Shown here one piece after another: positions 1 to 64,000 of a stretch of DNA of 64,000 bases. Both the position numbers and the translations under genes were made by a program. The DNA comes from Patescibacteria group bacterium. GTDB lineage: Bacteria > Patescibacteriota > Microgenomatia > UBA10105 > UBA927. The number at the start of each line of letters is the position of its first letter. Positions within the stretch are counted from its first letter, which is position 1. The notes beneath the pieces are model-generated. The model did not search any database. It saw only the letters and a list, made by a program, of their open reading frames with translations, and was not told where the DNA came from. The stretch covers positions 5,615 to 69,614 of the forward strand of contig JBBTWM010000033.1 in NCBI GenBank assembly GCA_038062795.1. Direction: 5' to 3'.

Positions 1-1377
1 GTCCTGCAAATTGTAGCATTCAGCGCGACTTTTTTGTTGACCCTATTTCTCACACCTGAGATATTCGGTGTTTTTTACGTCGTTTCCGCAATAATTTCTT
101 TTTTGGGTTATTTCTCTGACATAGGGCTGGCAGCGGCGCTCGTGCAAAAAAAAGATGAGGTAACGCGGGAAGATCTCGCGACAACATTTGTCATCCAACA
201 ATTGTTGGTTGTGATACTCGTTTCGTTGTCGCTCATATTTTCCGGACCGATTGCGGCGTTTTACCGACTGGATATAACCGGTGTCTGGCTTTTTCGTGCG
301 CTCGCTGTCTCATTTTTTCTTTCTTCCCTCAAGACGATTCCCTCCGTGCTTCTGGAGCGCAGGTTAGCGTTTGATCGCCTCGTGATACCGCAAATTGTTG
401 AGACACTGGGTTTTTATACTGTTGCGGTATATTTGGCATGGAAGGGAGAAGGTATCACCAGTTTTACCTGGGCAGTGCTCGTTCGCGGGGTATTAGGCCT
501 GGTCACCATGTATATAGTTGAACCGTGGGTACCGGCCCTGGTTTTTTCCCGGCAAAGCGCTAAAAAACTTATGTCCTTTGGGCTGCCGTTCCAGATGAAT
601 TCATTTTTGGCGCTTCTCAAGGACGATCTGTTAACGTTGTTTCTGGGGAGGGTATTACCGTTTGCTGAGGTGGGGTATATAGGATGGGCAAAAAAATGGG
701 CGGAGGTGCCGCTCCGGCTTATCATGGACAGTGTCGTACGGGTGACCTTCCCTACATATTCCAGACTGCAACACGATAAAGCATTGCTGGTAAAAGCGAT
801 AGATAAAACGATTTTCGGATTGGCCGGAGCAATATTACCGATTTCCTCCGGTTTGCTGTTTTTTGTTCACCCTATGGTGCAATTGATTCCGAAATACGGC
901 AAATGGGAACCAGCGTTAGTGTCGTTTTATCTTTTTGTTTTTTCTTCCGCGATTGCCGCATTATCGACGCCTCTCATGAGTGCATTAAATGCCGTGGGGA
1001 ATATCCGCACGACCTTAAAGTTTATGGTTGGTTGGACGGTCAGTACCTGGGTACTCACCGTCATTCTCTTACGGTTTTTTGGGTTTAACGGCGTGGCATT
1101 AGCGCTTCTTGTTGTCTCGGGGTCGCTGTATCTTGTCATACGGGTAACCAGGCGTGTTGCTGATTTTTCGTTTATCAGTAATGTAAAAGGTCCGGTTGCA
1201 GCAGCAGGTATACAGGGTGGGGTATACGCAGTTCTCCTCACTATGGTGCCGCACACGTATCCGTGGCTTTTTGCGGTTGGCGGCGCGGGCGTTATACTGT
1301 ATGGAGGTCTTCTGTATTGGATGGAATCCGGCAGGATTAATGCATTTGTCGCAACCATACGAAGGAGCATACGATGA
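1..1377 (+). CDS. Wzx/MOP-family polysaccharide flippase, C-terminal part (5' truncated by window edge)
   Basis: The frame is open from base 1, and the listed ORF begins at an internal TTG. The product is multi-TM and hydrophobic, typical of the C-terminal half of a polysaccharide biosynthesis flippase. Confidence 0.55.
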   Translation, partial: VLQIVAFSATFLLTLFLTPEIFGVFYVVSAIISFLGYFSDIGLAAALVQKKDEVTREDLATTFVIQQLLVVILVSLSLIFSGPIAAFYRLDITGVWLFRALAVSFFLSSLKTIPSVLLERRLAFDRLVIPQIVETLGFYTVAVYLAWKGEGITSFTWAVLVRGVLGLVTMYIVEPWVPALVFSRQSAKKLMSFGLPFQMNSFLALLKDDLLTLFLGRVLPFAEVGYIGWAKKWAEVPLRLIMDSVVRVTFPTYSRLQHDKALLVKAIDKTIFGLAGAILPISSGLLFFVHPMVQLIPKYGKWEPALVSFYLFVFSSAIAALSTPLMSALNAVGNIRTTLKFMVGWTVSTWVLTVILLRFFGFNGVALALLVVSGSLYLVIRVTRRVADFSFISNVKGPVAAAGIQGGVYAVLLTMVPHTYPWLFAVGGAGVILYGGLLYWMESGRINAFVATIRRSIR

Positions 1378-2279
1378 AATTAAGTATCGTCATAAGTACC
1401 TATAACCGTGCCGAAAGCCTTACGCGGACGCTTACTTCTGTGAAGCGCTTCGCTCATGAAATTATTGTTATAGATAACGGATCAACGGATCAGACGAAAC
1501 AGGTCGCGGAACAATTTGGGGCTGTCGTTTATGACCGGCCGAATAATCTGATGCTTAATATCAACAAAAATTACGGATTCACCAAAGCTTCGGGTGATTG
1601 GATACTCTGTCTTGATGATGATGAAGAAATTCCGCCTGAATTAGCCGGAGAAATCAAAAAAGCAATGACCGCGCAGGACGTGAGCGGGTACTGGATTCCA
1701 CGGAAAAATATTATTTTCGGCCGCTGGATCAGGCACGGCATATGGTGGCCCGACCGGCAGCTACGGCTATTTAAAAAAGGAACCGGTACGTATCCGGAAA
1801 AGCATGTTCATGAATATGTGGAAGTAATGGGCTCCGCAGGAACCCTGGAAAACGCGTACATACATTATAACTACGACACACTTGGCCAGTATTTGGATAA
1901 AATGCAGCACATTTATACCGAAAGCGAAGTAAAAAAATATGTGTCAGCCGGATACCGTATAAGCTGGCGTGACGCCATACGTTTTCCCGCTTCGGATTTT
2001 ATGAAATTATATTTCGCCCAAAACGGATATAAAGACGGTTTACACGGTCTCGTTCTTGCGATGCTTCAGGCGTTTTATTCCTTTATTATCTTTGTAAAGC
2101 TTTGGGAACGGGAAAAATTCAGGGAGATAGATATACCCCCGCCAAGCGCGCTGGAAGAGGTTGAGAAAACCGGTAAGGAAATGTCCTATTGGATCCTAAC
2201 GACAAAAATCCGGCAGGAAACTAACCCCATAGTCAGACTGTGGCAACAGATGCTCCGCAAAGCGAAGCGTTTATCATGA
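1374..2279 (+). CDS. family 2 glycosyltransferase
   Basis: N-terminal MKLSIVISTYNRAESL...VIDNGSTDQT and a DDDE motif are the GT2 signature. The C-terminal WIRHGIWWPDRQLRLF motif is shared with the GT2s at 3171 and 32675. The ATGA start overlaps the upstream stop. Confidence 0.8.
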   Translation: MKLSIVISTYNRAESLTRTLTSVKRFAHEIIVIDNGSTDQTKQVAEQFGAVVYDRPNNLMLNINKNYGFTKASGDWILCLDDDEEIPPELAGEIKKAMTAQDVSGYWIPRKNIIFGRWIRHGIWWPDRQLRLFKKGTGTYPEKHVHEYVEVMGSAGTLENAYIHYNYDTLGQYLDKMQHIYTESEVKKYVSAGYRISWRDAIRFPASDFMKLYFAQNGYKDGLHGLVLAMLQAFYSFIIFVKLWEREKFREIDIPPPSALEEVEKTGKEMSYWILTTKIRQETNPIVRLWQQMLRKAKRLS

Positions 2280-3196
2280 AAAAAATTACCCTGGTTATTG
2301 TCAATTGGAACGGAAGTGCTGATACCGCCAATTGCCTGTCTTCAATTTTGCATATGAAGAAGCAAGGCGTAGCGCTTGAAACCGTTGTCGTAGATAACGG
2401 TTCAACCGACAACTCCGTTGCGAAATTATCGGCTGGATTCCCGTGGGTAACGATACTGGCTGTCGATAAGAATTTAGGGTTCACCGGCGGAAACAATACC
2501 GGCATCCGGTATGCCATGCTGCATAACACGGAGTATATATGGTTATTAAATAACGATACTATAGTTGCCCCCGACGCGCTAAAACTTGTCGAGGCGTTTG
2601 CCGACAGTAAAGTAGGAATAGCGGGATCAAAAATTTATTTTGCGCCGGGGCATGAATATCATAAGGCCCGATATACAAAAAAAGAATTAGGACGGGTATT
2701 TTGGTACGCTGGAGGACTTATCGATTGGGACAATATGTATGCAAGTCACCGCGGTGTTGATGAAGTCGAGGCGGGGCAATATGATGACGCTCAGGAAACT
2801 TCGTTTGTCACCGGATGTTCAATGATGGTAAAGCGGGAAGTAATCCGGAGTGTAGGAGAGCTTGATGACCGATACTATCTCTATCTTGAGGATTTGGATT
2901 TTGGGTTGCGGGCAAAAGCTGCCGGCTACCATTTGGTGTATTATCCCAAATCCGTGATCTGGCACGTGAATGCGGGCTCATCGGGTGGAGCCGGGAATCC
3001 GATCCATGATTATTATATTACCCGGAACAGATTGTTAGTGGGGATGCGGTATGCGCCGTTTAGGACCAAAGCAGCCCTCCTTCGCGAAGCGTGGGGTTTG
3101 GCGCGGGGCGGTAACCGGGAAAAGAAACAAGCGGTCATTGATGCGTTTTGGGGGAAGTGGGGCAAGCAATATGAGCCGAAAAAAAATAACACTTAG
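2276..3196 (+). CDS. family 2 glycosyltransferase
   Basis: ITLVIVNWNG...VVVDNGSTDNS is a GT2 fold. I chose the internal ATG at 2276 (ATGA overlap with the upstream stop). The longer ORF from 2240 would overlap the upstream gene by 40 nt. Confidence 0.75.
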   Translation: MKKITLVIVNWNGSADTANCLSSILHMKKQGVALETVVVDNGSTDNSVAKLSAGFPWVTILAVDKNLGFTGGNNTGIRYAMLHNTEYIWLLNNDTIVAPDALKLVEAFADSKVGIAGSKIYFAPGHEYHKARYTKKELGRVFWYAGGLIDWDNMYASHRGVDEVEAGQYDDAQETSFVTGCSMMVKREVIRSVGELDDRYYLYLEDLDFGLRAKAAGYHLVYYPKSVIWHVNAGSSGGAGNPIHDYYITRNRLLVGMRYAPFRTKAALLREAWGLARGGNREKKQAVIDAFWGKWGKQYEPKKNNT

Positions 3197-3941
3197 CGTG
3201 ATTATTATTGCAAAAAACGAAGAAGCCCGTATAGGGAAGTGTCTTGATGCGCTGGAATTTGCCGATGAACGGATAGTCGTTGATAATAGTTCGTCCGATC
3301 GTACGTCTCAAGTCGCTACAGAGCATGACGCAATCGTGCAGTTTGCACATTCCACGGATTTTGCCTTGCTACGAAATAACGCTGCTTCAAAGGTAAGAGG
3401 AGAGTGGCTATTGTATGTTGATGCGGACGAGATCGTGACGCCGGAATTAGGACGCAACATACGGCATATCATAACGGTGTGGAACCCGTCTTGTGAAACC
3501 GGGTATGAGATCCACCGAAAAAATTATTATCTCGGAAGAGCTTGGCCGACCGGAGAATGGATGCTTCGGTTATTCCGGCGCGATTCCTTCAAGGAATGGC
3601 GCGGCGAGTTACACGAGACCCCTGTTGTTTCCGGCGCGATCGGAAGAATCCAGGGCGATCTGTTACATGATACCCACCGGACGGTAACCGAGATGGTTGC
3701 AAAAACCAATGAATGGAGCGAGACCGAAGCGCTTCTTCGCAAAGCAATTCATCATCCGCCTATTACCTGGTGGCGGATTATCCGGGTGACACTCACGGGA
3801 TTCTGGAATTCATTTATCGGGCAAGGCGGATGGCGGATCGGCACGGTAGGCTGGATAGAAAGTATGTATCAGGGTTTCAGCATGTTTATCACTTACGCGA
3901 AATTGTGGGAGAAGCAACAAAAGAAAAATTATGAAAAGTAG
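3171..3941 (+). CDS. family 2 glycosyltransferase
   Basis: The GT2 domain begins at MSRKKITLSVIIIAKNEE..VVDNSSSDRT. The 3051 ATG would give a 146-nt overlap with the upstream gene, so I prefer 3171. Confidence 0.7.
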   Translation: MSRKKITLSVIIIAKNEEARIGKCLDALEFADERIVVDNSSSDRTSQVATEHDAIVQFAHSTDFALLRNNAASKVRGEWLLYVDADEIVTPELGRNIRHIITVWNPSCETGYEIHRKNYYLGRAWPTGEWMLRLFRRDSFKEWRGELHETPVVSGAIGRIQGDLLHDTHRTVTEMVAKTNEWSETEALLRKAIHHPPITWWRIIRVTLTGFWNSFIGQGGWRIGTVGWIESMYQGFSMFITYAKLWEKQQKKNYEK

Positions 3942-4758
3942 ACCAGTTGATACAGCGAAAATTGCATTATTCAGAGGAAGAAAGATACGAAGGATTCTTT
4001 ATCACAATGAATGGTGGTTTTCCGTTGTCGATATTGTTGAAGCACTGACCAATTCAGATAGACCAAGAAAATACTGGAGTGATTTAAAGAAAAAACTTAT
4101 TCATGAAGGTTACCGCGAAGTGTCCGAAAAAATCGGACAGTTGAAATTAATAGCTCCTGACGGCAGATTACGTGAGACTGACTGTGGGAATACTGAAACT
4201 ATTTTTCGGATTATACAAGCTATCCCATCTCCCAAAGCTGAACCTTTGAAGCGCTGGTTGGCACGCGTCGGATATGAACGAGTAAAGGAGATAGAAGATC
4301 CTGAGTTATCAACCAAGAGGACGAGGATGCTCTATACATTGAAAGGATACCCGGATGATTGGATCGAAAAACGCATGCGTGGTATTGCGATCCGCGAGGA
4401 GCTTACTGATGAGTGGTATAAGCGGGGCGCTCAAGAACAGAGAGATTATGAAATATTGACCGCCGAAATTTCTAAGGCTACATTCGGTATCACTCCCCTT
4501 CAATACAAAAAACTGAAAGGTTTAAAGAGAGAAAATCTTCGTGATCATATGGATGATTTTGAATTGATTTTCACCATGTTGGGGGAGCGCTCAACCACGG
4601 AAATTCATCGGAACGAAAACTCCAAAGGTGTCCCAAAGCTACAATCCGATGCGCGTGCCGGCGGCGAGATAGCAGGTGGCGCTAGGAGAAAATTAGAAAA
4701 GCGTCTTGGCAGGCCGATTGTTTCAAAGAAGAATTATCTGCCCGAAAATACCTCATGA
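3931..4758 (+). CDS. BRO-N domain / DinD (DNA-damage-inducible protein D)-like protein
   Basis: N-terminal IALFRGRKIRRILYHNEWWFSVVDIVEAL matches the BRO-N consensus (R....G..WF...DV...L). The ~275 aa length and a basic C-terminal half resemble E. coli DinD. Its start overlaps the GT2 stop. Confidence 0.5.
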   Translation: MKSRPVDTAKIALFRGRKIRRILYHNEWWFSVVDIVEALTNSDRPRKYWSDLKKKLIHEGYREVSEKIGQLKLIAPDGRLRETDCGNTETIFRIIQAIPSPKAEPLKRWLARVGYERVKEIEDPELSTKRTRMLYTLKGYPDDWIEKRMRGIAIREELTDEWYKRGAQEQRDYEILTAEISKATFGITPLQYKKLKGLKRENLRDHMDDFELIFTMLGERSTTEIHRNENSKGVPKLQSDARAGGEIAGGARRKLEKRLGRPIVSKKNYLPENTS

Positions 4759-5393
4759 AAACTTATACATGTATTTTATTTGATTGGGATGGATGTTTGG
4801 CAAAGTCATTGGATATTGCGCTTTATGCCTATAAGGTGTCGTTTCGAAAATATGATATTTCGTTAAGCGATAAGAAAATAACACACGAAGTATTCGGTGA
4901 CTGGCAAGCCCCTCAAAAACTAGGAATTCGTGACATAACACAATATTGGGAAGATTTTCATAAGATACTGAATAAGACATATTCTCATGTTCCGCTATAC
5001 GAGCATGTACAAGAGGTATTAACGGAATTGAAAAAAAGAAAGAAAAAGCTTGCTTTAGTTTCTTCGTCTCGGCGATCTACGCTCAACGCTCCGCTGACAT
5101 ATCATAAATTATATCCATATTTCGATGTCATTATGTCAGTGGACAACGTAAAAAAAGATAAACCGAATCCTGAGATTGTTTACAAAACTTTAAGAAAACT
5201 TCGTGCCGGTAAATCGGAAAGTTTGCTTGTAGGAGATTCCAAGAACGATCTCCTAGCTGCAAAAAGCGCCAGTGTAGATTCCGTTCTCTTTTATCCGAAG
5301 CACAATCAGTTATTTTATGATTTTGATATCCTAAAAACATACGATCCAACCTATATCATTAGCGATTTACGAGAACTTTTAACAACCGTATAG
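4755..5393 (+). CDS. HAD-IA family hydrolase/phosphatase
   Basis: All four HAD motifs are present: LFDWDG (DxDG), LVSSS, KKDKPNP and GDSKND. ATGA overlap with the upstream gene. Confidence 0.8.
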   Translation: MKTYTCILFDWDGCLAKSLDIALYAYKVSFRKYDISLSDKKITHEVFGDWQAPQKLGIRDITQYWEDFHKILNKTYSHVPLYEHVQEVLTELKKRKKKLALVSSSRRSTLNAPLTYHKLYPYFDVIMSVDNVKKDKPNPEIVYKTLRKLRAGKSESLLVGDSKNDLLAAKSASVDSVLFYPKHNQLFYDFDILKTYDPTYIISDLRELLTTV

Positions 5394-5396
5394 ATT

Positions 5397-7721
5397 ATGT
5401 CGCGTAAACAAATATTTGCTTTGATGAAATATTGGCCGATTGGAATAATTGTGGCGGTTTGGCTGGTATTTGCCTATCCTTATTGGGGAAAGGGGCTCGT
5501 ACCGTTTCCCTCTAGGTATTTGGTGACATTTTTTGCGCCGTGGAGTAGTACCTACGGCATGCCGGTGAAAAACAATGCCATGCCGGATGTTATCACGCAA
5601 ATATACCCGTGGAAACGCGTGACGATAGATGCCTGGAAACACGGTGAAGTGCCGCTTTGGAATCCGTATAGTTTTTCGGGAACCGCGCACGCCGGCAACT
5701 ATCAGAGCGCGGTATTTTCGCCGGTCAACCTGTTATTTTTTCTGTTGCCGGAGTTGCACGCATGGAGTCTCATGATTTTGTTGCAGCCGGTACTTGCGGC
5801 GTGGTTTATGATGCTGTTTCTCCGGTCTCTTGGGATCAGCCGGGAAGGCAGTGTTATCGGCAGCATTGCGTTTATGTTTTGCGGATTTATCGTCGTCTGG
5901 ATGGCATACGGAACGCTCGGCTTCGCAGTGCTTTTCCTGCCCTTGATTCTTTACGCTATCAATATATTTGTACGATACGGCAACAAATGGACGGCCACAG
6001 GAGTTGCCGCAGCAGTCTGCACCTCACTTTTATCCGGACATTTCCAGATGAGCGTGTACGTACTGTTATACGCCGTGAGTTTTCTCGTGTATCTTACCGT
6101 CCGCGGGCAAAAGCGCAGAAGAATCTGGTTTGCCCTGTTGTTTGTGCTGCTTGGAGTAGGTTTAGCTGCTGTGCAGATAGTGACCGGTTTTACGGCGTAT
6201 GCCGGTGCCGTACGCAGCAGCTTATTTCTCAAAGGTGAAGTCATTCCCTGGCAATACATTGCAACACTATTTTCTCCTGATTTTTACGGGAATCCCGTGA
6301 CAAGAAACGATTGGTTCGGGCACTATGCCGAATGGGCGAGTTATATCGGCGTTACCGCGCTCCTATTGGCTTTTCTTGCTATCGCAGCAAACCATAAGAC
6401 CGCTGTGATCCGGTATTTTATCGTCACGACCGTTATTCCCTTATTGCTGGCTTTTCAGACGCCGCTCGTAGATTTGCTGTTTGCGATGAAAATTCCGGTT
6501 CTCTCGACAAGTTCCGCTTCCCGGATCATTATTCTGGTAAGCTTTTCACTGGCTGTATTGTCCGGATTTGGAATTGATGTGCTTCGGGAAGCGTGGGCGA
6601 AGCGCATAGGCAAGCGCGTGCTGTTGTGGGCAGTGGGCAGCATGGTGTGTGTTGGAGTCGTATGGGTTGTTCTTCTTGTCCTCCGTCCGCTGCCGGGAGA
6701 TAAACTCGTCATTGCCGTACGCAATATGTACTTGCCGACAGCGCTCATGGGGATCACGTTGGCAGTTGCCGGAGCCGGATTTTTACTACCGAAACGTTTA
6801 TTGGTATTACTGCCGGTTGTTCTCATAGTGCTTGCCGGTGCTGATTCATACCGCTTTGCAGCGAAATGGATGCCTTTTGATGAAAAAGCATTTGTATACC
6901 CCACCCTCCCCGTTATCACAAAGACACAGGCATTAATCGCCGGAGAACATGGCAGGGTATTCGGAAACATCGGCAACGAAGCAGGTTCCGCTTTCGGTAT
7001 TCCGCTTATCGAAGGGTACGATGCGGTATATCAGGAGCGGTACGGTAGATTTATCACTGCGGTGAGTACCGGAGTGCCGGGGACGCCCGAGCGGTCTGTG
7101 GTGCGGTTTGATAAGAGTGGGAAATATGCTGAGGATGTGCTGCAGTTACTCGGTGTCCGGTATTACATGCATAAAAAAAGCGACGGGAGATTTCCGTGGG
7201 CATATCCGTTTTGGGAGTTTCCGCAATACAATCGCGTGTGGGAGGATGAGCATTTTGAGATTATGGAAAATACCAAAAGCCTGCCGAGAGTTTTCTTGGC
7301 GTCATCGTATGCGATCGCTAAGACGGATACAGAGATACTTGATGCCTTATTTTCAAAGCATATTAACCGGCGGGAAACGCTTGTGCTGGAGCGCACGCCG
7401 GTATTTGATCCGCAGGAAGGTGTCGGGACTGCCACGATTTCTTCATACCGTCCGACGGAGGTAGTTATACAGACGGCTTCTGTTGTACCGAAGTTGTTAT
7501 TTTTATCTGACGTCTACGATCCGGGCTGGAAGGTGTCTGTAGATGGGGTACCGGTTGCATTGCATCGGGCTGATTTTGATTTCCGGGCAGTCGCAGTTCC
7601 GGAAGGAACGCACATCGTCCGTATGTGGTATTGGCCGGCGAGTATCACGATCGGCTTTGTCATCGCGGGATTTGCTACACTGACAATAGCCGGATTTCTA
7701 TTGAGGAAAGATGAGTTATGA
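5397..7721 (+). CDS. YfhO-family membrane glycosyltransferase-like protein
   Basis: 774 aa. It has a polytopic N-terminus with QIYPWKR...LWNPYSFSGT and a C-terminal extracytoplasmic domain. Paralogs lie at 8769 and 17934(-). Confidence 0.65.
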   Translation: MSRKQIFALMKYWPIGIIVAVWLVFAYPYWGKGLVPFPSRYLVTFFAPWSSTYGMPVKNNAMPDVITQIYPWKRVTIDAWKHGEVPLWNPYSFSGTAHAGNYQSAVFSPVNLLFFLLPELHAWSLMILLQPVLAAWFMMLFLRSLGISREGSVIGSIAFMFCGFIVVWMAYGTLGFAVLFLPLILYAINIFVRYGNKWTATGVAAAVCTSLLSGHFQMSVYVLLYAVSFLVYLTVRGQKRRRIWFALLFVLLGVGLAAVQIVTGFTAYAGAVRSSLFLKGEVIPWQYIATLFSPDFYGNPVTRNDWFGHYAEWASYIGVTALLLAFLAIAANHKTAVIRYFIVTTVIPLLLAFQTPLVDLLFAMKIPVLSTSSASRIIILVSFSLAVLSGFGIDVLREAWAKRIGKRVLLWAVGSMVCVGVVWVVLLVLRPLPGDKLVIAVRNMYLPTALMGITLAVAGAGFLLPKRLLVLLPVVLIVLAGADSYRFAAKWMPFDEKAFVYPTLPVITKTQALIAGEHGRVFGNIGNEAGSAFGIPLIEGYDAVYQERYGRFITAVSTGVPGTPERSVVRFDKSGKYAEDVLQLLGVRYYMHKKSDGRFPWAYPFWEFPQYNRVWEDEHFEIMENTKSLPRVFLASSYAIAKTDTEILDALFSKHINRRETLVLERTPVFDPQEGVGTATISSYRPTEVVIQTASVVPKLLFLSDVYDPGWKVSVDGVPVALHRADFDFRAVAVPEGTHIVRMWYWPASITIGFVIAGFATLTIAGFLLRKDEL

Positions 7722-8767
7722 ACATAGGATTTTATAATCCGTATTACGATGGTTTAGGAGGCGGCGAACGGTACACCCTGACCCTGGCCAGTCACTGGTC
7801 CAAAATTCATGATGTCGTGATTTTTTGGGACGATCCGAATATTGTGGGCCTATCGGAGAAACGATTTGGTATCGATTTAACCCGGGTCCGCGTCGTGCCG
7901 AATATATTTAAAAATGCAAATATTTTCGGAAAGCTCATAGGGAGCAGAAGATACGATCTTATATTTTTTTTAAGCGACGGGAGCATACCGGCAACACTGG
8001 CTAAGCATAATATTCTGCATTTTCAGGTACCGTTTGCCAGCGTTTTAGCTGATCCCTGGAAGATGAAGCGCTACGATGCAATTGTTTGCAATTCCGAATT
8101 TACAAAAAATGAGCTCGACCCTCAGCTCGGGAGCAGGTCTGTCGTCATATATCCTCCGGTTCAGCAAGTATCCGTGTCAGGCGCCCTATCGAAAAAGAAA
8201 CAAATTCTTTCTGTCGGGAGATTTACCGGTTATTTTCAGGCAAAAAAGCAGGAAGTGCTTATCGAGGCGTTTACCCGCGGGTATACAAGCGGCATATTAC
8301 AGGGTTGGGAGCTTATATTGGCAGGCGGACTTATTCCTTCCGATCAGAAATACTTTGATATGCTTAAAACCTTAGTATCGGATGCACCCGTGCATTTTAT
8401 GCCAAACATATCAAATGATGAACTTATCGTCTTGTATCAATCGAGCAGATTGTATTGGCATGCAGCGGGGTACGGGACGACTAACCCGGCACAAATGGAG
8501 CACTTTGGCATAACCACCGCCGAGGCTATGAGCGCCGGCGCCGTGCCGCTCGTCTATGCGGCGGGTGGCCAGTTGGAAATAGTTTCTGACGGAGTAAACG
8601 GACTCGTTTGGCGAACACCCGATGAATTGATAGAAAAAACGAGAGTGCTGATTGAAGATAAAAAGAAATACACTGATTTATCAAAGGCGGCAATAGTCCG
8701 GGCTAATGAGTTTAGTGACGCGAAATTCACCAGGGCCTTTGATGCGCTGATTGCGGGATTATCATAG
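7718..8767 (+). CDS. family 4 glycosyltransferase (GT-B, group 1)
   Basis: The C-terminal TTAEAMSAGAVPLVYAAGG is an EX7E-type GT4 motif. ATGA overlap with the upstream gene. Confidence 0.75.
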   Translation: MNIGFYNPYYDGLGGGERYTLTLASHWSKIHDVVIFWDDPNIVGLSEKRFGIDLTRVRVVPNIFKNANIFGKLIGSRRYDLIFFLSDGSIPATLAKHNILHFQVPFASVLADPWKMKRYDAIVCNSEFTKNELDPQLGSRSVVIYPPVQQVSVSGALSKKKQILSVGRFTGYFQAKKQEVLIEAFTRGYTSGILQGWELILAGGLIPSDQKYFDMLKTLVSDAPVHFMPNISNDELIVLYQSSRLYWHAAGYGTTNPAQMEHFGITTAEAMSAGAVPLVYAAGGQLEIVSDGVNGLVWRTPDELIEKTRVLIEDKKKYTDLSKAAIVRANEFSDAKFTRAFDALIAGLS

Positions 8768-8768
8768 T

Positions 8769-11021
8769 ATGAAGCACCTACGCACATGGGGATGGCTGGC
8801 GGCATTTATTCTTCTGGTTGCAGGATTTTTTTATCAGACAATTTTGTATCAAAAACTTCCCGTGCCATCAGATACGCTGGTCGGGCTGTATCACCCGTGG
8901 CGTGATGCCTTTGCCCGGGATTATCCCCGCGGTATTCCCTTCAAAAATTTTCTTATTACCGATCCGATACGCCAACAAATTCCCTGGAGAAAAATCGTTA
9001 TTGATTCCTGGAAAGCGGGGACGCGTCCGGGATGGAATCCGTATTCGTTTGCCGGCGTGCCGCTCGATGCCAATAACCAGGCGGCCCCGTATTATCCCCT
9101 GAACATATTGTTTTTCCTTTTTGAATTTCCGGTTGCCTGGACACTCCTTATCATGCTCCAGCCGATGCTTGCGGGCACTTTTTTCTATCTCTACGTCAGA
9201 CGCCTTAATATTTCAGCTCTGTCAGCTTTTACCGGAGCGGTTGTGTGGTCGTTTAGCGGGTTTGCTTTATCCTGGCTTACGTGGGGAACAATCATGCATA
9301 CCGCGCTCTGGCTGCCACTGGTGTTGCTTGGTATAGACATGCTTTCGGAACGGAAAAAATCACATGCCTACTATATCCGATGGAGCGCGATACTGTCTTT
9401 CGCCGTTACCATGACCCTGTTGGGGGGACATATACAGGTAGCGGTGTATGTTCTGTTTTTTAGCGCGGTTTATTCCTATAGGAAATGGAAACAGATAACG
9501 GATCGGCCGGTATTCCGGTGGATTCTGATGAGTATCGGAGTAGTGGGCATGATAACCGCGATACAATGGCTTCCATTTGTCCGGTATTTGGCAGAGTCGG
9601 GCCGCGTAGCCGCAGCAGAGTCATGGAAGACTGCCGGATGGTTTTTGCCGTGGCAGCACCTCATACAATTTATCGCTCCGGATTTTTTCGGCAATCCGGC
9701 GACGTTAAATTATTGGGGTGTATGGAATTACGGGGAATTTATAGGCTACATCGGTGCCATACCGTTGTTATTTGCAATCAGTGCTATAGGGGGTGCCGGC
9801 GCGCCGGGTTTTTTTGCGGTAGCTACCGCGGTGAGTTTGATTTTTATGCTACCAAGTCCTTTTAGCAAACTTCCTTTCGAACTCCATATCCCGATTGTAT
9901 CAGTGCTCCAGCCTACCAGGCTTATGGTACTCGTTGATTTTTCATTGGCTGTGTTAGTTTCGTTCGGGATCGATCAGTTACGGAAAGGAAACACAAAGCG
10001 ACTATACAAAAGCATAATTTTCTATGGGATTGGACTTGTTGTGTTGTGGGTTGTCGCATCGGGCGTCCGTTTCGTTTCGCAAAACGGTACTTTATTGGAG
10101 AATTTTGCGGTAGCCAGACGTAATTTAGTCATTCCGACGGCACTTTTTGCCGGAATGATACTTTGGCTGGGTGTTTTTCGGGCGACAAAACTTCTGCGAT
10201 GGCGGCAAGCCTGGGTAGTCGTACTTATTGGCATGGTCGTGTTTGACCTGTTCCGTTTTGGGTGGAAATATACGCCGTTTACACCCCGGGCATATTTTTT
10301 CCCGACAACAAAAATTATTGGTTTTCTCCAAAGCCAAAGCAAACCGTTCCGGGTGATGTCGTTGGACGACCGGATACTTCCTCCCAATGTCAGCGGATAT
10401 TATGGCATAGAGTCGATCGAAGGATATGACCCCATCGCACCACTGCGTTATGAAAATTTCCTCGTGGCAAGCGAGCGGGGTACGTCTGATATTGCCCGGC
10501 CAACCGGGTTTAACCGGATTTATACGGCCCACAATATTGACTCGTTACTTCTGCCGTATTTTAATGTCCGGTTCGTGCTTTCGCTTACGGATATGGATAA
10601 GCCGTTTCTGCGGCTTGTCATGAGAGAGGGGGAGACCCGCGTGTATGAATATACCCGTGTATTGCCCCGTGCCTATTTGGCGGATGCTACCATGGTTTCA
10701 AAAAATCCGACCGACGCGTTATCAATACTTTTTGCAGATACGGATTCATTGCTGGGCGTATATGACGGAAAGCCTGCTCTTATGAATATCCCGCTGTCAG
10801 GGGATGAAACTGTTGAGATTACAGAGTATGCACCCGGTGAAATTCGGCTTAACGTAACAACGATGAGCAGGCGGTTGCTGGTGATTCTTAACCGGTATGA
10901 TAGCCGTTGGTCAGCAATGATAGACGGAAAAGTGCCATCTACCCTATTTCCGGTTAACTACCTCTTTATGGGGCTTGCAGTACCGGGCGGAACGCACGAT
11001 GTAGTATTATCCTATCATTGA
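8769..11021 (+). CDS. YfhO-family membrane protein (paralog 2)
   Basis: QQIPWRK..GWNPYSFAGVP aligns with the 5397 paralog. The ATG at 8769 follows the upstream stop. The 8751 start is a TTG inside the upstream gene. Confidence 0.65.
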   Translation: MKHLRTWGWLAAFILLVAGFFYQTILYQKLPVPSDTLVGLYHPWRDAFARDYPRGIPFKNFLITDPIRQQIPWRKIVIDSWKAGTRPGWNPYSFAGVPLDANNQAAPYYPLNILFFLFEFPVAWTLLIMLQPMLAGTFFYLYVRRLNISALSAFTGAVVWSFSGFALSWLTWGTIMHTALWLPLVLLGIDMLSERKKSHAYYIRWSAILSFAVTMTLLGGHIQVAVYVLFFSAVYSYRKWKQITDRPVFRWILMSIGVVGMITAIQWLPFVRYLAESGRVAAAESWKTAGWFLPWQHLIQFIAPDFFGNPATLNYWGVWNYGEFIGYIGAIPLLFAISAIGGAGAPGFFAVATAVSLIFMLPSPFSKLPFELHIPIVSVLQPTRLMVLVDFSLAVLVSFGIDQLRKGNTKRLYKSIIFYGIGLVVLWVVASGVRFVSQNGTLLENFAVARRNLVIPTALFAGMILWLGVFRATKLLRWRQAWVVVLIGMVVFDLFRFGWKYTPFTPRAYFFPTTKIIGFLQSQSKPFRVMSLDDRILPPNVSGYYGIESIEGYDPIAPLRYENFLVASERGTSDIARPTGFNRIYTAHNIDSLLLPYFNVRFVLSLTDMDKPFLRLVMREGETRVYEYTRVLPRAYLADATMVSKNPTDALSILFADTDSLLGVYDGKPALMNIPLSGDETVEITEYAPGEIRLNVTTMSRRLLVILNRYDSRWSAMIDGKVPSTLFPVNYLFMGLAVPGGTHDVVLSYH

Positions 11022-11036
11022 GGCGTCGTAATTTTT

Positions 11037-11957
11037 ATGAATACGCATTCATTTTCTGTAAGTATTGTGATACCCAACTGGAACGGTAAGCATTTGCTTG
11101 AGAAAAATCTACCTTCAATTTTTGCCGCCGCACCACGGGCCGAAGTCATCCTCGCCGATGATGCCTCGCAAGACGGATCAGTAGCATTGGTGAAAGAAAA
11201 ATATCCGGGTGTCGTCATTGTCGAAAATAAGCACCGAAAGGGTTTTGCCGGCAATGTGAATAGCGGGGTCGCCCGTGCGACAGGGGAAATTGTCGTACTT
11301 CTCAATACCGATGTGCGGCCTGAACGGGGATTTCTTGACCCGCTTCTGTCGCGATTTTCCGACGATCCGATGGTTGCGGGAGTCGGATGCCTCGAAAAGA
11401 GTCATGATCTACATGGAGTCGTGCTTCGGGGCAGGGGCATCGCCCGATGGGAAAAGGGGTACTTTATCCATCGGCGGGGGGATGTAGACTCGAACGATAC
11501 CGCTTGGGTATCAGGTGGAAGTGGCGCCTTCCGTCTGAGCGTATGGAAGAAACTGGGCGGCATGGATACGCTGTATAACCCGTTTTATTGGGAAGATATA
11601 GATTTTTCATATCAATTACTCAAATCGGGATACCGGATTGTGTTTGAAAAGCAAAGTGTGGTCGGGCACTTTCATGAAGAGGGTAAGATAAAAACATCAT
11701 ATTCGCCGGAAGATATTAAACGGATTGCCTATAGAAACCAGTTTATTTTTCTTTGGAAAAATATCTCTGATCCGGATATATGGGTTACCCATCTGTTATG
11801 GACGCCAATACGCCTGTTTCAGGCGTTATTCAACAAGGATTGGCGTATGATTGAAGGATACGGTATGGCGCTGGTTACATTACCTGCTATACTTCTATCC
11901 CGTATGCGGGCCGCAGAGCATTGGTGCCGAAAAGATGCAGTACTGTTCACTTTATAA
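11037..11957 (+). CDS. family 2 glycosyltransferase
   Basis: VSIVIPNWNG...ILADDASQDGS, typical of a GT2_2/rhamnosyltransferase-like enzyme. Confidence 0.75.
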   Translation: MNTHSFSVSIVIPNWNGKHLLEKNLPSIFAAAPRAEVILADDASQDGSVALVKEKYPGVVIVENKHRKGFAGNVNSGVARATGEIVVLLNTDVRPERGFLDPLLSRFSDDPMVAGVGCLEKSHDLHGVVLRGRGIARWEKGYFIHRRGDVDSNDTAWVSGGSGAFRLSVWKKLGGMDTLYNPFYWEDIDFSYQLLKSGYRIVFEKQSVVGHFHEEGKIKTSYSPEDIKRIAYRNQFIFLWKNISDPDIWVTHLLWTPIRLFQALFNKDWRMIEGYGMALVTLPAILLSRMRAAEHWCRKDAVLFTL

Positions 11958-11969
11958 TATTTTCCCCCT

Positions 11970-12833
11970 ATGCGATGCCTCCTTTGCCGGATACCACTAG
12001 AAAAATACCTGCACAAAAACGGATTTTGGATTTACCGGTGTCCCACATGCCATTTGTGTGAAACGGATCTGAAGCGGGAATATACCGCGTTTGTAAAAGA
12101 ATTTTATTCCCGGGGATATTACGAAGGCGATCCGACGCGGAGTGCGTATGCGGATTATGAGCTTGATAAACCGCTCATTGTGCGTAACATGCAGAAATTT
12201 CTTTCGTTTATCGGCAAAATAAAGCCGAAAGGAGTGTTATTAGATGTCGGATGCGCATTCGGGTATGTTGTGGAACTTTCCCTCAAACGTGGCTATGATG
12301 CATACGGCTTTGATCCCTCGACCTTCGCAGCAGGTAAAGCAGGCAAACTGGTCGGTACGGATCGGATTCAGGAAGGAACGATTCAGGATGCCGAGTATCC
12401 GAAAGCAAGCTTTGATGTCATCACGATGTTTGACGTTTTTGAGCACCTGCAGGATCCTTTTGCCGATATGAAGAAGTTGGAGGCGCTTTTGAAACCCGAT
12501 GGAATAATAATTATCGCAACCGGAGATACGCAAAGCACGGCTGCTAAGGTTCTGAAACGGAGATGGACGTTTTTTATTCCGCCGCAGCATATATTCTTTT
12601 TTCACCGGAAAAATGTAACGACGCTCCTCCGGCAAGCAGGGCTGAAACCCATAAAATGGTACAGAGTAGGCAAATGGCTGAGCCTCGGGTATGTGCTGCA
12701 TCTTGCCCGTACTACCGGAGAGAGTCCTATCGCATCCTGGATATATAATCTCATCCGGCATACGCCATTGATGCGCCTTCCGCTGTATATCCCCATGAAA
12801 GACAATATGGTAATCCTCGCGGAAAAACTCTAG
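11970..12833 (+). CDS. class I SAM-dependent methyltransferase with N-terminal CxxC..CxxC zinc-ribbon
   Basis: CLLC...CPTCH at the N-terminus, followed by the LLDVGCAFGY motif I and an acidic motif II. Confidence 0.7.
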   Translation: MRCLLCRIPLEKYLHKNGFWIYRCPTCHLCETDLKREYTAFVKEFYSRGYYEGDPTRSAYADYELDKPLIVRNMQKFLSFIGKIKPKGVLLDVGCAFGYVVELSLKRGYDAYGFDPSTFAAGKAGKLVGTDRIQEGTIQDAEYPKASFDVITMFDVFEHLQDPFADMKKLEALLKPDGIIIIATGDTQSTAAKVLKRRWTFFIPPQHIFFFHRKNVTTLLRQAGLKPIKWYRVGKWLSLGYVLHLARTTGESPIASWIYNLIRHTPLMRLPLYIPMKDNMVILAEKL

Positions 12834-12890
12834 GATGGTCACTCCTATTCTCATTGGGGATACAATTCGTGATAGTATTAAGAAGAATTT

Positions 12891-14600
12891 ATGATTATCT
12901 GGTTGAAACGGCACAGGAAAGCCTTATTTATTTTTTCTCTCCTCCTTGTCCTTTTTGTTACGAACGCATTCCATGAGAAATACCCTGATGAGTTCGATAG
13001 CATCGTCGGCGGCAGATATATCACCGAGGGCAAACTTCCGTACAGAGATTGGTTTCAACATCATCAACCCGGAGCGTATGTCATGGCGGCGGGAGTGCTG
13101 TCGTTTGCAGGCCAGTCGTTTGTAAAATTCCGTATCGGCTGGGAAATCGCGTTATATGCGCTGCTTGTCGGTTCTTATCTGCTGCTTTCCCGTCGGCTTC
13201 CCAAGAGAAATTTGTCCTTCTATGTAGTGCTTTTGTTCGTCATTGGGCTTTCGGGCACGTATTTTTGGGGAAATATGCTGCTTGCGGACACGTTAGCCGG
13301 GTATTTTATCTTGCCTGCTTTTTCGCTCCTGTTCCTTAAAGATTATTATAAAGAGAAGTTTGAGGCGAAAGATCTCATGATCGTCGGCTGGTTTGCATTT
13401 CTTTCATGGTTTACCTCCATGACGTATATATTTATCGTTGCAGCCATATCGGCGTACGCGTTGTATCTTTTTATGGCGACAAATACAAGCAAAAAATTTA
13501 CCGCAAAATTATTTACCGGAGGTGCAATCCTCGCAGCACCTTATATTCTTTTTGCACTATATTTGCTTGTCACCGGAAGCATTCAGGATTATTACTGGGC
13601 AAACGTGGTCTATAACACCAATTATTATATATACAATTATCCGCACGCTCCGGGCACACCGATTAATCCTATTCGATATGCCGCCGTCATTATTGATACC
13701 TTTATCAATAATTACTTACCGGCATTGTGGGGTATCGCGGGGTTTCCGATCAGCAGCCCCGTGCAGGTAACGCTGGCATTTTCCAACGCCGTAGCAATCT
13801 CACTTGTGATGCTTCGTGGCCGCTGGCTCTTCTTGTTTCCTTTGCTTGCGACGCTTATTTTTTCCAACGCCAGAAGCAACCCGCAGTCTATCAGAGAAAC
13901 TGACTACCAGGCGTTCGTTTACATAATAACATCCATGTTTAACGGTCTGTTCTCTCTATGGGTCGTAAAAGAAATGCTGGATGAAGAAAAACTTACGTAT
14001 TCGAAAAAAGCAGCACTGTCCGTTTTATATATCACATTACTTCTTTACTGGATTGCTACGCCGATATATTTTGCTATGAAGATGGAGCAAAAGTTTTTCC
14101 CTAAGTACATGGGGACTGCACCGATAATCTATAACCGACCCCAAATTGCACAGTATGTGAACGCGTTGGTTTCACCTGAGGACTATGTGTTTATCGGCCC
14201 GTTTGATTTTGAGGAATTATTTTACCTCAACACCAAGCGCCAGCCAAGCCGGTATCACTGGTTTTTAAATCACGCCGCGACATCGAAGATAAAAGACGAG
14301 TTGATAGCCGATCTTACGAAGAACCGCCCGAAGGTCATCGTTTTTCAGCGGGGATTTGCCCCGTGGGGCGGGGATGCATCCACGTATAACTGGTGGATGA
14401 CGGATTTTCTTGACGCGAACTACTTCAGGTTGTTTAAACTCAATGAAACCCTGACGGACCGGCAGTACCGGTGGAAACTGGATAATACTATTAATTTTGA
14501 TATAGACGGTACGTTTAATTTCGACAAACAGCACCAGGAAGAAATTCTTGAAAAATTACTAACGCTCGGGTATATCGAAGAGTTACCTAAACAGAAATAG
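12891..14600 (+). CDS. polytopic membrane protein, uncharacterized DE-motif family (family A), putative GT-C
   Basis: N-terminal TM segments with a loop motif DEFDSIVGGRYITEGKLPYRDWFQHHQPG. A paralog at 60939 carries DECINYTAGYFILLGKSLYSQIFFNHQPT. The C-terminal half is soluble. Confidence 0.45.
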   Translation: MIIWLKRHRKALFIFSLLLVLFVTNAFHEKYPDEFDSIVGGRYITEGKLPYRDWFQHHQPGAYVMAAGVLSFAGQSFVKFRIGWEIALYALLVGSYLLLSRRLPKRNLSFYVVLLFVIGLSGTYFWGNMLLADTLAGYFILPAFSLLFLKDYYKEKFEAKDLMIVGWFAFLSWFTSMTYIFIVAAISAYALYLFMATNTSKKFTAKLFTGGAILAAPYILFALYLLVTGSIQDYYWANVVYNTNYYIYNYPHAPGTPINPIRYAAVIIDTFINNYLPALWGIAGFPISSPVQVTLAFSNAVAISLVMLRGRWLFLFPLLATLIFSNARSNPQSIRETDYQAFVYIITSMFNGLFSLWVVKEMLDEEKLTYSKKAALSVLYITLLLYWIATPIYFAMKMEQKFFPKYMGTAPIIYNRPQIAQYVNALVSPEDYVFIGPFDFEELFYLNTKRQPSRYHWFLNHAATSKIKDELIADLTKNRPKVIVFQRGFAPWGGDASTYNWWMTDFLDANYFRLFKLNETLTDRQYRWKLDNTINFDIDGTFNFDKQHQEEILEKLLTLGYIEELPKQK

Positions 14601-14628
14601 AGAACTGCATTACGGGCATGTATTTCCG

Positions 14629-16299
14629 TTATTTAACGGATGCTGCGATAAATACTGCAGGTGCGTGGCGCCCGGAAATAGTATCAATATACCGGTACTG
14701 CTGCTGATTGTGCTCAAATTCCGGACGGGCAAGGATAAAGAGAGTACGCTCCGGCGTTGATACGATCAGTTGTTTGGGGTCGTATGAGGAGTTATAGAGA
14801 AATATATCATTGTTATCCCACTCAGCGCCGGTGAATAGATATTTTCCCCACCCTGACCGGGAACCGCCGCGTTGATAGATAGCAGGATCAACCTTGTTCC
14901 AATAAAGCATAAAAATATACGGGCGCCAGTAATACCCGGAGATAACAACGCGGTCATACAGAGATTCGTGGTTTCTGACGTAGGTAATCATCTGTTCGTA
15001 TCCATCCCCGAATGCCAGCGCATTCCGTGTCGGGTTGACCACAAAGTATGATTGATAGAATGCATAGAGGAAAAATATCAAAAGTAAACCAAACGATACA
15101 ATGCCGTACCATATGCGTTTGCGCGCCTCGATTGATGTCATGATCTCAATGGCTCCGAGTCCTGAACAAATAGAGAAAAACGGTGCTGCCAGCAGTGTAC
15201 GGAGCGCATTCGGCTGATTAGTGCTGAGTGCTCCGGGAAGAAACGCGGCAAGAAACCACATAACGAGCAGCCACTTACCCGGTGCTGCCATGGTGATAAG
15301 AAAAAATGCACCGACAAAAATTAACGGTATTTCAAACGGGTGCTGCAGCCCATAGGTTGAGGTTCCGCTGGAAAATACATGAAGCGGCGAAATATTTTTC
15401 CAGTAATTGTCCAAAGCGGTCATAACCAGGGCTGTTTTTTGGTTAAAGAATACCTTTCGTGTCATGTCGGGATGCTTGGCGTATATGCCGATAAATGTGT
15501 CTTTCCACTTGTAGTAATTCGGATCCCGGATGATACTTACAATGGACACGCGTTCCAGTCCACCCGGCGTGAACATCTGGCTGCCGATTGGTATCAAGGT
15601 TATGACAAAGAGAAAAATTGACAGTAGAACGGTCAATTTGTTTGCCATCAGCTGCTTTTTGTTGATCAGTAGGTACGCGAGTACCACGAATGGGATTACA
15701 AGCCGCACGGAATAGTAAAAATAGACAGAAATGCCCAGCAGCAGAGCGGCAAGCGGCAGAAATCGAATTTTCCGTAACGAAAGAAGCAGTACGTATGTGG
15801 CCAGGCTCAGGAAAAACAGCGCTCCGTTGGATTCAAATAATTGTCTTGAGAAATTGATATGCCACGGCGAAATAGCAAAGAAAAATGCAGAGGCCAATGC
15901 GTAGGCATCAGGGGCATGCATGCGGCGTTTGCCTTCGCTGACAGGATAATTACGGAATAATTCGTATATGAGAAGGTATACCAAAAGAATAGTGAGGGAT
16001 CCCAAAAAGGCAGATGTGAACCGTGCCCCCATAGCAGTAGTCCCGAACACTGCGACTGCGGGTATGGTGCTATAGACCATGCCGGGCAGTTTATAATCAT
16101 CAAACGATTTAAACAGCAGAGGAAAAGGCACCCCGTATTCATCTTTGCCGGTTTTTAAAATTGAATAGGCATTGTAAGTGATGGCGGTTTCGTCGTGAGA
16201 TAGAGATGGAGGAACGGTTGTGATCCGGTAAAATCGTAATACTGTTCCCAATGCAATAATGGCCAGGAGAAATAGATAGGTGAGATGTATCCGTTTCAT
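14629..16299 (-). CDS. GT39/PMT_2-like (ArnT/PMT-type) membrane glycosyltransferase
   Basis: LRFYRITTVPPSLSHDETAITYNAYSILKTGKDEYG. The DE loop-1 motif and overall topology fit a GT-C. Five paralogs are present in the window. Confidence 0.7.
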   Translation of the reverse strand: MKRIHLTYLFLLAIIALGTVLRFYRITTVPPSLSHDETAITYNAYSILKTGKDEYGVPFPLLFKSFDDYKLPGMVYSTIPAVAVFGTTAMGARFTSAFLGSLTILLVYLLIYELFRNYPVSEGKRRMHAPDAYALASAFFFAISPWHINFSRQLFESNGALFFLSLATYVLLLSLRKIRFLPLAALLLGISVYFYYSVRLVIPFVVLAYLLINKKQLMANKLTVLLSIFLFVITLIPIGSQMFTPGGLERVSIVSIIRDPNYYKWKDTFIGIYAKHPDMTRKVFFNQKTALVMTALDNYWKNISPLHVFSSGTSTYGLQHPFEIPLIFVGAFFLITMAAPGKWLLVMWFLAAFLPGALSTNQPNALRTLLAAPFFSICSGLGAIEIMTSIEARKRIWYGIVSFGLLLIFFLYAFYQSYFVVNPTRNALAFGDGYEQMITYVRNHESLYDRVVISGYYWRPYIFMLYWNKVDPAIYQRGGSRSGWGKYLFTGAEWDNNDIFLYNSSYDPKQLIVSTPERTLFILARPEFEHNQQQYRYIDTISGRHAPAVFIAASVK

Positions 16300-16302
16300 A
16301 GA

Positions 16303-17937
16303 TTATTTGTCTGTATCTACAACTACAAATTCCGTTGTTTCGTCCGGCAGTCTGATCGTTGAGATTATTTTTGGCTCAAGTCCCCTGGGTAGCTCTTCGG
16401 AGCGTGCTATGAGCAGCGTATTACGGCGGGCAAGATCCTGATTCCAGTCGATAGCCCTAAATGAAAATCTTCCGAAACCGGCAACGTCGGTAAATCCGTC
16501 GTTTGATATGGGATACCGTACCGCTTCTGCTTGGTAATCCCCGGGTGCATAAGCGCTATAGAAAAGCAGAAAGATGTATGGTGATTGTTGCGGGTAGGTC
16601 ATGATGACCTTTTTTGGTGTATGTTCCGGAGTAAAAAGTAGAGGAACTAATTTTTTGTATGCATATCCCCAGTTGACCGCTTCGTTTTTCGGAAAGTGCG
16701 TAAAGTACAGATCGAGATAATAACTTAAGGAAGCAAGGTAGCCCAGTATCAGTATTGCCGCGATGATCTTTTTGGCTTTTGCGCCGCTATTCGCGTAAAG
16801 CATCCTGATGCCTGCCGCTATGGTTATAGCAAGAGCAGGGACGACTGCGAGCATGCGGTTGCTGTGGGGTGCATCCTTGGTGATGGCCGCAGCAATCCCG
16901 CCAATAGCAATCCACCAGAGAATAAATTTTACTTCTTTTTTCCTGAACAAACCGATGAGGTAGGTTACCCCAAGGACAAGAAGCAAAGCGTCGACCGGAT
17001 GCAGGTTGCCGAAGCCTTGGATGTTATGTGCTTTATTTCCTCCTCCCTTGATAAAGAGAAAGTCCGGCCCGTACGATTTGAGATAGTTTTGGAATACGGT
17101 TGTTATCGTATAGGTTAGCCGGTTATGGACAAGACGAGCCGTGAGTGAATTGGGATTATCATGGGCGAGTCTGGGAAGTTCAATTTGATTATGCACAACT
17201 GTGGGGTCGCCGAAAATGCTGATGCCGCCGATTTTGGTGTGGTCGGCCGTAAATGTCACGGTAAGAATGATGAGTGTGATGAGCGCTCCCAAGCCAACGG
17301 CGGTCCACCACCTGGGGATTTTTGTAATATCATCGCGGTATATTCCGGCAAGACCTAATACCAGCAACGAAGTAAATACATGATTGCCATGATAGGTATA
17401 GTACGTCGCAGCAAACAAAACAGCAGAAAATATAAGATTGCGTAATGATTTTTTCTTCAGGGCGCTCAGAAAATATACGGATCCCATGATGGTAAAAAAG
17501 ACGGCAACAATTGCTTCCGACTCTACGCGGGAGATGTGGATGTGCCAGGGCATAAGGGCAAGCGAGAGCGCGCTAAGCAACGCGATAGTTTCTGAAGCAA
17601 ATACTATATGAGCCAGAAAATATATGGCGGCAACCGAAGCAACACCGGCAAGCGCGGAAGGAAGGCGAACCGCCAACTCCGAAAGCCCGAAAATTTTTAC
17701 GAATGGAATCGTCGTATAGATGTAGAGCGGCAATTTCCAGTCTCCGAACGATTCGAAAGACAGTGGAAGCAGTTTCCCGTATTCGTCGCGTCCCGTCGTC
17801 ATAAGGGAGTATGCCGTCACTCCGATAGACGCTTCGTCCCGGTTAACACCGGGCGGGACGTCGGTCAGACGATACAATCTGAGCATCGCGGCCACCGTTA
17901 CAATACCGATTAACAATAATTTGGTTTGCCTGCTCAT
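16303..17937 (-). CDS. GT39/PMT_2-like membrane glycosyltransferase (paralog)
   Basis: LRLYRLTDVPPGVNRDEASIGVTAYSLMTTGRDEYG. Only 3 nt separate it from the paralog at 14629. Confidence 0.7.
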   Translation of the reverse strand: MSRQTKLLLIGIVTVAAMLRLYRLTDVPPGVNRDEASIGVTAYSLMTTGRDEYGKLLPLSFESFGDWKLPLYIYTTIPFVKIFGLSELAVRLPSALAGVASVAAIYFLAHIVFASETIALLSALSLALMPWHIHISRVESEAIVAVFFTIMGSVYFLSALKKKSLRNLIFSAVLFAATYYTYHGNHVFTSLLVLGLAGIYRDDITKIPRWWTAVGLGALITLIILTVTFTADHTKIGGISIFGDPTVVHNQIELPRLAHDNPNSLTARLVHNRLTYTITTVFQNYLKSYGPDFLFIKGGGNKAHNIQGFGNLHPVDALLLVLGVTYLIGLFRKKEVKFILWWIAIGGIAAAITKDAPHSNRMLAVVPALAITIAAGIRMLYANSGAKAKKIIAAILILGYLASLSYYLDLYFTHFPKNEAVNWGYAYKKLVPLLFTPEHTPKKVIMTYPQQSPYIFLLFYSAYAPGDYQAEAVRYPISNDGFTDVAGFGRFSFRAIDWNQDLARRNTLLIARSEELPRGLEPKIISTIRLPDETTEFVVVDTDK

Positions 17938-20138
17938 ACGCGTTTACGGGTAACCATAACGAGACCGATAATTGTCCCGGCTATACTTATCATACTCAAT
18001 ATTGCGCCATATGTGGCACTTTTCGGTTTATAGGTCATCGTAACGGTGTGCTTGCCTGCGGGGACAACAACGCCGCGCATGGTCCAGTTGGTGCGGATAA
18101 TGGTGGCAGGATTACCATCGATGTGTGCCTGCCAACCCGGGTAATAGGTATCGGTAAGTATAAGTGATGCTGACCGAGTGCTTTCTGTCTGTATGATGAC
18201 GTGTTCCGGTTTATACGAAAGGATGGTGGCCGTTCCGTTGTTCATATACGCGCGGGGAGATGCATGTATGTTTTCATATACAGTCCAATCTTCAAACGCA
18301 TATACTTTTTTAAAAATAGCCGGAGGGTATGTCTGTTCGCTGCTGCCGTTTTCCGTGCGGTCTAAAATATAGCGCACGCTTAATGCATTGAGAATTTTTT
18401 GCTTATTGAGGCCAGAGAGCCCGCCGTCACCGAAGTTAGATGTAATCGCCGCATCCGAGCGAGTCGCATTGTCAAATTGTTTGAGGGGAGATCCATTCCG
18501 GTAACTATAGAGGAATTCTCCATACCATTTGGGATACAAGGGATCGTACCCTTCGGGGGAATACATGCCGTACTGAGTAGCGAAGTTTGCGGCAATATTG
18601 GCAGTGCCGTATCCCCAATACCGATCCGGCGCTTTTTTGGCAAGATAGGTGATTATCGGATGAGTCGGGAATACCAACGCTTTCGGAACAAACGGATTGA
18701 ACCGGTTAAAGAAGACGAACAGATCGAGCGTATGAATTATCAATAGCAGAATTATGGCGTGTGTTCGGAATTTCGGCAGTCTGATGGCAACCCAAAATAG
18801 CCCGAGCGTTGCTGCAGAAAGCATTCCTCCGTAGATAAGCGCGCGCACCGCGATCGGAGCGTGCTCTGAAAGGAACGGGGTGATCGGGAGTTTGGTTGCG
18901 AGAAATAAAATTCCGAATCCGGCACACACATCCAGTGTTCTACGGACGAGTTTTTTGACAGAGTGCTTATCGGTCATCCAATAATCCAGTCCCAGCCCGC
19001 ACGTTATGGCAAGGGAAAACGCAAAAAGAAAAGACATGAGTGTCGGGGAGCTGGATGTGATAAGGGGGATGGGAATTCGATACAGAATTTGGGTGAGGGG
19101 ATTTGACGTGATAAGAAAAAGTGTCGCGATAGTCGCAGTTATAAACCATTTGGTAGCATCATCTTTCCTCCGTATTGCAGAAAACGAGAAGAATAACGGG
19201 ATAAGTCCTATTGTGGTTACTTTTCCGACAAACGTGTCTGCCGGCCAATACGTGCGGGTTGCAGGATTTCCGAAGATGTTAGGGAAGGGGAGAGCGAAGA
19301 GCTGCCAGGGTTGGATAAGAATTTTTGTGAACAAGTTGTTCGGATCATGCGGGCTTCGCGCGGCGTTGGCGATAAGTTCAATACCAGGAATGAGTTGAAT
19401 TCCGGCGATTCCGACGCCAAGCAACGAGAAAATAAGTACGAGCTTTTTATGTTTTGATCGAAAAAGCGCATAGATAGATGTAAAGACAAACATGTACGAG
19501 TACACTTGCGGATGCCCGGCAAAAAGCGCTGCTGCGTTGCCAACTGTAATGAGCCAAAGCCATCGATTTTCTATCGCAAGGAGGATCAAGGGCAACCACA
19601 AAATTACCTGACCGACGGTGCTGTATTCAAGCCATACCGCCATAAAACCGGAAAATCCGTAGGAGAGCGCGGCAAGCGCACTTCCCTCCGGTCTCATGCC
19701 GAGCTTTCTTGCGTACCAATAGGTAAAAAGAGCAGCGAGAAGCGGTTGCAACACGATAAGAACGGTCCATGCATTCATTTGACTCATGAAGAGGTACAAC
19801 ACGCCGAGCGGATACATGGCGGCAGTTTGAAAATTAGCAAGTAACGGGGTGCCGGAAAAATTATATGGGTTCCAAAGCGGGAGTTTTCCTTGTTTTAACG
19901 ACTCGACGGCAAGCGTTTTCCATGGATACATTTGCCGGATCGTGTCCGGATATTGTGCCTTGTTCGGAATCCCTCCCGCGCCGTATCCTAAGTAGGACGA
20001 TGAACGCCAAGGCTGGAAGTCGCTGACAAGAATATCTCCGGGGAAAGGCACTTTTCCTAAGAATACCGTTTGGTAAAAAAACAGTGAAATAACAGCGGTA
20101 AGTATTACGATGATCCAGAGCCATTCTTTGCGTGCCAT
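17934..20138 (-). CDS. YfhO-family membrane protein (paralog 3)
   Basis: IRQMYPWK..LWNPYNFSGTP. The ORF track extends to 20219, but that start would overlap the upstream gene by ~80 nt. An internal ATG (MARKEWLW) near 20138 is more plausible. Confidence 0.6.
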   Translation of the reverse strand: MARKEWLWIIVILTAVISLFFYQTVFLGKVPFPGDILVSDFQPWRSSSYLGYGAGGIPNKAQYPDTIRQMYPWKTLAVESLKQGKLPLWNPYNFSGTPLLANFQTAAMYPLGVLYLFMSQMNAWTVLIVLQPLLAALFTYWYARKLGMRPEGSALAALSYGFSGFMAVWLEYSTVGQVILWLPLILLAIENRWLWLITVGNAAALFAGHPQVYSYMFVFTSIYALFRSKHKKLVLIFSLLGVGIAGIQLIPGIELIANAARSPHDPNNLFTKILIQPWQLFALPFPNIFGNPATRTYWPADTFVGKVTTIGLIPLFFSFSAIRRKDDATKWFITATIATLFLITSNPLTQILYRIPIPLITSSSPTLMSFLFAFSLAITCGLGLDYWMTDKHSVKKLVRRTLDVCAGFGILFLATKLPITPFLSEHAPIAVRALIYGGMLSAATLGLFWVAIRLPKFRTHAIILLLIIHTLDLFVFFNRFNPFVPKALVFPTHPIITYLAKKAPDRYWGYGTANIAANFATQYGMYSPEGYDPLYPKWYGEFLYSYRNGSPLKQFDNATRSDAAITSNFGDGGLSGLNKQKILNALSVRYILDRTENGSSEQTYPPAIFKKVYAFEDWTVYENIHASPRAYMNNGTATILSYKPEHVIIQTESTRSASLILTDTYYPGWQAHIDGNPATIIRTNWTMRGVVVPAGKHTVTMTYKPKSATYGAILSMISIAGTIIGLVMVTRKRV

Positions 20139-20139
20139 A

Positions 20140-21771
20140 TTATTTTTTCCGGCGATTTGGCGATAATAACAGTATTCCGATTCCGATGAGTGAGAGTGCC
20201 GTAATTGCTTCCGCAACACGCCGTACAGGTGACTCTCCCCACATTACCCGTATGGAATGAGTGCCTGAGGGAACCCGAAATGTAATAAGCCCCCGCCAGT
20301 TTTGATCCTGAAATTGAATCGGTATTTTTTGTCCGTCGCTTGTCACCCTCCATCCCGGGAAATATTGTGTGCGGTCAACCACATTTACATCCGTTTCGGC
20401 GGTGACGGTAAAGGTGTGTGTGGTTCCTTTCTTTTGCCCGTCGGATATGGTTCCGCGGCCCTCTATGACTTCAAATTGACTGACGGGATACGCGCCGGCA
20501 GGACCTGCTGACCAGATAACGTCGGTTTCGCCGAAGTAGGTCGTGTTGAGTGGATAATCCCAGAAATATTTTTCGTCGATTGTATCCATTCCGAGCGGAG
20601 GACGGAAGAAAACGATCACAGAAAGAATTGCGGCGGCGGCGATGATACCGGTTGTAAGGATTGTTGTCTTTTTTTTGACGAGTACCGCGCCTCCAACAAA
20701 GGCCAATGCAAATACTACGACATTGAGAAGTCTCCAGGGAAACTGAAACATCCGCAGTATAGGAATACCTGCCCAAAGGAATTTGGATACCGGCTGCATG
20801 AGGAAAAGGGCCCCAAGGGTGAGGAATAAGCCGAACGCGACTGCTTTTTTCTCCCTCTCATCGCGGATATATGTTCGCGTGAGTAGCACAATTGCGGTGA
20901 TAAACGCTATGACCTGCACCAGACCGAACGAAACCGTGATGCCGCCGGTCTGCATAGCTTCGCTATTGGTCAGATTCGGAAGCAGGAAGTTGAAAAAAGG
21001 CGCAAAGTGTGACGCATACATCTCTTTCATAAACAGATCACCGTACGTGTATTTGCGTTCAATAAGCGCCGGCAGCCAATAAAACGCAGAAAGCATGAGT
21101 CCTAATCCTAAACCTGCCCAAGCCACGAATAGCTTGCGGTTATCCGGGGCAAATACAACGGAATAAAGGACTGCTACTGTGAAGAAGACAAGGCTGATAG
21201 CGTTATGAGAGGTGATAAGAAGGGTTACGGCAAATCCGGTAAGCAGGATATTGTATCGGGTATTTTTTTCTTCAAACCCCCGCTGCAATCCAAAGAGTAC
21301 AAGCGGGAGAAAGGCGAGTGCGTATCCTTCTGCGATATCTCCCCGGACGACAAGATCGACTAAATGAAACGGTGCAAACTGGTAGAGCACGGTAGTGATG
21401 AACGCTTTACCCTCGTGTTTGAAGAACCGTAATGCAAACATATACATAAAAATACCTGAAAGCAGGAAACTCACGAGCATAGAGATTTTGAAGGAAAAAA
21501 CTAAGCCGCCACCTAATGCGATGACCAGCGAAGTAACCAGATACGGCACATGATAGATAAAATTAAATAACGGCATGCCGTATCCGTAGTTGAGTTCTCC
21601 TGCCCAGCGGGGAAGGATCTGACCTTCGGACAGAGCCTTATAGTAGGCGGCCATGCGGGCGTAGTGAACCGGGCTATCATGCGTGTGCGGAGCCAATGGG
21701 GTAGCAAATATGCTCAAAAACGGCAGGGCTGAAATTGCAATGACGAGAATATAATGCTTAAATGATTTCAT
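20140..21771 (-). CDS. polytopic membrane protein, HDG..H..PRW-motif family (family B), putative GT-C
   Basis: PHTHDSPVHYARMAAYYKALSEGQILPRWAGELNYGYGMPLF. Paralogs lie at 31035 and 35117. The track ORF begins with GTG at 21819. I prefer the ATG (MKSFKHY) at 21771, which leaves a 48-bp AT-rich divergent promoter gap. Confidence 0.5.
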   Translation of the reverse strand: MKSFKHYILVIAISALPFLSIFATPLAPHTHDSPVHYARMAAYYKALSEGQILPRWAGELNYGYGMPLFNFIYHVPYLVTSLVIALGGGLVFSFKISMLVSFLLSGIFMYMFALRFFKHEGKAFITTVLYQFAPFHLVDLVVRGDIAEGYALAFLPLVLFGLQRGFEEKNTRYNILLTGFAVTLLITSHNAISLVFFTVAVLYSVVFAPDNRKLFVAWAGLGLGLMLSAFYWLPALIERKYTYGDLFMKEMYASHFAPFFNFLLPNLTNSEAMQTGGITVSFGLVQVIAFITAIVLLTRTYIRDEREKKAVAFGLFLTLGALFLMQPVSKFLWAGIPILRMFQFPWRLLNVVVFALAFVGGAVLVKKKTTILTTGIIAAAAILSVIVFFRPPLGMDTIDEKYFWDYPLNTTYFGETDVIWSAGPAGAYPVSQFEVIEGRGTISDGQKKGTTHTFTVTAETDVNVVDRTQYFPGWRVTSDGQKIPIQFQDQNWRGLITFRVPSGTHSIRVMWGESPVRRVAEAITALSLIGIGILLLSPNRRKK

Positions 21772-21819
21772 GAGTAAGGTGGGCCGTGAGCTTATTATAA
21801 CAAAGAATTCTAAAGTCAC
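21772..21819. promoter_or_regulatory. divergent promoter region between minus-strand block and plus-strand genes
   Basis: An AT-rich 48-bp spacer (GTTATAATAAG contains a TATAAT-like box) between the 5' ends of the 20140(-) and 21820(+) genes. It exists only if the minus gene starts at the ATG at 21771. Confidence 0.3.
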
Positions 21820-23313
21820 ATGAAGACGGGAAAATCAATTGATTGGTGGTGGATCGGAATTATTTGTGTCGCCACATTTCTTCGCATATTCCGCATAGGG
21901 ACACTGACTGAGTTTCTTGGTGATCAGGGTAGAACGATGCTCACCATGCGCGATTTTTTGGAAGGCGGGATTGTACCTATTATCGGCCCGTCGACGTTAA
22001 GCGGACATAACGTTGGGCCGATGTTTTATTATCTTCTGGTGCCCGGCTATCCCGGCGGACCAATCGGTACATCGCTCTGGGTTGCTCTGCTTGGCGTGCT
22101 GGCAGTTGTGGTGATGTATGAAACGGCCCGGCTTATGTTTGGGCTGTGGCCGGCCAGACTTTCTGCACTTCTATGGGCCGTGTCTCCGCTCATCGTATTT
22201 GCCGACCGGGTAATATGGGAGCCGAATCTGGTCCCGCTTTTTGCAGCCCTGTATATCTACCTATTATATAGAGTGCATATGCATTGGTTCCGCTGGGCTT
22301 GGGTCTCTTTGGGGGCAGTGGTGGGTATCCTTGTACAACTTCACTACCCGAATGTGTTCTTTATCGGGCTTACCGGACTGTATCTTGTGGGCAGTATGGT
22401 TTTTCGGCTTCGCAATGTTACGTATACGTTGAAAGCAATCACCCTTTGGTCAGTAGGATTGATCCTGATGATGATGCCTTTTTTCATATATGAGTATGCC
22501 AATGGATTTAAAAATATTGCCGGGGTGACTTCAATAATCATTGGTAGTGGTGATATAACGCTCGGGAAGCGGGCCATGCTCGGACATGTCGTTGATTACG
22601 CATTCCGTGTATTCGGGCAGGTATTACCGTACATGAGGTTAACGATAGCCCCCTGGCTTATATCAGCATGGATGCTTTTCGTTATCGTTTTTCCGTCGAA
22701 AAAGAACTTATTTTTTTCATTATGGTTTTTTGGCGGACTTGTGTCTATGGGTAAATATACCGAAGTGGTATATGACCACTACCTCAACTTTTTAACCCCG
22801 GCGCCGTTTCTCCTTATCGGATCTGTGGTTTACTCAGTCAGAAATACATCATGGAAAAACGTCGTTTATGGTTTTGTCCTGCTTCTTTGCGTGTTGCAGC
22901 TTATGCAAACTGATGTGTTTGCGCGCGGGAGTAATGATATCGCACGGGTGAAAGCCGCAGTAACAGAAATCAAAACAATTGCAGGAGAATCGCCCTTCTC
23001 GTTTACGCTTATCAGCAGTCGATCGTATTCGGATTTGCACTACCGGTACTATATGGGTGTCATGAATGTGAATCCGGTATCTTTTGCTGATACAACGTAC
23101 CGGAAATTCATGCTCGTATGTGACCGAGCCGAATGCCCGTCGGTTTCTGAGATTACAACGCTCACGGACTTAGCGATATTGTGCTACGAACAGCATTGTA
23201 AGGAATTTTATCCGAAGCTTCCGATTCAAAAAGAATGGAAATACCAAAGCGATGTGCCGTTGCGCGCAAACGGGGGGCAATTAGGCAGGCTCTATATTTT
23301 TGACCGACGATAG
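21820..23313 (+). CDS. polytopic membrane protein, DQG-motif family (family C), putative GT-C
   Basis: FLGDQGRTMLTMRDF...GPMFYYLLVPGY. A paralog at 29536 carries FGFDQGLDFMAARS...GPGYRYILAV. Confidence 0.45.
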   Translation: MKTGKSIDWWWIGIICVATFLRIFRIGTLTEFLGDQGRTMLTMRDFLEGGIVPIIGPSTLSGHNVGPMFYYLLVPGYPGGPIGTSLWVALLGVLAVVVMYETARLMFGLWPARLSALLWAVSPLIVFADRVIWEPNLVPLFAALYIYLLYRVHMHWFRWAWVSLGAVVGILVQLHYPNVFFIGLTGLYLVGSMVFRLRNVTYTLKAITLWSVGLILMMMPFFIYEYANGFKNIAGVTSIIIGSGDITLGKRAMLGHVVDYAFRVFGQVLPYMRLTIAPWLISAWMLFVIVFPSKKNLFFSLWFFGGLVSMGKYTEVVYDHYLNFLTPAPFLLIGSVVYSVRNTSWKNVVYGFVLLLCVLQLMQTDVFARGSNDIARVKAAVTEIKTIAGESPFSFTLISSRSYSDLHYRYYMGVMNVNPVSFADTTYRKFMLVCDRAECPSVSEITTLTDLAILCYEQHCKEFYPKLPIQKEWKYQSDVPLRANGGQLGRLYIFDRR

Positions 23314-23354
23314 GAGCCGACGACACATGGTTAATACGGGAGGTATTTAGTACA

Positions 23355-24626
23355 ATGGATGCAATGTTGGCCACAGTTCTTGACTCAATTCTTCTTTTTG
23401 CTTTCGCGGTTCCCGTGGTCATGAAATACCGGATACTTCCCGTTGAGGGAACGCCGTATTGGCTTTTCGGTATTCTTTTTCTCATTCTGGGTACACATTG
23501 TTTCATGTCGTTTTATCCGGGGATATTAGGAGGGTACAAAAAACATCTCGAAAAGCTAAAAATGCTATGTGTCACTACGACCATTGCAATAACGTTGGGA
23601 GGAGCTGTGGTGACTGCGATGTTTGATCGGGCGAAAACCGCGCCTGTCTACGGAGTCCATGACATTATCCTGCAGCAGGAGGCGGCAATGCGGTATCTGC
23701 TCGTAGGAAAAAATCCGTACAAGGAAACGTATTTCGGGACCCCGGTCGAATCTTTTAATTATGATGAACCGGGCAATACCGAGGCCACGAATCCGGCACT
23801 GTATCATTTTGTCATGCCGCCGTGGTACGTGCTTTTTCCTTTTGCGTTTTACTATACGGCAATTCCGGTACTGGGATTTTTTGACGGGCGGATGGCGTCA
23901 TTGTTTGCCATGATTCTGTTGCTCGTAACACTTCGGTATTGGTACCGGGATCACGCAATTTCACGGATTGCGATGACACTCACGGCCCTTTCCCCGTCGG
24001 TAGTCGAGTATTTTGTCGAAGGCAGAAGTGATGTTTTCGCGCTTTCCTGGCTTATGGCGTCGCTCGTGCTGCTTAACCAAAAACGCTTTGTGGCAAGCGG
24101 AGCGATGTTGGCGTTGTCGTTTCTCAGTAAACAAACTATCTGGTTCATAGCACCGTTTTATTTGTTGTATCTTTGGAAACAAACAAGGTCTCACACTGCG
24201 GTATTTTGGCAGACGGTGACTATCATAGTCGCAGTTTCGCTTGTGATCGTGACGCCGTTTTTGCTCTGGGATCCCCGCGCGTTTATCGGGAGTGTGATCC
24301 TGTACCTTACCGGTAGCACGGCTACCAGTTACCCTGTTTCGGGGTACGGGTGGGGCATGGTGTTATTAAGTTTCGGCTGGATACGGGATATCCATGCCTA
24401 TTATCCGTTTATCTACTGGCAACTAGGCATCGCAGTGCCTCTTGGCATCGTACTTATGCGCGGGCTATGGGCCATCCCTTCACAATCCCGGATGATTATT
24501 TTTTACGCGGTATTTTTGGGCGTGTACTGGTATTTCAGCCGGTATTTTAACAATAGTCATTTAGGATTCCTTTCGATGCTTTTTGTGTTGGGCGGACTGA
24601 AAGCCGTTGACGAAACGCATACATGA
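23355..24626 (+). CDS. integral membrane protein, possibly DUF2029/GT87-like
   Basis: About 10 predicted TM segments, and YHFVMPPWYVLFPFAFYY is reminiscent of GT87/DUF2029 proteins. A GGAGG-like RBS lies upstream. Confidence 0.35.
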   Translation: MDAMLATVLDSILLFAFAVPVVMKYRILPVEGTPYWLFGILFLILGTHCFMSFYPGILGGYKKHLEKLKMLCVTTTIAITLGGAVVTAMFDRAKTAPVYGVHDIILQQEAAMRYLLVGKNPYKETYFGTPVESFNYDEPGNTEATNPALYHFVMPPWYVLFPFAFYYTAIPVLGFFDGRMASLFAMILLLVTLRYWYRDHAISRIAMTLTALSPSVVEYFVEGRSDVFALSWLMASLVLLNQKRFVASGAMLALSFLSKQTIWFIAPFYLLYLWKQTRSHTAVFWQTVTIIVAVSLVIVTPFLLWDPRAFIGSVILYLTGSTATSYPVSGYGWGMVLLSFGWIRDIHAYYPFIYWQLGIAVPLGIVLMRGLWAIPSQSRMIIFYAVFLGVYWYFSRYFNNSHLGFLSMLFVLGGLKAVDETHT

Positions 24627-26245
24627 AACGATTCACTTGGTATCATGGTATTCTTCTTGGCATTATCGCGGTAGCGGCATTCGTCCGCATGGTAAACCTT
24701 GGCACCAATCCGCCCGCAATTTCGTGGGATGAGGCGTCGATAGGGTATAACGCGTACACCATTTCTACAACCGGACGGGATGAGCACGGCACATTCCTTC
24801 CTCTTGATACGTTTGCCGCATTCGGCGATTACAAACCTCCCGTTCCGGTGTATCTGACCGTTCCGTTCGTAGCACTCCTAGGGCTTAACGAAACAACGGT
24901 ACGTCTGCCGTCAGCGCTTTCCGGTGTGCTTACTGTGTTGGTTCTGTATTTGTTGGTACTTGAGTTGTTCCGGACTGCGAAGCATGCACAGGCGTTGGGA
25001 CTTGTGGCGGCTGGTGTGCTTACGATAACACCTTGGCATATTATGCTCTCCCGTGCTGCATTTGAAGCAAATATTGCACTGTTGTTTCTTGTCACGGGCA
25101 TATGGTTTGTTCTCAAAGCCCGCGAGAGTCCTGTATTTTTTTATGTGTGTTGGTTGCCGTTTGTTTTGGGTATTTACACATTTAACAGCACGAGGTACGC
25201 GGGTCCGCTTATTGCCGGTGCATTGATGGTCATCGTGTATAAGAGTGCCATGGCAGCAAAAAAACAAGTATTGGCAGGTTTGGTAATCGCATGTATCGTC
25301 CTTGTCCCCATCCTCCCGCATTTGGTATCCAAGCAGGCACGGCTCCGGTTCGAAGAGGTAAGCATATTTACCGATTTGCGCACGGTACTTATGTCTAATA
25401 CACGCCGTCACATTGATAATTTTTCGTGGTTTTCTTCAGCCCTGCATAATCGGCGGGTCGGGTACGCACGGGAATATTTCATTCACTTTTTTGATAATCT
25501 GGAACCGAGGTTTCTTTTCATAAAAGGAGACGGTAACCCGAAGTTTTCCATTCAGGACACAGGACAACTCCTTTTGGTGAGCGCACCGTTTATTGTCTAT
25601 GGATGGCTTACGGTGTTTCGTGATTACCCGGTCATTGCTATGTTTCTCTTGTGGTGGCTACTCGCTTCGATAGCTCCTACAGCAGTTGCCCGGGAAACTC
25701 CCCATGCGTTGCGTATTGAAAACGGTCTACCGGTCTATATGATAGTGACCGCGTACGGAATAGTAATGAGTGTTGTTGCCTTACGCAAATCACGAATCCG
25801 GAGTGTTCTGTTTACTGTTTACTGTTTACTGTTCATCGGTAACTTCGCCTATTTTTGGCATAATTTTATGTCGCATTATCCCAAGGAGTACTCCGGGGAA
25901 TGGCAGTATGGGTATAAACAGGCAATTACGCTGGCCAAAGCGCACAAAAACGAATACGACACGATTGTGCTCACGGAAAGCATCGGGAGGCCGTATATTT
26001 ACGCATTGTTTTACGAACAGTATCCGCTGAAACGTTTTGAGGAAACCCGCGATGCATCCTTTGATGCGGCAGGATTTTATAATGTCTACGGTTTCGGCGC
26101 CTACCGGTTTACCAAGGAAGGGGTCGGCGCGTATACCGGAAAGACACTCTACATTCTGCCGCCCAAAGATGTGCCTTTAGGCGTCCATATAATTGAAACG
26201 ATCAGATTGCTAAACGGAACAGCCGTTCTTGTCGCGTTTGAATAA
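24623..26245 (+). CDS. GT39/PMT_2-like membrane glycosyltransferase (paralog)
   Basis: GTNPPAISWDEASIGYNAYTISTTGRDEHG. It contains a TTTACTG heptamer tandem repeat at 25806-25831. Confidence 0.7.
   Translation: MKRFTWYHGILLGIIAVAAFVRMVNLGTNPPAISWDEASIGYNAYTISTTGRDEHGTFLPLDTFAAFGDYKPPVPVYLTVPFVALLGLNETTVRLPSALSGVLTVLVLYLLVLELFRTAKHAQALGLVAAGVLTITPWHIMLSRAAFEANIALLFLVTGIWFVLKARESPVFFYVCWLPFVLGIYTFNSTRYAGPLIAGALMVIVYKSAMAAKKQVLAGLVIACIVLVPILPHLVSKQARLRFEEVSIFTDLRTVLMSNTRRHIDNFSWFSSALHNRRVGYAREYFIHFFDNLEPRFLFIKGDGNPKFSIQDTGQLLLVSAPFIVYGWLTVFRDYPVIAMFLLWWLLASIAPTAVARETPHALRIENGLPVYMIVTAYGIVMSVVALRKSRIRSVLFTVYCLLFIGNFAYFWHNFMSHYPKEYSGEWQYGYKQAITLAKAHKNEYDTIVLTESIGRPYIYALFYEQYPLKRFEETRDASFDAAGFYNVYGFGAYRFTKEGVGAYTGKTLYILPPKDVPLGVHIIETIRLLNGTAVLVAFE
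25806..25831 (+). repeat. heptanucleotide tandem repeat (TTTACTG) x3 plus partial copy inside GT39-like CDS
   Basis: ctgTTTACTGTTTACTGTTTACTGttc encodes LFTVYCLLF. The unit is not a multiple of 3. Confidence 0.6.
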
Positions 26246-26246
26246 T

Positions 26247-27902
26247 ATGAAAAAAATTGCATTGATCGGAATTATAATGCTCGCAATAGGTCTTAGGTTT
26301 TGGCAACTTGGCGAGGTGCCGGTTTCGCCCGATTGGGACGAAGCGGCTCTTGGGTATAATGCATATTCAATACTTAAAACCGGGCGTGACGAATACGGCA
26401 CGTTTTTGCCCCGTGCACTGCGGTCGTTTGATGATTATAAGCCGCCGCTTTATGTATATTTAGCGGTACCGTCGGTTGCGGTGTTTGGTCTCAATACGTG
26501 GGCTGTTCGTTTGCCGGCGGCCGTAATGGGCGTATTTGCGGTGCTCGGAACGTATTTTTTGGTTGCTGAACTATTCAAGCAACCTCATATAAAGACGAAA
26601 AAACGAATCAGTGAATTTTCTACTCAGGCGTTATCTCTACTCACAGCCTTTTTGCTTGCTATCTCACCTTGGCATCTGCAGTTTTCGCGGATTGCATTTG
26701 AGGCAAATACGGGAGTGACATTCAATATCTGGGGGCTCGTCGCGTTTTTTCGCGGACTACAGTCCCTTCCCTGGATGGCGGCAAGCGCCTTTTTCTTCGG
26801 GCTCTCTCTCTATGCGTATCACAGTGAGCGGATTTTCGTGCCGCTTCTTTTGCTGATAGTGTCGGTTGTATGCCGCAAAGAATTGTTTGCTGATCGCAGG
26901 AAACTACTTATCGGTATCGTGGTTGGATTGCTTACTGTCCTGCCGTTATTACCCGTGGTGCTGGATAAGACATCGGTAACCAGGCTCAAAGGGACGAGTA
27001 CGCTTTCGGATGCTACCGGACTTTTAATGCGGTCCGTTGCTAAACTGGATGATGATCAAAAAGTAGGAAATGAAATCGGTACGATATTTGATAACCGCCG
27101 TATTGTGTATGCAAAGACTCTTTTGGACGGATATCTGAGCCACTTTTCATTGCGCTGGCTGTTCCTGGTGGGGGACAATGACCGGCATCACGCGCCCGAT
27201 AACGGACTGTTGTACTTTTGGGAATTACCCTTTATGGTATGGGGAATCTTTTCGGTATGGCGCCGCGGAGGAAGGGCGGCAATGGTATTACTGAGTTGGG
27301 TATTGGTGGCTCCGCTCGCTGCGTCTCCGACGAGTGAAACGCCTCATGCGATCAGGACACTCGTGATCCTTCCGGTCCTGCAGATATTTATCGCTTCCGG
27401 CGTTATGGAATTTCTTACGCATACGAAAAAATATTATGAGAAGCGGCGGACTGTTTTTGTATGGGTGCCGGCAGGGGTCCTAGTGACAGCGGTATTTCTG
27501 AATATCCTATTTTATTTCCACATGTATTATGTGCACTTAAATCACGAATACTCCAAGTTCTGGCAGTATGGATATGCGCAGGCAGTAGAATATGCCGAAT
27601 CTCATAAAGCGAAATATGAAAAAATTGTCGTTTCTACGGCTCTCGAACAGCCGCATATGTTTTTCCTTTTTTATACCAAATATGATCCGGTGAAATATTT
27701 GGCTAGCGGAGGAACTTCTTCAGGTGGATTTGCGGAAGTAAAAAACCGCTTTGACATGTACGAGTTCCGGCCGATATCAAACTGGGCGAAGGAATTGCAT
27801 GACGGAAGCATTCTATACATTGGATCTCCGAGAGAACTTCCCGGGGATGCATATACGATTACATATTTAAACGGTGACGATGCGATGCGTATTTCGGAAT
27901 AA
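26247..27902 (+). CDS. GT39/PMT_2-like membrane glycosyltransferase (paralog)
   Basis: LRFWQLGEVPVSPDWDEAALGYNAYSILKTGRDEYG. The ATG at 26247 sits just after the upstream stop. Confidence 0.7.
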   Translation: MKKIALIGIIMLAIGLRFWQLGEVPVSPDWDEAALGYNAYSILKTGRDEYGTFLPRALRSFDDYKPPLYVYLAVPSVAVFGLNTWAVRLPAAVMGVFAVLGTYFLVAELFKQPHIKTKKRISEFSTQALSLLTAFLLAISPWHLQFSRIAFEANTGVTFNIWGLVAFFRGLQSLPWMAASAFFFGLSLYAYHSERIFVPLLLLIVSVVCRKELFADRRKLLIGIVVGLLTVLPLLPVVLDKTSVTRLKGTSTLSDATGLLMRSVAKLDDDQKVGNEIGTIFDNRRIVYAKTLLDGYLSHFSLRWLFLVGDNDRHHAPDNGLLYFWELPFMVWGIFSVWRRGGRAAMVLLSWVLVAPLAASPTSETPHAIRTLVILPVLQIFIASGVMEFLTHTKKYYEKRRTVFVWVPAGVLVTAVFLNILFYFHMYYVHLNHEYSKFWQYGYAQAVEYAESHKAKYEKIVVSTALEQPHMFFLFYTKYDPVKYLASGGTSSGGFAEVKNRFDMYEFRPISNWAKELHDGSILYIGSPRELPGDAYTITYLNGDDAMRISE

Positions 27903-27910
27903 TATACAAC

Positions 27911-29539
27911 ATGAAACATTTGATCCTGGTGGGAATTCTGTTTGTTGCCGCTTTTTTCCGTTTCTATAATCTCTCCCAGGTGCCGCCGAGCCCGTCCCTT
28001 GACGAAGTTTCTATCGGCTACAATGCGTATTCAATTTTAACAACAGGTAAAGATGAATACGGGAGCGTACTCCCCATGCTGCTTCGTGCGTACGACGATT
28101 TCCGGCCGGCACTGTATGTATACCTCACGATACCGTTTGTATGGGTACTGGGACTCACTGTGGTCGCGGTGCGGTTACCTTCCGTTCTTTTATCGCTCAT
28201 TACCGTTTACGTAACATATTTAATCGGGCGGATGGTAGGGAAAAAATATCTGTCTTTTGAACGCCTTGGGGAAATCGCGGCCGTAATTCTAGCCGTATCG
28301 CCATGGCATATCTATATATCAAGACTGGGACATGAGGCAAATATCGGTTTAACGCTTACGACTCTCGGCATATTTTTTTTCCTGCGTGCAGTATTTTCCG
28401 GAAAGAAATCGTCATGGATACTTGCAGGTATTGCGTTTGGGTTGTCTTTGCATGGGTATCAGAGCGAGAAGGTGGTGATTCCGCTTCTCGTGCTGTTCGG
28501 GTCATATCTTTTTTGGAAAGAAATCAGGAAAGCAAAACGGCACGCGCTGATTGCAATAGTTGTGGGATTTGCAATCGCATTGCCGGCTATCGCGGCTACG
28601 GTTTCGCCGCAGGGAATGGTTCGCTTCCGCGCAACGAGCGCATTTTCTACCGATTCTCCCCGGGCGGTTTCCGCGGTCCAATCTTATATAGCATCAAAGG
28701 AGAAAGGGGATATAATCGGCCGGATCATATATAGCAAAGCGGTGACGAACGCCTCGATATTTATAGAGAACTATGCGTCTCATTTTTCTCCGGTTTGGCT
28801 TTTCTCCGGCAGCAATCGGGAGGCGCACAAAGTGCCTGGTATGGGGCTTTTATATCTATGGGAAGCACCATTTTTGCTCCTCGGCCTTTGGGCGCTAGGC
28901 AAGTCCCGGATACCCAAGCACCTTGCTGCTTTTCTTATCGCTGGTCTTCTTGTCGCGCCGATACCGGGAGCGATTACCACGCAGGCACCCCATGCTATGC
29001 GTGCTTATACGGAAATTCCGATAATGCAGCTTATAGAGGCGTTGGGTGCGTGGGTACTTATAAGTAAACTGAAAAAAAAGCAGTTGCAAATATTTGCCCT
29101 TATATTGGGCATGCTGATATCAGCCGGGGTAGTAAAATATTGGCAGGGATACTTTGTCCGATTTCCTGCGGAGCAGTCGGATAGTTTCCAATATGCGATC
29201 CGAGGAGCCGTGCAATACGGGTTAGATAACGCAAATCGTTATACGGCAATCCAATTTTCTAACCAGGGGAGCTTGTACCAGTCCTACATGTTTTTCCTCT
29301 ATTACAGCAAATTTGATCCGGCGGCCTATCATGCCCTTGGCGGAACCGGATCCGGCGGATTTGAAGAAGCGCATTATATTGGAAAGTATGCGTTCGGCAT
29401 CCTGCCACAGCAAGCCGAAAAAATTATTCCCGGAACGCTTTATTTCTATGATGCAAAAAACGTTCCGCAAGGCGCGCGCACATTGGAAACGTTTTCGAAT
29501 CTCGACGGAAAGCCGGCAATCACTGCCACAACATTATGA
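27911..29539 (+). CDS. GT39/PMT_2-like membrane glycosyltransferase (paralog)
   Basis: FRFYNLSQVPPSPSLDEVSIGYNAYSILTTGKDEYG. Confidence 0.7.
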   Translation: MKHLILVGILFVAAFFRFYNLSQVPPSPSLDEVSIGYNAYSILTTGKDEYGSVLPMLLRAYDDFRPALYVYLTIPFVWVLGLTVVAVRLPSVLLSLITVYVTYLIGRMVGKKYLSFERLGEIAAVILAVSPWHIYISRLGHEANIGLTLTTLGIFFFLRAVFSGKKSSWILAGIAFGLSLHGYQSEKVVIPLLVLFGSYLFWKEIRKAKRHALIAIVVGFAIALPAIAATVSPQGMVRFRATSAFSTDSPRAVSAVQSYIASKEKGDIIGRIIYSKAVTNASIFIENYASHFSPVWLFSGSNREAHKVPGMGLLYLWEAPFLLLGLWALGKSRIPKHLAAFLIAGLLVAPIPGAITTQAPHAMRAYTEIPIMQLIEALGAWVLISKLKKKQLQIFALILGMLISAGVVKYWQGYFVRFPAEQSDSFQYAIRGAVQYGLDNANRYTAIQFSNQGSLYQSYMFFLYYSKFDPAAYHALGGTGSGGFEEAHYIGKYAFGILPQQAEKIIPGTLYFYDAKNVPQGARTLETFSNLDGKPAITATTL

Positions 29540-31038
29540 AGTACGTACTTATTACCTTCGCAACCACGTTGGTGCTATTAGGGATGATTATCCGCGTGGT
29601 AGAAGTGGCCAACGGTAATTATGTTTTTGGATTTGATCAGGGACTTGATTTCATGGCTGCCCGTTCTATTGCAGTTGATCATAAACTCACCCTTATCGGA
29701 GCAGAAGCTGGGGCGGGATTCGCCGGATTGCCTGGCGTTTTTCACGGACCAGGGTACAGATATATTTTGGCCGTCCTTCTTTTTCTTTCCCACGGTAATC
29801 CATACGGGGCGATCGTGGGACTTGCTGTAATAAGTATTATCAGTTTATGGATGTTATATCGAATGGGCATAAGCATATTCGGACCGGTAGTAGCTGGAGT
29901 CATATTGGTGCTTGCTGCAGTTTCACCCCCTCTTACAGCACAAGCCCGTATGATATGGGCACCGAATTATTCGGCCGTTGTCGCTTTGCCGTTTCTTTAC
30001 GCAATTTGGTTATCCCGTAAAAAAACTGTTGCCGGCGCATTTCTGACTGCATTTTTTTCCGCGTTGTTGTATCACTTCGAATTGCCTATGGCTGTTCCCG
30101 CGATGCTCATGACTGTTCTCTATTTCGCATTTGTGTTGAAGTTTCGTGACATAAAGCTTTGGGCCGCTGTGTTTGCCGGTTTTTTCATAGGATTACTTCC
30201 CATGCTGTTATTTGAATCCCGGCATGGTTGGGGATTTGTGAAGGGCATCCTCACGTATGGCGTAAGGCTACGTGAGACATCGGTGACGGCACCGTTTTTT
30301 CCGCTTAAGGAATTGGTAGGCGACGGCAACGCAATTGTGAACACTATACGGGAATCATTTCTTTTTCCCGTGCCCTGGGTGCGACGCATGTTTCCATGGG
30401 TGCTGCTCGGAGGGACTCTTTGGTATGCAAAGCTAGAAAAAAAGAAAGAAATACAAACGTTTATATTCGGATTGTTATTACTTGTAGTTTCCCACCTTTT
30501 GGTATTTTATCCATATCGTGGACCTGTGTACGCCCATTACCTGACATTGTTATACTTTGTGTACCCGATCCTGGCCGCGTATTTGGCAGTTCGTGCATTA
30601 TCAGGGAAGGTAACCCGATGGATAGTGTATGCAGCTGCAATTATGCTAATAATCGGCGTACTGAAGCAAATCCCCAAAACGATAACGTCAGATTATCACG
30701 ATTACGGCGGCACTGCGAAAATCCGGGGCAAGACGGAAGCGCTTGACATCATCTATCAAGATGCGGCAGGAAAACCATTCGGACTTATGGTATTTACGCC
30801 TCCCGTTGTGCCATACGCGTACGAGTATCTTGCGAAGTGGTATGGAAAAAATACGTACGGCTATGTTCCTTCGTTTGAAAGGGGGCCAATATTTTACCTT
30901 CTGATCGAGCCGGATCCTGAGAAGCCATGGAGTTATAATGGATGGTTAGAGACGGTTATCAAGGAGGGGACAGTAATTCGTGCCTGGAATTTGCCGAGCG
31001 GATTTATTATTCAAAAAAGAGCGGAGCGTATCGAATGA
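29536..31038 (+). CDS. polytopic membrane protein, DQG-motif family (family C) paralog
   Basis: Shared blocks with 21820 (FDQGLD, GPGYRYILAV). ATGA overlap with the upstream gene. Confidence 0.45.
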   Translation: MKYVLITFATTLVLLGMIIRVVEVANGNYVFGFDQGLDFMAARSIAVDHKLTLIGAEAGAGFAGLPGVFHGPGYRYILAVLLFLSHGNPYGAIVGLAVISIISLWMLYRMGISIFGPVVAGVILVLAAVSPPLTAQARMIWAPNYSAVVALPFLYAIWLSRKKTVAGAFLTAFFSALLYHFELPMAVPAMLMTVLYFAFVLKFRDIKLWAAVFAGFFIGLLPMLLFESRHGWGFVKGILTYGVRLRETSVTAPFFPLKELVGDGNAIVNTIRESFLFPVPWVRRMFPWVLLGGTLWYAKLEKKKEIQTFIFGLLLLVVSHLLVFYPYRGPVYAHYLTLLYFVYPILAAYLAVRALSGKVTRWIVYAAAIMLIIGVLKQIPKTITSDYHDYGGTAKIRGKTEALDIIYQDAAGKPFGLMVFTPPVVPYAYEYLAKWYGKNTYGYVPSFERGPIFYLLIEPDPEKPWSYNGWLETVIKEGTVIRAWNLPSGFIIQKRAERIE

Positions 31039-32693
31039 AAAAATTCTTTATGAAGTGGGGCATTTGGACTGGACTCGTCGCCCTGTCCCTCCTGCCATTA
31101 TGGGATTTGATGCATCCTGGATTGCCGATAACCCATGATGGTCAGGATCATGTGGCCCGTATCGCAAACTTTTATCAATCATTATCCGAAGGGCATGTAG
31201 TTCCCAGATGGGCGGCAAATCTCAATTGGGGATATGGACATCCGATTCTCATGTTTTTGTATCCTTTGCCCTCATACGTCGCGTCGGCATTTCATTTTGT
31301 CGGATTTTCACTCATTGATAGCACCAAGCTTGTATTTGCTTTCGGATTCATCGCCAGCATGCTTGCGATGTATCTTTGGATAACCAGTGCGTGGGGAGTG
31401 GCCGCGGGTATTACCGCTTCCGTACTGTATGCATTTGCGCCGTACCGGTTTGTCGATCTATATGTGCGGGGGGCTATAGGGGAGCATATGGCATTTGTCT
31501 TCCCGCCGCTTATTTGTTACGGACTTCTGCTTCTGGCAAAAGAAAAGAATCATATTTCGGCGGTGGCCCTGACCGTTATTTCTTTCGGAACTGCGCTGCT
31601 TATTCTGTCCCATAACGCGCTGAGTCTCATATTTCTGCCGCTTATCGGATTATACGCGTTATATCTTGCCGCACAGGAGACGAAGACTCCGATACGGTTT
31701 CTTCTCATGAGTATAGCCGGAATACTGTTTGGTTTTCTTCTGTCTGCGTTTTACTGGGTTCCGGGTTATTTTGAAGGCAAATACACGCTTCGGGATATCG
31801 TAACGAAAGGAGAATTTACCGGCCGGTTTGTTCCGTGGTTTTCATTTCTCTATTCACCCTGGAGTTATGGCGGAGGCAATGAACTATCCAAGTGGTTGGG
31901 AGCAGGACAGATATTGGCATTGGGTCTGAGTTTCTTTGCACTGGAAAAAAATACGAAACACCGGCGTTTCATTATCGTTTGCATGCTGCTTTTGTTTTTC
32001 TCGCTCTTTGCCATGACCGCCAATTCTGCTCCCGTCTGGAACGCGGTAACCTTGCTTCAGAAATTTCAATTTCCCTGGAGACTTATGTCCGTGACCGTAT
32101 TTTTGATCGCAGGGATCGGGGCATTTGTTGTATACATAGCTCCGGAAAAAAGCAGGCGGTGGACCGCCCTTATTTTGGTCATCATATCGATATTTGGGAC
32201 GATACCGATGTGGCGAGCCAAGGAGTATAAAGTATTTCCGCAGTCGTATTTTACCGGCATATATAACAGTACTACCGATACGGGAGAAAGCAGTCCTATT
32301 TGGTCTATCCGGTTTATGGAAAAGCGGCCCGAAGCGCTTGCGTATATGGTGCCGCTCGCAGGCACGATCAACGTGGGTGAGCGGTCGACAACGCTGAAAG
32401 TTTACCGCGTGAATGTGAAAGAGCCCGCTAGATTTGTAGAAAGCACGCTGTATTTTCCGGGGTGGCAGGTGTTTATTAATGGAAGCCCTCTTGCCATAGA
32501 AAAGCTTATATTTCAGGACCCTACGTACCGGGGACTCATGACGTTTGATCTAACCCCGGGCGATTACGACATCAGGTTTGAGTTTGGAGAAACGAAACTC
32601 CGAAGGATTTCAAATTACCTGAGTCTCGGTGCGCTGGCATTATTCGTCGTCAGTATTGGTACAATACGTTTGCTATGGCGAAAAAAAGAATAA
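31035..32693 (+). CDS. polytopic membrane protein, family B paralog
   Basis: GLPITHDGQDHVARIANFYQSLSEGHVVPRWAANLNWGYGHPIL. The ATG at 31035 overlaps the upstream stop as ATGA. Confidence 0.5.
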   Translation: MKKFFMKWGIWTGLVALSLLPLWDLMHPGLPITHDGQDHVARIANFYQSLSEGHVVPRWAANLNWGYGHPILMFLYPLPSYVASAFHFVGFSLIDSTKLVFAFGFIASMLAMYLWITSAWGVAAGITASVLYAFAPYRFVDLYVRGAIGEHMAFVFPPLICYGLLLLAKEKNHISAVALTVISFGTALLILSHNALSLIFLPLIGLYALYLAAQETKTPIRFLLMSIAGILFGFLLSAFYWVPGYFEGKYTLRDIVTKGEFTGRFVPWFSFLYSPWSYGGGNELSKWLGAGQILALGLSFFALEKNTKHRRFIIVCMLLLFFSLFAMTANSAPVWNAVTLLQKFQFPWRLMSVTVFLIAGIGAFVVYIAPEKSRRWTALILVIISIFGTIPMWRAKEYKVFPQSYFTGIYNSTTDTGESSPIWSIRFMEKRPEALAYMVPLAGTINVGERSTTLKVYRVNVKEPARFVESTLYFPGWQVFINGSPLAIEKLIFQDPTYRGLMTFDLTPGDYDIRFEFGETKLRRISNYLSLGALALFVVSIGTIRLLWRKKE

Positions 32694-33448
32694 CACTCTC
32701 GGTAGCTCTGGCTGTATATAATGAAGCCTCCAATTTGGAGCGTTGTCTTAGATCTGTCGGGAATTTGGCAGACGAGATGATTGTCGTGGACGGCGGATCA
32801 AGTGATGCTACCGTCGATATAGCAAAAAGGTTGGCAGCCAAAGTGTATCACACGGATAATCCCGCCATGTTCCATATCAATAAACAAAAAGCGTTAGATA
32901 AATCCAGCGGCGAGTGGATTTTGCAGCTGGATGCAGATGAAGTAGTGAGCGCGTCCTTAAAGGAAGAAATTCGGGATGTTATCGTATCTGGCCTCACACC
33001 CAACGGGTATTTCATATCCCGCCATAATTATTTTTTGGGCGATTGGCTCCGAAAGGGAGGTCAGTATCCGGATTACGTCATACGGCTTTTTAGAAACGGG
33101 TTTGGGGAGTTTCCTCAGCAAAGTGTGCATGAACAAATAAAGATAGACGGCCCGGTTGGGCACCTCAACCACGCGTTGGAGCACTACTCCTATACATCTA
33201 TCGCACAATATTGGGATAAATCTTCTGCATATATACGCTTGACCGCGGATGAATTATCAAAACGCAAAGATAGCCGATCGGTAGCTACGTTATTTTCGTA
33301 TCTGATTGCCAAGCCGGTTGGTACGTTTCTGTCTCTTTATCTCCGCCACAAAGGATTCGTTGATGGGTGGCGTGGATTCCTATTTGCGTTTTTTTCCGCG
33401 ATGCATTTTCCGAAAGCATATATTCTAAGTATTACCCAAGCTTCATGA
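32675..33448 (+). CDS. family 2 glycosyltransferase
   Basis: ITLSVALAVYNEASNL..VVDGGSSDAT, and the C-terminal WLRKGGQYPDYVIRLF motif shared with the GT2s at 1374 and 3171. Confidence 0.75.
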   Translation: MAKKRITLSVALAVYNEASNLERCLRSVGNLADEMIVVDGGSSDATVDIAKRLAAKVYHTDNPAMFHINKQKALDKSSGEWILQLDADEVVSASLKEEIRDVIVSGLTPNGYFISRHNYFLGDWLRKGGQYPDYVIRLFRNGFGEFPQQSVHEQIKIDGPVGHLNHALEHYSYTSIAQYWDKSSAYIRLTADELSKRKDSRSVATLFSYLIAKPVGTFLSLYLRHKGFVDGWRGFLFAFFSAMHFPKAYILSITQAS

Positions 33449-33975
33449 AACACATTGTTGCCTTGTATTTGTTCGGCATATTGCTTCTTGCTACGCCACT
33501 TCTGGTTCGCGCTGAGTATGTGTTGCCATACCCGTCTTATATGCCAGGAAATAAACACTATAAAATATCCCGTTTCATTGACAAGATACGACAGCCGTTT
33601 TATTTCGGAAATTTAAGTTCCTATAAATATCATTTAAGCCTCGCAGATAAATACCTGGTTGAAGCAAAGACACTATTTGAATACAAACAGTATTTATTGG
33701 CCTCTGATGCATTAGCTCGTTCGGATAGCGAGTTTGCAAAAACTACGCAGTTTCTTCTCGGCGCCAGACAGGAACGCAAAGACATCAGTGCATTTGTGCG
33801 CCAACTAGCGCAAGCATCAGCGCTGCACACCGAGATTCTCCTGCGCATGAACGAAGTATTACCCCCTTCGTATGAATGGAAACCGGAGAAATCAGATGCC
33901 ATACAGCTATCAATTGCAGATATGGTACGCGAGTCGGTGATGGTACGCAAAAACGCAGTGATCAGGTTACGATGA
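33445..33975 (+). CDS. hypothetical secreted protein (signal peptide)
   Basis: MKHIVALYLFGILLLATPLLVRA/EY looks like a signal peptide with a cleavage site. The protein is helical and Ala/Leu-rich with no recognisable domain. ATGA overlap with the upstream GT2. Confidence 0.4.
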   Translation: MKHIVALYLFGILLLATPLLVRAEYVLPYPSYMPGNKHYKISRFIDKIRQPFYFGNLSSYKYHLSLADKYLVEAKTLFEYKQYLLASDALARSDSEFAKTTQFLLGARQERKDISAFVRQLAQASALHTEILLRMNEVLPPSYEWKPEKSDAIQLSIADMVRESVMVRKNAVIRLR

Positions 33976-35114
33976 AACACATACCTACGCTATTTATCGG
34001 TATTGCCATAGTGCTGGGAATATATTCCTACGGATTTATAGACCCTCATTTGTCATTTTCGTCACATCCGTTCTATCTCTTTATTCAGAATGCGCTTGTC
34101 CATCTGGTGTACCGTCAATCCGTGACAGCGGCAGCACTGTATGTGTGCATCATTGTGGGTTTATTTGCTGCATACGGCATGATTATGCAATCGGCAAAAA
34201 CTGAAAAGATGAAATATTTTCCGCGATGGATGATATGGGGTATCGGGATACTGCTGGTTTCTTACCCTGCGTTTTCCTATGATATATATAACTACATCGC
34301 AACAGCTAAGGTCACATTCCAATATCGGGAGAATCCGTATGTGATGATGCCGATAGAGATTCCAAACGAGCCGATGCTTTCCTTTACCCGGGCTGCGAAC
34401 AAGGTCGCTCTTTACGGCCCGGCGTGGATAGTTTTGACGTCATTTCCGTATATTGTCGGGGCGGGAAACATGCTCGCGACTATAGTTTCGTTCAAAACGT
34501 TTACCGCGCTATTTTACACTGCGGTGACGTACCTCATTTACCGGAAAACGAAGCGATGGGACCAGGTGATGTTTTTTGCGCTCAATCCGCTGATACTTAT
34601 CGAAGTATTGGTCAGCGGGCATAACGATATTGTCATGATGGCGCTGGGTCTTGCGGGTCTCTTACTTTGGAATCGGCAGGGTATGCAATATAAAGCGGCG
34701 GGTATTATCCTGTTTATCTCTTCTGTCTTGATAAAAGGCGCGACGATTGCGTTAGTTCCGCTTTTCTTTTTTCCGAGGTGGAAATGGGAGAAAAAAATGC
34801 TGGTTGCCGGAGTCCTCATGTTCGGTGTATTTCTTCTCTCTCCTGTGCGGGAAGAAATGTACCCCTGGTATGCGGTGTGGTGGCTTAGTTGTATAGCTTT
34901 TGTTCCGATTCGGAAGCACTCGTTTATTCACTGGTTTTCATTTTGGCTGAGTTTCGGACTTATGTTGCGGTACGTGCCATGGATTGCCACCCGTGAGTAC
35001 GGTGGCATAACTCCCATAATCCGCGTTATTGCGACACTCGTGCCTGTGTTGTTTTATCTGCTTTATCGGTTTCGCAAAAATGTAAAACATCTCCGGGCCC
35101 CTTGGAAAAAGTAA
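33972..35114 (+). CDS. integral membrane protein (possibly DUF2029/GT87-like)
   Basis: Start at MKHIPTLFIGIAIV. About 10 TM segments with motifs ALNPLILIEVLVSGHNDIV and a PRWKWEKK loop. Confidence 0.35.
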   Translation: MKHIPTLFIGIAIVLGIYSYGFIDPHLSFSSHPFYLFIQNALVHLVYRQSVTAAALYVCIIVGLFAAYGMIMQSAKTEKMKYFPRWMIWGIGILLVSYPAFSYDIYNYIATAKVTFQYRENPYVMMPIEIPNEPMLSFTRAANKVALYGPAWIVLTSFPYIVGAGNMLATIVSFKTFTALFYTAVTYLIYRKTKRWDQVMFFALNPLILIEVLVSGHNDIVMMALGLAGLLLWNRQGMQYKAAGIILFISSVLIKGATIALVPLFFFPRWKWEKKMLVAGVLMFGVFLLSPVREEMYPWYAVWWLSCIAFVPIRKHSFIHWFSFWLSFGLMLRYVPWIATREYGGITPIIRVIATLVPVLFYLLYRFRKNVKHLRAPWKK

Positions 35115-35116
35115 CT

Positions 35117-36667
35117 ATGATTGCTTTTTTTCTCGCGTTCATACCGGCACTTATTGCGGCTTTGCCGCTTTTTGGTTCCCGGTTTATACCAACCCATGAT
35201 GGGGAGTACCACATCATCAGGTTCTGGCAATTTTATAAAATGCTTTCGGCAGGTGATTGGTTTCCCCGTTGGGCGCCGGATTTAAACGTCGGATTGGGAG
35301 TGCCGCTGTTTACCTTTAACTACCCGCTCCCAAACTATATAGGCAGTGCGTTCCATTTTATCGGGATGAGCTTTGCGGACAGCTTTAAGTGGTCGCTCGG
35401 ATTAGGGTACCTTACTGCGGTGATCTGGTATTACCTGTTTGCAAAAAAAGTATTCGGCACGAAGCCTGCGATAGCAGCGACCATTATTTTTTCCTATATA
35501 CCGTATTGGTTCGTGTATATGTATGTGCGGGGGTCGGTGGGTGAGGTGTGGGCAGTGTCGTTCCTTATGCTCGCCTTTGCCTCACTCGCGTATAACAAAC
35601 CCCAAACTTTTGCCATCGCCGTGGGTTTGCTCATACTTTCCCATAATATTCTCGCCATGATATTTGTTCCAATGCTGTTTATTATAGCCTTGCGTATTCG
35701 TCCGATGATCGTAGGCTGGATTGCGGGGGTCGGATTGGCGGCGTATTTTTGGGTACCGGCCTTATACGAGCGGCAGTTTGTTGTGGGCCTTAACACGGTA
35801 AATTACCGCGACCATTTCGCTGCCTTAGTGCAGATACTTTTCCCGTCGTGGGGCAGCGGCTATTCCGTGCTGGGAATAAGCGACGGCATGTCCTTCCAAA
35901 TCGGAATTGTCTCACTGCTGATTATAGGAGCGGCTGCGATTTTGCTTTTTAAAAAAAACCGTTTGGCTCCAACCATCAAGCAGATGGTCGCCCTTTCTTT
36001 ATTCGTAATTATTGCCGGTTCGTTCCTCATGACGGAATATTCTGCATTCCTATGGCGTGCCGTTCCGGTTCTCGGGTATCTGCAATTTCCGTGGCGTCTT
36101 TTGTCTGTAATAATGATTGCGGTATCTGTACTTGCGGGATTTGTAAGCCACGTAACTCCGAAATTTGGAATAATCCTTGCCTTGTGTTCTGTTTTTTTCG
36201 TGTTTTCCTACACGCGGCCGGTCACCTATGAATCCCGCAGCGACGAGTATTATTTATCACGGGATTGGTTTACAAGTGGTACCTCATCGTTAGGTGATGC
36301 GTTTCAAACACAATGGAAACAGGGCGATATCAATTATTCCCCGCAGAATTTTTCAGTTTCCGAAAGGAGTATTGACTACACGAAACTCAACCCGGTTTCA
36401 TACGTGCTTCTTTTACATGCATCGATCTCCGGCACATTGATCGCTCCGATTGCCTATTATCCCGGATGGCAGGCGAATATAGACGGGCGATCGGTGCCCA
36501 TCTCTCCAGGCGAACACGGCACTATCACATTGCCGGTGCATGAGGGAGATCAGTTGCTGCACATCCGGCTGGACTCCGCGCCATGGCAGCAGGCGGCCGG
36601 CATTACGAGCCTTCTTTCGTTGTTGTTCATAGTGCTATCATTTATACTCAGGAAACCAACGATATGA
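35117..36667 (+). CDS. polytopic membrane protein, family B paralog
   Basis: IPTHDGEYHIIRFWQFYKMLSAGDWFPRWAPDLNVGLGVPLF. The ATG at 35117 is preferred over the TTG at 35102. Confidence 0.5.
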   Translation: MIAFFLAFIPALIAALPLFGSRFIPTHDGEYHIIRFWQFYKMLSAGDWFPRWAPDLNVGLGVPLFTFNYPLPNYIGSAFHFIGMSFADSFKWSLGLGYLTAVIWYYLFAKKVFGTKPAIAATIIFSYIPYWFVYMYVRGSVGEVWAVSFLMLAFASLAYNKPQTFAIAVGLLILSHNILAMIFVPMLFIIALRIRPMIVGWIAGVGLAAYFWVPALYERQFVVGLNTVNYRDHFAALVQILFPSWGSGYSVLGISDGMSFQIGIVSLLIIGAAAILLFKKNRLAPTIKQMVALSLFVIIAGSFLMTEYSAFLWRAVPVLGYLQFPWRLLSVIMIAVSVLAGFVSHVTPKFGIILALCSVFFVFSYTRPVTYESRSDEYYLSRDWFTSGTSSLGDAFQTQWKQGDINYSPQNFSVSERSIDYTKLNPVSYVLLLHASISGTLIAPIAYYPGWQANIDGRSVPISPGEHGTITLPVHEGDQLLHIRLDSAPWQQAAGITSLLSLLFIVLSFILRKPTI

Positions 36668-37731
36668 AGATCGCAATCAATACATTACCACTGTCTACAG
36701 AGCACCGGATGCGGGGTACTGGCGTATATACAAAAAATTTGATCGAAGCGCTTGCTACATACGAAAAAAAACATTCGTACTTCTTTTTTATCCGCGTACA
36801 GGATATACCGGAGCGCACGGATGTTGTGCATTATCCGTTTTTTGATCCGTTTTTTTTGACACTTCCGTTTATAAAACGCTTTCCCACCGTGGTAACGGTT
36901 CATGATCTGATTCCGTTGGTATTCCCGGACAAATTTCCTCCGGGACTGCGGGGCAAGCTCAAATGGCAGATACAGCGTCTGTCGCTTTTGGGTTCATCCG
37001 GAGTAATAACCGATTCCCAGTGCAGCAAGGATGATATCGTGCGGATAACCGGAAGAAAACAGTCCGGTATACATGTGGTTCCGTTAGCGCAATCCCAACA
37101 ATATAGGCGTATTACGGGCGATGCTGTCCTTAAACAAGTCAGACAGCGATACCACTTGCCGGATGAATACGTGTTGTATATCGGGGATGTAAATTGGAAC
37201 AAAAATGTTATCGGGCTTATCAATGCTTGGAAAGTTGTGCTCGCCAAAAACGTTAAATCCCGCAGCTGCAAACTTGTGTTGGCAGGATCGGCATTTACCG
37301 ATGCTGAGGTACGCGAGACGCGGGAAATTCTGCATCTTATTGACTCGTTCGGAATGAGTAAACACGTTATTCGGCCGGGATTTATAAAAGATGAGGATAT
37401 GGCAGGCGTGTATTCGGCTTCGTCCTGTGTCGTGCTGCCATCGTGGTACGAAGGTTTCGGATTTCCCATTCTTGAAGCTATGGCTTGCGGTGTGCCTGTG
37501 GTTGCAACGAATCGGGGAAGTGTGCCGGAAATATCCGGACCCGCGCGCGTCGTTGATCCTGCAGATACGAACGTTATTGCAAAGACTATCCTCGAAATGT
37601 TACAGCTATCTGAGCTTGAGCGGCGGGAGCTTATCCGAAAAGGATTTGAATGGATAAAGTATTTTAGCTGGAAGCGGGTAGCCAGCGAGACAGTGGCAGT
37701 GTACGAGCACATTGCCGCCCGTACAACATAG
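36664..37731 (+). CDS. family 4 glycosyltransferase
   Basis: EGFGFPILEAMACGVPVVATNRGSVPEI is a GT4 motif. ATGA overlap with the upstream gene. Confidence 0.75.
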   Translation: MKIAINTLPLSTEHRMRGTGVYTKNLIEALATYEKKHSYFFFIRVQDIPERTDVVHYPFFDPFFLTLPFIKRFPTVVTVHDLIPLVFPDKFPPGLRGKLKWQIQRLSLLGSSGVITDSQCSKDDIVRITGRKQSGIHVVPLAQSQQYRRITGDAVLKQVRQRYHLPDEYVLYIGDVNWNKNVIGLINAWKVVLAKNVKSRSCKLVLAGSAFTDAEVRETREILHLIDSFGMSKHVIRPGFIKDEDMAGVYSASSCVVLPSWYEGFGFPILEAMACGVPVVATNRGSVPEISGPARVVDPADTNVIAKTILEMLQLSELERRELIRKGFEWIKYFSWKRVASETVAVYEHIAARTT

Positions 37732-37736
37732 ATAGT

Positions 37737-38450
37737 ATGCGGACGTTAACTATTATCATTCCTACATATAACGAGGCAAAAACTATTCACATAGTACTGC
37801 AGCGTGTCTTCGCGTCTACGCTTCTGGGGTGGCAGAAACAGGTTGTGGTCGTGGACGACGGTTCTGTAGACGACACAGTTGGCATTCTCAAAAAATGGCA
37901 AAGCCGGGCAACTATTGTGCATCTGTCACATAATCAGGGCAAAGGCGCGGCGGTTACTGAAGGGCTGCGGCGGGCAACAGGCGATATCATTATCATACAG
38001 GATGCGGATTTGGAATATAGTCCGGATGATTACCCTGTGCTGTTGAATCCTTTTGAAAACGTACGGGTGAACGCCGTATACGGCTCGCGCTTTTTGGGTC
38101 CGCACCTTTCCACAATGTTTATCTATGCACTTGGAAATAAATTTGTGACCCTGGTTACCAACATCCTCTACAACACCACCATTACCGATATGGAAACCGG
38201 GTACAAGGCGTTCCGGAGGTCAGCGGTGAAAGATTTGGAAATCAAGGCGAAACGGTTTGATTTCGAGCCGGAGGTGACGGCAAAGTTACTCAGGAGCGGC
38301 AACCAGATTTATGAGGTTCCCATTTCCTACTACGGCCGGAAATTTGAAGAAGGGAAGAAGTTGACGTGGCGGGACGGCGTTGTGGCACTTTTCACGCTAC
38401 TCAAATACCGCTGGTGGAATCCTGCTCCGCACGGAGGAAAAAAGGTTTGA
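37737..38450 (+). CDS. polyprenol-phosphate glycosyltransferase (DPM1/GtrB-like GT2)
   Basis: IIIPTYNEAKTI...VVVVDDGSVDDT...IQDADLEYSPDD, with a short C-terminus, matches Dpm1/GtrB-like enzymes. Confidence 0.7.
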   Translation: MRTLTIIIPTYNEAKTIHIVLQRVFASTLLGWQKQVVVVDDGSVDDTVGILKKWQSRATIVHLSHNQGKGAAVTEGLRRATGDIIIIQDADLEYSPDDYPVLLNPFENVRVNAVYGSRFLGPHLSTMFIYALGNKFVTLVTNILYNTTITDMETGYKAFRRSAVKDLEIKAKRFDFEPEVTAKLLRSGNQIYEVPISYYGRKFEEGKKLTWRDGVVALFTLLKYRWWNPAPHGGKKV

Positions 38451-38452
38451 TC

Positions 38453-39712
38453 ATGAAGCGTCTTATCGAAAAACTATCTCTTGTGACGTCACATCCGTTA
38501 GCCCGCGGAAGTGCCGTGGTGCTTATTGGATCAATGGCAGCAAATGTTGGCGCCTATTTTTATCATGTCGTGGTCGGAAGATTGTTAGGACCGGAGCAAT
38601 ACGGAGAACTCGCTTCGCTTTACTCACTTTCATACTTATTAAATGTCCCATCTCTTGTTATCCAAACAGTGATAGCTAAATATGTGTCAGCCTACAAGGC
38701 AAAAAAAGAAAACGGTAAAGCAAAAGAACTAGTCATTACTGCAACGCAGTCGATGGGCTACTGGATGATTGCCATCCTTATCCTTACTGTCCCGTTATAC
38801 CGTTTTTTTGTTCAGTATCTTCATGTAACCAATTATTGGTCCGTCGTTTATGTTTTCATCGGGTCCGGAATTGTTTTTTTGGGGACCGTGATAACCGGGA
38901 CTCTCCAAGGATATCAGCAATTTACGGAACTTATGGTATTTTCCAATATAGGGGTAGTACTTCGGTTGATAGGCGGATTCATCGGAGCTTCATATAGTGT
39001 TGCGGCAACGGCATTTGCGAACGCGCTCACGGCATTTATCGCGTATGTTCTTTCCTTTATTCCACTACGTTTTTTACGTGCATCCACGCGTCAGAAAACC
39101 GGCCTGACGAAGAGAGACATAGGAACGTTTGCTGTCCCATCGCTTCTGTGTATTTTGGGAATCACGTCTCTTTATAATACTGACATCATGCTGGTGAAGC
39201 ATTATTTTTCTTCTTACGAAGCAGGCATGTATGCAGCGCTTTCTATGATGGGGAAAGTTATATTTTTCGCTAGTAGCAGCTTTTCATACGTATTGTTTCC
39301 GGTTGTAGCTGAGAGAAGCCATGTAGGAGGCCGGTCAGATAGACTTGTTTATATTTCACTTGCGGCGGTAGCGTGCATATCTTTGGGGATTACCGTTGGA
39401 TATTATATATTTCCATCTGTGGCGCTTGGACTTTTGTTCGGATCTTCCTACGCGGGTGCCTCCGGTTACCTTGGGCTTTTCGGTATATTTATTTCATTCT
39501 TTTCCTTAAGTAACATTTTAAGTACGACGTTATTGGGGATGGGCAATAAATCAGTATGGATGTTTACTGTCAGTTTTTCACTGTTGCAGATTCTGGGGAT
39601 CATGGCCGTTCATGATTCTCTCCGATCTGTTTTATACCTGAATATTGGTGTGAGCACGGCCTTATTTATGATGCTTTTGGTATACTATCGTCATGCGGTC
39701 AAAAAACATTAA
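38453..39712 (+). CDS. Wzx/MOP-family oligosaccharide flippase
   Basis: About 12 TM segments. The N-terminal block LIGSMAANVGAYFYHVVVGRLLGPEQYGELAS is typical of a polysaccharide biosynthesis protein. Confidence 0.65.
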   Translation: MKRLIEKLSLVTSHPLARGSAVVLIGSMAANVGAYFYHVVVGRLLGPEQYGELASLYSLSYLLNVPSLVIQTVIAKYVSAYKAKKENGKAKELVITATQSMGYWMIAILILTVPLYRFFVQYLHVTNYWSVVYVFIGSGIVFLGTVITGTLQGYQQFTELMVFSNIGVVLRLIGGFIGASYSVAATAFANALTAFIAYVLSFIPLRFLRASTRQKTGLTKRDIGTFAVPSLLCILGITSLYNTDIMLVKHYFSSYEAGMYAALSMMGKVIFFASSSFSYVLFPVVAERSHVGGRSDRLVYISLAAVACISLGITVGYYIFPSVALGLLFGSSYAGASGYLGLFGIFISFFSLSNILSTTLLGMGNKSVWMFTVSFSLLQILGIMAVHDSLRSVLYLNIGVSTALFMMLLVYYRHAVKKH

Positions 39713-40496
39713 ACTGCTTTCTCTTATTATTCCGGTATATCATCAGGAGCGGACTATCCGGAAACAACTTCAGAATATCATCGGTGAGCTTGAGTTGCTC
39801 GCGACTCCATATGAGGTAATTGTCGTAGTCGACGGCCTGGATGACAAATGCTTCGAAGAAGCCAAAAAAGTTCACTCGGACAAGATCACCGTTACCGGAT
39901 ACAAAACGAATCACGGGAAGGGGTACGCGGTACGTTTCGGTATGGGGAAAAGCCACGGTGATGTTATCGGATTCTTAGATGCCGGTGGGGATTTGAGTGA
40001 GTTGGGATTGTCCATGATGACGGAGCATTATAAATGGTATAACGCAGATATTATTATCGGGAGCAAACGCCACCCGGTATCCAAAGTCGCGTACCCAATT
40101 GCGAGGAAAATTTTATCCTGGGGATATCAACAACTGGTGCGTTTGTTATTCGGCCTCAACGTGAGAGACACCCAAGTCGGCATGAAACTGTACCGCAGGG
40201 AAGTGTTGGAAGATGTACTCCCCAGACTCGTAGTTAAGCAATTTGCTTTTGACATAGAGATTTTGGCGGTTGCATATCATTTGGGGTACCGGCGCATTTT
40301 CGAAGCACCGGTCGAACTGGATTTTACCGGAGCTTCCAGCATTACCTCTATGGGGGTGTGGAAAACCATATGGAACATGCTCTGGGATACATTCGCCGTG
40401 TATTACCGACTGCACATATTGCATTATTATGATAATCTCAACAAGCGGAAATGGAAGTTTGACAAAGAGCTTAATTTCAACGTCTCTGTCCCGTAA
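39693..40496 (+). CDS. family 2 glycosyltransferase
   Basis: LSLIIPVYHQERTI...VIVVVDGLDD. Confidence 0.7.
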   Translation: MRSKNIKLLSLIIPVYHQERTIRKQLQNIIGELELLATPYEVIVVVDGLDDKCFEEAKKVHSDKITVTGYKTNHGKGYAVRFGMGKSHGDVIGFLDAGGDLSELGLSMMTEHYKWYNADIIIGSKRHPVSKVAYPIARKILSWGYQQLVRLLFGLNVRDTQVGMKLYRREVLEDVLPRLVVKQFAFDIEILAVAYHLGYRRIFEAPVELDFTGASSITSMGVWKTIWNMLWDTFAVYYRLHILHYYDNLNKRKWKFDKELNFNVSVP

Positions 40497-40506
40497 AGGA
40501 AATAGT

Positions 40507-41535
40507 ATGAACATTGTTATAACCGGCGGGGCCGGATTTATCGGATGTAATGCTGCGGCGTATTATCTGGCAAAAAAAGCAGATGTTATCGTCTTTGACA
40601 ACCTCTCCCGTGCAAATACCGATAAAAATCTTGCCTGGCTGAAAACGCTCGGGGGCAATCTTACCTATATAAAGGGAGATTTGCGTTCTATTGCTGATAC
40701 AGCCAAGCTTATTTCGTTTCTTGCGGATGCTGATGCAGTGCTTCATTTGGCTGCGCAAGTTGCCGTAACCACGTCGGTTATAAACCCACGGGAAGATTTC
40801 GAAATCAATGCAGTGGGCACATTTAATCTATTGGAAGCGATGCGGGCATCCGAAAGTCGGGCTAAGCTCATTTATTCTTCGACAAATAAAGTCTACGGAG
40901 GTATGGAGGATGTTGCAGTCGAGGAAAAGGACACTCGGTATGATTACGCAAATCTTCCGTACGGTGTGAGTGAAGATCGGCAGTTAGACTTTCACTCCCC
41001 ATACGGTTGTTCCAAGGGAGCTGCTGATCAGTATGTCCATGATTATGGCAGGATATACGGACTAGATACCGTCGTCATGCGTCAATCCTGTATTTATGGT
41101 CCCCGGCAGTTTGGTGTAGAAGATCAGGGGTGGGTCGCATGGTTTATCATCGCAACGGCATTGGGGCATAAATTGGCAATCTACGGAGATGGTAAGCAAG
41201 TGCGGGATCTTCTGTATGTCGATGATCTTATCGCAGCATACGATATGGCTATTCTAGCCGGTAAGAAAACCCGTGGAGGAATGTATAATATCGGAGGAGG
41301 GCCGAATAATACGCTTTCCGTTTGGCATGAGTTTGGTCCGATGCTGGAAAAGCTTTTCGGCAAAAAAATTCCGGTAACTCATGAGGACTGGCGCCCGGGA
41401 GATCAGAAAATATTCGTGGCAGACATCCGTAAAGCAAAAAAAGAATTCGGATGGGAGCCACGTGTGTCAGTAGAAGCTGGTATTGAGAAACTTTACATGT
41501 GGGTCAGCGCAAACAAAACGCTTTTTCGCTCCTAA
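40507..41535 (+). CDS. NAD-dependent sugar epimerase, CDP-paratose 2-epimerase (tyvelose epimerase)-like
   Basis: GGAGFIGCN..., SSTNKVYG, PYGCSKGAADQYV and RQSCIYGPRQFGVEDQGWVAWF closely match the CDP-tyvelose 2-epimerase / ADP-heptose epimerase branch of the SDR family. Confidence 0.6.
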   Translation: MNIVITGGAGFIGCNAAAYYLAKKADVIVFDNLSRANTDKNLAWLKTLGGNLTYIKGDLRSIADTAKLISFLADADAVLHLAAQVAVTTSVINPREDFEINAVGTFNLLEAMRASESRAKLIYSSTNKVYGGMEDVAVEEKDTRYDYANLPYGVSEDRQLDFHSPYGCSKGAADQYVHDYGRIYGLDTVVMRQSCIYGPRQFGVEDQGWVAWFIIATALGHKLAIYGDGKQVRDLLYVDDLIAAYDMAILAGKKTRGGMYNIGGGPNNTLSVWHEFGPMLEKLFGKKIPVTHEDWRPGDQKIFVADIRKAKKEFGWEPRVSVEAGIEKLYMWVSANKTLFRS

Positions 41536-41541
41536 TTCCGC

Positions 41542-42333
41542 ATGAAATCCACTGACTCGGAATCGCTTCATGATTATCCGCCGGAGGCATACGCTCTCCT
41601 TTCGGAAAGCGAAAAAAGACATTTCTGGTTTCAAGGGAGAAATATGATTATCCGGGAAGTGATTCGTTCATCGATCCGAGATAATAAAGGATTAAGTTTT
41701 TTGGAAATCGGATGCGGGACCGGGTATGTTTTAGCAGAGTTAGCAAGAATGGGATTTAAGGTAACCGGATTGGATATGCACGCAGAGGGTTTGGCTTATG
41801 CAAAGCTACGAGTTCCCACCGCAACATTTTTTGCGGGAAAATTAGATGAGTTCCGACCAAAAAAACTTTTTGACGCGGCAGGTATGTTTGATGTGCTGGA
41901 GCATATTCCGAACGATACGTCCGCCCTTGTAGAATGTGCAGGACTTCTCAAAAAAAATGGCATGCTGTACCTCACCGTTCCTGCTCGGTCAGAGCTGTGG
42001 TCTGTCTACGATGATATTTCCGGCCATAAACGGCGGTATACCAAGGGAAGCCTGAAGATCGTGTTAGAGAGAAGCGGGTTTCGCGTGAAATTTATCGGGT
42101 ACTTTGGCTTTTTTCAGTATGTTCCGCATTTGATAATGAAACGGTTACTTCTTAAGAAATCTCATGTAGCAAAGGCGGATACGATGGGTGTGTTGAAACG
42201 GATTTTGTGGCAGCCTCCGGGAATACTCAATTGGCTGCTGGAGCAGTCGTTTACACTCGATATGTTTCTCTCCAAATTTATCGAGTTACCTTTCGGGACA
42301 TCTCTCATCGTTTCCGCACGAAAAGCAGTATAA
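41542..42333 (+). CDS. class I SAM-dependent methyltransferase
   Basis: FLEIGCGTGYVLAELARMGFKVTGLDM is motif I, followed by FDVLEHIPND. Confidence 0.7.
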   Translation: MKSTDSESLHDYPPEAYALLSESEKRHFWFQGRNMIIREVIRSSIRDNKGLSFLEIGCGTGYVLAELARMGFKVTGLDMHAEGLAYAKLRVPTATFFAGKLDEFRPKKLFDAAGMFDVLEHIPNDTSALVECAGLLKKNGMLYLTVPARSELWSVYDDISGHKRRYTKGSLKIVLERSGFRVKFIGYFGFFQYVPHLIMKRLLLKKSHVAKADTMGVLKRILWQPPGILNWLLEQSFTLDMFLSKFIELPFGTSLIVSARKAV

Positions 42334-42349
42334 TTGGCTTTATAGCTGC

Positions 42350-43468
42350 ATGAATGTACTTATCCTCAATTGGAAAGATATCAGAAACCCCGATGTCGGG
42401 GGAGCTGAGATCATACTGTACGAATTATCTAAGCGTTTGGTACGTGACGGGCATTCCGTTACCTGGTTTTGTCGGACATGTAAGGGAGCGAAATCCCAAG
42501 AGACTATCGATGGCATTCGGATAATTCGCCGTGGAAATAGATTTACCGTCTATTGGGAGGCATACTTGTATTATCGTAAGCTTATAGTGAAGCCGGATAA
42601 AGTATTGGACTGTGTGAATACTATTTGCTGGCAAACTCCGCTTTATGTTCCCAAAGAAAAACGCATTGCGTACGTAAATCAGTTGGCAAAAGAGGTCTTT
42701 TTCTATGAATTGCCACCGGTTTTGTCGCATATCGCTTATTTTTTGGAGCCTTTGGAATATCTCACGTACCGAGATACAACGTTCCTCTGTTATTCCGAGA
42801 GTGTGAAAAAAGATATTACTACGTTCGGTATCCCGGAAAAAAATATATCGACATTTCCGATTGGCATAGATCACGATAGATACAAATCAGGTAAGAAATC
42901 CAAAGACCCGCTGTTTCTCTTTGTGGCGCGGCTTACTTCTATGAAACGACCTGATCTGTGTATTGAGGCGATGCGTATTGTCACACGGAAATATCCCAAG
43001 GCGAAACTTGCTATCGTAGGATATGGCCCTATGGAGGACGCACTGGAACATATGATTAGTGACTATAAACTTGGGGAGAATGTTATGCTTGTAAATAAGA
43101 ATCACTTGTTTTTTGATACCAATCCCAAAGATCAGAAAGTGAAGCTTATGCAGCAGGCATGGGCACTCCTTCTTCCGTCCGTCAAAGAAGGCTGGGGCAT
43201 GGTCGTTACGGAGGCAGCAGCCTGCGGTACAGCGAGTATCGTAACGGATGTTACAGGACTCCGGGATTCTGTAAAAGCTGAACAAACCGGAATTGTACTC
43301 GGACCAACCCCCTCAGTGGCTGATTTATCAGCAGCGATAATCCGCTTGATTACTGATAAGGCAAGGCAGGAAAATATGGGGAAGAACGCAAGCGTATTTA
43401 GTGATCGTTTTAGTTGGGAACGTTCATATGAATCATTTTTAACATTAATCAGTAGGGATACGCAGTGA
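42350..43468 (+). CDS. family 4 glycosyltransferase
   Basis: NPDVGGAEI at the N-terminus and EGWGMVVTEAAACGTASIV at the C-terminus. Confidence 0.75.
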   Translation: MNVLILNWKDIRNPDVGGAEIILYELSKRLVRDGHSVTWFCRTCKGAKSQETIDGIRIIRRGNRFTVYWEAYLYYRKLIVKPDKVLDCVNTICWQTPLYVPKEKRIAYVNQLAKEVFFYELPPVLSHIAYFLEPLEYLTYRDTTFLCYSESVKKDITTFGIPEKNISTFPIGIDHDRYKSGKKSKDPLFLFVARLTSMKRPDLCIEAMRIVTRKYPKAKLAIVGYGPMEDALEHMISDYKLGENVMLVNKNHLFFDTNPKDQKVKLMQQAWALLLPSVKEGWGMVVTEAAACGTASIVTDVTGLRDSVKAEQTGIVLGPTPSVADLSAAIIRLITDKARQENMGKNASVFSDRFSWERSYESFLTLISRDTQ

Positions 43469-43480
43469 TATAATAATACT

Positions 43481-44314
43481 ATGAAACGCGGCATTGTCAG
43501 CATCGTTATCCCTACAAAAAATTCTACTGCTTTTTTAGAGAATACGTTAAAAAGTATAAAAGCACAGTCATATCCGTATATAGAAACCATTGTTGTCGAC
43601 GGAAACTCCACAGATAATACTGTTCTACTCGCTAAAAAATATAATGCCACAATCATGATCTATGCCCCAAAGGTACAGAAAGGTATATTTGATGCGCCTC
43701 ATAAACGTAATTACGGTATGGCACGGGGAAAAGGGGAATATGTGTATTGGTTGGATGCCGACATGGAATTACCCAAAAATTTAATTAAGGAAGCGGTCGC
43801 GCTGACAAAAAAAGGATACGACGGCATTATTTTTTCAGAAGATTCTTTTGGCGAAGGAATATGGGCAAATGCGAAGCAGTTGGAACGGCGGTGTTATTGG
43901 GGCGATTTGACCGTTGAAAGCCCGAGATTTTTCACCAAAAAAGCGTGGGATGATATCGGCGGGTTTGACCTTTCATTGGGGGCCGGGGGCGACGATATAG
44001 ATCTTACCCAAAAATTAATGGAAAAAGGATATAAAATTCAATGGACAGAGAATATTATCCGCCATAACGAAGGGAAACTCTCCATTACAAAATTATTTAA
44101 GAAGAGGTTCATGTATGGGAGGGAGATGGTCAATTACCTGAAAAAACGGCCTAAATCATGGATAGCCAGTTATAATCCGATAAAATTTGCCTATTTCCGT
44201 CATTGGAAGCTCCTTCTTGCCCACCCCGTGAATACCGTATTGTTTATTGTGATGAGGCTTATTGAGTATACAGGAGGCTTTTCCGGTCTTATATATTCCT
44301 ATATAACGAAATAA
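43481..44314 (+). CDS. family 2 glycosyltransferase
   Basis: VSIVIPTKNSTAFL...VVDGNSTDNT. Confidence 0.75.
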   Translation: MKRGIVSIVIPTKNSTAFLENTLKSIKAQSYPYIETIVVDGNSTDNTVLLAKKYNATIMIYAPKVQKGIFDAPHKRNYGMARGKGEYVYWLDADMELPKNLIKEAVALTKKGYDGIIFSEDSFGEGIWANAKQLERRCYWGDLTVESPRFFTKKAWDDIGGFDLSLGAGGDDIDLTQKLMEKGYKIQWTENIIRHNEGKLSITKLFKKRFMYGREMVNYLKKRPKSWIASYNPIKFAYFRHWKLLLAHPVNTVLFIVMRLIEYTGGFSGLIYSYITK

Positions 44315-44342
44315 CTGCATTCCGGATATGCTGCTTTTTTTG
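44315..44342 (+). terminator. possible rho-independent terminator
   Basis: An imperfect hairpin GCATTCCGGATATGC is followed by TGCTTTTTTTG just after the GT2 stop. This is the only intergenic gap over 60 bp in this stretch. Confidence 0.35.
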
Positions 44343-44394
44343 CATGTGTCGATGCGTTATGATTACTCATTATTGACGAAAGGGGAATTATTGT

Positions 44395-45108
44395 ATGAAG
44401 AAATTAAAAAATCAGAAGCTTAGCGGCGTTAATGTGGATTTGTTGCATTGGTCTGAAAAAGAATACGACAAGCTCCACAAGGGGAAAGGGTTTTATGAGG
44501 AGAGGGAATATTACGAGGTGCTCGCCACACTTCTCAAAGGAAAAAAGGCAATAGATATCGGTTGCGGTGAGGGCTATGTCGAGCACTTTGCGCCGGAAAT
44601 AACCGCAGTAGATTTTTCTTCTGAGGCTCTCAAGCGTGCAAAAAAGAATGGAGCAAAACATCTGGTTAAAGCTCCTGCCGAAGCGTTGCCGTTTGGCGAT
44701 AATACGTTTGAAGTCGCACTATCCGCCGGAACCCTCGAGCATCTCGTAAACCAACAAAAAGCCATAGAGGAAATGGGTAGAGTGGCAAAGGTTCAGATTA
44801 TTATCGCTCATGCAAAGCTTCCGTGGCTATATGAGATGGCTCATAAGCTCATCAACTTGGCCTACGGATGGAAACAGGACCAGCCGCTTGAGCGGCCGCT
44901 GTCGCTTTCTGAGATTAACGCAATGCTTTCCCGCGCTGGTCTGAAAGTAATTTTTCAGGGCATATTTAATTATGTCGATCTCCGATGGTTATGGAAAGGT
45001 TTGCCGTATGGCCTCCTTAAGATTCCGTCGCATTATTTTATTGTTTCGATAAAGTCCGAGGCATCAGGGCGAAGATTTTTGAAGGAAGAGAGCGGCTGGA
45101 AGATATGA
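44395..45108 (+). CDS. class I SAM-dependent methyltransferase
   Basis: AIDIGCGEGYV...VDFS...LEHL. A GGGGA RBS lies upstream. Confidence 0.7.
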   Translation: MKKLKNQKLSGVNVDLLHWSEKEYDKLHKGKGFYEEREYYEVLATLLKGKKAIDIGCGEGYVEHFAPEITAVDFSSEALKRAKKNGAKHLVKAPAEALPFGDNTFEVALSAGTLEHLVNQQKAIEEMGRVAKVQIIIAHAKLPWLYEMAHKLINLAYGWKQDQPLERPLSLSEINAMLSRAGLKVIFQGIFNYVDLRWLWKGLPYGLLKIPSHYFIVSIKSEASGRRFLKEESGWKI

Positions 45109-46319
45109 AGTATCTTCACTTGGTTCAATGGAGTCCCCGCGAGAGTTTCGGCGGGTATGAAACCATTGTGCGCGAGACCGCATTGACCCAGCAGAAACGG
45201 CATAGCACCGTGTATGTAGTAGGCAGGAGAGTCGGACGTAACAGAAGCATTGATTCTGTATCAGTATCAGGAGTTACCTACGTAGAAGTGAGCCACCCGA
45301 TGAGGCGCCGTCCGAGCAGCTTGGATGTGGGAATAATTGGAATCGTGATGCTATTTGTGGAAATATTCGTTTCGCTTTGGTTACTGACGCCGGTTGTTTG
45401 GCGCATTATCCGAAGAGAACGGATAGACGCGGTGATTTTCTACGGCATACATCTTATGCTCATGGGTCCGATAGTCCGTCTTGGGGGCACTCTGGCGTTG
45501 TTGGGGCTTGAGGTGTTGCAAAAAAATCAGGAAGTGGGACGCATGTCCTTTCTCTACTGGTTTAGAAGGTTGAAATATGCGTGTTTTAACGGAATTTTTA
45601 CCTACACGTATTATTTTTATCTGGATAATCGAAAGTATAACAATATAGCCTTGCTCAAAACGTACGCACCCCGAATTCCTGTGGCGTATATCCCTTGGGG
45701 TATTGATGTTAAGGCTACGAGTTCCGTAAAAAGCGACCAGTCCCTTGTGTCCTGGAAAAAGAAAACATCATCCGTTATCATTCTCTGTCCAAGAAGGTTG
45801 GTAGAGGAAAAGGGCGTCCGTTATCTGCTGGAAGCAGTGCCTATGATACGAAAAAAAATCCCCGGTGCATATGTTGTTTTTGCCGGAGACGGAATTTTAC
45901 GCCGCGAGATGGAAAATCGGGCGAAAGAACTCGGGGTAGCCTCGTGTGTCAGGTTTACCGGGTTCATGAGCCATGAAAAAACACTGCAAATGATGAAGGC
46001 GTCGGATATGATTGTGGTGCCTTCTTCTGGCGAAGAATCGTTCGGTATGGTATTTTTAGAAGCATACGCATTAGGTGTACCGATCGTCTCAACATGGTTC
46101 GGAGGAATACCAAATGTAGTTGAGCAGCATAAAACAGGGTTGCTTGTGGCTGTAAAGCGACCGGACGAATTAGCAGATTCGGTGATACGTATTGTCAAAA
46201 ATATGCGTGAAAGAGAGCAGTATATAGCAGCAGGAAAAGAATTGGTAAGCGCTAAATTTACCATCGAAAAAACGACCGATACCATAGACAGATTTGTACG
46301 TACTTTGCAGAAAGCCTAA
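45105..46319 (+). CDS. family 4 glycosyltransferase
   Basis: EESFGMVFLEAYALGVPIVSTWFGGIPNVV. ATGA overlap with the upstream gene. Confidence 0.75.
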   Translation: MKYLHLVQWSPRESFGGYETIVRETALTQQKRHSTVYVVGRRVGRNRSIDSVSVSGVTYVEVSHPMRRRPSSLDVGIIGIVMLFVEIFVSLWLLTPVVWRIIRRERIDAVIFYGIHLMLMGPIVRLGGTLALLGLEVLQKNQEVGRMSFLYWFRRLKYACFNGIFTYTYYFYLDNRKYNNIALLKTYAPRIPVAYIPWGIDVKATSSVKSDQSLVSWKKKTSSVIILCPRRLVEEKGVRYLLEAVPMIRKKIPGAYVVFAGDGILRREMENRAKELGVASCVRFTGFMSHEKTLQMMKASDMIVVPSSGEESFGMVFLEAYALGVPIVSTWFGGIPNVVEQHKTGLLVAVKRPDELADSVIRIVKNMREREQYIAAGKELVSAKFTIEKTTDTIDRFVRTLQKA

Positions 46320-46322
46320 TTT

Positions 46323-47510
46323 ATGATTTCACTTATCAAATCTACATTTTATAACGAAAAGAAAACGAAGCAGCAATTATGTAAATTTATCAGCAGCGCC
46401 GATAAATTAAGCATCGGAAAACAATGCAGAATTTTTGAACAAAAATTCGCGGCATACCAGGATCGGGCGCATTGTCTGTTCGTCAATAGCGGCAGCTCCG
46501 CTAATCTTGCGTTAATACAGGCTTTATTGAACCTAGGGAGGATAAAAAAAGGTGATGCAATTGGATTTTCCGCTTTGACGTGGTCCACCAACGTTATGCC
46601 GCTTATTCAATTGGGACTCACCCCCGTTCCGGTTGATATAGAACTTGATACATTGAACGTGTCGTCCCACACGCTGGAAGAAGCACTGGCGCGACAACCG
46701 ATCAAGCTTTTATTTCTGACAAATTTATTAGGTTTTTGCGATGATATCGATGTCATATCCGATATTTGTCGAAAGCGGAATATACAACTGATAGAAGACA
46801 ATTGTGAGTCGTTGGGTACGGTTTACAAAGGCAAAAAATTAGGAAATTGGGGATTAGCTAGCACCTTTTCGTTTTATGTAGGGCACCACATGTCAACGAT
46901 TGAGGGAGGCGCAGTCGTTACTGACGATAACGATCTTATCACCATGCTGCATCTGGTCCGGGCACACGGGTGGGATAGGAATCTGACCGAAGACAAGCAG
47001 CTGTTTTTGCGTGTCAAGCATAACGTCAACTCAACATTTTATTCCCGGTATACATTTTATGATCTCGGATATAATTTCAGAACGACGGAGATCCAGGGCT
47101 TTTTGGGGAATAACCAGCTTCAGTATCTTCCAGATATTATCCGTAAGAGGGAGCGCAACTTTTTTTATATGGCAAAGCCGATTTATGCACGCGATGATCT
47201 TTATTTTCCGATACGGTACGATCATATAGAGACCGTGTCTAATTTCGCCGTTCCGATTATTTGCCGTTCACAGAAGATACGCGATGCGTTGGTCAAAGCA
47301 TGCGATCGTAATATCGAAATCAGGCCTGTGGTAGGCGGAGACATGACGAAACAGCCATTTTTCAGTAAATATCAAAAAACTTCTAAAAAGTCATTCACGC
47401 AAAATGCTGAACTGGTGCATACGCAGGGGTTATATTTCGGAAATAACCCCGATCTGACAGTGAAAGAAATGAAAACGATTATCGATATATTTACTACATT
47501 GAGGGTTTAA
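46323..47510 (+). CDS. DegT/DnrJ/EryC1/StrS-family PLP/PMP enzyme, probable sugar 3-dehydrase (E1/RfbH-like) rather than aminotransferase
   Basis: The SFSFYVGHHMSTIEGGAV block has His-His where aminotransferases have the Schiff-base Lys. This matches the CDP-6-deoxy-D-xylo-4-hexulose-3-dehydrase (E1) signature F..HH.T..EGG. Confidence 0.55.
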   Translation: MISLIKSTFYNEKKTKQQLCKFISSADKLSIGKQCRIFEQKFAAYQDRAHCLFVNSGSSANLALIQALLNLGRIKKGDAIGFSALTWSTNVMPLIQLGLTPVPVDIELDTLNVSSHTLEEALARQPIKLLFLTNLLGFCDDIDVISDICRKRNIQLIEDNCESLGTVYKGKKLGNWGLASTFSFYVGHHMSTIEGGAVVTDDNDLITMLHLVRAHGWDRNLTEDKQLFLRVKHNVNSTFYSRYTFYDLGYNFRTTEIQGFLGNNQLQYLPDIIRKRERNFFYMAKPIYARDDLYFPIRYDHIETVSNFAVPIICRSQKIRDALVKACDRNIEIRPVVGGDMTKQPFFSKYQKTSKKSFTQNAELVHTQGLYFGNNPDLTVKEMKTIIDIFTTLRV

Positions 47511-47513
47511 ATT

Positions 47514-48491
47514 ATGGATACGTTTTGGACTGGTAAAAAAGTATTGGTAACCGGTGGAACGGGTTTTATCGGTAGCCATGTGGTAGAAAAACTGGTTGAC
47601 AGAAAGGCAGTGGTAACCGTATTGGATCGAATGAGGAATGGTATTATAAAAAATATTAGCAATCTTAAAGATACGGCGAAATTCGTCCCGGGGGACTGTA
47701 CGGACCTGGAAACGTCAAGAAAAGTCGTTGCAGGTCAGGAGATCGTAATGAATCTTGCTGCCCACGTAGGAGGCATAGCCTACAACCAAGACCATCAGGC
47801 GTCATTGCTGAGGGATAATATGCTCATTGCATCGACTATGCTGGAGGCGGCCCGTCTTGAGCATACTGAAAGATTTCTGGTTGTTTCCTCCGCATGTGTC
47901 TATCCGCATGACGCAAAAATTCCCACAGCGGAAACCGAAGGATTTCGTGGGGAGCCTGAGCCGACAAACGGAGGGTATGGATGGGGCAAGCGCATGGCAG
48001 AAAAACTCGGTATGTACTATGCACATCAGTATGGGATGAAAATCGGAATTGTGCGCCCATACAACGCATACGGACCGCGCGATCACTTTGATCCGAAGAC
48101 GTCACATGTGATCCCCGCCCTTATTAAGCGTGTTTTCGATGGTGAAAATCCGGTAGTCGTATGGGGCAGCGGAAAGCAATCGCGGGCGTTTCTTTATGTC
48201 GAAGATCTGGCGGAGGGTATGATTGCAGCTATAGAAAAATATCCTGTTCCTGATCCGGTGAATTTGGGAACTGACGAAGAAATAACTGTTGCTGATCTTA
48301 TACAGTCGATTATCAAAATATCCGGTATGAATTCTTCCTATACGCTAGATACTACCAAGCCTGATGGCAGTCCGCGTCGAAACAGCGACAACACGAAAGC
48401 GAAAGAAAAAATTGGATTTATAGCTCCTACCCGATTACTCGAGGGTCTCAAGAAGACTGTTGACTGGTATAAAAACAATGAAGGTAAATAA
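47514..48491 (+). CDS. NAD(P)-dependent sugar epimerase/dehydratase (SDR, extended)
   Basis: VLVTGGTGFIGSH, YGWGK (YxxxK) and SSACVYP. The N-terminal FWTGKKVLVTG resembles the start of CDP-glucose 4,6-dehydratases, but the rest fits only a generic WcaG-like SDR. Confidence 0.6.
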   Translation: MDTFWTGKKVLVTGGTGFIGSHVVEKLVDRKAVVTVLDRMRNGIIKNISNLKDTAKFVPGDCTDLETSRKVVAGQEIVMNLAAHVGGIAYNQDHQASLLRDNMLIASTMLEAARLEHTERFLVVSSACVYPHDAKIPTAETEGFRGEPEPTNGGYGWGKRMAEKLGMYYAHQYGMKIGIVRPYNAYGPRDHFDPKTSHVIPALIKRVFDGENPVVVWGSGKQSRAFLYVEDLAEGMIAAIEKYPVPDPVNLGTDEEITVADLIQSIIKISGMNSSYTLDTTKPDGSPRRNSDNTKAKEKIGFIAPTRLLEGLKKTVDWYKNNEGK

Positions 48492-49650
48492 CCGCTATTC
48501 GGGCTCGCGAATTGTCATCGTTAGTCATATTTACACCACAGGCCCCTCACATATGTTGGAGTGTTACCTGCGAAATAAAGGTGCCGAGGTATTGTTTTTA
48601 GGACACCCATTTCATTTTGCACCGGAACCCCGTTCTCACTATCGCTGGTCCCAGAGCGGCAAGACCGGAGAAAATCATTATGTTAATTTATTTTTTCGAA
48701 ATGATGTTATAAACGTAATAAAAGACAGTCTACTGACGTTATGGTGTGTGATGAAGAGCGGAAAATTCGATGCATACGTCGGTATCGACGGAGTCAATGC
48801 TGTTATGGGTGTGCTGCTAAAAAAATTGGGAATTGTTCGGCGGGTAATTTATTACACTATCGATTTTGTCCCGAAGAGATTTTCATTTGCTCCTCTTAAT
48901 GCGCTTTATCTCTGGCTAGACCGCGTAGCTGTCTCTGGCAGCGACATTGTTTGGAATCTCTCAGGCAGGATGACACAGGAGCGGGAAAAATACGGATTGT
49001 CCAAAGCATATCGAAGTAAGCAGCATGTTGTGCCAATGGGAACCGAAGGGTTTCAGAAAAAGGGCAGCCGGGATACCTATCGGAAAAACAGCATCGCGCA
49101 CATGGGGCATCTCGTTCCTGTGCATGGCGTGTCGCTTCTCATTCAAGCGTTGCCTGAAATTGTGAAAAAAGTGCCGTCTGCACATCTCGAAATTCTTGGA
49201 GGCGGCCCTGAAGAGGACGATCTGAAACGTTTGGCGAGCCAGATGAATGTAGCTAGATACATAACTTTTCACGGATATATAAAAAGCCATGATGAATTGC
49301 TTACGATGTTATCCGAATGCGCAGTAGGTGTCGCTCCCTATGTTGACAGCGCTGATAGCTTCATCAGGAATTCGGATCCGGGCAAAGTAAAGGCTTATTT
49401 GGATGCCGGATTGCCTGTAATTGTTACCAAAGTTCCCGATGTTTGGCGGGAACTCGAGAAGTATAAGGCAGGTGTCGGTATTGAGTACGATATTCATGCT
49501 CTTTCTGATGCGGTGATATGGATTTTGTCCGATGAAAAAAGGCTATCAACATACAGGGAAGGAGCTAATGTTATGTCTCGTAAATACCGATGGGAAAATA
49601 TTTATACAAAGGCGCTGAGTTTTATTGACTTGGGCAGCAGGATGCCATAG
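48478..49650 (+). CDS. GT-B glycosyltransferase-like protein (GT4-related), paralog of 51491
   Basis: The C-terminal half shows a Rossmann-like pattern (HLEILGGGPEEDDLKRL). The distinctive N-terminal block YYTIDFVPKRFSFAPLNALYLWLDRVA is shared with the 51491 gene. Confidence 0.5.
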   Translation: MKVNNRYSGSRIVIVSHIYTTGPSHMLECYLRNKGAEVLFLGHPFHFAPEPRSHYRWSQSGKTGENHYVNLFFRNDVINVIKDSLLTLWCVMKSGKFDAYVGIDGVNAVMGVLLKKLGIVRRVIYYTIDFVPKRFSFAPLNALYLWLDRVAVSGSDIVWNLSGRMTQEREKYGLSKAYRSKQHVVPMGTEGFQKKGSRDTYRKNSIAHMGHLVPVHGVSLLIQALPEIVKKVPSAHLEILGGGPEEDDLKRLASQMNVARYITFHGYIKSHDELLTMLSECAVGVAPYVDSADSFIRNSDPGKVKAYLDAGLPVIVTKVPDVWRELEKYKAGVGIEYDIHALSDAVIWILSDEKRLSTYREGANVMSRKYRWENIYTKALSFIDLGSRMP

Positions 49651-49656
49651 TATAAT
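49625..49656 (+). promoter_or_regulatory. possible sigma70-like promoter (TTGACT - 20 nt - TATAAT) upstream of 49680 gene
   Basis: TTGACT at ~49625 and TATAAT at ~49651. Spacing is long at 20 nt, and the -35 lies in the 3' end of the upstream CDS. Confidence 0.25.
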
Positions 49657-49679
49657 CAATATCTTTTAATACGCTATAC

Positions 49680-50675
49680 ATGAAAAAAGCAAGCAAAAAT
49701 ATCAAGACTGCGTTAGTATGCGGAGCCGGAGGATTTATCGGCGGACACCTCGTGAAGCGCCTCAAGAAAGAAGGCTATTGGGTGAGGGGGGCAGATATCA
49801 AGCGGCATGAATACAGCAAAAGTCAGGCAGACGAGTTTTTGGTAGGGGACCTTCGTGATCAGAATTTTTGCAAAAAAGTGTTTAACCGTCCGCTTGATGA
49901 GGTCTACCAGCTTGCGGCAGATATGGGAGGAGCAGGGTATATTTTTACCGGCGATCATGATGCCGACGTGATGCACAATTCTGCACAAATAAATCTCAAC
50001 GTTTTGCATTTTGGGAGACTCGCAAAAATTAAAAAGATATTTTTTTCTTCCTCAGCATGTATTTATCCTGAACGGAACCAGATGGATGCCAGTAAGCCGA
50101 ATTGTGAGGAATCATCAGCCTACCCTGCGGCCCCCGACAGCGAGTACGGATGGGAAAAGATTTTCAGCGAACGGCTATATCAGGCGTTTCGGAGAAATTA
50201 CGATATGGAGGTGCATATTGCGCGTTTTCATAATATTTTTGGCCCTGAAGGAAGCTGGAATAACGGCAAAGAAAAGTCTCCTGCAGCCATCTGCCGCAAA
50301 GTAGCTCAGGCCCAAAACGGGGGCACTATAGAAATGTGGGGGGATGGCAAACAGACGCGTTCTTACCTTTACATAGATGAGTGTCTTGAGGGTGTCCGGA
50401 GACTGATGAATAGCAAATTTTCCGGACCGGTCAACATAGGGTCGGAAGAGATGGTAAGTATCAATAAGCTCGCCGAAATGGCAATGCAGATAGCAGGAAA
50501 AAAACTGAATATTAAGCATATCAAAGGACCCTTGGGAGTACGCGGAAGATCCTCAGATAATAGATTAATCAGAAAACAGTTAGATTGGGAACCGACGAGC
50601 AAGTTGTTAGACGGCCTCACCAAAACGTATACATGGATAGACGAACAGGTCAAACATCATCGCAAGGACAAATAA
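49680..50675 (+). CDS. GDP-mannose 3,5-epimerase (GME) homolog
   Basis: Long collinear motif matches to plant GME: AADMGGAGYI, SSACIYPE, HNIFGPEGSWNNGKEKSPAAICRK, EMWGDGKQTRSYLYIDECLEGVRRL, PVNIGSEEMVSINKLAEM and GVRGRSSDNRLIRKQLDW. Confidence 0.7.
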   Translation: MKKASKNIKTALVCGAGGFIGGHLVKRLKKEGYWVRGADIKRHEYSKSQADEFLVGDLRDQNFCKKVFNRPLDEVYQLAADMGGAGYIFTGDHDADVMHNSAQINLNVLHFGRLAKIKKIFFSSSACIYPERNQMDASKPNCEESSAYPAAPDSEYGWEKIFSERLYQAFRRNYDMEVHIARFHNIFGPEGSWNNGKEKSPAAICRKVAQAQNGGTIEMWGDGKQTRSYLYIDECLEGVRRLMNSKFSGPVNIGSEEMVSINKLAEMAMQIAGKKLNIKHIKGPLGVRGRSSDNRLIRKQLDWEPTSKLLDGLTKTYTWIDEQVKHHRKDK

Positions 50676-50682
50676 TACAACT

Positions 50683-51504
50683 ATGCAGACAAACTTAGTT
50701 ATCGGTTCCGAGGGATTTATCGGCACGCCCTTTTGCCGTTTCCTCGAAGGAAAAGGAGAAAAAGTTATCCGTTTTGATATCAGACGGGACAAAGAAGAAG
50801 ATGCCCGATTTGTAAAGCTTCCGTTTTCGAACGTCGATAAAGTATATTTTCTCGCATGGGACGTAGGCGGGAGCAAATACCTCTACGAGCCCAAACTTCA
50901 AAAAAACCAGCTTGATTGGAATCTTTCGCTCATGAAAAACGTATTTGACCAGCTGGAGAAAGCCAAAAAACCGTTCGTTTTTATTTCGAGCCAGTTATCT
51001 GAAGAAGTCGATACGGTATATGGGGTAACGAAACGGTTGGGTGAGGTGTGGACCGATCTTTTAGGAGGCAAATGCGTACGTGTATGGAATGCCTATGGAT
51101 ATATGGAGGGGCAGGATGTGAAGAGTCACGTGATTTCTGACTTTATCTATCAGGCGCTCAAAACTAAAAAAATTACGATGATGACCAATGGCACTGAATG
51201 GCGTCAGTTTACCCATATTACCGATTTATCCAATGCTTTTTATATGGCACTCAATTCCAATGGACTACGGAAAATCGTATATGACGCGAGCAGTTACGAA
51301 TGGGTCCAGATTATTGACATGGCCAACATGATTGCCGAGTTTACCGGAGCCACAGTTGTCCCGGGCACCAAAATCGGTCATGACCCAATTGCCTCGCCAA
51401 ACAGAGGACGAATTCCCGGATGGTTGCCGACTATCGAGCTTCGGGACGGGATCCACGCGATGGTTGAAGAGGCTAAGCTCCGGATAAAGAATGAAAAACG
51501 CTAA
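50683..51504 (+). CDS. NAD(P)-dependent epimerase/reductase (short SDR)
   Basis: LVIGSEGFIGTPF...YGVTKRLGE. It is 273 aa, the size class of 4-ketoreductases and dTDP-rhamnose-reductase-like enzymes. Confidence 0.5.
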   Translation: MQTNLVIGSEGFIGTPFCRFLEGKGEKVIRFDIRRDKEEDARFVKLPFSNVDKVYFLAWDVGGSKYLYEPKLQKNQLDWNLSLMKNVFDQLEKAKKPFVFISSQLSEEVDTVYGVTKRLGEVWTDLLGGKCVRVWNAYGYMEGQDVKSHVISDFIYQALKTKKITMMTNGTEWRQFTHITDLSNAFYMALNSNGLRKIVYDASSYEWVQIIDMANMIAEFTGATVVPGTKIGHDPIASPNRGRIPGWLPTIELRDGIHAMVEEAKLRIKNEKR

Positions 51505-52726
51505 CCTCGGCTTCAACAAAGACACTTCCGTTTTGTTTGCAACTTTCTCACTATGGGCAAACGGGAAACGCATGCCAACAAACGGTAGTGTGGAACCGCT
51601 TCGGGATTTTTTAGTTCCCAAAATAAAGAAATTAGTCCTGATTGACCAGTTGGTTCCCGGTGGAGAAGATGTTGCCTATAAAATTGAGGTATACACCAAC
51701 GGAAACATGAAGTGTGATACGCCCGATCCGTCATGGTGGTATGCCTGGTTTCGCCCCTGGCTTACATGGACAAACCGTAACGGAACGCAAATATCATTTA
51801 AAATCCGCGATTTTCTTTCTGTTGTCGATTGGCCCTTCCGTACGAACACTACCTATGATTACCTTATCGGTTTGGAAAGTATAAACGCGCTTGCCGGTAT
51901 CCTGCTTCGTCACTTCGGAAAAGTACGAAAAGTGGTATATTACGTTTCCGACTATTCTCCTGCAAGGTATCCCAATAAGCTGTTTAATGCCTTATATTTG
52001 GCACTTGATCGCTATTGTGCGAGGCATGCGGATTACATTTGGGATGTGTCCGATGCAATGCAGAAAGCGCGTATTGCGGCAGGGCTAGATCCTCAAACAT
52101 CAGCACCGGTTATCCATGTTGCAAATGGGTTATTTCCCGATCAGATAATCCCTGGTCATCCGAAGCAAAATAATATCCACGCATTGGCATACATGGGGAC
52201 GGTTGGACCCGAAAATGGGCCAGATGTGGCTATAGAAGCGCTGGCTATTGTACGAAAAAAATATTCAGACGCGGTGTTGCACATGATCGGGGGTAAACCT
52301 TCTGATTTTGCATGGCTTCTTCCGATAATTAAAAAGTTAGACTTGGAGCGCGTAGTGATTCACCATGGGTTTGTACCTAAGGCGGCGGATATGGCAAAAA
52401 TTATGAATGCATGTTCGATAGGCCTTGCACCATACAGAGCTATATCTGGTTCGCCCAGATACTACGGTGACGCAGGGAAAATACGTGCGTATGCAGGGGC
52501 TGGGTTGCCAATTATATGTTCTTCTGTCCCACCGTTGGGAAAGGAAGCTGCCGAACAGGGAGCGGCTATCGTTACCAACGACGATGCCCAGAGCATCGCA
52601 AAAATGGTAATGCAACTATTTTCTGATTCAGAATACTATACATCCTTACAGGAAAATGCGCGAAAGTTTGCAAAAAATAATACCTGGGAAAATCAATTTA
52701 TGTCAGCATTCACACGCATGAAATAG
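51491..52726 (+). CDS. GT-B glycosyltransferase-like protein (GT4-related), paralog of 48478
   Basis: YYVSDYSPARYPNKLFNALYLALDRYCARHADYIW aligns with the 48478 protein. The C-terminal domain is Rossmann-like. Confidence 0.5.
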   Translation: MKNANLGFNKDTSVLFATFSLWANGKRMPTNGSVEPLRDFLVPKIKKLVLIDQLVPGGEDVAYKIEVYTNGNMKCDTPDPSWWYAWFRPWLTWTNRNGTQISFKIRDFLSVVDWPFRTNTTYDYLIGLESINALAGILLRHFGKVRKVVYYVSDYSPARYPNKLFNALYLALDRYCARHADYIWDVSDAMQKARIAAGLDPQTSAPVIHVANGLFPDQIIPGHPKQNNIHALAYMGTVGPENGPDVAIEALAIVRKKYSDAVLHMIGGKPSDFAWLLPIIKKLDLERVVIHHGFVPKAADMAKIMNACSIGLAPYRAISGSPRYYGDAGKIRAYAGAGLPIICSSVPPLGKEAAEQGAAIVTNDDAQSIAKMVMQLFSDSEYYTSLQENARKFAKNNTWENQFMSAFTRMK

Positions 52727-52794
52727 GCATAGAGTATCTGCATAAGCGCAATCTTGCGTTTACGGTGAATACCCTATAAGATAAATCGTTATAC

Positions 52795-53424
52795 ATGATG
52801 AAATCATTGTTGCCCTATTTTTATAATCTTACATATTTCAAAGTATTGGAATGGAATTTACGGGACTGCCGTAATGTTTTAGATGTTGGTTGCGGAAGCG
52901 ATTCACCGATAGGACATATCCCACATACATTTATTTCCGAAGGAATTGACGCATACAAAAAATCAATCGATAAAAGTAAAAAGAAGAAATTGCATGATCA
53001 TTACCGGATAGGCAATATAATGAAGCTAAATTCATTTTATAAAAGGAAAAGTTTCGATGCGGTTGTTTGTCTGGATGTTATTGAACATCTTAAGCCTAAA
53101 GATACTGTGAAACTGATTCATCTCATGGAGAGTATTGCGATAAAAAAAGTAATCCTTCTTACCCCAAACGGTTTTTATCATCAACATGCACTTGAAGGAA
53201 ATATATATCAGGTGCATCAATCAGGTTGGAAAGCTGGTGATCTAGCAGATTTAGGATATAAAGTTTTCGGTTTGCGGGGATTGCAATTGTTGCGTGATGA
53301 TCACGCGTCAATAAAGTATCGCCCATGGATTTTTTGGGGATTTTGCTCATTTATTTCGGAAATTATTTTTTACCCATTCCCCGGCTTCTGTTTTGATTTA
53401 TTTGCGGTGAAAAACATGCGTTAA
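52795..53424 (+). CDS. class I SAM-dependent methyltransferase
   Basis: VLDVGCGSDSP...VVCLDVIEHL. Confidence 0.65.
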   Translation: MMKSLLPYFYNLTYFKVLEWNLRDCRNVLDVGCGSDSPIGHIPHTFISEGIDAYKKSIDKSKKKKLHDHYRIGNIMKLNSFYKRKSFDAVVCLDVIEHLKPKDTVKLIHLMESIAIKKVILLTPNGFYHQHALEGNIYQVHQSGWKAGDLADLGYKVFGLRGLQLLRDDHASIKYRPWIFWGFCSFISEIIFYPFPGFCFDLFAVKNMR

Positions 53425-53425
53425 T

Positions 53426-56400
53426 ATGATGCGATTGCAGTCATTTCGAAAAATAATATTTGACATAGTTGTTATTGCGTTTATTTCGCTTATTCCGCTA
53501 TTTTGGTTTCCGAATGGGTACATTGTAACTGGTCATGATGCAGGATATCCCATAAACATCCAGGAAACATTTCGCAATAGACTATTTACTTGGAACAGCC
53601 AGCAAAATTTTGGAATTGACAATACCCCCAATGTCGGTGCTGTTCCAATTCATGCCATTGAGGCAGTGTTTTATGTCATGGGAGCGTCACCTGCCCAAGC
53701 ACAGCAATTTTCTTTTATGTTTTGGCTTTTTCTCATGATGGCTTCGATGTATACGCTAGCTTATTCGTTTCAACGGGACATTCCATATCGATTTTTTCCT
53801 CTTATCGCTTCTGTATTGTATGTTGTAAATTTTTTTCTCCTTGCACTGTGGCGCTATGGTGCTGCGACAACATTTTCCGCCTACTGCGCCCTCCCGATAA
53901 TACTCGCTCTCGTTATTGCTGCGCTTCAAAATAGAATTCCGGTACTAAAAGCCGGTATAGCTATTTCATTTGCTGCCATGGTCTTTAACGGTGGAGGAGG
54001 GTTGAGTCTCCCGCTGTTCGGAGCATTACTTATCAGTGTTCTGAGTGCCATAGTGTATTTTGCCGCCTTAGAGGGGAAAAACGGGTGGAAAGTCATAGTT
54101 TGGAAAACCATGTATCTTGGTCTCTGTATCATAATACTGTCGGCGATACTTAACGCCTACTGGCTATTCCCGTTCATTCATTACGCAACATCCAACTTTG
54201 CCCGCGGTCTCGAAGCAAACGGCGGAGCAGCGGGGGTTTTGGCATGGACAGATTCCGTGAGCAAATACACGAGTTTGATAAACCTATTCCGTTTACAGGG
54301 AATTCCTGAGTGGTACGATAACGCAGTTCACCCGTTTTCCAATGCGTATTTAACAAACCCGCTGTTAATCGGCGCCAGCTTTCTCTTTGCCCCTCTTGCC
54401 TACGCGTCGTTGTTATTCGCAAATGAAATCCGCCAAAAACAACTGATACTTTATTTTGTGCTGTTGTCCCTGATTGCCGCATTTTTTTCTGCAGGTACGC
54501 ATGCTCCCACGGGATGGTTATTTGCACAATTTATGCTTCATGTGCCCGGATTTGTCATTTTCCGCTCAGCACAATATAAATTTGTGCCTGCACTCTATTT
54601 ATCGTTTGCGATTCTTATTTCTTTTTCCCTAAATTATCTTATTTATAAAACCCCAGTATGGGAAAAATTTAAAGCAATATCTCCTCGATTATTACGCACA
54701 TCTGCGGTTTTTATATGCATCCTTGTTGTACTTGGGTACCATTGGCCGTATTTTCGGACGGAATTTTTTCAATACAGTCCTCCCTTAACGACGCTTTTAA
54801 AAGTTCCTGACTACGTACTTGCATATGACGAGTGGATCGACGATCACTTGGACGACGATAAGAGAACATTAATTTTGCCCCTTTACAATTCTTCATGGAA
54901 AGCGGCAGTATATTCGTGGAAATATTTCAGTTTGTACAGCCTGTTTAATATTATCCGACCGAAACCGTTTCTGGAGCATTCGCAAATGCTTAGCGGAAGC
55001 CAGCTTGCTTTGATGGAACGCTTTTCTCATGAGATTCTTCATCAAGGCCCCCTGGCGCGACAGTTTGCTGAGTTCTTGGGTGTCCGTTACATATTATTGA
55101 CCGGCGATGTAGATTTTTCCCTCAGAGGAATGCTTACGGAGAATCCTGCTGATTATAAAAAAGCGCTATCAAACTATCCCGTGTTGTGGACGAATGGACC
55201 ATGGCAACTCTATGAGGCCCCGAGTGTTACGGACACAAAGCCGTTATATTATATAAAATCGCTGACGCAGTACATAGGTAGAGAGCCAGACATTACCGGT
55301 GTTGTGATAAACGGGGCAAATAATTTTTTTCATCAGTATGACAAATCACATCCGATGGCGGTTGCCATAAGCCGCGATATTCCTATATCAAATACGATCG
55401 AAGCATTGCTGTGCGATTCATGCGTTATGGAAACGGCTGTAAATAAAATTGAAGTGCCCCACAGCCTTATATTGCCTGGATCAATTTTTTATACGCTCAA
55501 GCAATGGAAAGAAAAACCGCTGGAGCATGAGAGCCTGCCAGAGTCCCAATTGATTATAAACAAGCTGGGCTTGTCCCTTAAGCGCGTGTCGGATATTGCT
55601 TCATTAGTCCAACTGAATAAAAGCGAACGCAGCATCATGGTAACAGCCGACACGTTGATGGCATATTGGAAATATATAGAAGAAAAAGTAACGACCGGCG
55701 AAAATTCAGAGCCCGATTATTCGCTTCTGCACAGAATCGAAGGGTATGTTTTATCGGAAAAAGAAGTCCTGTTGAAGGCATATGGCGAATCAAAAAGCGG
55801 CGGTGTCCGTCAGCGTCTTATTTCGGTCATTAACAAACTTACGCAAATTGAAGTTGCAATTGTCGGTGTCCGGAACAAAACGTCTATTCTGAAGCAGTAC
55901 CGCGTGTCGCAAGTCGCTCAAAATGCTGAGTTTTTTCTGGATGCCGATTCACTTTCGAAAGATGTAAATCAATCGTATATATATCCGATGGCAATGGAGT
56001 TCAATGGTAAATCATTAGGGATTACCCCTGTGGCAGAGAATGAGCGCGTGTCGTTGGGCACGTTTGATTTGCGCGGAGTTGATCGGATAACCCTTCGTTT
56101 CCCCCAGCCTGCGAATGTATTGATAAATCGCCGCGTAGAGTCTGTCGTCGCATTCGGTACAACAAATTTCTGTATTGTCGGGGAGGCGGGAAATTTCAAT
56201 AGGAATAAAAGTTATAGAATACATATGCCTGATCCCTCCGGAACTCCTGAAGGAGCTGCGATCCATGTTGTTAGAAAAAAGAACTCTGTAACAAAGGATG
56301 AGGGAACATCGATAAATTATTTTACCAATCCTGACGTCACGTTTTCTATAAACCGGACGGCAACCGTACCGCAAAATTATTATTTTTCCGGAATAGACGG

Positions 56401-56947
56401 GGACATCGGGGTGACAGTATATTACTGTGCCTCAACGCAGATGACACAAGCGGGCGAGAGAGAGGACATATCTCTCGAGGAGATAGCTGCGCCAAGCCTT
56501 TTTATCAGCGCCCATGAACAATATGCATCAAACGCGCGAGTGGAAAATGCATCGTATACTCGCGTAGATCAAACCAAATACTATGTAGAATCGAATCAGG
56601 AGGCATGGCCTACGATATTGGTATTTAATCAGAACTACGACCGGAAGTGGAAGCTCTACGACATACAGGGTGATAACGGCCTCAATTCCTACCTGCCGGC
56701 GATTATGGAAACATGGTTTCAAAAGCCAATTGTGGAAAGCGATCATTTTGCAGTGAACGGGTACGCAAATGCCTGGTTATTGCGCAGCGAACCGTCAGGA
56801 AGGCTCGTGCTTGAATATTATCCGCAGCAGCTTCTCTACAAGGGCATCGTGGTAACAATAGCCAGTTTCGTTATACTTATAAGTGTGTATATGACAAATG
56901 GGAAGCGCGACAAACGGGAATCATTAACACAAATAGGAGCAGTATGA
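53426..56947 (+). CDS. very large (1173 aa) membrane protein: N-terminal polytopic GT-C-like domain plus ~700-aa extracytoplasmic domain
   Basis: The first ~480 aa are multi-TM with a TGHDAGYPIN loop motif. The remainder is hydrophilic with one C-terminal TM segment (VVTIASFVILISVYM). Confidence 0.45.
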   Translation: MMRLQSFRKIIFDIVVIAFISLIPLFWFPNGYIVTGHDAGYPINIQETFRNRLFTWNSQQNFGIDNTPNVGAVPIHAIEAVFYVMGASPAQAQQFSFMFWLFLMMASMYTLAYSFQRDIPYRFFPLIASVLYVVNFFLLALWRYGAATTFSAYCALPIILALVIAALQNRIPVLKAGIAISFAAMVFNGGGGLSLPLFGALLISVLSAIVYFAALEGKNGWKVIVWKTMYLGLCIIILSAILNAYWLFPFIHYATSNFARGLEANGGAAGVLAWTDSVSKYTSLINLFRLQGIPEWYDNAVHPFSNAYLTNPLLIGASFLFAPLAYASLLFANEIRQKQLILYFVLLSLIAAFFSAGTHAPTGWLFAQFMLHVPGFVIFRSAQYKFVPALYLSFAILISFSLNYLIYKTPVWEKFKAISPRLLRTSAVFICILVVLGYHWPYFRTEFFQYSPPLTTLLKVPDYVLAYDEWIDDHLDDDKRTLILPLYNSSWKAAVYSWKYFSLYSLFNIIRPKPFLEHSQMLSGSQLALMERFSHEILHQGPLARQFAEFLGVRYILLTGDVDFSLRGMLTENPADYKKALSNYPVLWTNGPWQLYEAPSVTDTKPLYYIKSLTQYIGREPDITGVVINGANNFFHQYDKSHPMAVAISRDIPISNTIEALLCDSCVMETAVNKIEVPHSLILPGSIFYTLKQWKEKPLEHESLPESQLIINKLGLSLKRVSDIASLVQLNKSERSIMVTADTLMAYWKYIEEKVTTGENSEPDYSLLHRIEGYVLSEKEVLLKAYGESKSGGVRQRLISVINKLTQIEVAIVGVRNKTSILKQYRVSQVAQNAEFFLDADSLSKDVNQSYIYPMAMEFNGKSLGITPVAENERVSLGTFDLRGVDRITLRFPQPANVLINRRVESVVAFGTTNFCIVGEAGNFNRNKSYRIHMPDPSGTPEGAAIHVVRKKNSVTKDEGTSINYFTNPDVTFSINRTATVPQNYYFSGIDGDIGVTVYYCASTQMTQAGEREDISLEEIAAPSLFISAHEQYASNARVENASYTRVDQTKYYVESNQEAWPTILVFNQNYDRKWKLYDIQGDNGLNSYLPAIMETWFQKPIVESDHFAVNGYANAWLLRSEPSGRLVLEYYPQQLLYKGIVVTIASFVILISVYMTNGKRDKRESLTQIGAV

Positions 56948-57315
56948 TGGAACGTCTAAGACCGATACAACACGCGTTTGAACAAAAAATTCTCGCATAC
57001 GGGCAGGCTCATGTGTTTGAGCTGGAAATATTTGCGGTAGCTATACTTGCTGTGGCCCTAATTGGGAAAATTCCGTATCTCAACATAGTTATTACAAAGC
57101 AAATTTCTTTGCTGCTGCTTATTGTTTTTGGGGCATATTTATTTCAGATAAAAAAACAGGTGTTATTAACCTTTTCATTGTTATTATTTGCGTGCGCACT
57201 TGTGTTGTCTCTTGCAGGAAAAATGGACTCAGCTGAATCTATAGGCACTATCATATATGCATTACTATGGTTTGTGGCAATGCTTTATGTTAAGGATATA
57301 TGGCGGCAAATATGA
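56944..57315 (+). CDS. small membrane protein (3-4 TM), hypothetical
   Basis: 123 aa, hydrophobic, with ATGA overlap to the upstream gene. Confidence 0.35.
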
Positions 57316-57908
57316 ACAAATATTTTTCTATACTTGCAAGAAAAGGATTTGTTGAGTGTGTTGTCGGCGCAGTATCGATAAGTGTTATGAAACTATACTC
57401 TCTCGTGCAATCTGTTTTTTTGAATACGCGCGGATACGGCATAGGATCCGGCGTTATAGTGAGTCCCACAGCAGTTTTCTTTCAAAGCAGAAGTAGAGCT
57501 ATCTCGGTCGGGCGAAACACTCGAATCGGGAGAAATACGAGAATTAATGCAGGATTTGACGGAAAAATAAACATTGGCGCAAATGCACATATAGATGATG
57601 GTACGTTTATTATGGCCCAGGAGGATATACGCATAGGCAGCGATACGTGGATAGCCGGGTGTTGTTTTATTACCGACTTTAATCATTCATTTGAAAAAAG
57701 GAACATAAAAATATCAGATCAGGGATATGAAACGAAGCCGGTACGTATAGGCGCAGATGTTTGGATAGGTACGCACAGCGTCATATTACCTGGTGTCACA
57801 ATAGGCGATGGGGCAGTCATTGGGGCAGGATCGATTGTGACCAAGAGTGTACCCCCATATGCGGTAGTTGCAGGAAACCCTGCGAAGATCATAAAACTAA
57901 GAAAATGA
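57300..57908 (+). CDS. hexapeptide-repeat (LbH) O-acetyltransferase, maltose/galactoside acetyltransferase-like
   Basis: Repeated [LIV]G..x..I hexads: [63 protein letters not shown]...[10 protein letters not shown]. An alternative ATG lies at 57312. Confidence 0.75.
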
Positions 57909-60898
57909 ATTTCTTACGTAAGCACGCATTTGTTATATTCATTGGGTTTGTTATTGCATTCCTGTATCACAACTGGTTTTCCAAAGGGTTATTGACTGCT
58001 CCTGATTTTTCCTATATATCCCCGTTGCAACTGCATGATCTGAAAGATCTTCCGTTTGCTTGGTCGAGCATGTTTGGTTCAGGACTCGGGGGATCGACCT
58101 TTAATATTCTGAATTTAGAAACGTACTTACATCTTGGTGTTCAATTGGTAGTTTTTCTGATGCATATACCATGGAACGCAGCATATCGAATTCTTTTCTT
58201 TTGGCCGTTTCTTCTCATTGGCTCCGTTTCATCATTTTATTTCTGCCATGAAATATTGAAGCACAAGGCTATTTCCGCATTGGGAATGCTTATCTACATG
58301 ACGAACACCTACGTACTGATGCTGGCGGGTGGTGGGCAGGTAGGGCTAATGATGGCCTATGCGTTCGCTCCATTAGTACTAGCGAGTTTTATAAAGAGGA
58401 ATACGGTGTTATTTATTTTTTCGACTGCAATGCTTTTGTTGTTTGATTTGCGATTCAGCTTTCTTATCGCCGGAGTGATAATGTTATATTCGTTATTTAT
58501 TATTCCGAGGAGAGAATGGGCCTCTCTCATGTTGTGGTGTATAGTTCCGCTGCTTATTGTTATCGGAATTCATAGCTTTTGGATTATTCCTACGGTATTT
58601 GGCGGCGGGTTGGCTTTGCCGGAGGGATATGGAAGTTCCGATTGGCTCAAATTTTTAAGCTGGGCGGAATTTTCAAAATCCCTTTCATTGCTTCACCCGA
58701 ATTGGCCGGAAAATATATTTGGTAAAACCTATTTTTTTCAGCCGGAGTTTATAGGGATTCCGATTGTCGCGTTTAGCTCGTTTTTGTTTATACGATCTCC
58801 AAAACAGAAAACGACCCGTCAGCATATCTTATTCTTTTCTCTATTAAGTTTAGTTGGTATATTTTTTTCGAAAGGGATTAACCCGCCTTTTGGTGGTGTG
58901 AATGAATGGTTTTTTTTGCACGCGCCTTTTTTTAATGGATTTCGGGATCCCACCAAGTTTTATTTGATAACTATTATTTCTTATAGCGTCCTTATCCCGT
59001 TTGCACTTTTAAATATTTCGGATTTATTAAAGGTGAAACTTCTAAAATACAGGAACATTATGTCACCCGTAACGTTGGTAATATTTTTAGGGCTATGGTT
59101 GGTAACGATACGTGCACTTGTCGTTGGAGATGTCGGCGGAACGTTCGGAAAATTAACCGTTCCAACGGCATATGATGATTTTGGTAAATTCGTTTATTCC
59201 AATAATTCCTTCGGACGGACATTGGTCGTTCCATGGAAAAACAGATTTGTATTTCAGTCGGAAAATCATCCCGTGGTGAATGCGAGGGATGTATTTCAGA
59301 CGACAGATATAGAGCGCATTGCTGCATTGTTTCGTGAACCGTCGACAGAAATGAAATTAAGGCAACTCGCGGTTAAATATGTCGTTGTACCGGATGATTT
59401 CACTAATGAGATTTTTCTAAATGACAGATCCCCTGATCCCGAGTTGCGGTCGCGCGTCGTAGGCATATTAGATAAGCTGCCTTATCTGGACAAAATAAAG
59501 AGATTTGACGGATTAGATTATTATGAATTTACAAAGTTTACCGGCCATTTTTTTACTATATTACCCAATCTGGATGCCGCGGTGTATGTACATCGTAAAA
59601 TAAGTCCTGTGACATATTCGGTTGATGTCACGTTGTCTCAACGACCTGTCGATGTCATATTTTCTGAAGCGTATGATCCTACTTGGGAGCTTTGGGATGG
59701 AGAAAAAATAGTTCACCCTCATAAAACGCCGGATGGAGTTATGGCATTCTCCATAGACTCGGATATAACCGGACAGCTTACTGTTCATAATACGAATCAG
59801 AGGTGGGTCGACTTAGGATATACGACGACATTGGTTGTGCTGATACTGATCATCTTGTTGGGGTATGTCCTATTGTGCAGGAGGTACCGTCTAGGATTTA
59901 AGATACATGCGGTGTTGCTGACTGTTGGAGTCAGTCTATATTTTATTTTCGTACAGAAAGATACGTCTCTCCATGCGTTATACGACAAGGATATTCTGTG
60001 GTCAACCGAGTGGCGACATTTATACAATCCAATTCTAGACAAATCGCTTATGGTGTCCCGTTATGGAGGCGCTGAAATAAGATTTCGCGTTCGTAATAGC
60101 AAGGAAATAGTGATACAAGCAGCGAGCTCCAACGATGAGGCGCATATACAGGGCATTGATGTGACAATAGACGGAAAAACCACAACGCTGGAAACTCCAA
60201 TCTACGATGCCAGGATGACTGTCGGTACGGCAGACTCTTTAAAGAAGCCGGTCGATGTAGTTATAAGGCATTGGTGCGCTGGGACAATGGGACCGTGTGA
60301 CTTGGCTATTACAGATATCCAGATCGATAAAGGAGCTTCTATTGAACCATCTGGACAGCATCAGAAAAAAATATTGGCTGTGTTAGGGGACTCGATCTCA
60401 GTTTCGTTTGGTAATCTGAATTATACTTATGCTCTTGTGGAAAAGCTTGGATATCGTTTGCATAACGCATCTATTTTTGGATCGACTATCGTTGAGGCGC
60501 AAGGTTGGGACTGGAGTATGAGCCGCTATCGCAAGGATATTATCGCCTACAAGCCTGATGTGTTGCTTATATTTTTGGGAACGAACGATTTATTGCACGA
60601 TAAACAGATTTTCCGCAATAATTATAATTCGATGCTCGGTGAGATCAAGGAGAAAAGTCCGAACACAAAAATTATTTCTTTTGGGTTATTACGAAGAAAA
60701 GACTTTACTTGGTTCCAAGTCACCAACGTTAGCAGAATAATTGCGTCTATTGCCGAAGAGAATAACGTCCAGTATGTTGATCCGTATAATTGGTTAGATG
60801 AAAATGACCTGCAGGACGTAGTGCATCCTTCTCCAAAGAGTCAACAAAAATTAGCCGATAGAATGTACGAGGCATTGTCTCAGGTTGTCGCTAATTGA
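57905..60898 (+). CDS. large membrane protein with C-terminal SGNH/GDSL hydrolase domain
   Basis: The N-terminal ~650 aa are polytopic. The C-terminus has GDSL block I ([10 protein letters not shown]), block III GTNDLL, and block [15 protein letters not shown] (the DxxH catalytic dyad). Confidence 0.6.
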
Positions 60899-60938
60899 CT
60901 TAGATGTCAAAGGCATTTCACAGTTTTTTATAGAAATA

Positions 60939-62495
60939 ATGAACATGAGTAAGGTAACTGGTAAAAAGACTTCTCGGTATTTTCTATTTCTTTTATTTCT
61001 GTTGTTTGCAGTATTCCTTGCCGTAGTATTCCGGCTTTATCAGCGGATAGGCGTTTTTGGGTGCGGCGATGAGTGTATCAATTACACGGCTGGCTACTTT
61101 ATCCTCCTGGGCAAATCGCTTTACAGTCAAATATTTTTTAATCACCAACCGACATTGGCGTTTATAAGCACTTTCATACAATGGGTGTCACAGCCGAAGG
61201 ATCTCTATCATCTCGTGCTCTACCACAGGGTATTTATGATTTTATACTCGTTTGGTATGGCGGTGTTTCTGATTTGGCGTTTTCGGCTGCGCGCCATGTT
61301 ATTTTTACTTCTTTATGAAGGGACGAAATACTACATGTACGGATATCAATTTATCGGGGAGGCGCTTATCGTTTACCCGCTTGTATATCTTATCGGAGTA
61401 TTGTGGGAATCCTTCGAATTTAAACGAGTATCCCGAGTAGATATTTTTCTTACGGCAATCTTCACGAGTTTAGTGATTTGGACACGGGAGCCGTATGTGC
61501 CGGTAGCGGTAGTACTCGGCGGTATGCTTCTTTGGCGGGAGAAATCAAATCGGTATGCCCGCTGGGCAAGCGTTCTTATTATTTTCCTTTTGCTCGCGCC
61601 CTTTATCGTCATCCCTTTTGGGGAATACGTGTATCAGGTTATTGTCATTAACATCCCGGCGGCTAGCTCTGTGGTCGGTGGAGGGAATAGGATTTCATCT
61701 ATATTGTATTCGCTGCTCTATCCTATATTGTTGTTTTTCCATGGTAAATGGAGCTATTTGAGGTTGATAGAAATTGGTATCGCTTCATTTTTTTGGGTTA
61801 GTCTGGTTATTTGGTGGCGGGGAACCAAAAAATATACTCCGATAGGCATTTTGCTTCTTATCCTGGGACTTGCGGGTATTAGGACGGTAGCACCGGGAAC
61901 CATGTACTTTGAAGCGTTTCACATGCTCCCGTGGTATGCATTATTTGTCATGGTTACCGTATTGATCATGACCTCAATAAAAGAAAAAAAGATTCAGAGC
62001 ATATTAGTTGGTGCGTTTGTTATTTTTTTCTGTTGGGCATTTGCCTCGCCACAGTCATTTATATGGGAAAATGTGGATACGCGAGGCGAATTTGCGAGCC
62101 AATATTCCCAATATACCCAGTATTCTCAGGCGATACAAATAGCCATAAAGCCTTCTCAGACTCTATTTTTGGATGTGTGGGACGACATTATCTATTGGGA
62201 GGCCAAACGCACCTCTTCATACCCGTTAAGTATCTATATACCGGCGGAAAGTTCGATACCCAGGTATCAGGAAATGCGCAGTGCTATGTTTCTCGAGTCA
62301 CCTCCTGATGCGTATTACAGTTGTCCCGTTGCACAAACGCTCACGAACAGTCCTCCGCAGGTTGTGAAGCAGGATTATGTGCAGCTTTCCAGCATTGGTA
62401 AACCCAGCTGCTTGTATATCAAGAAGGTGATAGCAAAAGCGCTCACCCCGGATCAGTGGCAGCGACTTCATGATCTGGGATTTTCTCAACTGTAG
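60939..62495 (+). CDS. polytopic membrane protein, family A paralog (DE..HQP motif)
   Basis: GDECINYTAGYFILLGKSLYSQIFFNHQPT aligns with the 12891 protein. The ATG at 60939 is preferred over the TTG at 60885. Confidence 0.45.
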   Translation: MNMSKVTGKKTSRYFLFLLFLLFAVFLAVVFRLYQRIGVFGCGDECINYTAGYFILLGKSLYSQIFFNHQPTLAFISTFIQWVSQPKDLYHLVLYHRVFMILYSFGMAVFLIWRFRLRAMLFLLLYEGTKYYMYGYQFIGEALIVYPLVYLIGVLWESFEFKRVSRVDIFLTAIFTSLVIWTREPYVPVAVVLGGMLLWREKSNRYARWASVLIIFLLLAPFIVIPFGEYVYQVIVINIPAASSVVGGGNRISSILYSLLYPILLFFHGKWSYLRLIEIGIASFFWVSLVIWWRGTKKYTPIGILLLILGLAGIRTVAPGTMYFEAFHMLPWYALFVMVTVLIMTSIKEKKIQSILVGAFVIFFCWAFASPQSFIWENVDTRGEFASQYSQYTQYSQAIQIAIKPSQTLFLDVWDDIIYWEAKRTSSYPLSIYIPAESSIPRYQEMRSAMFLESPPDAYYSCPVAQTLTNSPPQVVKQDYVQLSSIGKPSCLYIKKVIAKALTPDQWQRLHDLGFSQL

Positions 62496-62520
62496 CGAAT
62501 TGCTATGGTACAATATCCGT

Positions 62521-63462
62521 ATGATGAAAGGCACAGTGGTCGTGACCGGGGGAGCTGGATTTATCGGTAGTCATCTGGTCGATGCACTGCTTGCCAGGGG
62601 TCACAAAGTATACGCGCTTGATAATCTCATTACCGGAAACGAAGAAAATCTTGCAGAGGCGAAAAAACACCCGGAGTTCACCTTCATCAAATATGACGTG
62701 ATAAACGAGTTGCCCGTTTTAGGGCAAATTGATTATATCTATCATCTTGCTTCTCCTGCGTCCGTCCCAGATTATCAGAAATATCCGGAAGAGACAGCGC
62801 TTGTAAACACCGTTGGTACGAGGGCGCTCCTGAAAGTTGCCAAAGCGCACGGGGCCACGTTTCTTTTTACCTCCACCTCGGAGGTGTATGGGGATCCTAA
62901 GGAACATCCCCAGAAGGAAACGTATTGGGGAAACGTAAATCCTAATGGAGTCCGCGCATGTTATGATGAATCCAAGCGCTTCGGAGAGATGATGACTATG
63001 TTATATATGCGCACATATGGCGTCGACGTGAGGATTGCCCGGATATTTAATACGTATGGCCCCAGGATGCGTCCTACCGACGGACGGGTGATATCTAATT
63101 TTGTGAACCAGGCGCTCAAGGGAGAACCCATTACGGTATATGGAGATGGTAAGCAAACGCGCTCGTTTTGTTTCATAAGCGATATGGTTGAGGGACTTGT
63201 GAGTCTTATGGAAAAGGAATTGACGAAGGGCGAAGTGGTGAATATCGGTAATCCGGAAGAATATACCATGATCGATTTGGCTCACAAGGTGAAAAAGATG
63301 ATGGGAGCTACTTCCGAAATTGTTTATACGGATTTACCATTAGATGACCCGATGCAACGAAGACCCGATATTTCAAAAGCGAAAAAATTGCTCAGCTGGG
63401 AACCCAAGGTGTCCGTAGACCAGGGACTCGAAAAAACAATTGCGTATTATAAGGCGCTGTAA
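62521..63462 (+). CDS. UDP-glucuronate decarboxylase (UDP-xylose synthase)
   Basis: VVVTGGAGFIGSHLVD, YDESKRFGE and VRIARIFNTYGPRM...GRVISNF are the UXS signature. Confidence 0.7.
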   Translation: MMKGTVVVTGGAGFIGSHLVDALLARGHKVYALDNLITGNEENLAEAKKHPEFTFIKYDVINELPVLGQIDYIYHLASPASVPDYQKYPEETALVNTVGTRALLKVAKAHGATFLFTSTSEVYGDPKEHPQKETYWGNVNPNGVRACYDESKRFGEMMTMLYMRTYGVDVRIARIFNTYGPRMRPTDGRVISNFVNQALKGEPITVYGDGKQTRSFCFISDMVEGLVSLMEKELTKGEVVNIGNPEEYTMIDLAHKVKKMMGATSEIVYTDLPLDDPMQRRPDISKAKKLLSWEPKVSVDQGLEKTIAYYKAL

Positions 63463-63466
63463 TGAA

Positions 63467-63688
63467 ATGAAGCCTCAAGATATATTATTTTTTCTTGCGT
63501 TTGGAGCCCTATTGGCTATCCGAAAACCGCGTTTGTTGGTTTTTGCAGGATTGGCCTCTCTGGCGCTTGCAATCCCGCTTTTTGCGACATGGACATTTTT
63601 TACGGCTGAACGCCTCACCTGGTATGCTGCGGCGTTTTTTATGACCTTCATCATTATTTCAACTTTCCGGCCTCATCAGGTACAATAA
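63467..63688 (+). CDS. small membrane protein, hypothetical (2 TM)
   Basis: MKPQDILFFLAFGALLAI...; 73 aa from the internal ATG. Confidence 0.3.
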   Translation: MKPQDILFFLAFGALLAIRKPRLLVFAGLASLALAIPLFATWTFFTAERLTWYAAAFFMTFIIISTFRPHQVQ

Positions 63689-63693
63689 AGGGC

Positions 63694-64000
63694 ATGAAGA
63701 TTCTGGTAACCGGAGGAGCCGGGTACATCGGCAGCCACATGACACGCATGCTGGCTGAACGCGGATATGAGCCCATAGTGCTCGATACGTTTGAATTTGG
63801 CCACAAAGAGGCACTTCCCGATGGGGTCAGAATAGTTATCGGAAATGTAGGAGACCCCATAGTAATCAAACAGGTGCTGAGTGATCATAGGGTCGATGGG
63901 GTTCTTCATTTCGCGGGGTATATACAGGTTGAGGAATCGGTACGATTGCCGATCCGGTATATGCACAATAATGTTGTCGCCCCGATCACCCTCCTTGATG
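63694..64000 (+). CDS. UDP-glucose 4-epimerase (GalE-like), 3' truncated by window edge
   Basis: MKILVTGGAGYIGSHMTRMLAERGYEPIVLD, and the frame stays open to the end of the window. Confidence 0.65.
   Translation, partial: MKILVTGGAGYIGSHMTRMLAERGYEPIVLDTFEFGHKEALPDGVRIVIGNVGDPIVIKQVLSDHRVDGVLHFAGYIQVEESVRLPIRYMHNNVVAPITLLD

Follow-up and report, generated by a model that had tools for sequence, protein, structure and literature searches.

Glycosyltransferases of the GT-C fold have been described as part of a three-component scheme, which combines a GT-A lipid-sugar synthase, a flippase and the GT-C enzyme (PMC8035078, PMC11127046). YfhO is the GT-C enzyme of the CsbB/GtcA/YfhO system for teichoic-acid GlcNAc-ylation in Bacillus, Listeria and Staphylococcus (PMC8035078). 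The founder of family GT136, Citrobacter youngae O1 ORF12, is a ribofuranosyltransferase of a three-component system that acts with a UbiA-type lipid-sugar (donor) synthase and a MATE flippase; of its 11 transmembrane (TM) helices TM1 is followed by a helical loop and by the catalytic Asp (D31), a beta-rich carbohydrate-binding module lies at the C-terminus, and the donor phosphate is surrounded by His, Arg and Tyr residues (PMC11127046). The hallmarks of the fold, as given in the paper on AftD, are 11 core TM helices, two juxtamembrane helices (JM1 and JM2) between TM1 and TM2, a proline-kinked TM3, and an extended TM7 followed by a long loop; the same paper states that a soluble alpha-helical periplasmic domain is 'always present' in solved GT-C enzymes. 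Pfam family PF10131 ('PTPS_related') sits in the GT-C clan CL0111 (PMC7801869). In the literature searched we found no function for any PF10131 member: the family appears in a TMTC homology paper and in two expression tables of Clostridium acetobutylicum that include CA_C2581, with no function reported.

Three genes of this family, here called A, B and C, belong to a conserved gene cluster for cell-surface glycosylation in a tiny bacterium of groundwater type, within the whole 64-kb stretch of DNA that was analysed (the window; Table 1). The initial annotation had placed three copies at 20140 (minus strand), 31035 and 35117, and their ORFs and starts are borne out, being identical to the NCBI records, where A and B are named '6-pyruvoyl-tetrahydropterin synthase-related' and C 'hypothetical'. 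Full-length BLASTP alignments of A with B (E=1e-85, 33% identity, 551 columns) and with C (E=1e-59, 31% identity, 527 columns) give similarity far above chance and identify the three as true full-length paralogs. Among the ORFs of the window, a family HMM finds strong matches in A, B and C alone (E 1e-225 to 1e-138; 3.6e-138 for C, which was in the training set together with its orthologues) and no further copies of the family. The genes of the cluster are closely packed or overlapping in an operon-like manner.

Table 1 Features of the three paralogs and their neighbours (positions in the window; residues and structural elements refer to paralog A)
Feature	Position	Strand	Residues of A	Details
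Paralog A	20140-21771	-		543 aa, ATG at 21771; letter-for-letter identical to NCBI MEK7533148.1; first gene of the operon A-YfhO-PMT_2-PMT_2
Paralog B	31035-32693	+		552 aa, ATG at 31035; letter-for-letter identical to NCBI MEK7533155.1
Paralog C	35117-36667	+		516 aa, ATG at 35117; letter-for-letter identical to NCBI MEK7533159.1
YfhO-family GT-C gene	17934-20138	-		directly downstream of A, 1-nt gap; PF09586 61.8 bits
PMT_2-type GT-C genes	16303-17937 and 14629-16299	-		Pfam PMT_2/PMT matches; complete the minus-strand operon
Multi-TM gene	29536-31038			upstream of B; no family assigned; end overlapped by the start of B by 4 nt
GT2 gene	32675-33448			overlapped by the end of B by 19 nt
DPM1/ArnC/GtrB-like GT2	37737-38450	+		candidate synthase of the polyprenyl-phosphate-sugar donor
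H-T-H-D-S-P-V-H-Y-A-R	21655-21687	-	29-39	start of extracytoplasmic loop 1 and juxtamembrane helix 1
JM1 and JM2			33-48 and 74-85	first extracytoplasmic loop; model secondary structure
P-R-W-A-G-E-L-N-Y-G-Y-G-M-P	21571-21612	-	54-67	extracytoplasmic loop 1, between juxtamembrane helices 1 and 2
K95	21487-21489	-	95	outer end of TM2; 96-98% Lys in all three paralog types
TM3			120-131 and 134-143	split at P134, break at 132-133; model
P-F-H-L-V-D-L-V-V-R-G-D-I-A-E	21328-21372	-	134-148	TM3 proline kink and short extracytoplasmic loop 2 with R143 and E148
S188-H189-N190	21202-21210	-	188-190	extracytoplasmic loop 3 by topology; H189 in 390/392
TM7			211-241	followed by loop 242-283 with short helices; model
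Q343-F-P-W-R347	20731-20745	-	343-347	outer end of TM10 by topology; Q343 95%, R347 98%
Beta-sandwich	20239-20475	-	433-511	extracytoplasmic, with Y-F-P-G-W; eight strands in model
C-terminal anchor TM helix	20164-20229	-	515-536	model; followed by cytoplasmic tail N-R-R-K-K

In a Pfam scan A and B score 61.5 and 34.6 bits against PF10131, both above its gathering cut-off of 26.4 bits, which proves right an early guess that these proteins belong to a DUF-type, PTPS-related family. C has no match to the model at E<=1, and as it is homologous to A over its full length and matched by the family HMM, it is therefore a PF10131 member by transitivity and not via the Pfam model. Nearly all close homologues bear a precomputed PF10131 tag. 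The 621-position model is matched only at positions 7-301 by A and 4-317 by B, its second half having no counterpart; the match spans TM2 to TM10/11 of both proteins, leaving out TM1, the first extracytoplasmic loop (where the D32 motif lies) and the beta-sandwich at the C-terminus. At E<=1 neither a PTPS domain (PF01242) nor any soluble domain besides the beta-sandwich was detected in the three proteins, and the AlphaFold2 model of A accounts for the whole chain with TM helices and the beta-sandwich. 'PTPS_related' is a misnomer because the pterin-synthase domain is absent. None of the NCBIfam models and neither of the Pfam PMT and PMT_2 models matches A, B or C; a weak PF11847 match occurs in the family here and in several orthologues. 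Against the YfhO model PF09586 (cut-off 28.5 bits) B scores 26.5 bits and C 17.1 bits (C-terminal domain only), both below the cut-off, and A gives no match; the kinship is real at profile level, and the family is a sister of YfhO, not a YfhO member. Clustering of public data at 50% identity gives about 20,000 clusters for the family, PF10131 is catalogued, and NCBI already names A and B by it, so that the initial proposal of a novel enzyme family is not supported: the find is sound, but the family is widespread and not new.

Searches of the PDB by sequence gave no meaningful match, either with a single sequence or with an 81-sequence profile, and the link to solved structures is drawn from fold comparison of predicted models only. 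In Foldseek searches with the AlphaFold2 models of A (pLDDT 91.4, pTM 0.91) and C (pLDDT 84.3), the best 26 matches of A and the best 22 of C in the PDB are all GT-C proteins, and all matches with E<=0.001 (11 for A, 5 for C) are GT-C enzymes. Those matched significantly are AftD (E 3e-5), STT3, PglB, AglB, ArnT, Emb, AftA and Pmt, with TM-scores of 0.38-0.48 as against 0.10-0.16 for transporters. A, B and C are thus predicted to share a GT-C fold of the GT-C_A type. The description of these proteins as GT-C-like is upheld by the clan of PF10131 and by the models, which match only GT-C enzymes at significant E-values, and no confident Pfam match to a non-glycosyltransferase family was found.

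AlphaFold2 secondary structure together with the positive-inside rule gives 12 TM helices, namely 11 of the core and a C-terminal anchor, in agreement with an earlier count of more than 10. The N-terminus is cytoplasmic by predicted topology; across 392 sequences, K+R density averages 0.33 over the seven segments predicted to be cytoplasmic and 0.063 over the outer loops, and the C-terminal cytoplasmic tail carries a mean of 3.2 K+R. At the level of secondary structure, all GT-C hallmarks of the AftD paper are visible in the model of A. The C-terminal beta-rich domain noted from the sequence is recovered in the model as a beta-sandwich ahead of the anchor helix, and is a candidate acceptor-binding module. 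The soluble alpha-helical domain of solved GT-C enzymes is absent from the model of A, in which TM11 is followed only by a linker of ~40 residues and the eight-strand beta-sandwich. A, B and C differ chiefly in the loop after TM7.

The motifs T-H-D-[GS]-x2-H-x2-R, PRWA..LN.G.G.P.F.F.Y and Y[FY]PGW..DG differ little or not at all between A, B and C, as had been observed initially. Conservation was counted over up to 392 relatives (385 for D32). The N-terminal motif is present in all three copies, but only D32 (384/385 sequences, just after TM1), R39 (95%) and R55 (97%) of it are near-universal across the relatives. Further conserved positions are W56 (90%), G65 and P67 (>=95% each), P134 (>=95%), R143 (99%), E148 (93%), and P472, G473 and W474 of the beta-sandwich (96-100%). 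By topology, the polar residues that are near-universal are all found on the outer side. D32 is the proposed catalytic Asp: in hhalign its counterpart is the invariant Asp of the PMT_2 'DE' motif, and the residues of AftD known to be essential just after TM1 are K39/D41, with D41, like D31 of the GT136 founder, at the site equivalent to D32. K95, whose counterpart in the window's PMT_2 paralogs is the invariant R91, is a proposed donor-phosphate ligand.

Comparison with the described systems shows both common and divergent features. The closest profile relative in the window is YfhO (hhalign 95%, E 2.6e-8, TM core), whose C-terminal Y-x-P-G-W beta-sandwich and terminal TM anchor are homologous to those of the A/B/C family. 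The beta-sandwich of A aligns with the C-terminal domain of the three YfhO paralogs in the window, two of which are matched weakly at their C-termini by the family HMM (E ~1e-14). YfhO is longer (734-774 aa versus 516-552 aa, the A/B/C family being ~200 residues shorter), differs in the sequence of the first extracytoplasmic loop, and adjoins an A/B/C-family gene in most related loci; a lipid-phosphate-sugar donor logic is expected to be common to both (cf. PMC8035078). Among solved structures, mycobacterial AftD (6W98) is the best structural match of A (TMq 0.44) and ranks first for C by TM-score and by rmsd (E 9e-4, TMq 0.48). The 11-TM core, JM1/JM2, the proline-kinked TM3 and the Asp just after TM1 are in common, whereas AftD, at ~1,400 residues, has in addition three carbohydrate-binding modules, a periplasmic domain of alpha-helices and another five TM helices, and it binds an acyl carrier protein; sequence identity is ~15%. 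The PMT_2 or ArnT-type enzymes (PF13231), represented by the window's PMT_2 paralogs, align over 363 columns from the N-terminus (hhalign 81%), with P134..R143 corresponding to their 'PWH..SR' segment; the Glu of their 'DE' dyad is replaced by Gly or Ser in the A/B/C family, and their C-terminal domain is unlike. The GT136 founder, likened by description only, has a strikingly similar architecture and residue spacing, and its donor synthase is UbiA-type versus the GT2 at the A/B/C cluster. Membership of the A/B/C family in GT136 was set aside because the authors of the founder report an EpsG-type CDD assignment, not PF10131 (PMC11127046).

The gene context matches the published three-component scheme. 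The GT2 at 37737-38450 has as its best PDB sequence match the Pyrococcus furiosus dolichol-phosphate mannose synthase (5mlz, 7e-17), followed by ArnC and GtrB, and its nearest NCBIfam models, all below their cut-offs, are AglJ, Dol-P hexose transferase, ArnC, PgfS and PpgS. The adjacent multi-TM gene at 38453-39712 was considered as a Wzx flippase; it has no Pfam or NCBIfam match and no likeness to the window's Polysacc_synt_3 protein. As it matches no flippase family, it is therefore only a positional candidate beside the DPM1-like GT2. At least 14 GT-C genes of the window can be assigned to families, alongside several multi-TM genes without a family, and Pfam identifies six PMT_2 genes in the cluster. 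Context was compared across 73 Microgenomates loci from Gottesman-, Levy-, Woese- and Shapirobacteria, found via a 57%-identical A orthologue and a genome scan. In 65 of the 83 cases that could be assessed, the next gene after the A-type one on the same strand is YfhO; the order A/B/C-family gene-YfhO-PMT2(-PMT2) recurs in most loci, and 58 of the 73 have at least two copies of the A/B/C family. Non-A copies are followed by a GT2, in 25 loci by a GT2, a MOP-family transporter and another GT2; the DPM1/ArnC-like type of GT2 lies directly 3' of an A/B/C-family gene 20 times, 19 of them non-A-type and one A-type.

We propose that A, B and C are paralogous PF10131 glycosyltransferases of the GT-C_A type, and that their most likely function, which we hold with good confidence, is to pass the sugar of a polyprenyl-phosphate-sugar on to an extracytoplasmic acceptor. 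Homology, fold, topology, residue conservation and synteny are shown by the analysis; the donor, the acceptor and the parts played by single residues are inferred. The DPM1/ArnC-like GT2 of the cluster would load the sugar on polyprenyl phosphate at the cytoplasmic face, and the lipid-linked sugar would then be flipped to the outer face; the support for a lipid-phosphate-sugar as the probable donor is contextual and comes from these GT2 neighbours. At the outer membrane boundary the A/B/C enzyme may hold the donor phosphate via K95, R143 and R347, perhaps with R39 and R55, and D32 would activate the acceptor hydroxyl. The sugar would be moved to an extracytoplasmic acceptor, held partly by the beta-sandwich. 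A, B and C probably differ in donor or acceptor specificity, and together with the neighbouring YfhO and PMT_2 enzymes they may form a multi-enzyme extracytoplasmic glycosylation line conserved in Microgenomates.

As to the acceptor, we favour a cell-surface glycan with low confidence, and the main alternative is a Ser/Thr-rich surface protein. The same fold and chemistry would then serve O-glycosylation of Ser/Thr-rich extracytoplasmic regions, for example of pilins, S-layer proteins or lipoproteins, which we consider a serious but less likely reading. Eukaryotic and actinobacterial PMTs and the streptococcal YfhO-like PgfM1/PgfM2 carry out O-glycosylation of surface proteins. The C-terminal domain of the neighbouring YfhO, itself homologous to that of the A/B/C family, has PgfM2 (1e-7) and PgfM1 (1e-5) as its nearest NCBIfam models, albeit far below their cut-offs, and PgfS is among the models nearest the cluster's GT2. 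Published work on streptococci deals with membrane proteins that are glycosylated in disordered regions rich in Ser/Thr. The six PMT_2 genes, the alignment of D32 with the PMT 'DE' Asp, and three cytoplasmic GT2 paralogs of the window that resemble the protein glycosyltransferases GmaR and SunS point the same way. Against a protein acceptor stand the replacement of the PMT 'DE' Glu, the absence of MIR and TPR acceptor-binding domains, the resemblance of the beta-sandwich to the glycan-acceptor-binding modules of AftD, Emb and GT136, and the glycan acceptor used by AftD, the best structural match; none of these points is decisive.

Two further readings concern the chemistry itself. STT3, PglB and AglB transfer oligosaccharides en bloc from a polyprenyl-diphosphate carrier, and these enzymes are among the best structural matches of A (E 1e-4 to 8e-4, TMq 0.38-0.47), STT3 being the top structural match of C. 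A corresponding transfer of a preassembled oligosaccharide to protein or glycan by the A/B/C family is nevertheless improbable: the W[WY]DxG motif occurs in 0/392 family sequences, the family lacks a conserved DxD, the large C-terminal periplasmic alpha/beta domain is absent from the model, the possible metal-binding histidines are not conserved, and gene linkage is to a DPM1/ArnC-like GT2 of the monophosphate type, not to an initiating phosphoglycosyltransferase. It is more improbable still that the proteins are no enzymes at all but a scaffold, a lipid-sugar flippase or other transporter, or a true pterin-pathway protein, as the database name and weak Foldseek matches to MFS-type transporters lower in the list (probability <=0.28) might suggest; the lack of PF01242, the gap in TM-scores between transporters and GT-C enzymes, and a strictly kept outer-face constellation of Asp, Arg, Lys and His that looks like an active site and not a scaffold all speak against this.

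Within the preferred reading of A, B and C as polyprenyl-phosphate-sugar-dependent glycosyltransferases, a more far-reaching version can be put forward tentatively. The A/B/C proteins might constitute a distinct minimal GT-C subfamily that, with its fixed YfhO and PMT_2 partners, forms a Microgenomates-wide line of many GT-C enzymes building, and not merely decorating, a lineage-specific surface glycan. This glycan might be built wholly outside the membrane from lipid-phosphate monosaccharides, analogous to mycobacterial arabinan. The subfamily would combine an 11-TM core, a YfhO-type beta-sandwich and the C-terminal anchor with the signature D-x3-[HQ]-x2-R ... K95 ... R143 ... H189 ... Q-F-P-W-R, missed by current Pfam and NCBIfam models. 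If true and biochemically proven, the A/B/C family would found a new CAZy family.

Attachment to other cells is the way of life of bacteria of the Candidate Phyla Radiation (CPR), whose envelopes have hardly been studied. In the literature searched we found nothing specific on CPR glycosylation clusters. Given at least 14 GT-C genes in 64 kb and the A/B/C-YfhO-PMT_2 core in 73 loci, lipid-linked-sugar surface glycosylation therefore looks like a major conserved investment of these bacteria. The name '6-pyruvoyl-tetrahydropterin synthase-related' is misleading, and the evidence supports renaming A/B/C-type proteins GT-C glycosyltransferases and extending the family to C. Current understanding is not overturned by these proteins; D32, K95, R143, H189 and R347 are direct targets for the first biochemistry on any PF10131 member.

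The initial annotation had also suggested looking for covariation of the 'HD..H' motif with metal-binding residues. The variable histidines of the motif (H29 50%, H31 78%, H36 74%) do not support a metal site as a family feature, and a universal His-based metal site was rejected because 26% of members are without H36 and 22% without H31. H31 and H36 do co-occur (241 sequences with both, 41 with neither; Fisher p 5e-7 in a naive test that ignores phylogeny), and in the same phylogeny-naive test H31 also tracks E148 and H255, all of these residues being carried by the A-type clade.

The three PF10131-type membrane proteins of the window (paralogs A, B and C) begin at the start codons picked in the initial annotation and match NCBI proteins exactly. 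A aligns end to end with B (BLASTP, E=1e-85, 33% identity) and with C (E=1e-59, 31% identity), and the motifs T/P-HD-G/S-x-x-H-x-x-R and PRWA..LN.G.G.P are common to all three. When searched against all window ORFs, a family HMM from 392 relatives retrieved A, B and C at E-values of 1e-225 to 1e-138 and otherwise matched only two of the three YfhO (PF09586) paralogs (~1e-14). The full-length alignments, common motifs and HMM result therefore confirm the initially proposed three copies of one membrane-protein family, here called family B.

Coordinates of family-B paralogs and other genes discussed (window positions)
Feature	Position	Strand	Start codon	Length	Exact NCBI match
ORF of A	20140-21819	-	21771	543 aa	MEK7533148.1
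ORF of B	30942-32693	+	31035	552 aa	MEK7533155.1
ORF of C	35102-36667	+	35117	516 aa	MEK7533159.1
YfhO gene following A	17934-20138				
Variant YfhO paralog	5397-7721	+			
DPM1-like GT2	37737-38450				
Polysacc_synt_3 protein	34-1377				
Multi-TM protein	12891-14600				
Multi-TM protein	29536-31038				
Multi-TM protein between GT2 genes	38453-39712	+		419 aa	
GmaR-related GT2	32675-33448	+			
GT2 paralog	1374-2279				
GT2 paralog	3159-3941				
Bro-N domain protein	3931-4758	+			
T-G-H-D-A-G-Y-P protein	53426-56947	+		1,173 aa	
SGNH-domain protein	57902-60898	+		~1,000 aa	

In a Pfam scan, A and B score 61.5 and 34.6 bits against PF10131 'PTPS_related' (gathering cut-off 26.4 bits), and the sole match of C is that of its C-terminal domain to YfhO, below threshold; NCBIfam has no matching model for any of the three. 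At NCBI, both A and B go under '6-pyruvoyl-tetrahydropterin synthase-related protein', and C is listed as hypothetical. The Pfam scan detected no PTPS domain in A, B or C, so this name is a misnomer here and a pterin-synthase role is without support. PF10131 is a member of the Pfam GT-C clan CL0111, with its function given as unknown (PMC7801869). The match spans model positions 7-301 (A) and 4-317 (B) of 621, approximately TM2 to TM10/11; it leaves out TM1, the C-terminal domain and the first extracytoplasmic loop, where the HD motif lies. Within the literature searched, no function assignment for any PF10131 protein was found; the matches were a homology study on TMTC and two expression tables from Clostridium acetobutylicum that include CA_C2581.

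The PF10131 scores, the clan membership and the structural matches to GT-C enzymes bear out the hedged initial identification as PTPS-related and GT-C-like. The accompanying claim of a novel family fails, since the family is already catalogued and annotated, and very large: among 1.84 billion cluster representatives, a profile search returned 19,954 proteins at E<=1e-3 (5,750 at E<=1e-30), and the closest 120 homologues are from Patescibacteria, nearly all with a PF10131 tag. Our analysis contributes a functional reading that corrects the misleading name, brings the 'hypothetical' protein C into the family, proposes an active site at the level of residues and shows that the synteny of family B, YfhO and PMT_2 is conserved across Microgenomates.

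By sequence alone, no match to family B was found in the PDB. AlphaFold2 models were inferred for A from an 81-sequence alignment (mean pLDDT 91.4, pTM 0.91) and for C from the same sequences (pLDDT 84.3, pTM 0.89), and in Foldseek searches the best 26 PDB matches of A and the best 22 of C are GT-C enzymes throughout. The best match of A is AftD (6W98, E 3e-5, TMq 0.44), others among its top 26 being yeast and human STT3, PglB, AglB, ArnT, EmbA/B/C, AftA and Pmt1/2/4; transporters appear only below these (probability <=0.28). C aligns with AftD at TMq 0.48 and an rmsd of 5.9 Å over 403 columns. According to the AftD paper, solved GT-C enzymes have in common 11 TM helices, a pair of juxtamembrane helices in the stretch from TM1 to TM2, a TM3 of two shorter helices kinked by a proline, a TM7 that reaches beyond the membrane and leads into a long loop, in which a short helix precedes TM8, and a soluble alpha-helical periplasmic domain. 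All except the last are visible in the secondary structure of the A model, with first-loop helices at 33-48 and 74-85, TM3 helices at 120-131 and 134-143 broken at P134 (at least 95% conserved), and TM7 helices at 211-227 and 229-241, after which the loop at 242-283 contains three short helices. Unlike the solved enzymes, family B has in place of the helical domain an eight-strand beta-sandwich (433-511), followed by the last TM helix (515-536).

Using 12 TM segments taken from the A model and charges counted over 392 aligned relatives, K+R density is 0.33 in the seven predicted cytoplasmic segments, each of which is net positive, versus 0.063 in the outer loops. This distribution over model-derived segments fixes the predicted topology as N-in and C-in with the beta-sandwich outside. 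In the same alignment D32 is present in 384 of 385 sequences, and R39, R55, G65, P67, K95, Y130, P134, R143, E148, H189, P234, E238, S329, W333, Q343, R347 and P472-G473-W474 are also conserved at ~90% or more; all polar residues of this set lie on the outer side. A family-wide metal site at the 'HD..H' motif is ruled out by the conservation of H29, H31 and H36 (50%, 78% and 74%). These histidines co-occur with one another and with E148 and H255 above the expectation of a naive test that ignores phylogeny, and a clade-specific metal site is possible.

Family B matches the window's three YfhO paralogs over the TM core (hhalign, 95% probability, E 2.6e-8), and in the alignment and HMM matches the YfhO C-termini align directly with its Y-x-P-G-W..DG..G.H beta-sandwich and terminal helix. 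Therefore, at the sequence level, family B looks like a shorter sister of YfhO, smaller by ~200 residues. When the family-B profile is aligned with a profile of the five aligned PMT_2 paralogs of the window (81% probability, E 1.2e-5 over 363 columns), the invariant Asp of their 'DE' motif pairs with D32, their invariant R91 with K95 and their 'PWH..SR' segment with P134..R143. Both AftD (D41) and the GT136 founder enzyme (D31; PMC11127046) require an Asp directly past TM1. Among the YfhO paralogs themselves, the variant copy reads P-F-P-S-R-Y-L-V at residues ~37-44, where the others have P-F-P-G-D-I-L-V and P-V-P-S-D-T-L-V, and lacks their first-loop Asp; all three copies share a second, invariant Asp (P-D-x-I-x-Q..P-W), and both positions are catalytic candidates.

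Downstream of A, at a distance of 1 nt, lies a YfhO gene, with two PMT_2 genes behind it, and only 48 bp separate A from a divergent PMT_2 gene, the first of a long run of plus-strand genes. B overlaps its neighbours by 4 nt upstream and 19 nt downstream, and C is 2 nt downstream of a GT87-like gene and has an overlap with a GT4 gene. Scanning species-representative genomes, we obtained 73 related Microgenomates loci, in which we called ORFs and labelled them by the window's proteins. The order family B-YfhO-PMT_2 is nearly universal in these loci, YfhO follows the A-type gene on the same strand in 65/83 assessable cases, and 2-4 family-B copies occur in 58 loci, counted within 10 kb either side. 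The same neighbourhood surrounds a 57%-identical A orthologue on a 311-kb contig, based on independently called genes and Pfam tags. A GT2 follows non-A copies in 35 cases (19 of the DPM1-like type), and 25 loci have two family-B genes, a GT2, a MOP transporter orthologous to the window's Polysacc_synt_3 protein, and another GT2, in this order. The window's DPM1-like GT2 is closest to Pyrococcus dolichol-phosphate mannose synthase 5mlz (7e-17), ArnC and GtrB, and its nearest NCBIfam models (AglJ, Dol-P hexose transferase, ArnC, PgfS and PpgS) all score below cut-off. This neighbourhood has the same composition as published multi-component transmembrane glycosylation systems, whose three components are a GT-A lipid-sugar synthase, a flippase and a GT-C transferase (PMC8035078; PMC11127046).

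The comparisons establish that family B is homologous to GT-C families, and they establish its fold, its topology, a group of nearly invariant Asp, Arg, Lys and His residues at the outer face, and a linkage with YfhO, PMT_2 and a DPM1-like GT2 that is conserved. As to donor, residue roles and acceptor transfer, we infer that the GT2 would make a polyprenyl-phosphate monosaccharide, which would be flipped to the outer face, where K95, R143 and R347, and perhaps R39 and R55, would hold the donor phosphate. D32 would activate the acceptor hydroxyl, and the sugar would pass to an extracytoplasmic acceptor partly held by the beta-sandwich. The loop after TM7 differs most among the paralogs (for example, only the A type typically has T-Y-G-D at 242-245), and in other GT-C enzymes substrate binding orders this loop, which suggests that A, B and C differ in specificity.

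We favour a glycan as the acceptor, since the beta-sandwich resembles a CBM, the best structural match is AftD and family B is related to YfhO. A protein acceptor is a serious alternative, to which weak similarity to PgfM1/M2 and PgfS models, the adjoining PMT_2 genes and the GmaR/SunS-like GT2s within the cluster all point. Transfer en bloc as by oligosaccharyltransferases is unlikely, since W[WY]DxG occurs in 0/392 family sequences and no DxD is conserved among them. A non-enzymatic role is without support.

Where the locus titles are informative, they name Candidatus Gottesmanbacteria (best match at 76% identity), Levybacteria, Woesebacteria or Shapirobacteria; a few read Parcubacteria or Pacearchaeota. 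These matches point to a Gottesmanbacteria-like Microgenomates bacterium as the most likely source of the window. Many species-representative MAGs bearing this Patescibacteria-type cluster (loci L004, L008, L011, L013 and others) are titled 'uncultured Gammaproteobacteria bacterium' and one locus (L063) Pacearchaeota, which looks like placeholder or mis-binned taxonomy rather than spread beyond CPR. Tandem family-B units occur within single polypeptides of some database proteins (P0128, 3,329 aa, 6 stretches; P0141, 1,670 aa, 4; P0244, 1,337 aa, 3; P0126/P0129, ~1,100 aa, 2); these could be genuine multi-GT-C fusions, or gene calling may have joined tandem paralogs.

Within the window, 5397-36667 has an extraordinary GT-C density (3 YfhO, 6 PMT_2, 3 PF10131 and 2 GT87-like genes), and other genomes of Microgenomates largely share the synteny of this array. 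The central region encodes further multi-TM proteins without assigned family, one of which lies between the DPM1-like GT2 and another GT2, where related loci hold a MOP/Polysacc_synt_3 transporter. It has no Pfam or NCBIfam match and no similarity to the window's Polysacc_synt_3 protein; by position it is a candidate for a possible non-canonical lipid-sugar flippase. The T-G-H-D-A-G-Y-P protein, a multi-TM protein with no Pfam match and not picked up by the family-B HMM, carries this motif soon past its first hydrophobic helix, like the family-B T-H-D-G motif, and may be another GT-C enzyme, highly divergent, whose extracytoplasmic domain is large. The polytopic SGNH-domain protein ends in a GDSL/SGNH hydrolase domain (residues 827-982, 71 bits) and would be a membrane-domain/SGNH fusion, possibly a glycan O-acetyl-transferase or esterase. 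Among three GT2 paralogs, the one at 32675-33448 has as best solved relative GmaR (9e-18), which is the O-GlcNAc transferase of Listeria flagellin, and next to it SunS, a peptide S-glycosyltransferase; this hints at cytoplasmic protein or peptide glycosylation beside the GT-C system. The glycosylation cluster also includes a Bro-N domain protein (41 bits), a domain typical of phage and mobile elements, around which GC dips to 0.427 (4001-6000).

Follow-up and report, generated by a model that had tools for sequence, protein, structure and literature searches.

Five ancient paralogues of a PMT_2-type GT-C glycosyltransferase family within a Microgenomates glycosylation island

A 64,000-nucleotide stretch of DNA from a Patescibacteria group bacterium (the window) was found to encode five PMT_2-type GT-C glycosyltransferases, termed B, C, H, I and J, which are ancient paralogues held in conserved order and do not represent a lineage-specific triplication. 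The most probable interpretation is that the five are non-redundant members of a Microgenomates-wide subfamily of the PMT/ArnT type, working by the mechanism proposed in the Discussion. A generic 'GT39' label is already attached to the genes at NCBI, and the enzymology of GT-C proteins is unchanged by the five paralogues.

Results

Five homologous genes in one window

A sequence-only reading had described five glycosyltransferase copies sharing an N-terminal block. All five open reading frames were found, and their products aligned end to end:

Paralogue B, 14629-16299, minus strand: ORF of 556 aa, DE at nt 16189-16194
Paralogue C, 16303-17937, minus strand: ORF of 544 aa, DE at nt 17833-17838
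Paralogue H, 24623-26245, plus strand: ORF of 540 aa, DE = D36-E37 at nt 24728-24733; Pfam PMT_2 E 2.6e-10
Paralogue I, 26247-27902, plus strand: ORF of 551 aa from ATG at 26247, DE at nt 26337-26342
Paralogue J, 27911-29539, plus strand: ORF of 542 aa, DE = D31-E32 at nt 28001-28006

The DE codons were confirmed by translation in all five copies, and the shared block was reproduced as the alignment consensus LRFYxLxxVPPSxSxDEASIGYNAYSILTTGRDEYG, with DE invariant. The genes are closely packed: a 4-nt overlap joins the start of H to the stop of the GT87-like gene before it, and the ATG of I lies 1 nt past the H stop codon, an alternative TTG start at 26229 giving a product of 557 aa. Pairwise BLASTP comparison of the five proteins returned 26.6-35.5% identity over ~480-560 aligned residues, with E values of 1e-46 to 3e-107 that are far beyond chance, and the full-length alignment contained 41 invariant columns. 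The five proteins are a real homologous set. B has diverged furthest, and the lowest similarity of any pair is that between B and C. J is 100% identical to an NCBI protein entitled 'glycosyltransferase family 39 protein [Patescibacteria group bacterium]'.

The number of close copies in the window is exactly five. A more distant relative was also located:

F, 21820-23313, plus strand: distant sixth PMT_2-family membrane protein (Pfam PMT_2 31 bits, E 2.9e-7), in which DE is replaced by DQ

When F was compared with the family profile using hhalign, a probability of 92% (E 6e-7) was obtained, with the relatedness confined to the N-terminal 150 residues.

Age and conserved order of the paralogues

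Each copy has its own orthologues in other Microgenomates genomes at 40-79% identity, and the view that the copies are not recent duplicates therefore holds more strongly than it had been put. In the closest genomes, the orthologues of C share 47-74% identity and those of B 43-74%. The H orthogroup comprised 81 sequences from 81 loci, one per locus, with a bootstrap value of 93, while the NJ clade containing B was weakly supported (bootstrap 19). I and J form sister clades with H outside both and, since B and C are also so dissimilar, the five are best described as an ancient set. The term 'tandem triplication', applied earlier to the consecutive plus-strand genes H, I and J, is misleading given this branching order.

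In 63 of 81 loci the H orthologue is directly followed by a gene of the I+J clade, and the order B, C...H, I, J is retained in the closest relatives (loci L001, L002, L004, L005, L006 and L016). The superlocus recurs in loci titled Gottesman-, Levy-, Woese-, Curtiss-, Roizman- and Chisholmbacteria, and the family as a whole is large, with 6,282 cluster representatives (50% identity) recovered at E<=1e-30.

Family assignment

The gathering score of Pfam PMT_2 (PF13231) was passed by H, I, J and C, and C was the only window copy also above the threshold for PMT (PF02366); InterPro labels these models 'GT39/83'. B fell just under the PMT_2 threshold (22.9 vs 26.1 bits), and also just under that of a TMEM260-like model. 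The analysis was extended to 80 diverse relatives sharing at most 45% identity. At E<=1e-3, 77 of these matched PMT_2 and 43 matched PMT, and no recurring non-glycosyltransferase family emerged from the Pfam search of the set. Together with the structural matches described below, which were to GT-C folds only, this leaves no sign of clustering with non-glycosyltransferase families.

No Pfam match to the MIR domain was seen in the five copies or the 80 relatives, nor did any of the 80 match PMT_4TMC (PF16192) at E<=1e-3. Actinobacterial GT39 enzymes likewise are not known to carry a MIR domain. E. coli ArnT, a GT83 enzyme, itself matches PF02366 at 2.4e-62 and PF13231 at 4.5e-9. Because the Pfam PMT models also recognize ArnT, and because MIR and PMT_4TMC are absent, strict membership of GT39 is not demonstrable; the earlier label 'GT39/PMT-like' is sound as regards the Pfam matches and the GT-C fold, but GT39 proper is not established by models that do not separate it from GT83.

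Predicted fold and topology

The AlphaFold2 model of J was of high confidence (pLDDT 93.6, pTM 0.92). The predicted topology, with the transmembrane (TM) count taken from DSSP and a crude hydropathy measure, is of ~11 TM helices: seven, then a helical extracytoplasmic insertion of ~85 residues (residues 232-317) between TM7 and TM8, then four more, and finally a C-terminal α/β domain of ~120 residues. The helices after the insertion give a PMT-like architecture in the absence of a PMT_4TMC sequence match.

A Foldseek search of the PDB with this model returned 25 matches with E<=1e-3, all of them GT-C enzymes and with TM-scores of ~0.5. The oligosaccharyltransferases STT3, AglB and PglB headed the list (E 2e-7), and ArnT was matched at E 3e-6 with a TM-score of 0.52 in both directions; ALG12/9, Pmt4, Pmt1-2, EmbB, AftD, AftB and PimE were also present. 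The class of donor is not proven by this search, since its best matches use pyrophosphate-linked donors. At the sequence level, ties to enzymes of solved structure were weak: ArnT was matched at E 2.5e-4 to 9e-3 and Pmt4 at E 0.043, the hhalign probability against E. coli ArnT was just 14%, and a profile dominated by J orthologues matched no PDB entry. The C-terminal domain searched alone against the PDB gave no fold match to anything, ArnT included.

The DE motif and other hallmark residues

The DE dipeptide had been equated with the loop-1 motif of PMTs and ArnT, and its alignment position bears this out. The motif is invariant in position in all five copies and all 80 relatives, and in the J model it directly follows TM1, where the first extracytoplasmic-loop helix begins. 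Its aligned counterparts are D84-E85 in ctPmt4 (E 0.043) and the PDE motif in E. coli ArnT, two alignments that are statistically weak and agree in position. D84-E85 are the corresponding residues of ctPmt4 in a DE-catalysed, inverting PMT mechanism (PMC12705809).

R22, D36, E37, R94, R144 and R364 were invariant in the 80 relatives, D53 was present in 78 and K/R71 in 69. The GT-C clan is characterized by a basic residue before TM2 and a phosphate-binding Arg between TM9 and TM10 (PMC7801869). K/R71, within a KPP motif, aligns with ArnT K85, and R364 was placed by sequence and DSSP between the helices at 336-348 and 368-386. Fold, EL1 acidic pair and basic residues together fit the GT-C_A class (OST/PMT/ArnT/ALG type). 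Every invariant position with a putative catalytic or donor-binding role is kept in all five window copies, as are the putative lipid-carrier ligands, K/R before TM2 and Arg before TM10. All five are probably active.

Conservation was concentrated in two loops. Universally conserved columns made up 29% of EL1 and 27% of EL2, against 4-6% of the EL4 insertion and the C-terminal domain. Almost no group-specific (specificity-determining) columns were found with the clades as defined.

The glycosylation island and its candidate donor synthases

The five genes form part of a nearly continuous series encoding large membrane proteins that are polytopic and GT-C-like, in which the only breaks are GT2e and a DUF5667 gene. 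The following features were recorded around them:

Wzx-type flippase (Polysacc_synt_3), 34-1377, plus strand: Pfam E 2.3e-50, at the island edge
Context block, 12891-36667, unstranded: defined by Pfam, synteny over 80 loci and hydropathy
GT2f, 37737-38450, plus strand: DPMS/ArnC/AglJ-like GT2, candidate donor synthase from PDB and NCBIfam matches
GT2g, 39693-40496, plus strand: ArnC/PpgS/PgfS-like GT2, possible second donor synthase (weak matches, E about 1e-9, below cut-offs)

Within the context block the order is A, B, C, D (YfhO), E (PTPS_related), F, G (GT87-like), H, I, J, K, L (PTPS_related), GT2e, DUF5667, u412 and u521, and the synteny table showed it to be conserved across Microgenomates. 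In all, the window contains ~19 GT-C-like proteins, the five paralogues and ~14 others, within gene content of a polysaccharide type (Wzx, many GT2/GT4, YfhO and GT87-like genes). No acceptor candidate was identified, and none rich in Ser/Thr was seen, in the window.

GT2f matched P. furiosus Dol-P-Man synthase (E 7e-17), ArnC (E 1e-12) and GtrB (E 3e-8) in the PDB, and its best NCBIfam matches, all under cut-off, were AglJ, Dol-P-hexose transferase, ArnC, PgfS and PpgS. A GT2f orthologue occurs just upstream of H in about 25 loci, including loci titled Levybacteria, either adjoining it or separated from it by one or two family paralogues. A DPMS/ArnC-like GT2 of the island is the likely maker of the donor, which would be a polyprenyl-phosphate sugar.

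Discussion

The proposed mechanism draws on solved GT-C enzymes, and from them and the present data we infer the donor type, the catalytic roles, an outside-facing active site and distinct acceptors. Cytoplasmic GT2f, and possibly GT2g too, would attach a monosaccharide to polyprenyl phosphate, after which the lipid carrier with its sugar would be flipped across the membrane. At the outer face, the D-E pair of the first external loop would provide the catalytic base and a metal or acceptor ligand, the lipid phosphate would be held by two basic positions, K/R just ahead of TM2 and the invariant Arg that precedes TM10, and the sugar would be transferred to the acceptor with inversion. The conservation of EL1 and EL2, set beside the variability of the TM7-TM8 insertion and the C-terminal domain, suggests the same chemistry in all five, probably with few donors, and different acceptor sites. 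The five enzymes may then decorate a cell-surface glycoconjugate in succession or in parallel, alongside the ~14 other GT-C-like proteins. For the acceptor process itself, stepwise elaboration of a surface glycan or glycopolymer is a plausible choice that stops just short of being probable; direct glycosylation of protein Ser/Thr ranks below it and is rather doubtful.

Another possibility, though an unlikely one, is that the proteins are true GT39 protein O-mannosyl/O-hexosyl transferases, each paralogue modifying Ser/Thr of different secreted or surface proteins (S-layer, pili or adhesins), perhaps with H and I/J as a heterodimer like Pmt1-Pmt2. The resemblance to PMTs (PMT1/2/4 and POMT1/2; GT39; PF02366 with MIR and PF16192) is considerable: the families share the GT-C fold, and in both the TM1-TM2 loop opens with an invariant DE, TM1 carries a conserved Arg and EL2 an H...R...acid motif. 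Both also have ~11 TM helices, a sizeable luminal or external insertion separating TM7 from TM8, and several diverged paralogues per genome. The N-terminal module is PMT-like, with R22, DE, H139 and R144 lining up with ctPmt4 R71, D84-E85, H187 and R192, and PF02366 is matched by C as well as by the 43 relatives. Moreover, the 7 TM + insertion + 4 TM arrangement recalls the 7 + MIR + 4 of PMTs, which are obligate dimers (PMC12705809), and the H-I/J gene pair is conserved and tightly coupled. However, the tight gene overlaps and conserved order are a property of the whole superlocus and not specifically of H-I, and the even better PF02366 match of ArnT means that this model is no sign of protein acceptors. 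The window proteins also differ from PMTs in having the ~85-residue helical insertion where PMTs carry the MIR β-trefoil, no detectable PMT_4TMC, the extra extracytoplasmic α/β domain and a bacterial (CPR) origin. Both the polysaccharide-type setting and the want of a Ser/Thr-rich candidate in the window speak against this reading.

The weak TMEM260-like match of B, which also counts towards protein O-mannosylation, brings in the animal PMT-clan O-mannosyltransferases TMTC1-4 and TMEM260. Like the window family, these carry two adjacent acidic residues in EL1, have a basic position ahead of TM2 and place an Arg in the TM9-TM10 loop, with TM10 following it; they comprise several paralogues with distinct acceptor sets. 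In contrast, the window proteins have no TPR domain, the TMEM260-like match is sub-threshold and the organisms are only distantly related.

Improbable, in our view, is an ArnT-like (GT83-type) role in which the acceptor of the sugars is a lipid of the membrane or a polymer with a lipid anchor (a glycolipid, or a molecule resembling lipoteichoic acid), so changing surface charge or recognition. ArnT (undecaprenyl-phosphate-L-Ara4N:lipid A transferase; PDB 5ezm/5f15) was the only PDB sequence match with E < 0.01 (2.5e-4 to 9e-3, the best spanning TM2-TM7), the Pmt4 match being weak at E 0.043. ArnT is of comparable length (about 550 aa), has a C-terminal soluble domain, shares the aligned EL1 PDE and (E)KPP motif before TM2, and is reached by Foldseek as noted above; ArnC-like GT2 partners occur in the gene neighbourhood, and YfhO-type teichoic-acid glycosyltransferases adjoin. 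On the other hand, ArnT has 13 TM helices against a predicted ~11 in the window family, its D158 stands where the window family has the invariant R144, and the C-terminal domain of J found no counterpart in it. Only J scored against the NCBIfam ArnT equivalog NF009784, with 16.4 bits against a cut-off of 567. Lipid A would not be expected as the acceptor, since the lineage is generally regarded as monoderm.

An activity like that of an oligosaccharyltransferase (GT66) or ligase, in which a ready-made glycan is moved as a whole from undecaprenyl-pyrophosphate onto protein or the cell wall, is very unlikely. The head of the Foldseek list points that way, the island encodes a Wzx flippase along with numerous cytoplasmic GT2/GT4 enzymes that might assemble a PP-linked unit, and two of the 80 relatives had a weak STT3 Pfam match. 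Nevertheless, those TM-scores (about 0.5) are no better than that to ArnT, the likeness in fold goes no further than the GT-C core, the sequence family is PMT/PMT_2 in 77 of 80 relatives, the five sequences contain neither a WWDYG-type motif nor the C-terminal domain of STT3, the modelled C-terminal domain has no PDB fold match, and five different en-bloc transferases at one locus would be unusual. Finally, that the copies are redundant or partly degenerate pseudo-enzymes without distinct roles, as the ~30% identity among them and the sub-threshold scores of B might hint, is scarcely credible given the full set of catalytic and donor-binding residues and the separate, order-conserved orthologues across genera and classes with genomes of ~1 Mb, which argue for purifying selection on separate functions.

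The preferred interpretation, of non-redundant enzymes fed by polyprenyl-phosphate sugars, may be compared with two further systems. Three-component systems of extracytoplasmic glycosylation (CsbB/GtcA/YfhO, GtrA/B/V and S. mutans PgfS/M1/E/M2) co-encode a flippase with a GT2 polyprenyl-P-sugar synthase and a GT-C transferase. The island likewise unites YfhO-family proteins with PgfS/ArnC-like GT2s, but its five PMT_2 paralogues contrast with the one or two GT-C proteins, from other families, of each such system. The mycobacterial and corynebacterial sets (EmbA/B/C, AftA-D, PimE and MptA-C) use many GT-Cs within one organism, and one or two polyprenyl-P-sugar donors, to make one complex surface glycan outside the membrane. 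The window similarly places its ~19 GT-C-like proteins, one of them GT87-like, beside DPMS-like GT2s, and EmbB, AftD, AftB and PimE are among the fold matches of J. The mycobacterial proteins belong to other Pfam families, however, their genes are not one island of close paralogues, and no arabinan or mannan pathway genes were identified in the window; the comparison is thus an analogy of logic and no claim of membership.

More tentatively, the five enzymes could be ordered, dedicated steps of a Microgenomates-wide extracytoplasmic assembly line in which about 15-20 GT-C enzymes, served by one or two polyprenyl-P-sugar synthases, produce a complex glycoconjugate on the surface of an ultra-small CPR bacterium. 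If so, it would be a separately evolved counterpart of mycobacterial arabinogalactan/LAM assembly. H and its linked I/J partner might then work as a heterodimer in the manner of PMTs, with the C-terminal domain, which had no fold match, perhaps sensing the acceptor as it grows.

Attachment to other cells is the presumed way of life of CPR/Patescibacteria, which makes surface chemistry central to their biology, and that chemistry is essentially uncharacterised. Here, a genome of ~1 Mb (contigs of relatives reach 1.0-1.2 Mb) commits one uninterrupted island, 64 kb or more in length, to glycosylation. With its size, its defined invariant residues and a high-confidence model, the family offers a tractable entry to the envelope glycobiology of uncultivated bacteria.

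Five divergent paralogues

The sequence-only reading had described five glycosyltransferase genes with a common N-terminal block. The five open reading frames, termed B, C, H, I and J, were confirmed in place, as was the block:

14629-16299, minus strand: B, ORF of 556 aa
16303-17937, minus strand: C, ORF of 544 aa
24623-26245, plus strand: H, ORF of 540 aa
26229/26247-27902, plus strand: I, with the ATG at 26247 one base past the H stop codon
27911-29539, plus strand: J, ORF of 542 aa

A full-length MAFFT alignment of the five proteins contained 41 invariant columns and gave the consensus LRFYxLxxVPPSxSxDEASIGYNAYSILTTGRDEYG, and translation confirmed the codons of the Asp-Glu pair after the first transmembrane helix (DE) in 5/5 copies. 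Pairwise BLASTP comparison gave 26.6-35.5% identity over ~480-560 residues (E 1e-46 to 3e-107), I and J being the closest pair and B and C the most distant.

Conservation of the DE motif and donor-binding residues

A total of 290 family members, 277 of them full length, was taken from the window and from 80 loci gathered from GTDB species genomes. Conservation was counted in 80 aligned representatives sharing at most 45% pairwise identity, using H numbering. R22, D36, E37, R94, R144 and R364 were found in 80/80 sequences, D53 in 78/80, W138 in 75/80, S143 in 74/80 and K/R71 in 69/80, and all of these residues were kept in 5/5 window copies. The DE pair, proposed earlier as the catalytic first-loop motif, is thus fixed in position.

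The family profile LRFYkLgsvPpslswDEasiG aligned to residues 56-89 of Chaetomium Pmt4 (...LTRFWGIS-HPDQVVFDEVHFG), so that the family DE corresponds to Pmt4 D84-E85, and the family's PWH...SR...E aligned with Pmt4 H187...R192...(D197, one residue off). In Pmt4, inverting transfer is catalysed by the invariant DE of the TMD1-TMD2 loop, and D84 and D197 are positioned for Mn2+ binding (PMC12705809). The K/R-P motif of the family aligned with K85 (SEQRES index 88) of C. metallidurans ArnT, while hhalign with E. coli ArnT (sequence from NC_000913.3; probability 14%) placed the family DE on 'QPDETRY' and the family KP on 'EKP'. These alignments to solved enzymes are weak (ArnT, E 2.5e-4 to 9e-3; Pmt4, E 0.043) and agree with each other in position. 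In the PDB sequence search, ArnT and Pmt4 were reached, weakly, by the mixed-paralogue profiles A1 and A3 only; neither profile A2, derived from J orthologues, nor copy C alone gave a match.

The hallmarks of the clan, as set out in an analysis of the TMTC proteins, are an acidic pair in the first extracytoplasmic loop (EL1), a basic residue preceding TM2, such as ArnT K85, and a strictly conserved arginine in the TM9-TM10 loop, ahead of TM10, that binds the lipid phosphate (PglB R375, STT3 R404) (PMC7801869). R364 of the family stands in a P-H-A-x-R motif between model helices 336-348 and 368-386, a placement that fits the TM9-TM10-loop arginine of the clan.

Predicted structure

J was modelled with AlphaFold2 from an alignment of 70 sequences, giving a mean pLDDT of 93.6 and a pTM of 0.92. 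TM1 is followed by a long first external loop that opens with a helix at the DE (D31-E32 in J), then by six further TM helices, a helical insertion of ~85 residues (232-317), four TM helices and an α/β domain of ~120 residues. A Foldseek search of the PDB returned the following significant matches:

STT3/AglB/PglB: E 2e-7 to 4e-5
ArnT: E 3e-6, TM-score 0.52 in both directions
ALG12 and ALG9: E 2.5e-5 to 1.3e-4
Pmt4 and Pmt1-Pmt2: E 7e-5 to 2e-3
EmbB, AftD and PimE: E 4e-4 to 9e-3

Since every significant match was a GT-C glycosyltransferase, the protein has a GT-C fold and does not cluster with non-glycosyltransferase families, and its identification as a glycosyltransferase holds.

The C-terminal α/β domain (29177-29539, J residues 423-542, with equivalent C-termini in H, I, B and C) is predicted to be extracytoplasmic and bears the motif PYIxxLFYxxYDPxxYQ. 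Modelled alone it reached a pLDDT of 90; Foldseek found no fold match for it in the PDB (best E 0.24, TM 0.24), and it therefore gives no hint of the acceptor.

Family assignment

H, I, J and C passed the Pfam gathering score for PMT_2 (PF13231), and C also that for PMT (PF02366); B fell slightly below the thresholds for PMT_2 and TMEM260-like. Among NCBIfam models, the five copies gave sub-threshold matches to Agl23 and ArnT alone. An NCBI MAG protein labelled 'family 39', a label that we take to derive from Pfam PMT-type models, matches J at 100% identity, and homologues of J at E<1e-5 number at least 1,976. When 1.84 billion proteins were searched with a five-copy profile, the matches at E<=1e-30 came to 6,282 cluster representatives (50% identity), rising to 15,342 when the limit was relaxed to E<=1e-10.

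E. coli ArnT (NC_000913.3, 2370908-2372560) is the founding GT83 enzyme. It matched PF02366 with 211 bits (2.4e-62) and PF13231 at 4.5e-9, and because it does so, neither the Pfam 'PMT' names nor the NCBI 'family 39' label discriminates between GT39 and GT83. By the same token, protein O-mannosylation does not follow from database names like 'Dolichyl-phosphate-mannose-protein mannosyltransferase' or 'GT39' when these are based on PF02366-type models.

The family resembles the PMTs in its layout of seven TM helices, insertion and four TM helices, and in the aligned R22, DE, H139 and R144, but lacks both MIR and PMT_4TMC domains (each 0/80 relatives by Pfam). It resembles ArnT in overall size, in having a C-terminal soluble domain and in its best PDB sequence match, but none of the five copies reached the NCBIfam ArnT equivalog score, and a C-terminal domain with no PDB fold match sets it apart from ArnT and PMT alike. 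Of the earlier GT39/PMT-like assignment, membership of the PMT/ArnT superfamily stands, whereas GT39 in particular is not demonstrable, given that a GT83 enzyme matches the same Pfam models. The family is most fairly described as a subfamily, specific to CPR, within the PMT/ArnT (GT39/83, PMT_2) superfamily.

Orthologues and age of the paralogue set

The named loci were nearly all of Microgenomates-type CPR, titled Gottesman-, Levy-, Woese-, Curtiss-, Roizman- and Chisholmbacteria; these taxa are record titles, and many other MAG titles were generic or of other taxa. Several loci titled Candidatus Gottesmanbacteria were among the closest (H identity 73-78%). In best-hit analysis, most locus proteins could be assigned to one window copy. 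The six closest genomes (L001, L002, L004, L005, L006 and L016) had an identical arrangement: B and C share a strand and are separated from H, I and J by other GT-C genes spanning ~7 kb. In these genomes each copy was 41-79% identical to its own orthologue and matched the other paralogues with only ~200-340 bits.

A neighbour-joining tree of the 277 full-length members resolved these clades:

H: 81 sequences, one per locus in 81 loci, bootstrap 93
I (strict): 19 sequences, bootstrap 100
J: 54 sequences, bootstrap 75
C: 65 sequences, bootstrap 50
B: 20 sequences, bootstrap 19

Because loci were retrieved by similarity to H, the H clade is in part a consequence of the sampling. I and J together formed one clade that excluded H, B and C. 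A family member lay directly downstream of the H orthologue in 63/81 loci, all 63 belonging to the I+J clade, and a 4-nt overlap was the most frequent junction. The overlap of H and I was considered as a sign of a complex and not accepted as one, 4-nt overlaps and conserved order being general to the locus. Most loci without a family member directly downstream of H were truncated by a contig end or held an inserted gene, the latter mainly in Curtiss- and Chisholmbacteria-titled records. One or two genes were inserted between H and I in L056, L058, L063, L065, L070, L075 and L077, several titled Chisholm- or Curtissbacteria, whose arrays reach 5-8 members of the family in 21 kb; the usual array was two to eight per 21-kb locus.

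Taken with the orthologue assignment, the tree, the conserved pair and the arrays across loci indicate that the duplications are older than the divergence of the sampled lineages, and that every copy has been retained in very small genomes. A recent tandem triplication is ruled out by the sister relationship of I and J, the position of H outside them and the deep orthologues of every copy. What had been called a triplication is instead an ancient conserved paralogue set, and with this correction, and the wider superfamily in place of GT39, the sequence-only reading as a whole is supported.

Genomic context

The five genes lie within a near-continuous run of large polytopic membrane proteins (12891-36667), interrupted only by a GT2 gene (GT2e) and a small DUF5667 gene. 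The other genes of the run, and a GT2 gene beyond it, were:

12891-14600: A, polytopic, no Pfam family, first in the run
17934-20219, minus strand: D, YfhO
20140-21819, minus strand: E, PTPS_related
21820-23313, plus strand: F, a remote PMT_2 relative, DQ replacing DE (hhalign probability 92%)
G, GT87-like
29536-31038: K, no Pfam family
30942-32693: L, PTPS_related/YfhO, followed by GT2e and the DUF5667 gene
33876-35114: u412, a large membrane protein
35102-36667: u521, a large membrane protein
37737-38450: GT2f, candidate donor synthase

Beyond the run, the window encodes two further YfhO and three further large polytopic proteins. Of its glycosyltransferases, at least nine are GT2 and at least seven GT4 enzymes. 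Alongside these are five epimerase/dehydratases and a DegT aminotransferase, ~5 SAM methyltransferases and one hexapeptide acyltransferase, as well as a Wzx flippase. No tRNA or Rfam feature was found in the 64 kb, and a promoter and terminator scan gave nothing beyond shuffled expectation.

The gene order GT4a-YfhO2-GT2d-GT2f-[paralogues]-H-I-(J)-(K)-L-GT2e-DUF5667-u412-u521-GT4b recurred across the 80 loci. GT2f is a DPMS/ArnC-like gene linked to the family: in ~25 loci, several titled Levybacteria, its orthologue is found a short way upstream of H, either immediately adjacent or separated from it by one or two family paralogues. Its best PDB matches were the P. furiosus Dol-P-Man synthase (E 7e-17) and ArnC (E 1e-12), then GtrB, and its best NCBIfam matches, all below cut-off, were AglJ, Dol-P-hexose transferase, ArnC, PgfS and PpgS.

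Several further features of the window were recorded. Five large polytopic proteins have no Pfam family (53426-56947, 60885-62495, 12891-14600, 29536-31038 and 33876-35114). DE-like motifs occur just past TM1 in A ('PDEFDS') and in the 536-aa protein at 60885-62495 ('GDECINY'), and K has 'FDQG'; none of the three aligned significantly with the family profile in hhalign, and they were rejected as further members. The N-terminal motif 'THDG/S..H....W......G..PRW' of u521 is common to E and L, and its YfhO match is weak (E 0.0019); judged by the motif, u521 is probably a third member of the E/L (PTPS_related) GT-C group. With longest-ORF starts, D and E would share 80 nt and E would run right up to F (21819/21820), while internal ATGs at ~20138 (D) and ~21771 (E) give normal spacing; the longest-ORF starts of both are probably over-extended. 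A 1045-aa protein (57761-60898, plus strand) joins a polytopic membrane N-terminal part to a C-terminal SGNH/GDSL hydrolase (Pfam E 2.5e-19), and may be an enzyme for O-acyl modification of glycans joined to a GT-C-like body. A protein with a Bro-N domain (3931-4758, plus strand, Pfam E 2.7e-10), which is typical of phage and virus proteins, is flanked by GT2 genes on one side and a HAD hydrolase on the other. The whole window (1-64000) forms one glycosylation island with ~19 polytopic GT-C-like proteins and nearly all genes on the plus strand, a very large investment for a genome of ~1 Mb.

Mechanism and acceptor

By analogy with solved GT-C enzymes, a polyprenyl-phosphate monosaccharide would be made in the cytoplasm and flipped across the membrane, its phosphate would be held by K/R71 and R364, the DE of EL1 would act as base and as metal or acceptor ligand, and the sugar would be transferred with inversion at the outer face. 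Universally conserved columns make up 29% of EL1 and 27% of EL2, the second extracytoplasmic loop, compared with 4-6% for the TM7-TM8 insertion and the C-terminal domain. Because conservation is concentrated in this way, the alignment fits a common chemistry with different acceptors among the five copies. Only two orthogroup-distinguishing columns were found, which is uninformative with the clades as defined.

One interpretation of these data, tentatively preferred because the setting is of polysaccharide type and GT-C enzymes are so numerous, is that the copies elaborate a surface glycan or glycopolymer stepwise. Direct protein O-glycosylation by the five, in keeping with their PMT-like features, seems a rather less probable role. 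Modification of a lipid in the manner of ArnT is improbable, and en-bloc transfer of the OST type more improbable still. A GT-C assembly line of the kind found in mycobacteria, including an H-I/J heterodimer, is conceivable and somewhat doubtful.

The five genes are already annotated generically in NCBI, and no paper on such arrays in CPR bacteria was found in the literature on CPR or Microgenomates with GT-C, GT39, GT83 or PF13231. The mechanism would not surprise a glycobiologist; the family offers a well-defined, tractable handle on the Microgenomates envelope.

Follow-up and report, generated by a model that had tools for sequence, protein, structure and literature searches.

Two adjacent genes in a 64,000-nucleotide stretch of DNA (the window) from a member of the Patescibacteria (CPR) probably direct the synthesis of a 3,6-dideoxy-L-hexose, most plausibly GDP-L-colitose, by the reductase-independent ColD route. 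The genes encode a ColD-type 3-dehydratase and an epimerase-reductase; flanked by GT4 transferases, they are a cassette that varies within a conserved glycan locus of the CPR, here a long co-directional surface-glycan operon of a groundwater member of the group. The pathway itself is already known, and the cassette would be a further case of it, in a CPR host. The genes concerned, with the basis of each assignment, are:

40507..41535, + strand: TyvE-family NDP-hexose C-2 epimerase, 342 aa, core gene (PDB matches, residues, synteny)
44395..45108, + strand: SAM methyltransferase, start of the variable cassette (Pfam Methyltransf_11, 60 bits)
45105..46319, + strand: GT4 glycosyltransferase, cassette (Pfam Glycos_transf_1, 131.9 bits)
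46323..47510, + strand: ColD-type PMP/PLP-dependent NDP-4-keto-6-deoxyhexose 3-dehydratase, 395 aa (Pfam, PDB, NJ trees, AF2)
47514..48491, + strand: GMER/ColC-type NDP-4-keto-sugar epimerase/4-reductase, 325 aa (NCBIfam, PDB, active-site residues)
48478..49650, + strand: GT4 glycosyltransferase, cassette (Pfam Glyco_trans_1_4 and Glycos_transf_1; gene call in L001)
49680..50675, + strand: GDP-mannose 3,5-epimerase (GME)-like SDR, 331 aa, core (PDB 2c59, 328.5 bits)
50683..51504, + strand: divergent short SDR, 273 aa, core, paired with the GME-like gene (Pfam Epimerase, 66.5 bits)

The three open reading frames singled out in an earlier note on this DNA (40507-41535, 46323-47510 and 47514-48491, all on the + strand) were verified, as was the His-His motif reported there for the second. 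The 46323 protein (213.9 bits to Pfam DegT) contains the motif FSFYVGHHMSTIEGG, and His188 and His189 (codons at nucleotides 46884-46889, with that of the catalytic His188 at 46884-46886) stand in place of the Schiff-base lysine of aminotransferases. The pair was kept in 120 of 120 close homologues. The first histidine aligns with His188 of ColD, the site mutated in 3b8x (H188N) and 2r0t (H188K), and also with His220 of E1. The earlier note had regarded the pair as the hallmark of E1, but ColD has the same pair. PDB scores were 202 bits for ColD (2gms), 152 bits for E1 (3bcx) and at most about 105 bits for aminotransferases, and entry 9wvy, named as a putative NDP-4-keto-6-deoxyglucose 3-dehydratase, scored 133 bits. 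Identity to E. coli ColD was only 34%, and a glycine occupies the position of ColD Ser187. ColD was also the best fold match of the AF2 model (pLDDT 77.7), with a TM of 0.79 versus 0.75 for E1; confidence in the model was low at residues 186-192 and 217-250, which form the active-site loops. Homologues of the protein are strongly conserved, at 70-88% identity in many genomes.

The E1 segment RDCYCAPGCDNTC aligned to a shorter, cysteine-free stretch of the 46323 protein, and three of the four E1 cysteines were missing along with the insertion that carries them. The score against the RfbH model was 225 bits (cut-off 423). Of the best 150 representatives of clusters at 50% identity, 115 full-length ones were analysed; the histidine was found in all 115 of these and the cysteine cluster in none. 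In NJ trees the protein was nested inside an iron-sulfur-free ColD-type radiation that includes E. coli ColD and has E1 at its base. The phylogenetic placement proposed in the earlier note accordingly set the protein, in PDB scores and trees alike, with ColD and E1 and far from Lys-bearing aminotransferases. An E1-like identity, as suggested there, was rejected on the missing [2Fe-2S] motif, the higher score to ColD and the tree position; judged by its sequence, the protein is ColD-type and not E1-like. Such an iron-sulfur-free enzyme is not expected to need an E3 reductase, which explains why there is none at the locus. In agreement with the note, neither a cytidylyltransferase nor an E3-like protein was found in the window or the next 10 kb, and the pathway in the window is incomplete.

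The start codon at 47514 lies 3 nt past the dehydratase stop codon, the GT4 gene at 48478 overlaps the end of this epimerase-reductase gene by 14 nt, and the GT4 gene at 45105 stops 3 nt 5' of the dehydratase gene. The 47514 protein scored 209.9 bits against the NCBIfam GDP-L-fucose synthase model (equivalog cut-off 500) and 180 bits against PDB 7ll6. Its Ser, Cys, Tyr, Lys and His residues are in place (Ser-Cys in SSACVYP, YGWGK, and the His of SHVIPAL), and they include the GMER signature, Cys as acid and His as base; residue criteria for the GMER/GME-type Cys, His and Lys acid/base calls were taken from PMC8787198. Identity to the Fcl-like proteins of gmd-linked CPR operons was 33-35%. A gene of the same type lies directly 3' of the dehydratase gene in L008, L010, L024, L029 and L047. 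These characters identify the predicted protein as a GDP-fucose-synthase/ColC-type epimerase-reductase. The earlier proposal of a CDP-glucose 4,6-dehydratase, made from an FW.GK.V.VTG motif, was rejected on the TIGR02622 score (42.9 bits; cut-off 278) and on the active-site motif, which is SSACVYP instead of (S/T)-D-K. The FW.GK.V.VTG motif is not diagnostic, as it also occurs in the unrelated SDR312, and the SDK-motif dehydratase-like protein of relatives lacks it.

The 40507 protein does resemble CDP-paratose/tyvelose 2-epimerases, as had been noted, with 339 bits to 9rl0, 328 bits to 1orr and just 82 bits to the ADP-heptose epimerase model TIGR02197. It is about 50% identical to StTyvE (1ORR) and TaTyvE (9RL0) and shares with both the catalytic Thr-Asn-Lys (TNK), Tyr164, Lys168, Gln205 and the phosphate-binding Arg residues; on these residues and scores it is a genuine TyvE-family 2-epimerase. 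Compared with these two CDP-tyvelose 2-epimerases it has a shorter internal loop and, like 119 of 120 CPR homologues, a Glu in place of the cytosine-capping Tyr203; its gene lies in the conserved glycan-locus core, independent of any 3-dehydratase. In L061-L064 an orthologue is flanked, as in the window, by genes for a GT2 (267 aa) and a GT4 (370 aa), and no dehydratase gene was found within 10 kb there; L010, L011 and other loci have the dehydratase gene without the TyvE orthologue. The tie between the two genes drawn in the earlier note did not hold: they are inherited independently, and the TyvE-like gene is part of the conserved core, outside the dehydratase cassette. The core also includes the GME-like gene, two genes downstream of the epimerase-reductase, with Cys and Lys acid/base residues present; L061, L063 and L064 carry orthologues of it at 82-84% identity. 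Adjoining these orthologues are 76-83% identical orthologues of the short SDR, which retains GxxGxxG and YxxxK, matched PDB entries only weakly, at no more than 38 bits, and could be a sugar reductase. The GME-like sequence indicates that GDP-mannose is used in the operon. Comparison with called genes of L061-L064 gave no orthologue of the methyltransferase at 44395.

Gene neighbourhoods of the dehydratase differed between clades. In basal CPR relatives (L051, L052, L053, L054 and L057) gmd adjoins the dehydratase gene; the gmd product of L051 and L057 scored 594 bits against TIGR01472, above the cut-off, and in both loci a GDP-fucose-synthase-like gene (Fcl-like, 429-442 bits) lies directly 3' of the dehydratase gene. 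A Gmd-like gene lies 6-9 kb from the dehydratase in Saccharibacteria relatives (63-69% identity); for the two that were scanned, the TIGR01472 scores were 434 and 385 bits (cut-off 415). Among loci of the window's own clade, gmd was found within 10 kb in 0 of 9, and genes for a glucose-1-phosphate cytidylyltransferase-like protein (RfbF-like; TIGR02623 264 bits, cut-off 300) and an SDK-motif CDP-glucose-4,6-dehydratase-like protein (RfbG-like; TIGR02622 192 bits) were found within 10 kb in 7 of 9 (Fisher p = 4e-6 against other clades). TyvE-family SDRs lie near the dehydratase gene in several loci of this clade: the window, L015 and L017 each have the TyvE orthologue, and a TyvE-family paralogue, SDR348, directly follows the dehydratase/SDR pair in L010, L015, L016, L017 and L018. 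In L008, and partially in L018, a separate true E1-type dehydrase with the Fe-S motif (extein 56% identical to Yersinia E1) is encoded next to the ColD-type gene, so the CDP branch there has its own 3-dehydrase. No gmd, manC or any 4,6-dehydratase or nucleotidyltransferase gene was found in the window plus 10 kb downstream (about 74 kb), and no rfbF or rfbG in the window.

A GDP-linked substrate, the fallback offered in the earlier note, is favoured by the evidence and considered probable; a CDP-linked substrate is considered unlikely. The latter would have the ColD-type enzyme switched to CDP-4-keto-6-deoxy-D-glucose or its manno epimer, with RfbF/RfbG-like enzymes encoded elsewhere, the Fcl-like SDR leading to an L-sugar of the ascarylose or colitose type and the TyvE-like enzyme using a CDP-sugar from within this pathway, and would amount to an E3-independent route to CDP-3,6-dideoxyhexoses. 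The RfbF-like and RfbG-like genes in a clade without nearby gmd, the TyvE orthologues and SDR348 are consistent with it, as is the replacement of ColD Pro253, an otherwise invariant residue of an active-site loop, by Thr or Val throughout the clade. However, no other clade-specific substitutions were found, 52 of the 54 columns invariant in Gmd-linked CPR members and E. coli ColD being unchanged in the clade, and the window's family is sister to the gmd-linked ColD orthologues. The dedicated E1-type enzymes beside ColD-type genes in L008 and L018 argue for different substrates of the two, and the L008 RfbF/RfbG pair is directly followed by aminotransferase and acetyltransferase consumers of its own. 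The independent inheritance of the TyvE-like gene, the inactivity of TaTyvE on a 3-deoxy substrate (PMC7851689) and the lack of rfbF and rfbG in the window itself also count against a CDP-linked substrate. Points weighed against GDP-colitose were the clade's missing gmd and its CDP-glucose genes, the absence of gmd and manC from about 74 kb, the TyvE-family SDRs nearby, the 34% identity to ColD, the Ser187-to-Gly change, the 210 of 500 bits to the Fcl model and the low-confidence active-site loops.

The same chemistry on another GDP- or NDP-sugar, for example a 6-deoxy-4-keto-heptose, as in Campylobacter jejuni 3,6-dideoxyheptose synthesis, or a dTDP-hexose, appears improbable. The C. jejuni C3-dehydratases are 62-67% identical to ColD and use GDP-6-deoxy-4-keto-heptose (PMC10440746), so the accepted sugar can differ between family members; the match to 9wvy and the absence of substrate-forming enzymes from the window would also fit. 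Against this, neither GmhA/HddA/HddC-type heptose genes nor RmlA/RmlB turned up in the window or related loci, and the sole 4,6-dehydratase found directly adjacent in relatives is Gmd. That the 46323 protein is an aminotransferase-like or inactive DegT homologue with an incidental His substitution is very improbable. SpnQ can transaminate without its reductase (PMC8987622), and Gly takes the place of ColD Ser187, a residue that affects whether such an enzyme behaves as a dehydratase or an aminotransferase; but His188 does not vary across hundreds of CPR homologues or any of the 115 representative clusters analysed, conservation within the family is strong, the protein clusters away from Lys-bearing enzymes, and the dehydratase gene is tightly coupled to the epimerase-reductase gene.

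For the favoured GDP-L-colitose route, the gene layout, active-site residues, missing Fe-S motif, tree position and gene neighbourhoods are observed, and the substrate, product and chemistry are inferred, the chemistry from homology within the mechanistic framework for ColD, E1 and E3 in PMC8987622. The ColD-type enzyme would bind PMP, which would condense with the C-4 ketone of an NDP-4-keto-6-deoxyhexose to a Schiff base; His188 would take the C-4' proton and the C-3 hydroxyl would leave. Enamine hydrolysis would then give a 4-keto-3,6-dideoxy sugar and ammonia, and PMP would be regenerated from PLP with L-glutamate, without an iron-sulfur cluster or E3 reductase. The locus thus appears to encode C-3 deoxygenation, in keeping with the 3,6-dideoxyhexose-type branch suspected earlier. 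The GMER/ColC-type SDR would epimerise C-5 via its Cys/His pair and reduce C-4 via its Ser/Tyr/Lys triad and NAD(P)H, and a neighbouring GT4 may transfer the sugar. The substrate-making 4,6-dehydratase and nucleotidyltransferase would be encoded beyond the roughly 74 kb examined, and the TyvE-like protein and the GME-like/short-SDR pair, as locus core, would act in separate branches.

The closest known counterpart is ColD (WbdK; E. coli O55, Yersinia pseudotuberculosis; 2GMS, 3B8X), a GDP-4-keto-6-deoxy-D-mannose 3-dehydratase. The window protein shares with it the DegT fold, His188 at the Lys position with identical numbering, the lack of a [2Fe-2S] motif, a similar length (395 versus 390 aa), the best sequence and fold match, and an adjoining Fcl/ColC-type gene, and basal CPR relatives have gmd-colD-fcl operons. 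It differs in its 34% identity, Gly at Ser187, a Tyr at the E1 Tyr217 position and the lack of gmd nearby in its clade; the ColD enzymes that have been characterised are from Gram-negative bacteria, where they function in making LPS O-antigen (PMC8987622), whereas the host here belongs to the CPR. The adjacent protein, encoded immediately 3' of the 3-dehydratase, shares with GDP-L-colitose synthase ColC and GMER/Fcl the extended-SDR type, the Ser/Tyr/Lys triad, the Cys acid and the His base, but belongs to a divergent subfamily in comparison with Fcl-like proteins. E1 (AscC/DdhC/RfbH; 3BCX), a CDP-6-deoxy-L-threo-D-glycero-4-hexulose 3-dehydrase that works with E3 reductase, has in common with the window protein the fold, the His-His pair, the Y-x-x-H spacing and, by homology, C-3 deoxygenation of a 4-keto-6-deoxy sugar; it is about 40 aa longer, contains the C-X57-C-X-C-X7-C iron-sulfur motif and requires E3, and a genuine E1-type gene exists separately in L008 and L018. 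The C3-dehydratases of C. jejuni HS:5/HS:11 (GDP-3,6-dideoxyheptose pathway) are likewise ColD-type, PLP-dependent, E3-independent and encoded inside a surface-polysaccharide cluster, but they act on a heptose and are followed by a cupin-type C5-epimerase and a separate C4-reductase, whereas the window encodes a single GMER-type enzyme.

The window belongs to a Patescibacteria (CPR) MAG recovered from Hainich groundwater; ENA contigs ERZ1292616-18 and NCBI assembly GCA_964362825.1 encode the same proteins. A glycan-biosynthesis island spans the whole 64 kb, with GT2 and GT4 transferases, methyltransferases, flippase-like proteins, several nucleotide-sugar SDRs and more than 10 membrane GT-C proteins of the PMT_2 and YfhO types. 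From about 32.7 kb to 57 kb all genes lie on the plus strand with intergenic gaps of -100 to +80 nt, and promoter-like or terminator-like sites in the window were no more frequent than in shuffled sequence. This run is best read as a single long, tightly packed, co-directional operon. The three ORFs of the earlier note lie within it, at the positions reported there.

Nucleotide-sugar genes of the operon (window coordinates).
40507-41535, plus strand: TyvE-like epimerase
46323-47510, plus strand: predicted ColD-type dehydratase (395 aa)
47514-48491, plus strand: GMER/ColC-type SDR
49680-50675, plus strand: GME-like SDR
50683-51504, plus strand: short SDR (273 aa)

Elsewhere in the island, positions 5397-32693 hold more than 10 paralogous GT-C membrane proteins (PMT_2, YfhO, PTPS_related) in tandem on both strands, an unusually dense set of lipid-linked-sugar transferases. 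A BRO-N domain protein of a phage antirepressor-like family is encoded at 3931-4758 amid the glycosyltransferase genes. A UDP-xylose synthase (360 bits against human UXS1) lies at the window edge at 62470-63462, and GalE lies just past that edge (L012:11225-12211, 394 bits against TIGR01179); UDP-sugar branches therefore supply the same island.

The product of 46323-47510 matched Pfam family PF01041 (DegT/DnrJ/EryC1, fold-type I PLP/PMP) with 213.9 bits. In its active-site segment, FSFYVGHHMSTIEGG, His188 and His189 are encoded by nt 46884-46889, and the pair was kept in 120 of the 120 closest homologues. His188 aligned with His188 of ColD, which replaces the Schiff-base Lys and is mutated in 3b8x (H188N) and 2r0t (H188K), and also with the first His of the AHH of E1, the Fe-S 3-dehydrase that needs the E3 reductase. 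The pair, previously proposed as the hallmark of E1, therefore marks sugar 3-dehydratases generally and not E1 alone. Identity as a true aminotransferase was rejected.

PDB matches of the 46323-47510 product.
ColD (2gms): 202 bits
E1 (3bcx): 152 bits
Putative NDP-4-keto-6-deoxyglucose 3-dehydratase (9wvy): 133 bits
Aminotransferases: about 105 bits or less

Nor did the protein prove to be E1-like, as had been suggested; it scored 225.5 bits against the RfbH equivalog model NF011936 (cut-off 423), and the Fe-S motif is missing. From the [2Fe-2S] motif of E1, C-X57-C-X-C-X7-C, it keeps only the Cys of EDNCES. It lacks the segment RDCYCAPGCDNTC, an insertion past the catalytic His in which most of the cluster-binding cysteines of E1 sit. 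At this site the CPR proteins have a shorter Cys-free stretch (AHGWDRNL...), and residues 161-314 of the dehydratase contain no Cys. Gly187 occupies the position beside the catalytic His that is Ser187 in ColD, a residue not conserved among characterised dehydratases (preprint 10.1101/2021.09.04.459008). A phmmer search covered 1.84 billion cluster representatives; its best 150 matches included 115 full-length sequences, which were analysed. All 115 had His at position 188, and the Cys cluster was present in none. In a neighbour-joining tree E. coli ColD fell within the radiation, Yersinia E1 was basal, and the window dehydratase was nested deep. The AlphaFold2 model (pLDDT 77.7) had low confidence at the active-site loops, residues 186-192 and 217-250. 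Foldseek with this model ranked ColD at the top (TM 0.79-0.80, with E1 at 0.75-0.76), which separates ColD and E1 weakly.

In ColD the sugar-enamine intermediate is hydrolysed and PMP is regenerated with glutamate; E1 and SpnQ require an iron-sulfur cluster and an external reductase (PMC8987622). The missing [2Fe-2S] motif, the placement with ColD and the chemistry of that enzyme together identify the 46323-47510 product, by homology, as a predicted ColD-type enzyme that would act independently of E3. The E3 reductase (DdhD) and DdhA had been reported as missing; these two, and DdhB, are indeed absent from the window ORFs and the next 10 kb, but for a ColD-type enzyme the absence of E3 is expected. 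NCBI names the dehydratase a 'DegT/DnrJ/EryC1/StrS aminotransferase family protein' and JGI names its relatives 'CDP-6-deoxy-D-xylo-4-hexulose-3-dehydrase'; neither name fits the evidence.

The start codon of 47514-48491 lies 3 nt past the dehydratase stop. Its product had been likened to CDP-glucose 4,6-dehydratases, an assignment contradicted by 42.9 bits against TIGR02622 (cut-off 278) and by the sequence SSACVYP where (S/T)-D-K would be expected. The best PDB matches were GDP-fucose synthases and GDP-mannose 3,5-epimerases, and the GDP-L-fucose synthase equivalog NF047922 gave 209.9 bits, below its cut-off of 500. The protein has a Ser/Tyr/Lys triad (SSAC, YGWGK), a Cys acid and a His base (SHVIPAL). 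This residue set separates epimerase-reductases (GMER/Fcl) from the Lys-base GDP-mannose 3,5-epimerase (criteria of PMC8787198), and by homology ColC shares the GMER/Fcl signature. The family is large in CPR (68-80% identity), and in five loci (L008, L010, L024, L029, L047) the dehydratase gene is immediately followed by one of this type. The 46323 and 47514 genes are predicted to be, as a pair, the functional equivalent of colD and colC.

The surroundings of this pair were examined by comparing window positions 36661-56947 with four relatives on long contigs (L061-L064). These share a scaffold whose 5' part encodes, in order, GT4, GT2, a flippase-like protein, GT2 (267 aa), the TyvE-like protein, (a methyltransferase), GT4 (370 aa) and GT2. 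After a variable segment, the 3' part encodes the GME-like protein, the short SDR, GT4, a methyltransferase and a protein of about 1170 aa. The TyvE-like proteins of the four relatives were 73-83% identical to that of the window. The GME-like/short-SDR pair was found in L061, L063 and L064 (82-84% and 76-83% identical, respectively). In the window this pair (49680-51504) consists of a GME-like protein with 328 bits against plant GME and, closely coupled to it, a highly divergent SDR of 273 aa that gave only generic epimerase/dehydratase matches in the PDB. A dehydratase was found within 10 kb in none of the four relatives, though the TyvE-like gene holds the same position; in L061 the variable slot carries an acetyltransferase and an ordinary DegT aminotransferase where the window carries the 3-dehydratase and reductase. 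Conversely, two loci (L010, L011) have the dehydratase cassette but lack a TyvE orthologue in the interval from GT2 (267 aa) to GT4 (369 aa). The TyvE-like protein and the dehydratase are therefore independent modules, and the functional link between them drawn in the earlier note does not hold. The feature noted earlier is genuine but needs another label: 44395-49650 (core 46323-48491) is a predicted ColD/ColC-type, E3-independent 3,6-dideoxy-L-hexose cassette in the variable region of a conserved CPR surface-glycan locus. Separate functions belong to the core of the locus, namely those of the TyvE-like protein and of the GME-like/short-SDR pair.

The 40507-41535 product (342 aa) does resemble CDP-tyvelose 2-epimerases, with 339 and 328 bits against the two solved enzymes, and its membership of the TyvE family is genuine. 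An ADP-heptose epimerase was rejected (82 bits versus 339). Identity to each characterised enzyme was about 50%, against 66% between those two. When aligned with 9rl0 and 1orr, this extended SDR kept Thr124-Asn125-Lys126, Tyr164, Lys168, Gln205, Arg237 and Arg299. The roles of the TyvE residues, including the phosphate-binding Arg and Tyr203, which closes over the CDP cytosine in TaTyvE, have been described (PMC13098431). The Tyr203 position is Glu in the window protein and in 119 of 120 CPR homologues, within a motif that reads GVEDQGW in the window (GxEDQGW in the CPR family) and ATYDQGW in both characterised enzymes. Glu203 may reflect a different nucleotide preference. TaTyvE interconverts CDP-glucose and CDP-mannose and is inactive on a 3-deoxy substrate (PMC7851689), and in vitro Salmonella TyvE forms GDP-mannose from GDP-glucose (PMC12188384); thus TyvE homology does not imply 3,6-dideoxy chemistry. 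The predicted role of the protein is NDP-hexose C-2 epimerisation. Its NCBI name, 'GDP-mannose 4,6-dehydratase', derives from a Pfam domain name and misfits the evidence.

Gene context bearing on the nucleotide carrier was surveyed in 46 loci of species-representative genomes (all Patescibacteria lineages or mislabelled CPR MAGs) and in further loci obtained by exact-protein look-up, with annotation by BLAST against a reference set. The window's genome is not among the species representatives, and the best match in their contigs was 81% identical. The E. coli Gmd BLAST probe is an approximate query; five of its matches were scanned with TIGR01472 (cut-off 415) and the rest were called at 45-66% identity. 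The dehydratase tree matches three types of gene context. In a basal clade (L051, L052, L053, L054, L057) gmd directly adjoins the dehydratase gene, and the L057 gmd scored 594 bits, over the cut-off. L051 and L057 also have an Fcl-type gene (429-442 bits) directly downstream and thereby form a canonical colitose operon. A Saccharibacteria clade shares 63-69% identity with the window dehydratase, and eight of its loci have a Gmd-like gene at a distance of 6-9 kb; of the two scanned, L037 gave 434 bits and L020 gave 385 bits, just under the cut-off. The L035 protein picked by the same probe scored 168 bits, well under it. In the Microgenomates-type clade of the window itself, gmd was found within 10 kb in none of nine loci (window, L005, L006, L008, L010, L015-L018). 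Seven of the nine carry a glucose-1-phosphate cytidylyltransferase-like gene (TIGR02623 264 bits, cut-off 300), paired with an SDR bearing the SDK motif of CDP-glucose 4,6-dehydratases (TIGR02622 192 bits), and this context differs from that of the other clades (Fisher p = 4e-6). In several of these loci SDR312, a 312-aa SDR, lies directly upstream of the dehydratase gene and SDR348, a TyvE-family paralogue, lies downstream.

Genes for gmd, rfbF, rfbG, E1 and E3 were found neither in the window nor in the 10 kb downstream, and the substrate-forming steps are encoded elsewhere whether the carrier is GDP or CDP. Near the cassette, the window itself offers just one further clue to the nucleotide, the GME homologue two genes downstream. 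A GDP-colitose-type pathway is, in our assessment, the probable one, though only somewhat so. A CDP-linked variant of the ColD-type branch, for which the cytidylyltransferase-like and SDK-SDR context of the window's clade is the best argument, appears unlikely, with three findings against it. Only two of the 54 columns invariant in the Gmd-linked CPR members and E. coli ColD vary in the window's clade, and a search for clade-specific substitutions gave only Pro253 to Thr/Val. Moreover, one member of the clade, L008, encodes a genuine E1-type dehydrase (L008:7265-9961; extein 56% identical to Yersinia E1, Fe-S motif DCWCDTGKDNTC) immediately upstream of its ColD-type gene, and L018 carries a partial copy (L018:20534-21178). 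Where one organism keeps the two types next to each other, their substrates probably differ, and in L008 the CDP branch is served by an E1 of its own. Directly downstream of its RfbF/RfbG pair, that locus also has an aminotransferase and an acetyltransferase belonging to the pair.

It is similarly improbable, taking both forms jointly, that the nucleotide-sugar logic of the CPR locus is unconventional. In one form, the CPR-specific Glu203 TyvE-like epimerase would turn NDP-glucose directly into NDP-mannose, possibly with GDP as carrier, as Salmonella TyvE does in vitro, and if so would supply both the ColD-type branch and the GME-like enzyme where an organism lacks the usual mannose-phosphate route. 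In the other, the Microgenomates-clade ColD-type enzyme would act on a CDP-4-keto-6-deoxyhexose, which, if true, would be the first route to CDP-3,6-dideoxyhexoses that needs neither E3 nor an iron-sulfur cluster.

Several features were met in the related loci. SDR312 (L010:6658-7596, motif STTHVYG; orthologues in L015-L018, L025, L048 and L064) immediately precedes the ColD-type gene and often overlaps with it; in the basal relatives this slot belongs to gmd. It has TTH where 4,6-dehydratases have TDE, SDK or TSE, and its PDB matches were generic epimerases/dehydratases only; it may be a reductase or an atypical dehydratase. A 476-aa LAGLIDADG intein divides the L008 E1-type protein immediately past its catalytic His (AHQMS/C...HN/TMGEGG, with slashes at the intein boundaries). 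An insertion occupies that active-site position in four ColD-type representatives as well (P0288, P0294, P0323, P0369; 838-888 aa), which suggests a recurrent intein site in sugar 3-dehydratases. A recurring module in L006:17312-21179, L007 and L008:1-6314 comprises RfbF-like, RfbG-like (SDK) and 311-aa SDR genes and a split transketolase (N and C halves); its product could be an unusual CDP-sugar, for example one with a two-carbon branch. In L005, the gene after the RfbG-like one instead encodes an LdpA-like Fe-S protein.

The chemistry of the pathway is already known; the interest lies in its breadth, its cassette-like behaviour in CPR, the question of the Microgenomates carrier and the TyvE subfamily. 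The analysis corrects the database names of the dehydratase ('aminotransferase', 'CDP-...-3-dehydrase') and of the TyvE-like protein, and a TyvE subfamily with a changed base-capping residue may interest engineers of sugar-nucleotide epimerases. ColD-type dehydratases paired with GMER-type reductases occur widely in Patescibacteria and show high conservation, with hundreds of homologues at 65-88% identity; in the library searched, no paper ties colitose or dideoxyhexoses to this group. The behaviour of the cassette within a conserved glycan locus suggests strain-specific variation of surface glycans in ultrasmall episymbionts, with possible consequences for host recognition. Colitose, tyvelose, abequose and ascarylose have been described mainly as Gram-negative O-antigen sugars (PMC8987622), and the swappable middle cassette of the patescibacterial locus resembles O-antigen-like serotype variation.

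Follow-up and report, generated by a model that had tools for sequence, protein, structure and literature searches.

A predicted GDP-mannose 3,5-epimerase and its coupled short SDR in a surface-glycan locus of Patescibacteria

The residues that define GDP-mannose 3,5-epimerase (GM35E, also GME; EC 5.1.3.18, CEP1/NS-SDR) have been set out for the Arabidopsis enzyme (AtGM35E or AtGME): a catalytic triad, [ST]xnYx3K, of S143, Y174 and K178, an acid–base couple formed by C145 and K217, R306, which acidifies the cysteine, R243, which binds the diphosphate, and N203 (PMC8787198). The base position separates GM35E from GDP-L-fucose synthase (GMER, also Fcl or WcaG), GM35E presenting a Lys where GMER has His (PMC8787198). 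GMER and GDP-L-colitose synthase (ColC) belong to the same SDR subgroup as GME, employ a Cys as one epimerization catalyst and act on a GDP-hexose; GMER differs in being an NADPH-dependent reductase of a 4-keto-6-deoxy sugar. The GM35E equilibrium lies at 80:15:5 and favors GDP-mannose (PMC6678494), such that product must be pulled forward.

Bacterial GM35E has been characterized biochemically in a single instance, MfGM35E from the thermoacidophilic verrucomicrobium Methylacidiphilum fumariolicum SolV (UniProt I0K0X9), which is 50.5% identical to AtGME and is neighbored by a glycosyltransferase and a methyltransferase (PMC6678494). Bleomycin and A201A biosynthesis are thought by the same authors to involve other bacterial homologs—BlmG and the A201A GM35E of actinomycetes, which provide L-gulose/L-galactose to a glycosyltransferase and are encoded in secondary-metabolite clusters (PMC6678494). 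Our literature search returned no relevant report of GME in CPR/Patescibacteria.

The gene considered here occupies positions 49680–50675 (plus strand) of a 64-kb stretch of Patescibacteria DNA (referred to in its entirety hereafter as the window), which along its full length is a co-directional glycan locus of flippases, many GT2 and GT4 transferases and several methyltransferases. It encodes 331 aa from ATG to stop; the minus-strand ORFs that overlap it are short shadows of 94–114 aa, and a promoter/terminator scan around the gene gave background-level signals only. We read the product as a GM35E-type enzyme of Patescibacteria (CPR) with GDP-mannose as its predicted substrate, and put the probability of this reading at roughly 80%. 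In a search of all PDB chain sequences, plant GMEs take the first five places (E = 3.9e-97 to 4.2e-94), led by Arabidopsis GME 2c59 (E = 3.9e-97, 328 bits, 49% identity, query residues 5–327 on chain positions 27–345), and the first SDR structure that is not a GME follows only at 1.2e-25, a gap of some 70 orders of magnitude; at such scores, a chance match to AtGME is excluded. Pairwise alignment to AtGM35E (PDB 2C59, 2C54, 2C5A, 2C5E) likewise gives 49% identity over 315 aligned residues, collinear throughout. The collinearity takes in the motifs SSACIYPE (residues 124–131), HNIFGPEGSWNNGKEKSPAAICRK (184–207) and EMWGDGKQTRSYLYIDECLEGVRRL (218–242), as judged from both the PDB chain search and the pairwise alignment.

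Pfam assigns the product to the generic Epimerase and GDP_Man_Dehyd families alone. The Epimerase match (residues 11–254), together with the NAD motif GAGGFIG at residues 15–21, is that of an extended-SDR Rossmann fold; the motif is a canonical GxxGxxG, in contrast to the plant GAGGFIA. The window protein also lacks the N- and C-terminal extensions of the plant enzyme (331 versus 377 aa in AtGM35E). All eight of the defining residues are retained and identical: the triad is S125/Y156/K160 at the positions of AtGME S143/Y174/K178, the acid/base pair is C127/K199 at those of C145/K217, and R290 (Cys-acidifying), R227 (diphosphate) and N185 correspond to R306, R243 and N203. The sequence-only reading, which had called this 331-aa protein a GME homolog, is therefore borne out, and each of the three catalytic residues that it proposed to check against Arabidopsis GME (Cys, Lys and Tyr) is in place. 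Among 20 diverse GME homologs sampled, the Cys and the Lys are each kept in 17. On the nucleotide side, the NDP-site motifs EKxPAAxCRK, WGDGxQTRS and GVRGR are common to the window protein and AtGME and are invariant in nine homologs of 39–61% identity; a search of the literature yielded no usable list of guanine-contact residues for GME against which these motifs could be set. MfGM35E and the window protein are both bacterial, are each approximately 50% identical to AtGME and agree in their catalytic residues, the conserved Arg among them.

By analogy with the plant and Methylacidiphilum enzymes, the product would behave as an NAD+-retaining extended SDR. Y156, K160 and S125 would support NAD+-dependent oxidation at C4 of GDP-α-D-mannose, and C127 and K199 would then epimerize C5 and C3, with R290 tuning the cysteine; we infer these steps from the fully conserved AtGM35E/MfGM35E machinery. 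The physiological setting would differ from that of the plant enzyme (surface-glycan synthesis, as opposed to ascorbate or cell-wall synthesis in AtGM35E) and, insofar as published descriptions permit comparison, from that of BlmG and the A201A enzyme, the window gene being surrounded by flippase and GT-C-like membrane protein genes in a surface-polysaccharide/glycoprotein locus.

The gene is the first member of a conserved cassette. Seven nucleotides downstream begins a compact extended SDR of 273 aa with an unassigned reaction (50683..51504, plus strand), whose stop is overlapped by 14 nt by a GT4-family glycosyltransferase of 411 aa (51491..52726, plus strand; Pfam Glycos_transf_1); a class I SAM methyltransferase of 209 aa follows (52795..53424, plus strand). 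The order GME, short SDR, GT4/methyltransferase recurs in relatives whose GME is 68–87% identical to that of the window. In these relatives, orthologs of the GT4 (49–64% identity) either follow the short SDR with no gene between or stand just 5′ of GME, and the GT4 is likely to be the transferase of the cassette; a PDB search found no sequence homolog for it. The methyltransferase has counterparts of 59–61% identity placed after the short SDR in five of the closest relatives (L005–L009), and in two further loci (L090 and L091) methyltransferases also come after the GT4. A second GT4 glycosyltransferase, immediately upstream of GME (48460..49650, plus strand; 396 aa as the longest ORF, 390 aa as a gene call), is poorly conserved, at 31–34% identity to its counterparts in L005–L009. 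The neighbors of MfGM35E, a glycosyltransferase and a methyltransferase, resemble this arrangement by description, and an adjacent short SDR is absent from its authors' account.

The short SDR displays the residues GSEGFIG, S103 and Y113xxxK117, along with invariant H149, H178, R174 and Q175, and has no Cys two residues past the catalytic Ser. Its family is well conserved, with approximately 636 detectable members and no characterized relative, and the Ser-to-Tyr spacing (S103…Y113) is unusually short. Reading its neighborhoods in metagenome contigs (loci L092–L171), we find a same-strand GME as the next gene upstream of all 13 homologs of at least 66% identity whose contigs reach far enough, and of three more at 55–61% identity (L110, L111, L142). 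The gap between the two genes in these 16 cases is 0–24 nt; on three truncated contigs (short SDR again at least 66% identical), partial GMEs stand upstream at 12–39 nt. Beyond this range the association loosens: most short SDR homologs of 61% identity or less lack GME, their neighbors being a flippase on one side and a GT2, occasionally a GT10, on the other. A GME or Fcl-like gene falls within 4 kb in 16 of 37 long short-SDR loci (two of these also having a presumed GMD signature), and a GT10 fucosyltransferase lies downstream in three; these neighbors hint at a connection of the family with GDP-L-sugars. In the converse comparison, the short SDR is absent from all 80 of the best genome loci, where GME is 63–73% identical to the window protein. 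A universal pairing can accordingly be rejected, and with most of the distant short SDR homologs also lacking GME, the pairing is a trait derived within a single Patescibacteria subclade.

This fixed pairing bears on what leaves the cassette. The sequence-only reading had placed L-galactose or L-gulose in the glycan made by this locus, which is plausible; the identity of the sugar is less secure, with a short SDR always following GME in the clade and the nearby nucleotide-sugar genes being of CDP type. In the scheme we propose, the short SDR and/or the GT4 would remove the products of GME, most likely thereby overcoming the 80:15:5 equilibrium, the adjacent methyltransferase would O-methylate, and an L-hexose or a derivative of it would be fed into the large surface-glycan locus of the window; product removal and O-methylation are suggested by the conserved gene order, and the functions given here to the short SDR, the GT4 and the methyltransferase are putative. 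The short SDR may, however, further modify the L-hexose nucleotide, and because short SDR, GT4 and methyltransferase are fixed beside GME, the sugar transferred may be a modified L-hexose. Taken further, GME would be only the first step of a two-enzyme module, GDP-L-sugars would be acted on next by the short SDR as a compact enzyme of a new kind, and the delivered sugar would be a further-modified GDP-L-hexose such as a C4 or C2 epimer; we regard this as a serious possibility, at somewhat over one chance in three. Slightly more doubtful still is the fuller proposal that GME, short SDR, GT4 and methyltransferase constitute a dedicated module whose product, an L-hexose derivative not described so far and perhaps methylated, would go to the CPR cell surface, with the short SDR as a new minimal GDP-L-hexose epimerase/oxidoreductase.

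The predicted GM35E would require a source of GDP-mannose, and none was found in the window. Consistent with the earlier statement that GDP-mannose pyrophosphorylase and GMD are both missing, Pfam and NCBIfam scans of the non-shadow ORFs of at least 150 aa in the window gave no NTP_transferase, PMM or gmd equivalog match (ORF 57300–57908 being represented by its counterpart in L001, which has no recorded Pfam match), so that manC, manB and gmd were all missing from the ORFs covered. A six-frame scan of the window for what we take to be the GMD signature motif was also empty. The same presumed motif occurs within 8 kb of GME in six of the 80 best genome loci, including the closest (L010), and one GME homolog carries a fused NodZ-like fucosyltransferase domain; both observations set the family in a GDP-sugar context. 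Genes for GDP-mannose synthesis are commonly unlinked, and we consider GDP-mannose the probable substrate, inferring both it and the identity of the product from the conservation set out above.

An alternative is that the same catalysis is applied to another substrate, either non-GDP or non-mannose, such as CDP-mannose or an NDP-hexuronate. The CDP-mannose version would draw on CDP-glucose converted by an enzyme such as the CDP-tyvelose-2-epimerase-like protein of the locus, an SDR of 342 aa at 40507–41535 (plus strand; PDB 9rl0 at 2.6e-100, 1orr at 5.5e-97). This gene is 73% conserved in related Patescibacteria loci; its longest ORF, 40270–41535 from a TTG start, over-extends the N-terminus, and the gene call of the identical contig gives 342 aa. 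Use of an enzyme of the CDP-tyvelose 2-epimerase family for glucose/mannose interconversion is cited in the GM35E review (reference list of PMC8787198). In one relative (L090, GME 78% identical), positions 8216–9936 encode a Glc-1-P cytidylyltransferase (2.1e-57 to PDB 1tzf), two genes upstream of GME, and a CDP-glucose-4,6-dehydratase-like SDR immediately upstream of it. These observations, with the lack of GDP-mannose supply genes in the window, are what a CDP-linked substrate would lead one to expect. The cassettes of L090 and L091 nevertheless lack the tyvelose-epimerase homolog, and the CDP genes are more simply explained by a separate 3,6-dideoxyhexose branch. Such a branch is what a ColD/E1-type PMP-dependent 3-dehydrase (46323–47510, plus strand; ColD 1.2e-58, CDP E1 2.2e-43) and the Fcl/ColC-like epimerase-reductase with a Cys/His pair directly following it (47514–48491, plus strand) look like, their sequences resembling a colitose-like pathway; a 4,6-dehydratase and a nucleotidyltransferase for it were not found in the window. 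This pair is absent from the closest relatives, L005–L009, where a single SDR of 310–315 aa stands instead.

The hexuronate version derives from other phyla, where a nucleotide-sugar 6-dehydrogenase is adjacent to GME in approximately nine of the 80 loci, or fused to it. Homologs that are dehydrogenase-linked, fused or interrupted are P0124, P0194, P0121 and P0129 among proteins and L010, L017, L027, L036, L062, L067, L070 and L072 among loci; the linked dehydrogenases pass only the generic TIGR03026 nucleotide sugar dehydrogenase model. Such linkage hints at synthesis of L-hexuronate nucleotides, and with roughly 10% of homologs adjoining or fused to a dehydrogenase, some members of the family may use uronate substrates. 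A LAGLIDADG domain that may be an intein splits the GME homolog P0129 (704 aa). For the window protein itself, 49% identity to a GDP-specific enzyme, invariant diphosphate- and nucleotide-side motifs and the frequent unlinking of GDP-mannose genes all argue against a different substrate, which we hold to be improbable. A bolder variant of the cassette proposal joins the two ideas: since the only nucleotide-hexose genes nearby are of CDP type, the module could run on CDP-mannose from the CDP-tyvelose-2-epimerase-like enzyme.

That the product is instead a different SDR misread as GME (GDP-L-fucose synthase, ADP-heptose 6-epimerase, GalE or a dehydratase) is very improbable, for while only generic Pfam families match and the top NCBIfam name is GDP-L-fucose synthase, every NCBIfam equivalog scores far under its cutoff, PDB matches to such families reach 1e-10 to 1e-25 against 1e-97 for GME, and the base position holds Lys199 where GMER has His. 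The NCBIfam scan returned no GM35E model, and its best-named match, to GDP-L-fucose synthase, is below cutoff (NF047922, 109.7 bits versus 500). The remaining candidates fall likewise: ADP-L-glycero-D-manno-heptose 6-epimerase, which might otherwise have been the closest homolog, on TIGR02197 (74.1 versus 274.6 bits), NF008360 (37.2 versus 452 bits) and PDB 3sxp (1.5e-10); GalE on TIGR01179 (78.1 versus 262.3 bits) and on the extra Cys/Lys pair of the GME product; and GMD on its gmd equivalog (25 bits versus a cutoff of 415). The Fcl-like paralog at 47514–48491, two genes upstream of GME, provides an internal control. It is 29% identical to GME, best matches GDP-fucose synthases in the PDB (7.6e-52), keeps the Cys and aligns a His to K199, such that the Lys of the 49680–50675 product is a true GM35E mark; the window holds both enzyme types, Cys/His in the paralog and Cys/Lys in the GM35E-type protein.

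GM35E-type proteins are far from confined to this locus. A 100% identical protein is recorded in an NCBI "Patescibacteria group bacterium" MAG and in Hainich groundwater assemblies. A word-indexed protein search found at least 8000 clusters of homologs at 90% identity (E ≤ 1e-30), the best 120 of which are 74–100% identical to the query and include several named GDP-D-mannose 3′,5′-epimerase by JGI; when 1.84 billion representatives were searched exhaustively, 978 clusters at 50% identity emerged, again at E ≤ 1e-30. Scanning one genome per GTDB species, using an alignment of nine homologs, placed GME in at least 592 species representatives from many phyla. The best 80 of these loci, with GME 63–73% identical to the window protein, come from Patescibacteria, Acidobacteriota, Alphaproteobacteria (including cultured Bradyrhizobium and Methylobacterium), Bacteroidota (Emticicia), Omnitrophota, Verrucomicrobia, Planctomycetes, Deltaproteobacteria, Nitrospirota and one archaeon. 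The claim of the sequence-only reading that GME is rare in bacteria is accordingly correct for biochemical characterization and fails for occurrence.

Identity of 63–73% across distant phyla and an archaeon (loci L010–L089) is unusually high for an enzyme of a polysaccharide locus, and suggests strong constraint and/or horizontal transfer. In public records, the window protein and most close relatives have generic names such as "NAD-dependent epimerase/dehydratase" or none, a few relatives being named GM35E (by JGI). As the NCBIfam scan returned no GM35E model, the specific name could with good confidence be extended to thousands of sequences. What is described here is a known kind of enzyme that is widespread in bacteria: the annotation is correct, and the lineage is one without prior discussion of GME.

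[quoted passage not shown] If the annotation holds, ultra-small, host-dependent groundwater bacteria would invest in L-hexoses of the surface glycan (L-galactose, L-gulose or their derivatives), and such sugars could matter for host attachment or phage recognition. Knowledge of the GM35E mechanism is unchanged by this locus; its noteworthy parts are the coupled short SDR and the source of a mannose nucleotide in a reduced genome, and the highly conserved Patescibacteria GME clade and its short SDR together offer candidate new catalysts.

Several features of the surrounding locus deserve description. Between 5397 and 36667, on both strands, lie about a dozen membrane proteins of 420–775 aa with weak matches to PMT_2, PMT, YfhO or PTPS_related, or with none; they look like paralogous GT-C-like glycosyltransferases or polymerases, at a density unusual for one locus. 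Downstream of the cassette, a protein of 1173 aa with no Pfam match (53426–56947, plus strand) and one of 1045 aa with a C-terminal GDSL lipase/acylhydrolase domain (57761–60898, plus strand) have large counterparts in the same position in relatives (730–1344 aa, the 1344-aa protein having a GDSL domain), and may serve in glycan O-acyl handling or as surface proteins. A UDP-glucuronate decarboxylase (UDP-xylose synthase) homolog is encoded at 62470–63462 (plus strand; 1.4e-106 to human UXS1), and the window showed no UDP-glucose dehydrogenase. Finally, a protein with a Bro-N domain, which is characteristic of genes from phages and viruses, is encoded inside the glycan locus at 3931–4758 (plus strand), between glycosyltransferases and a HAD hydrolase.
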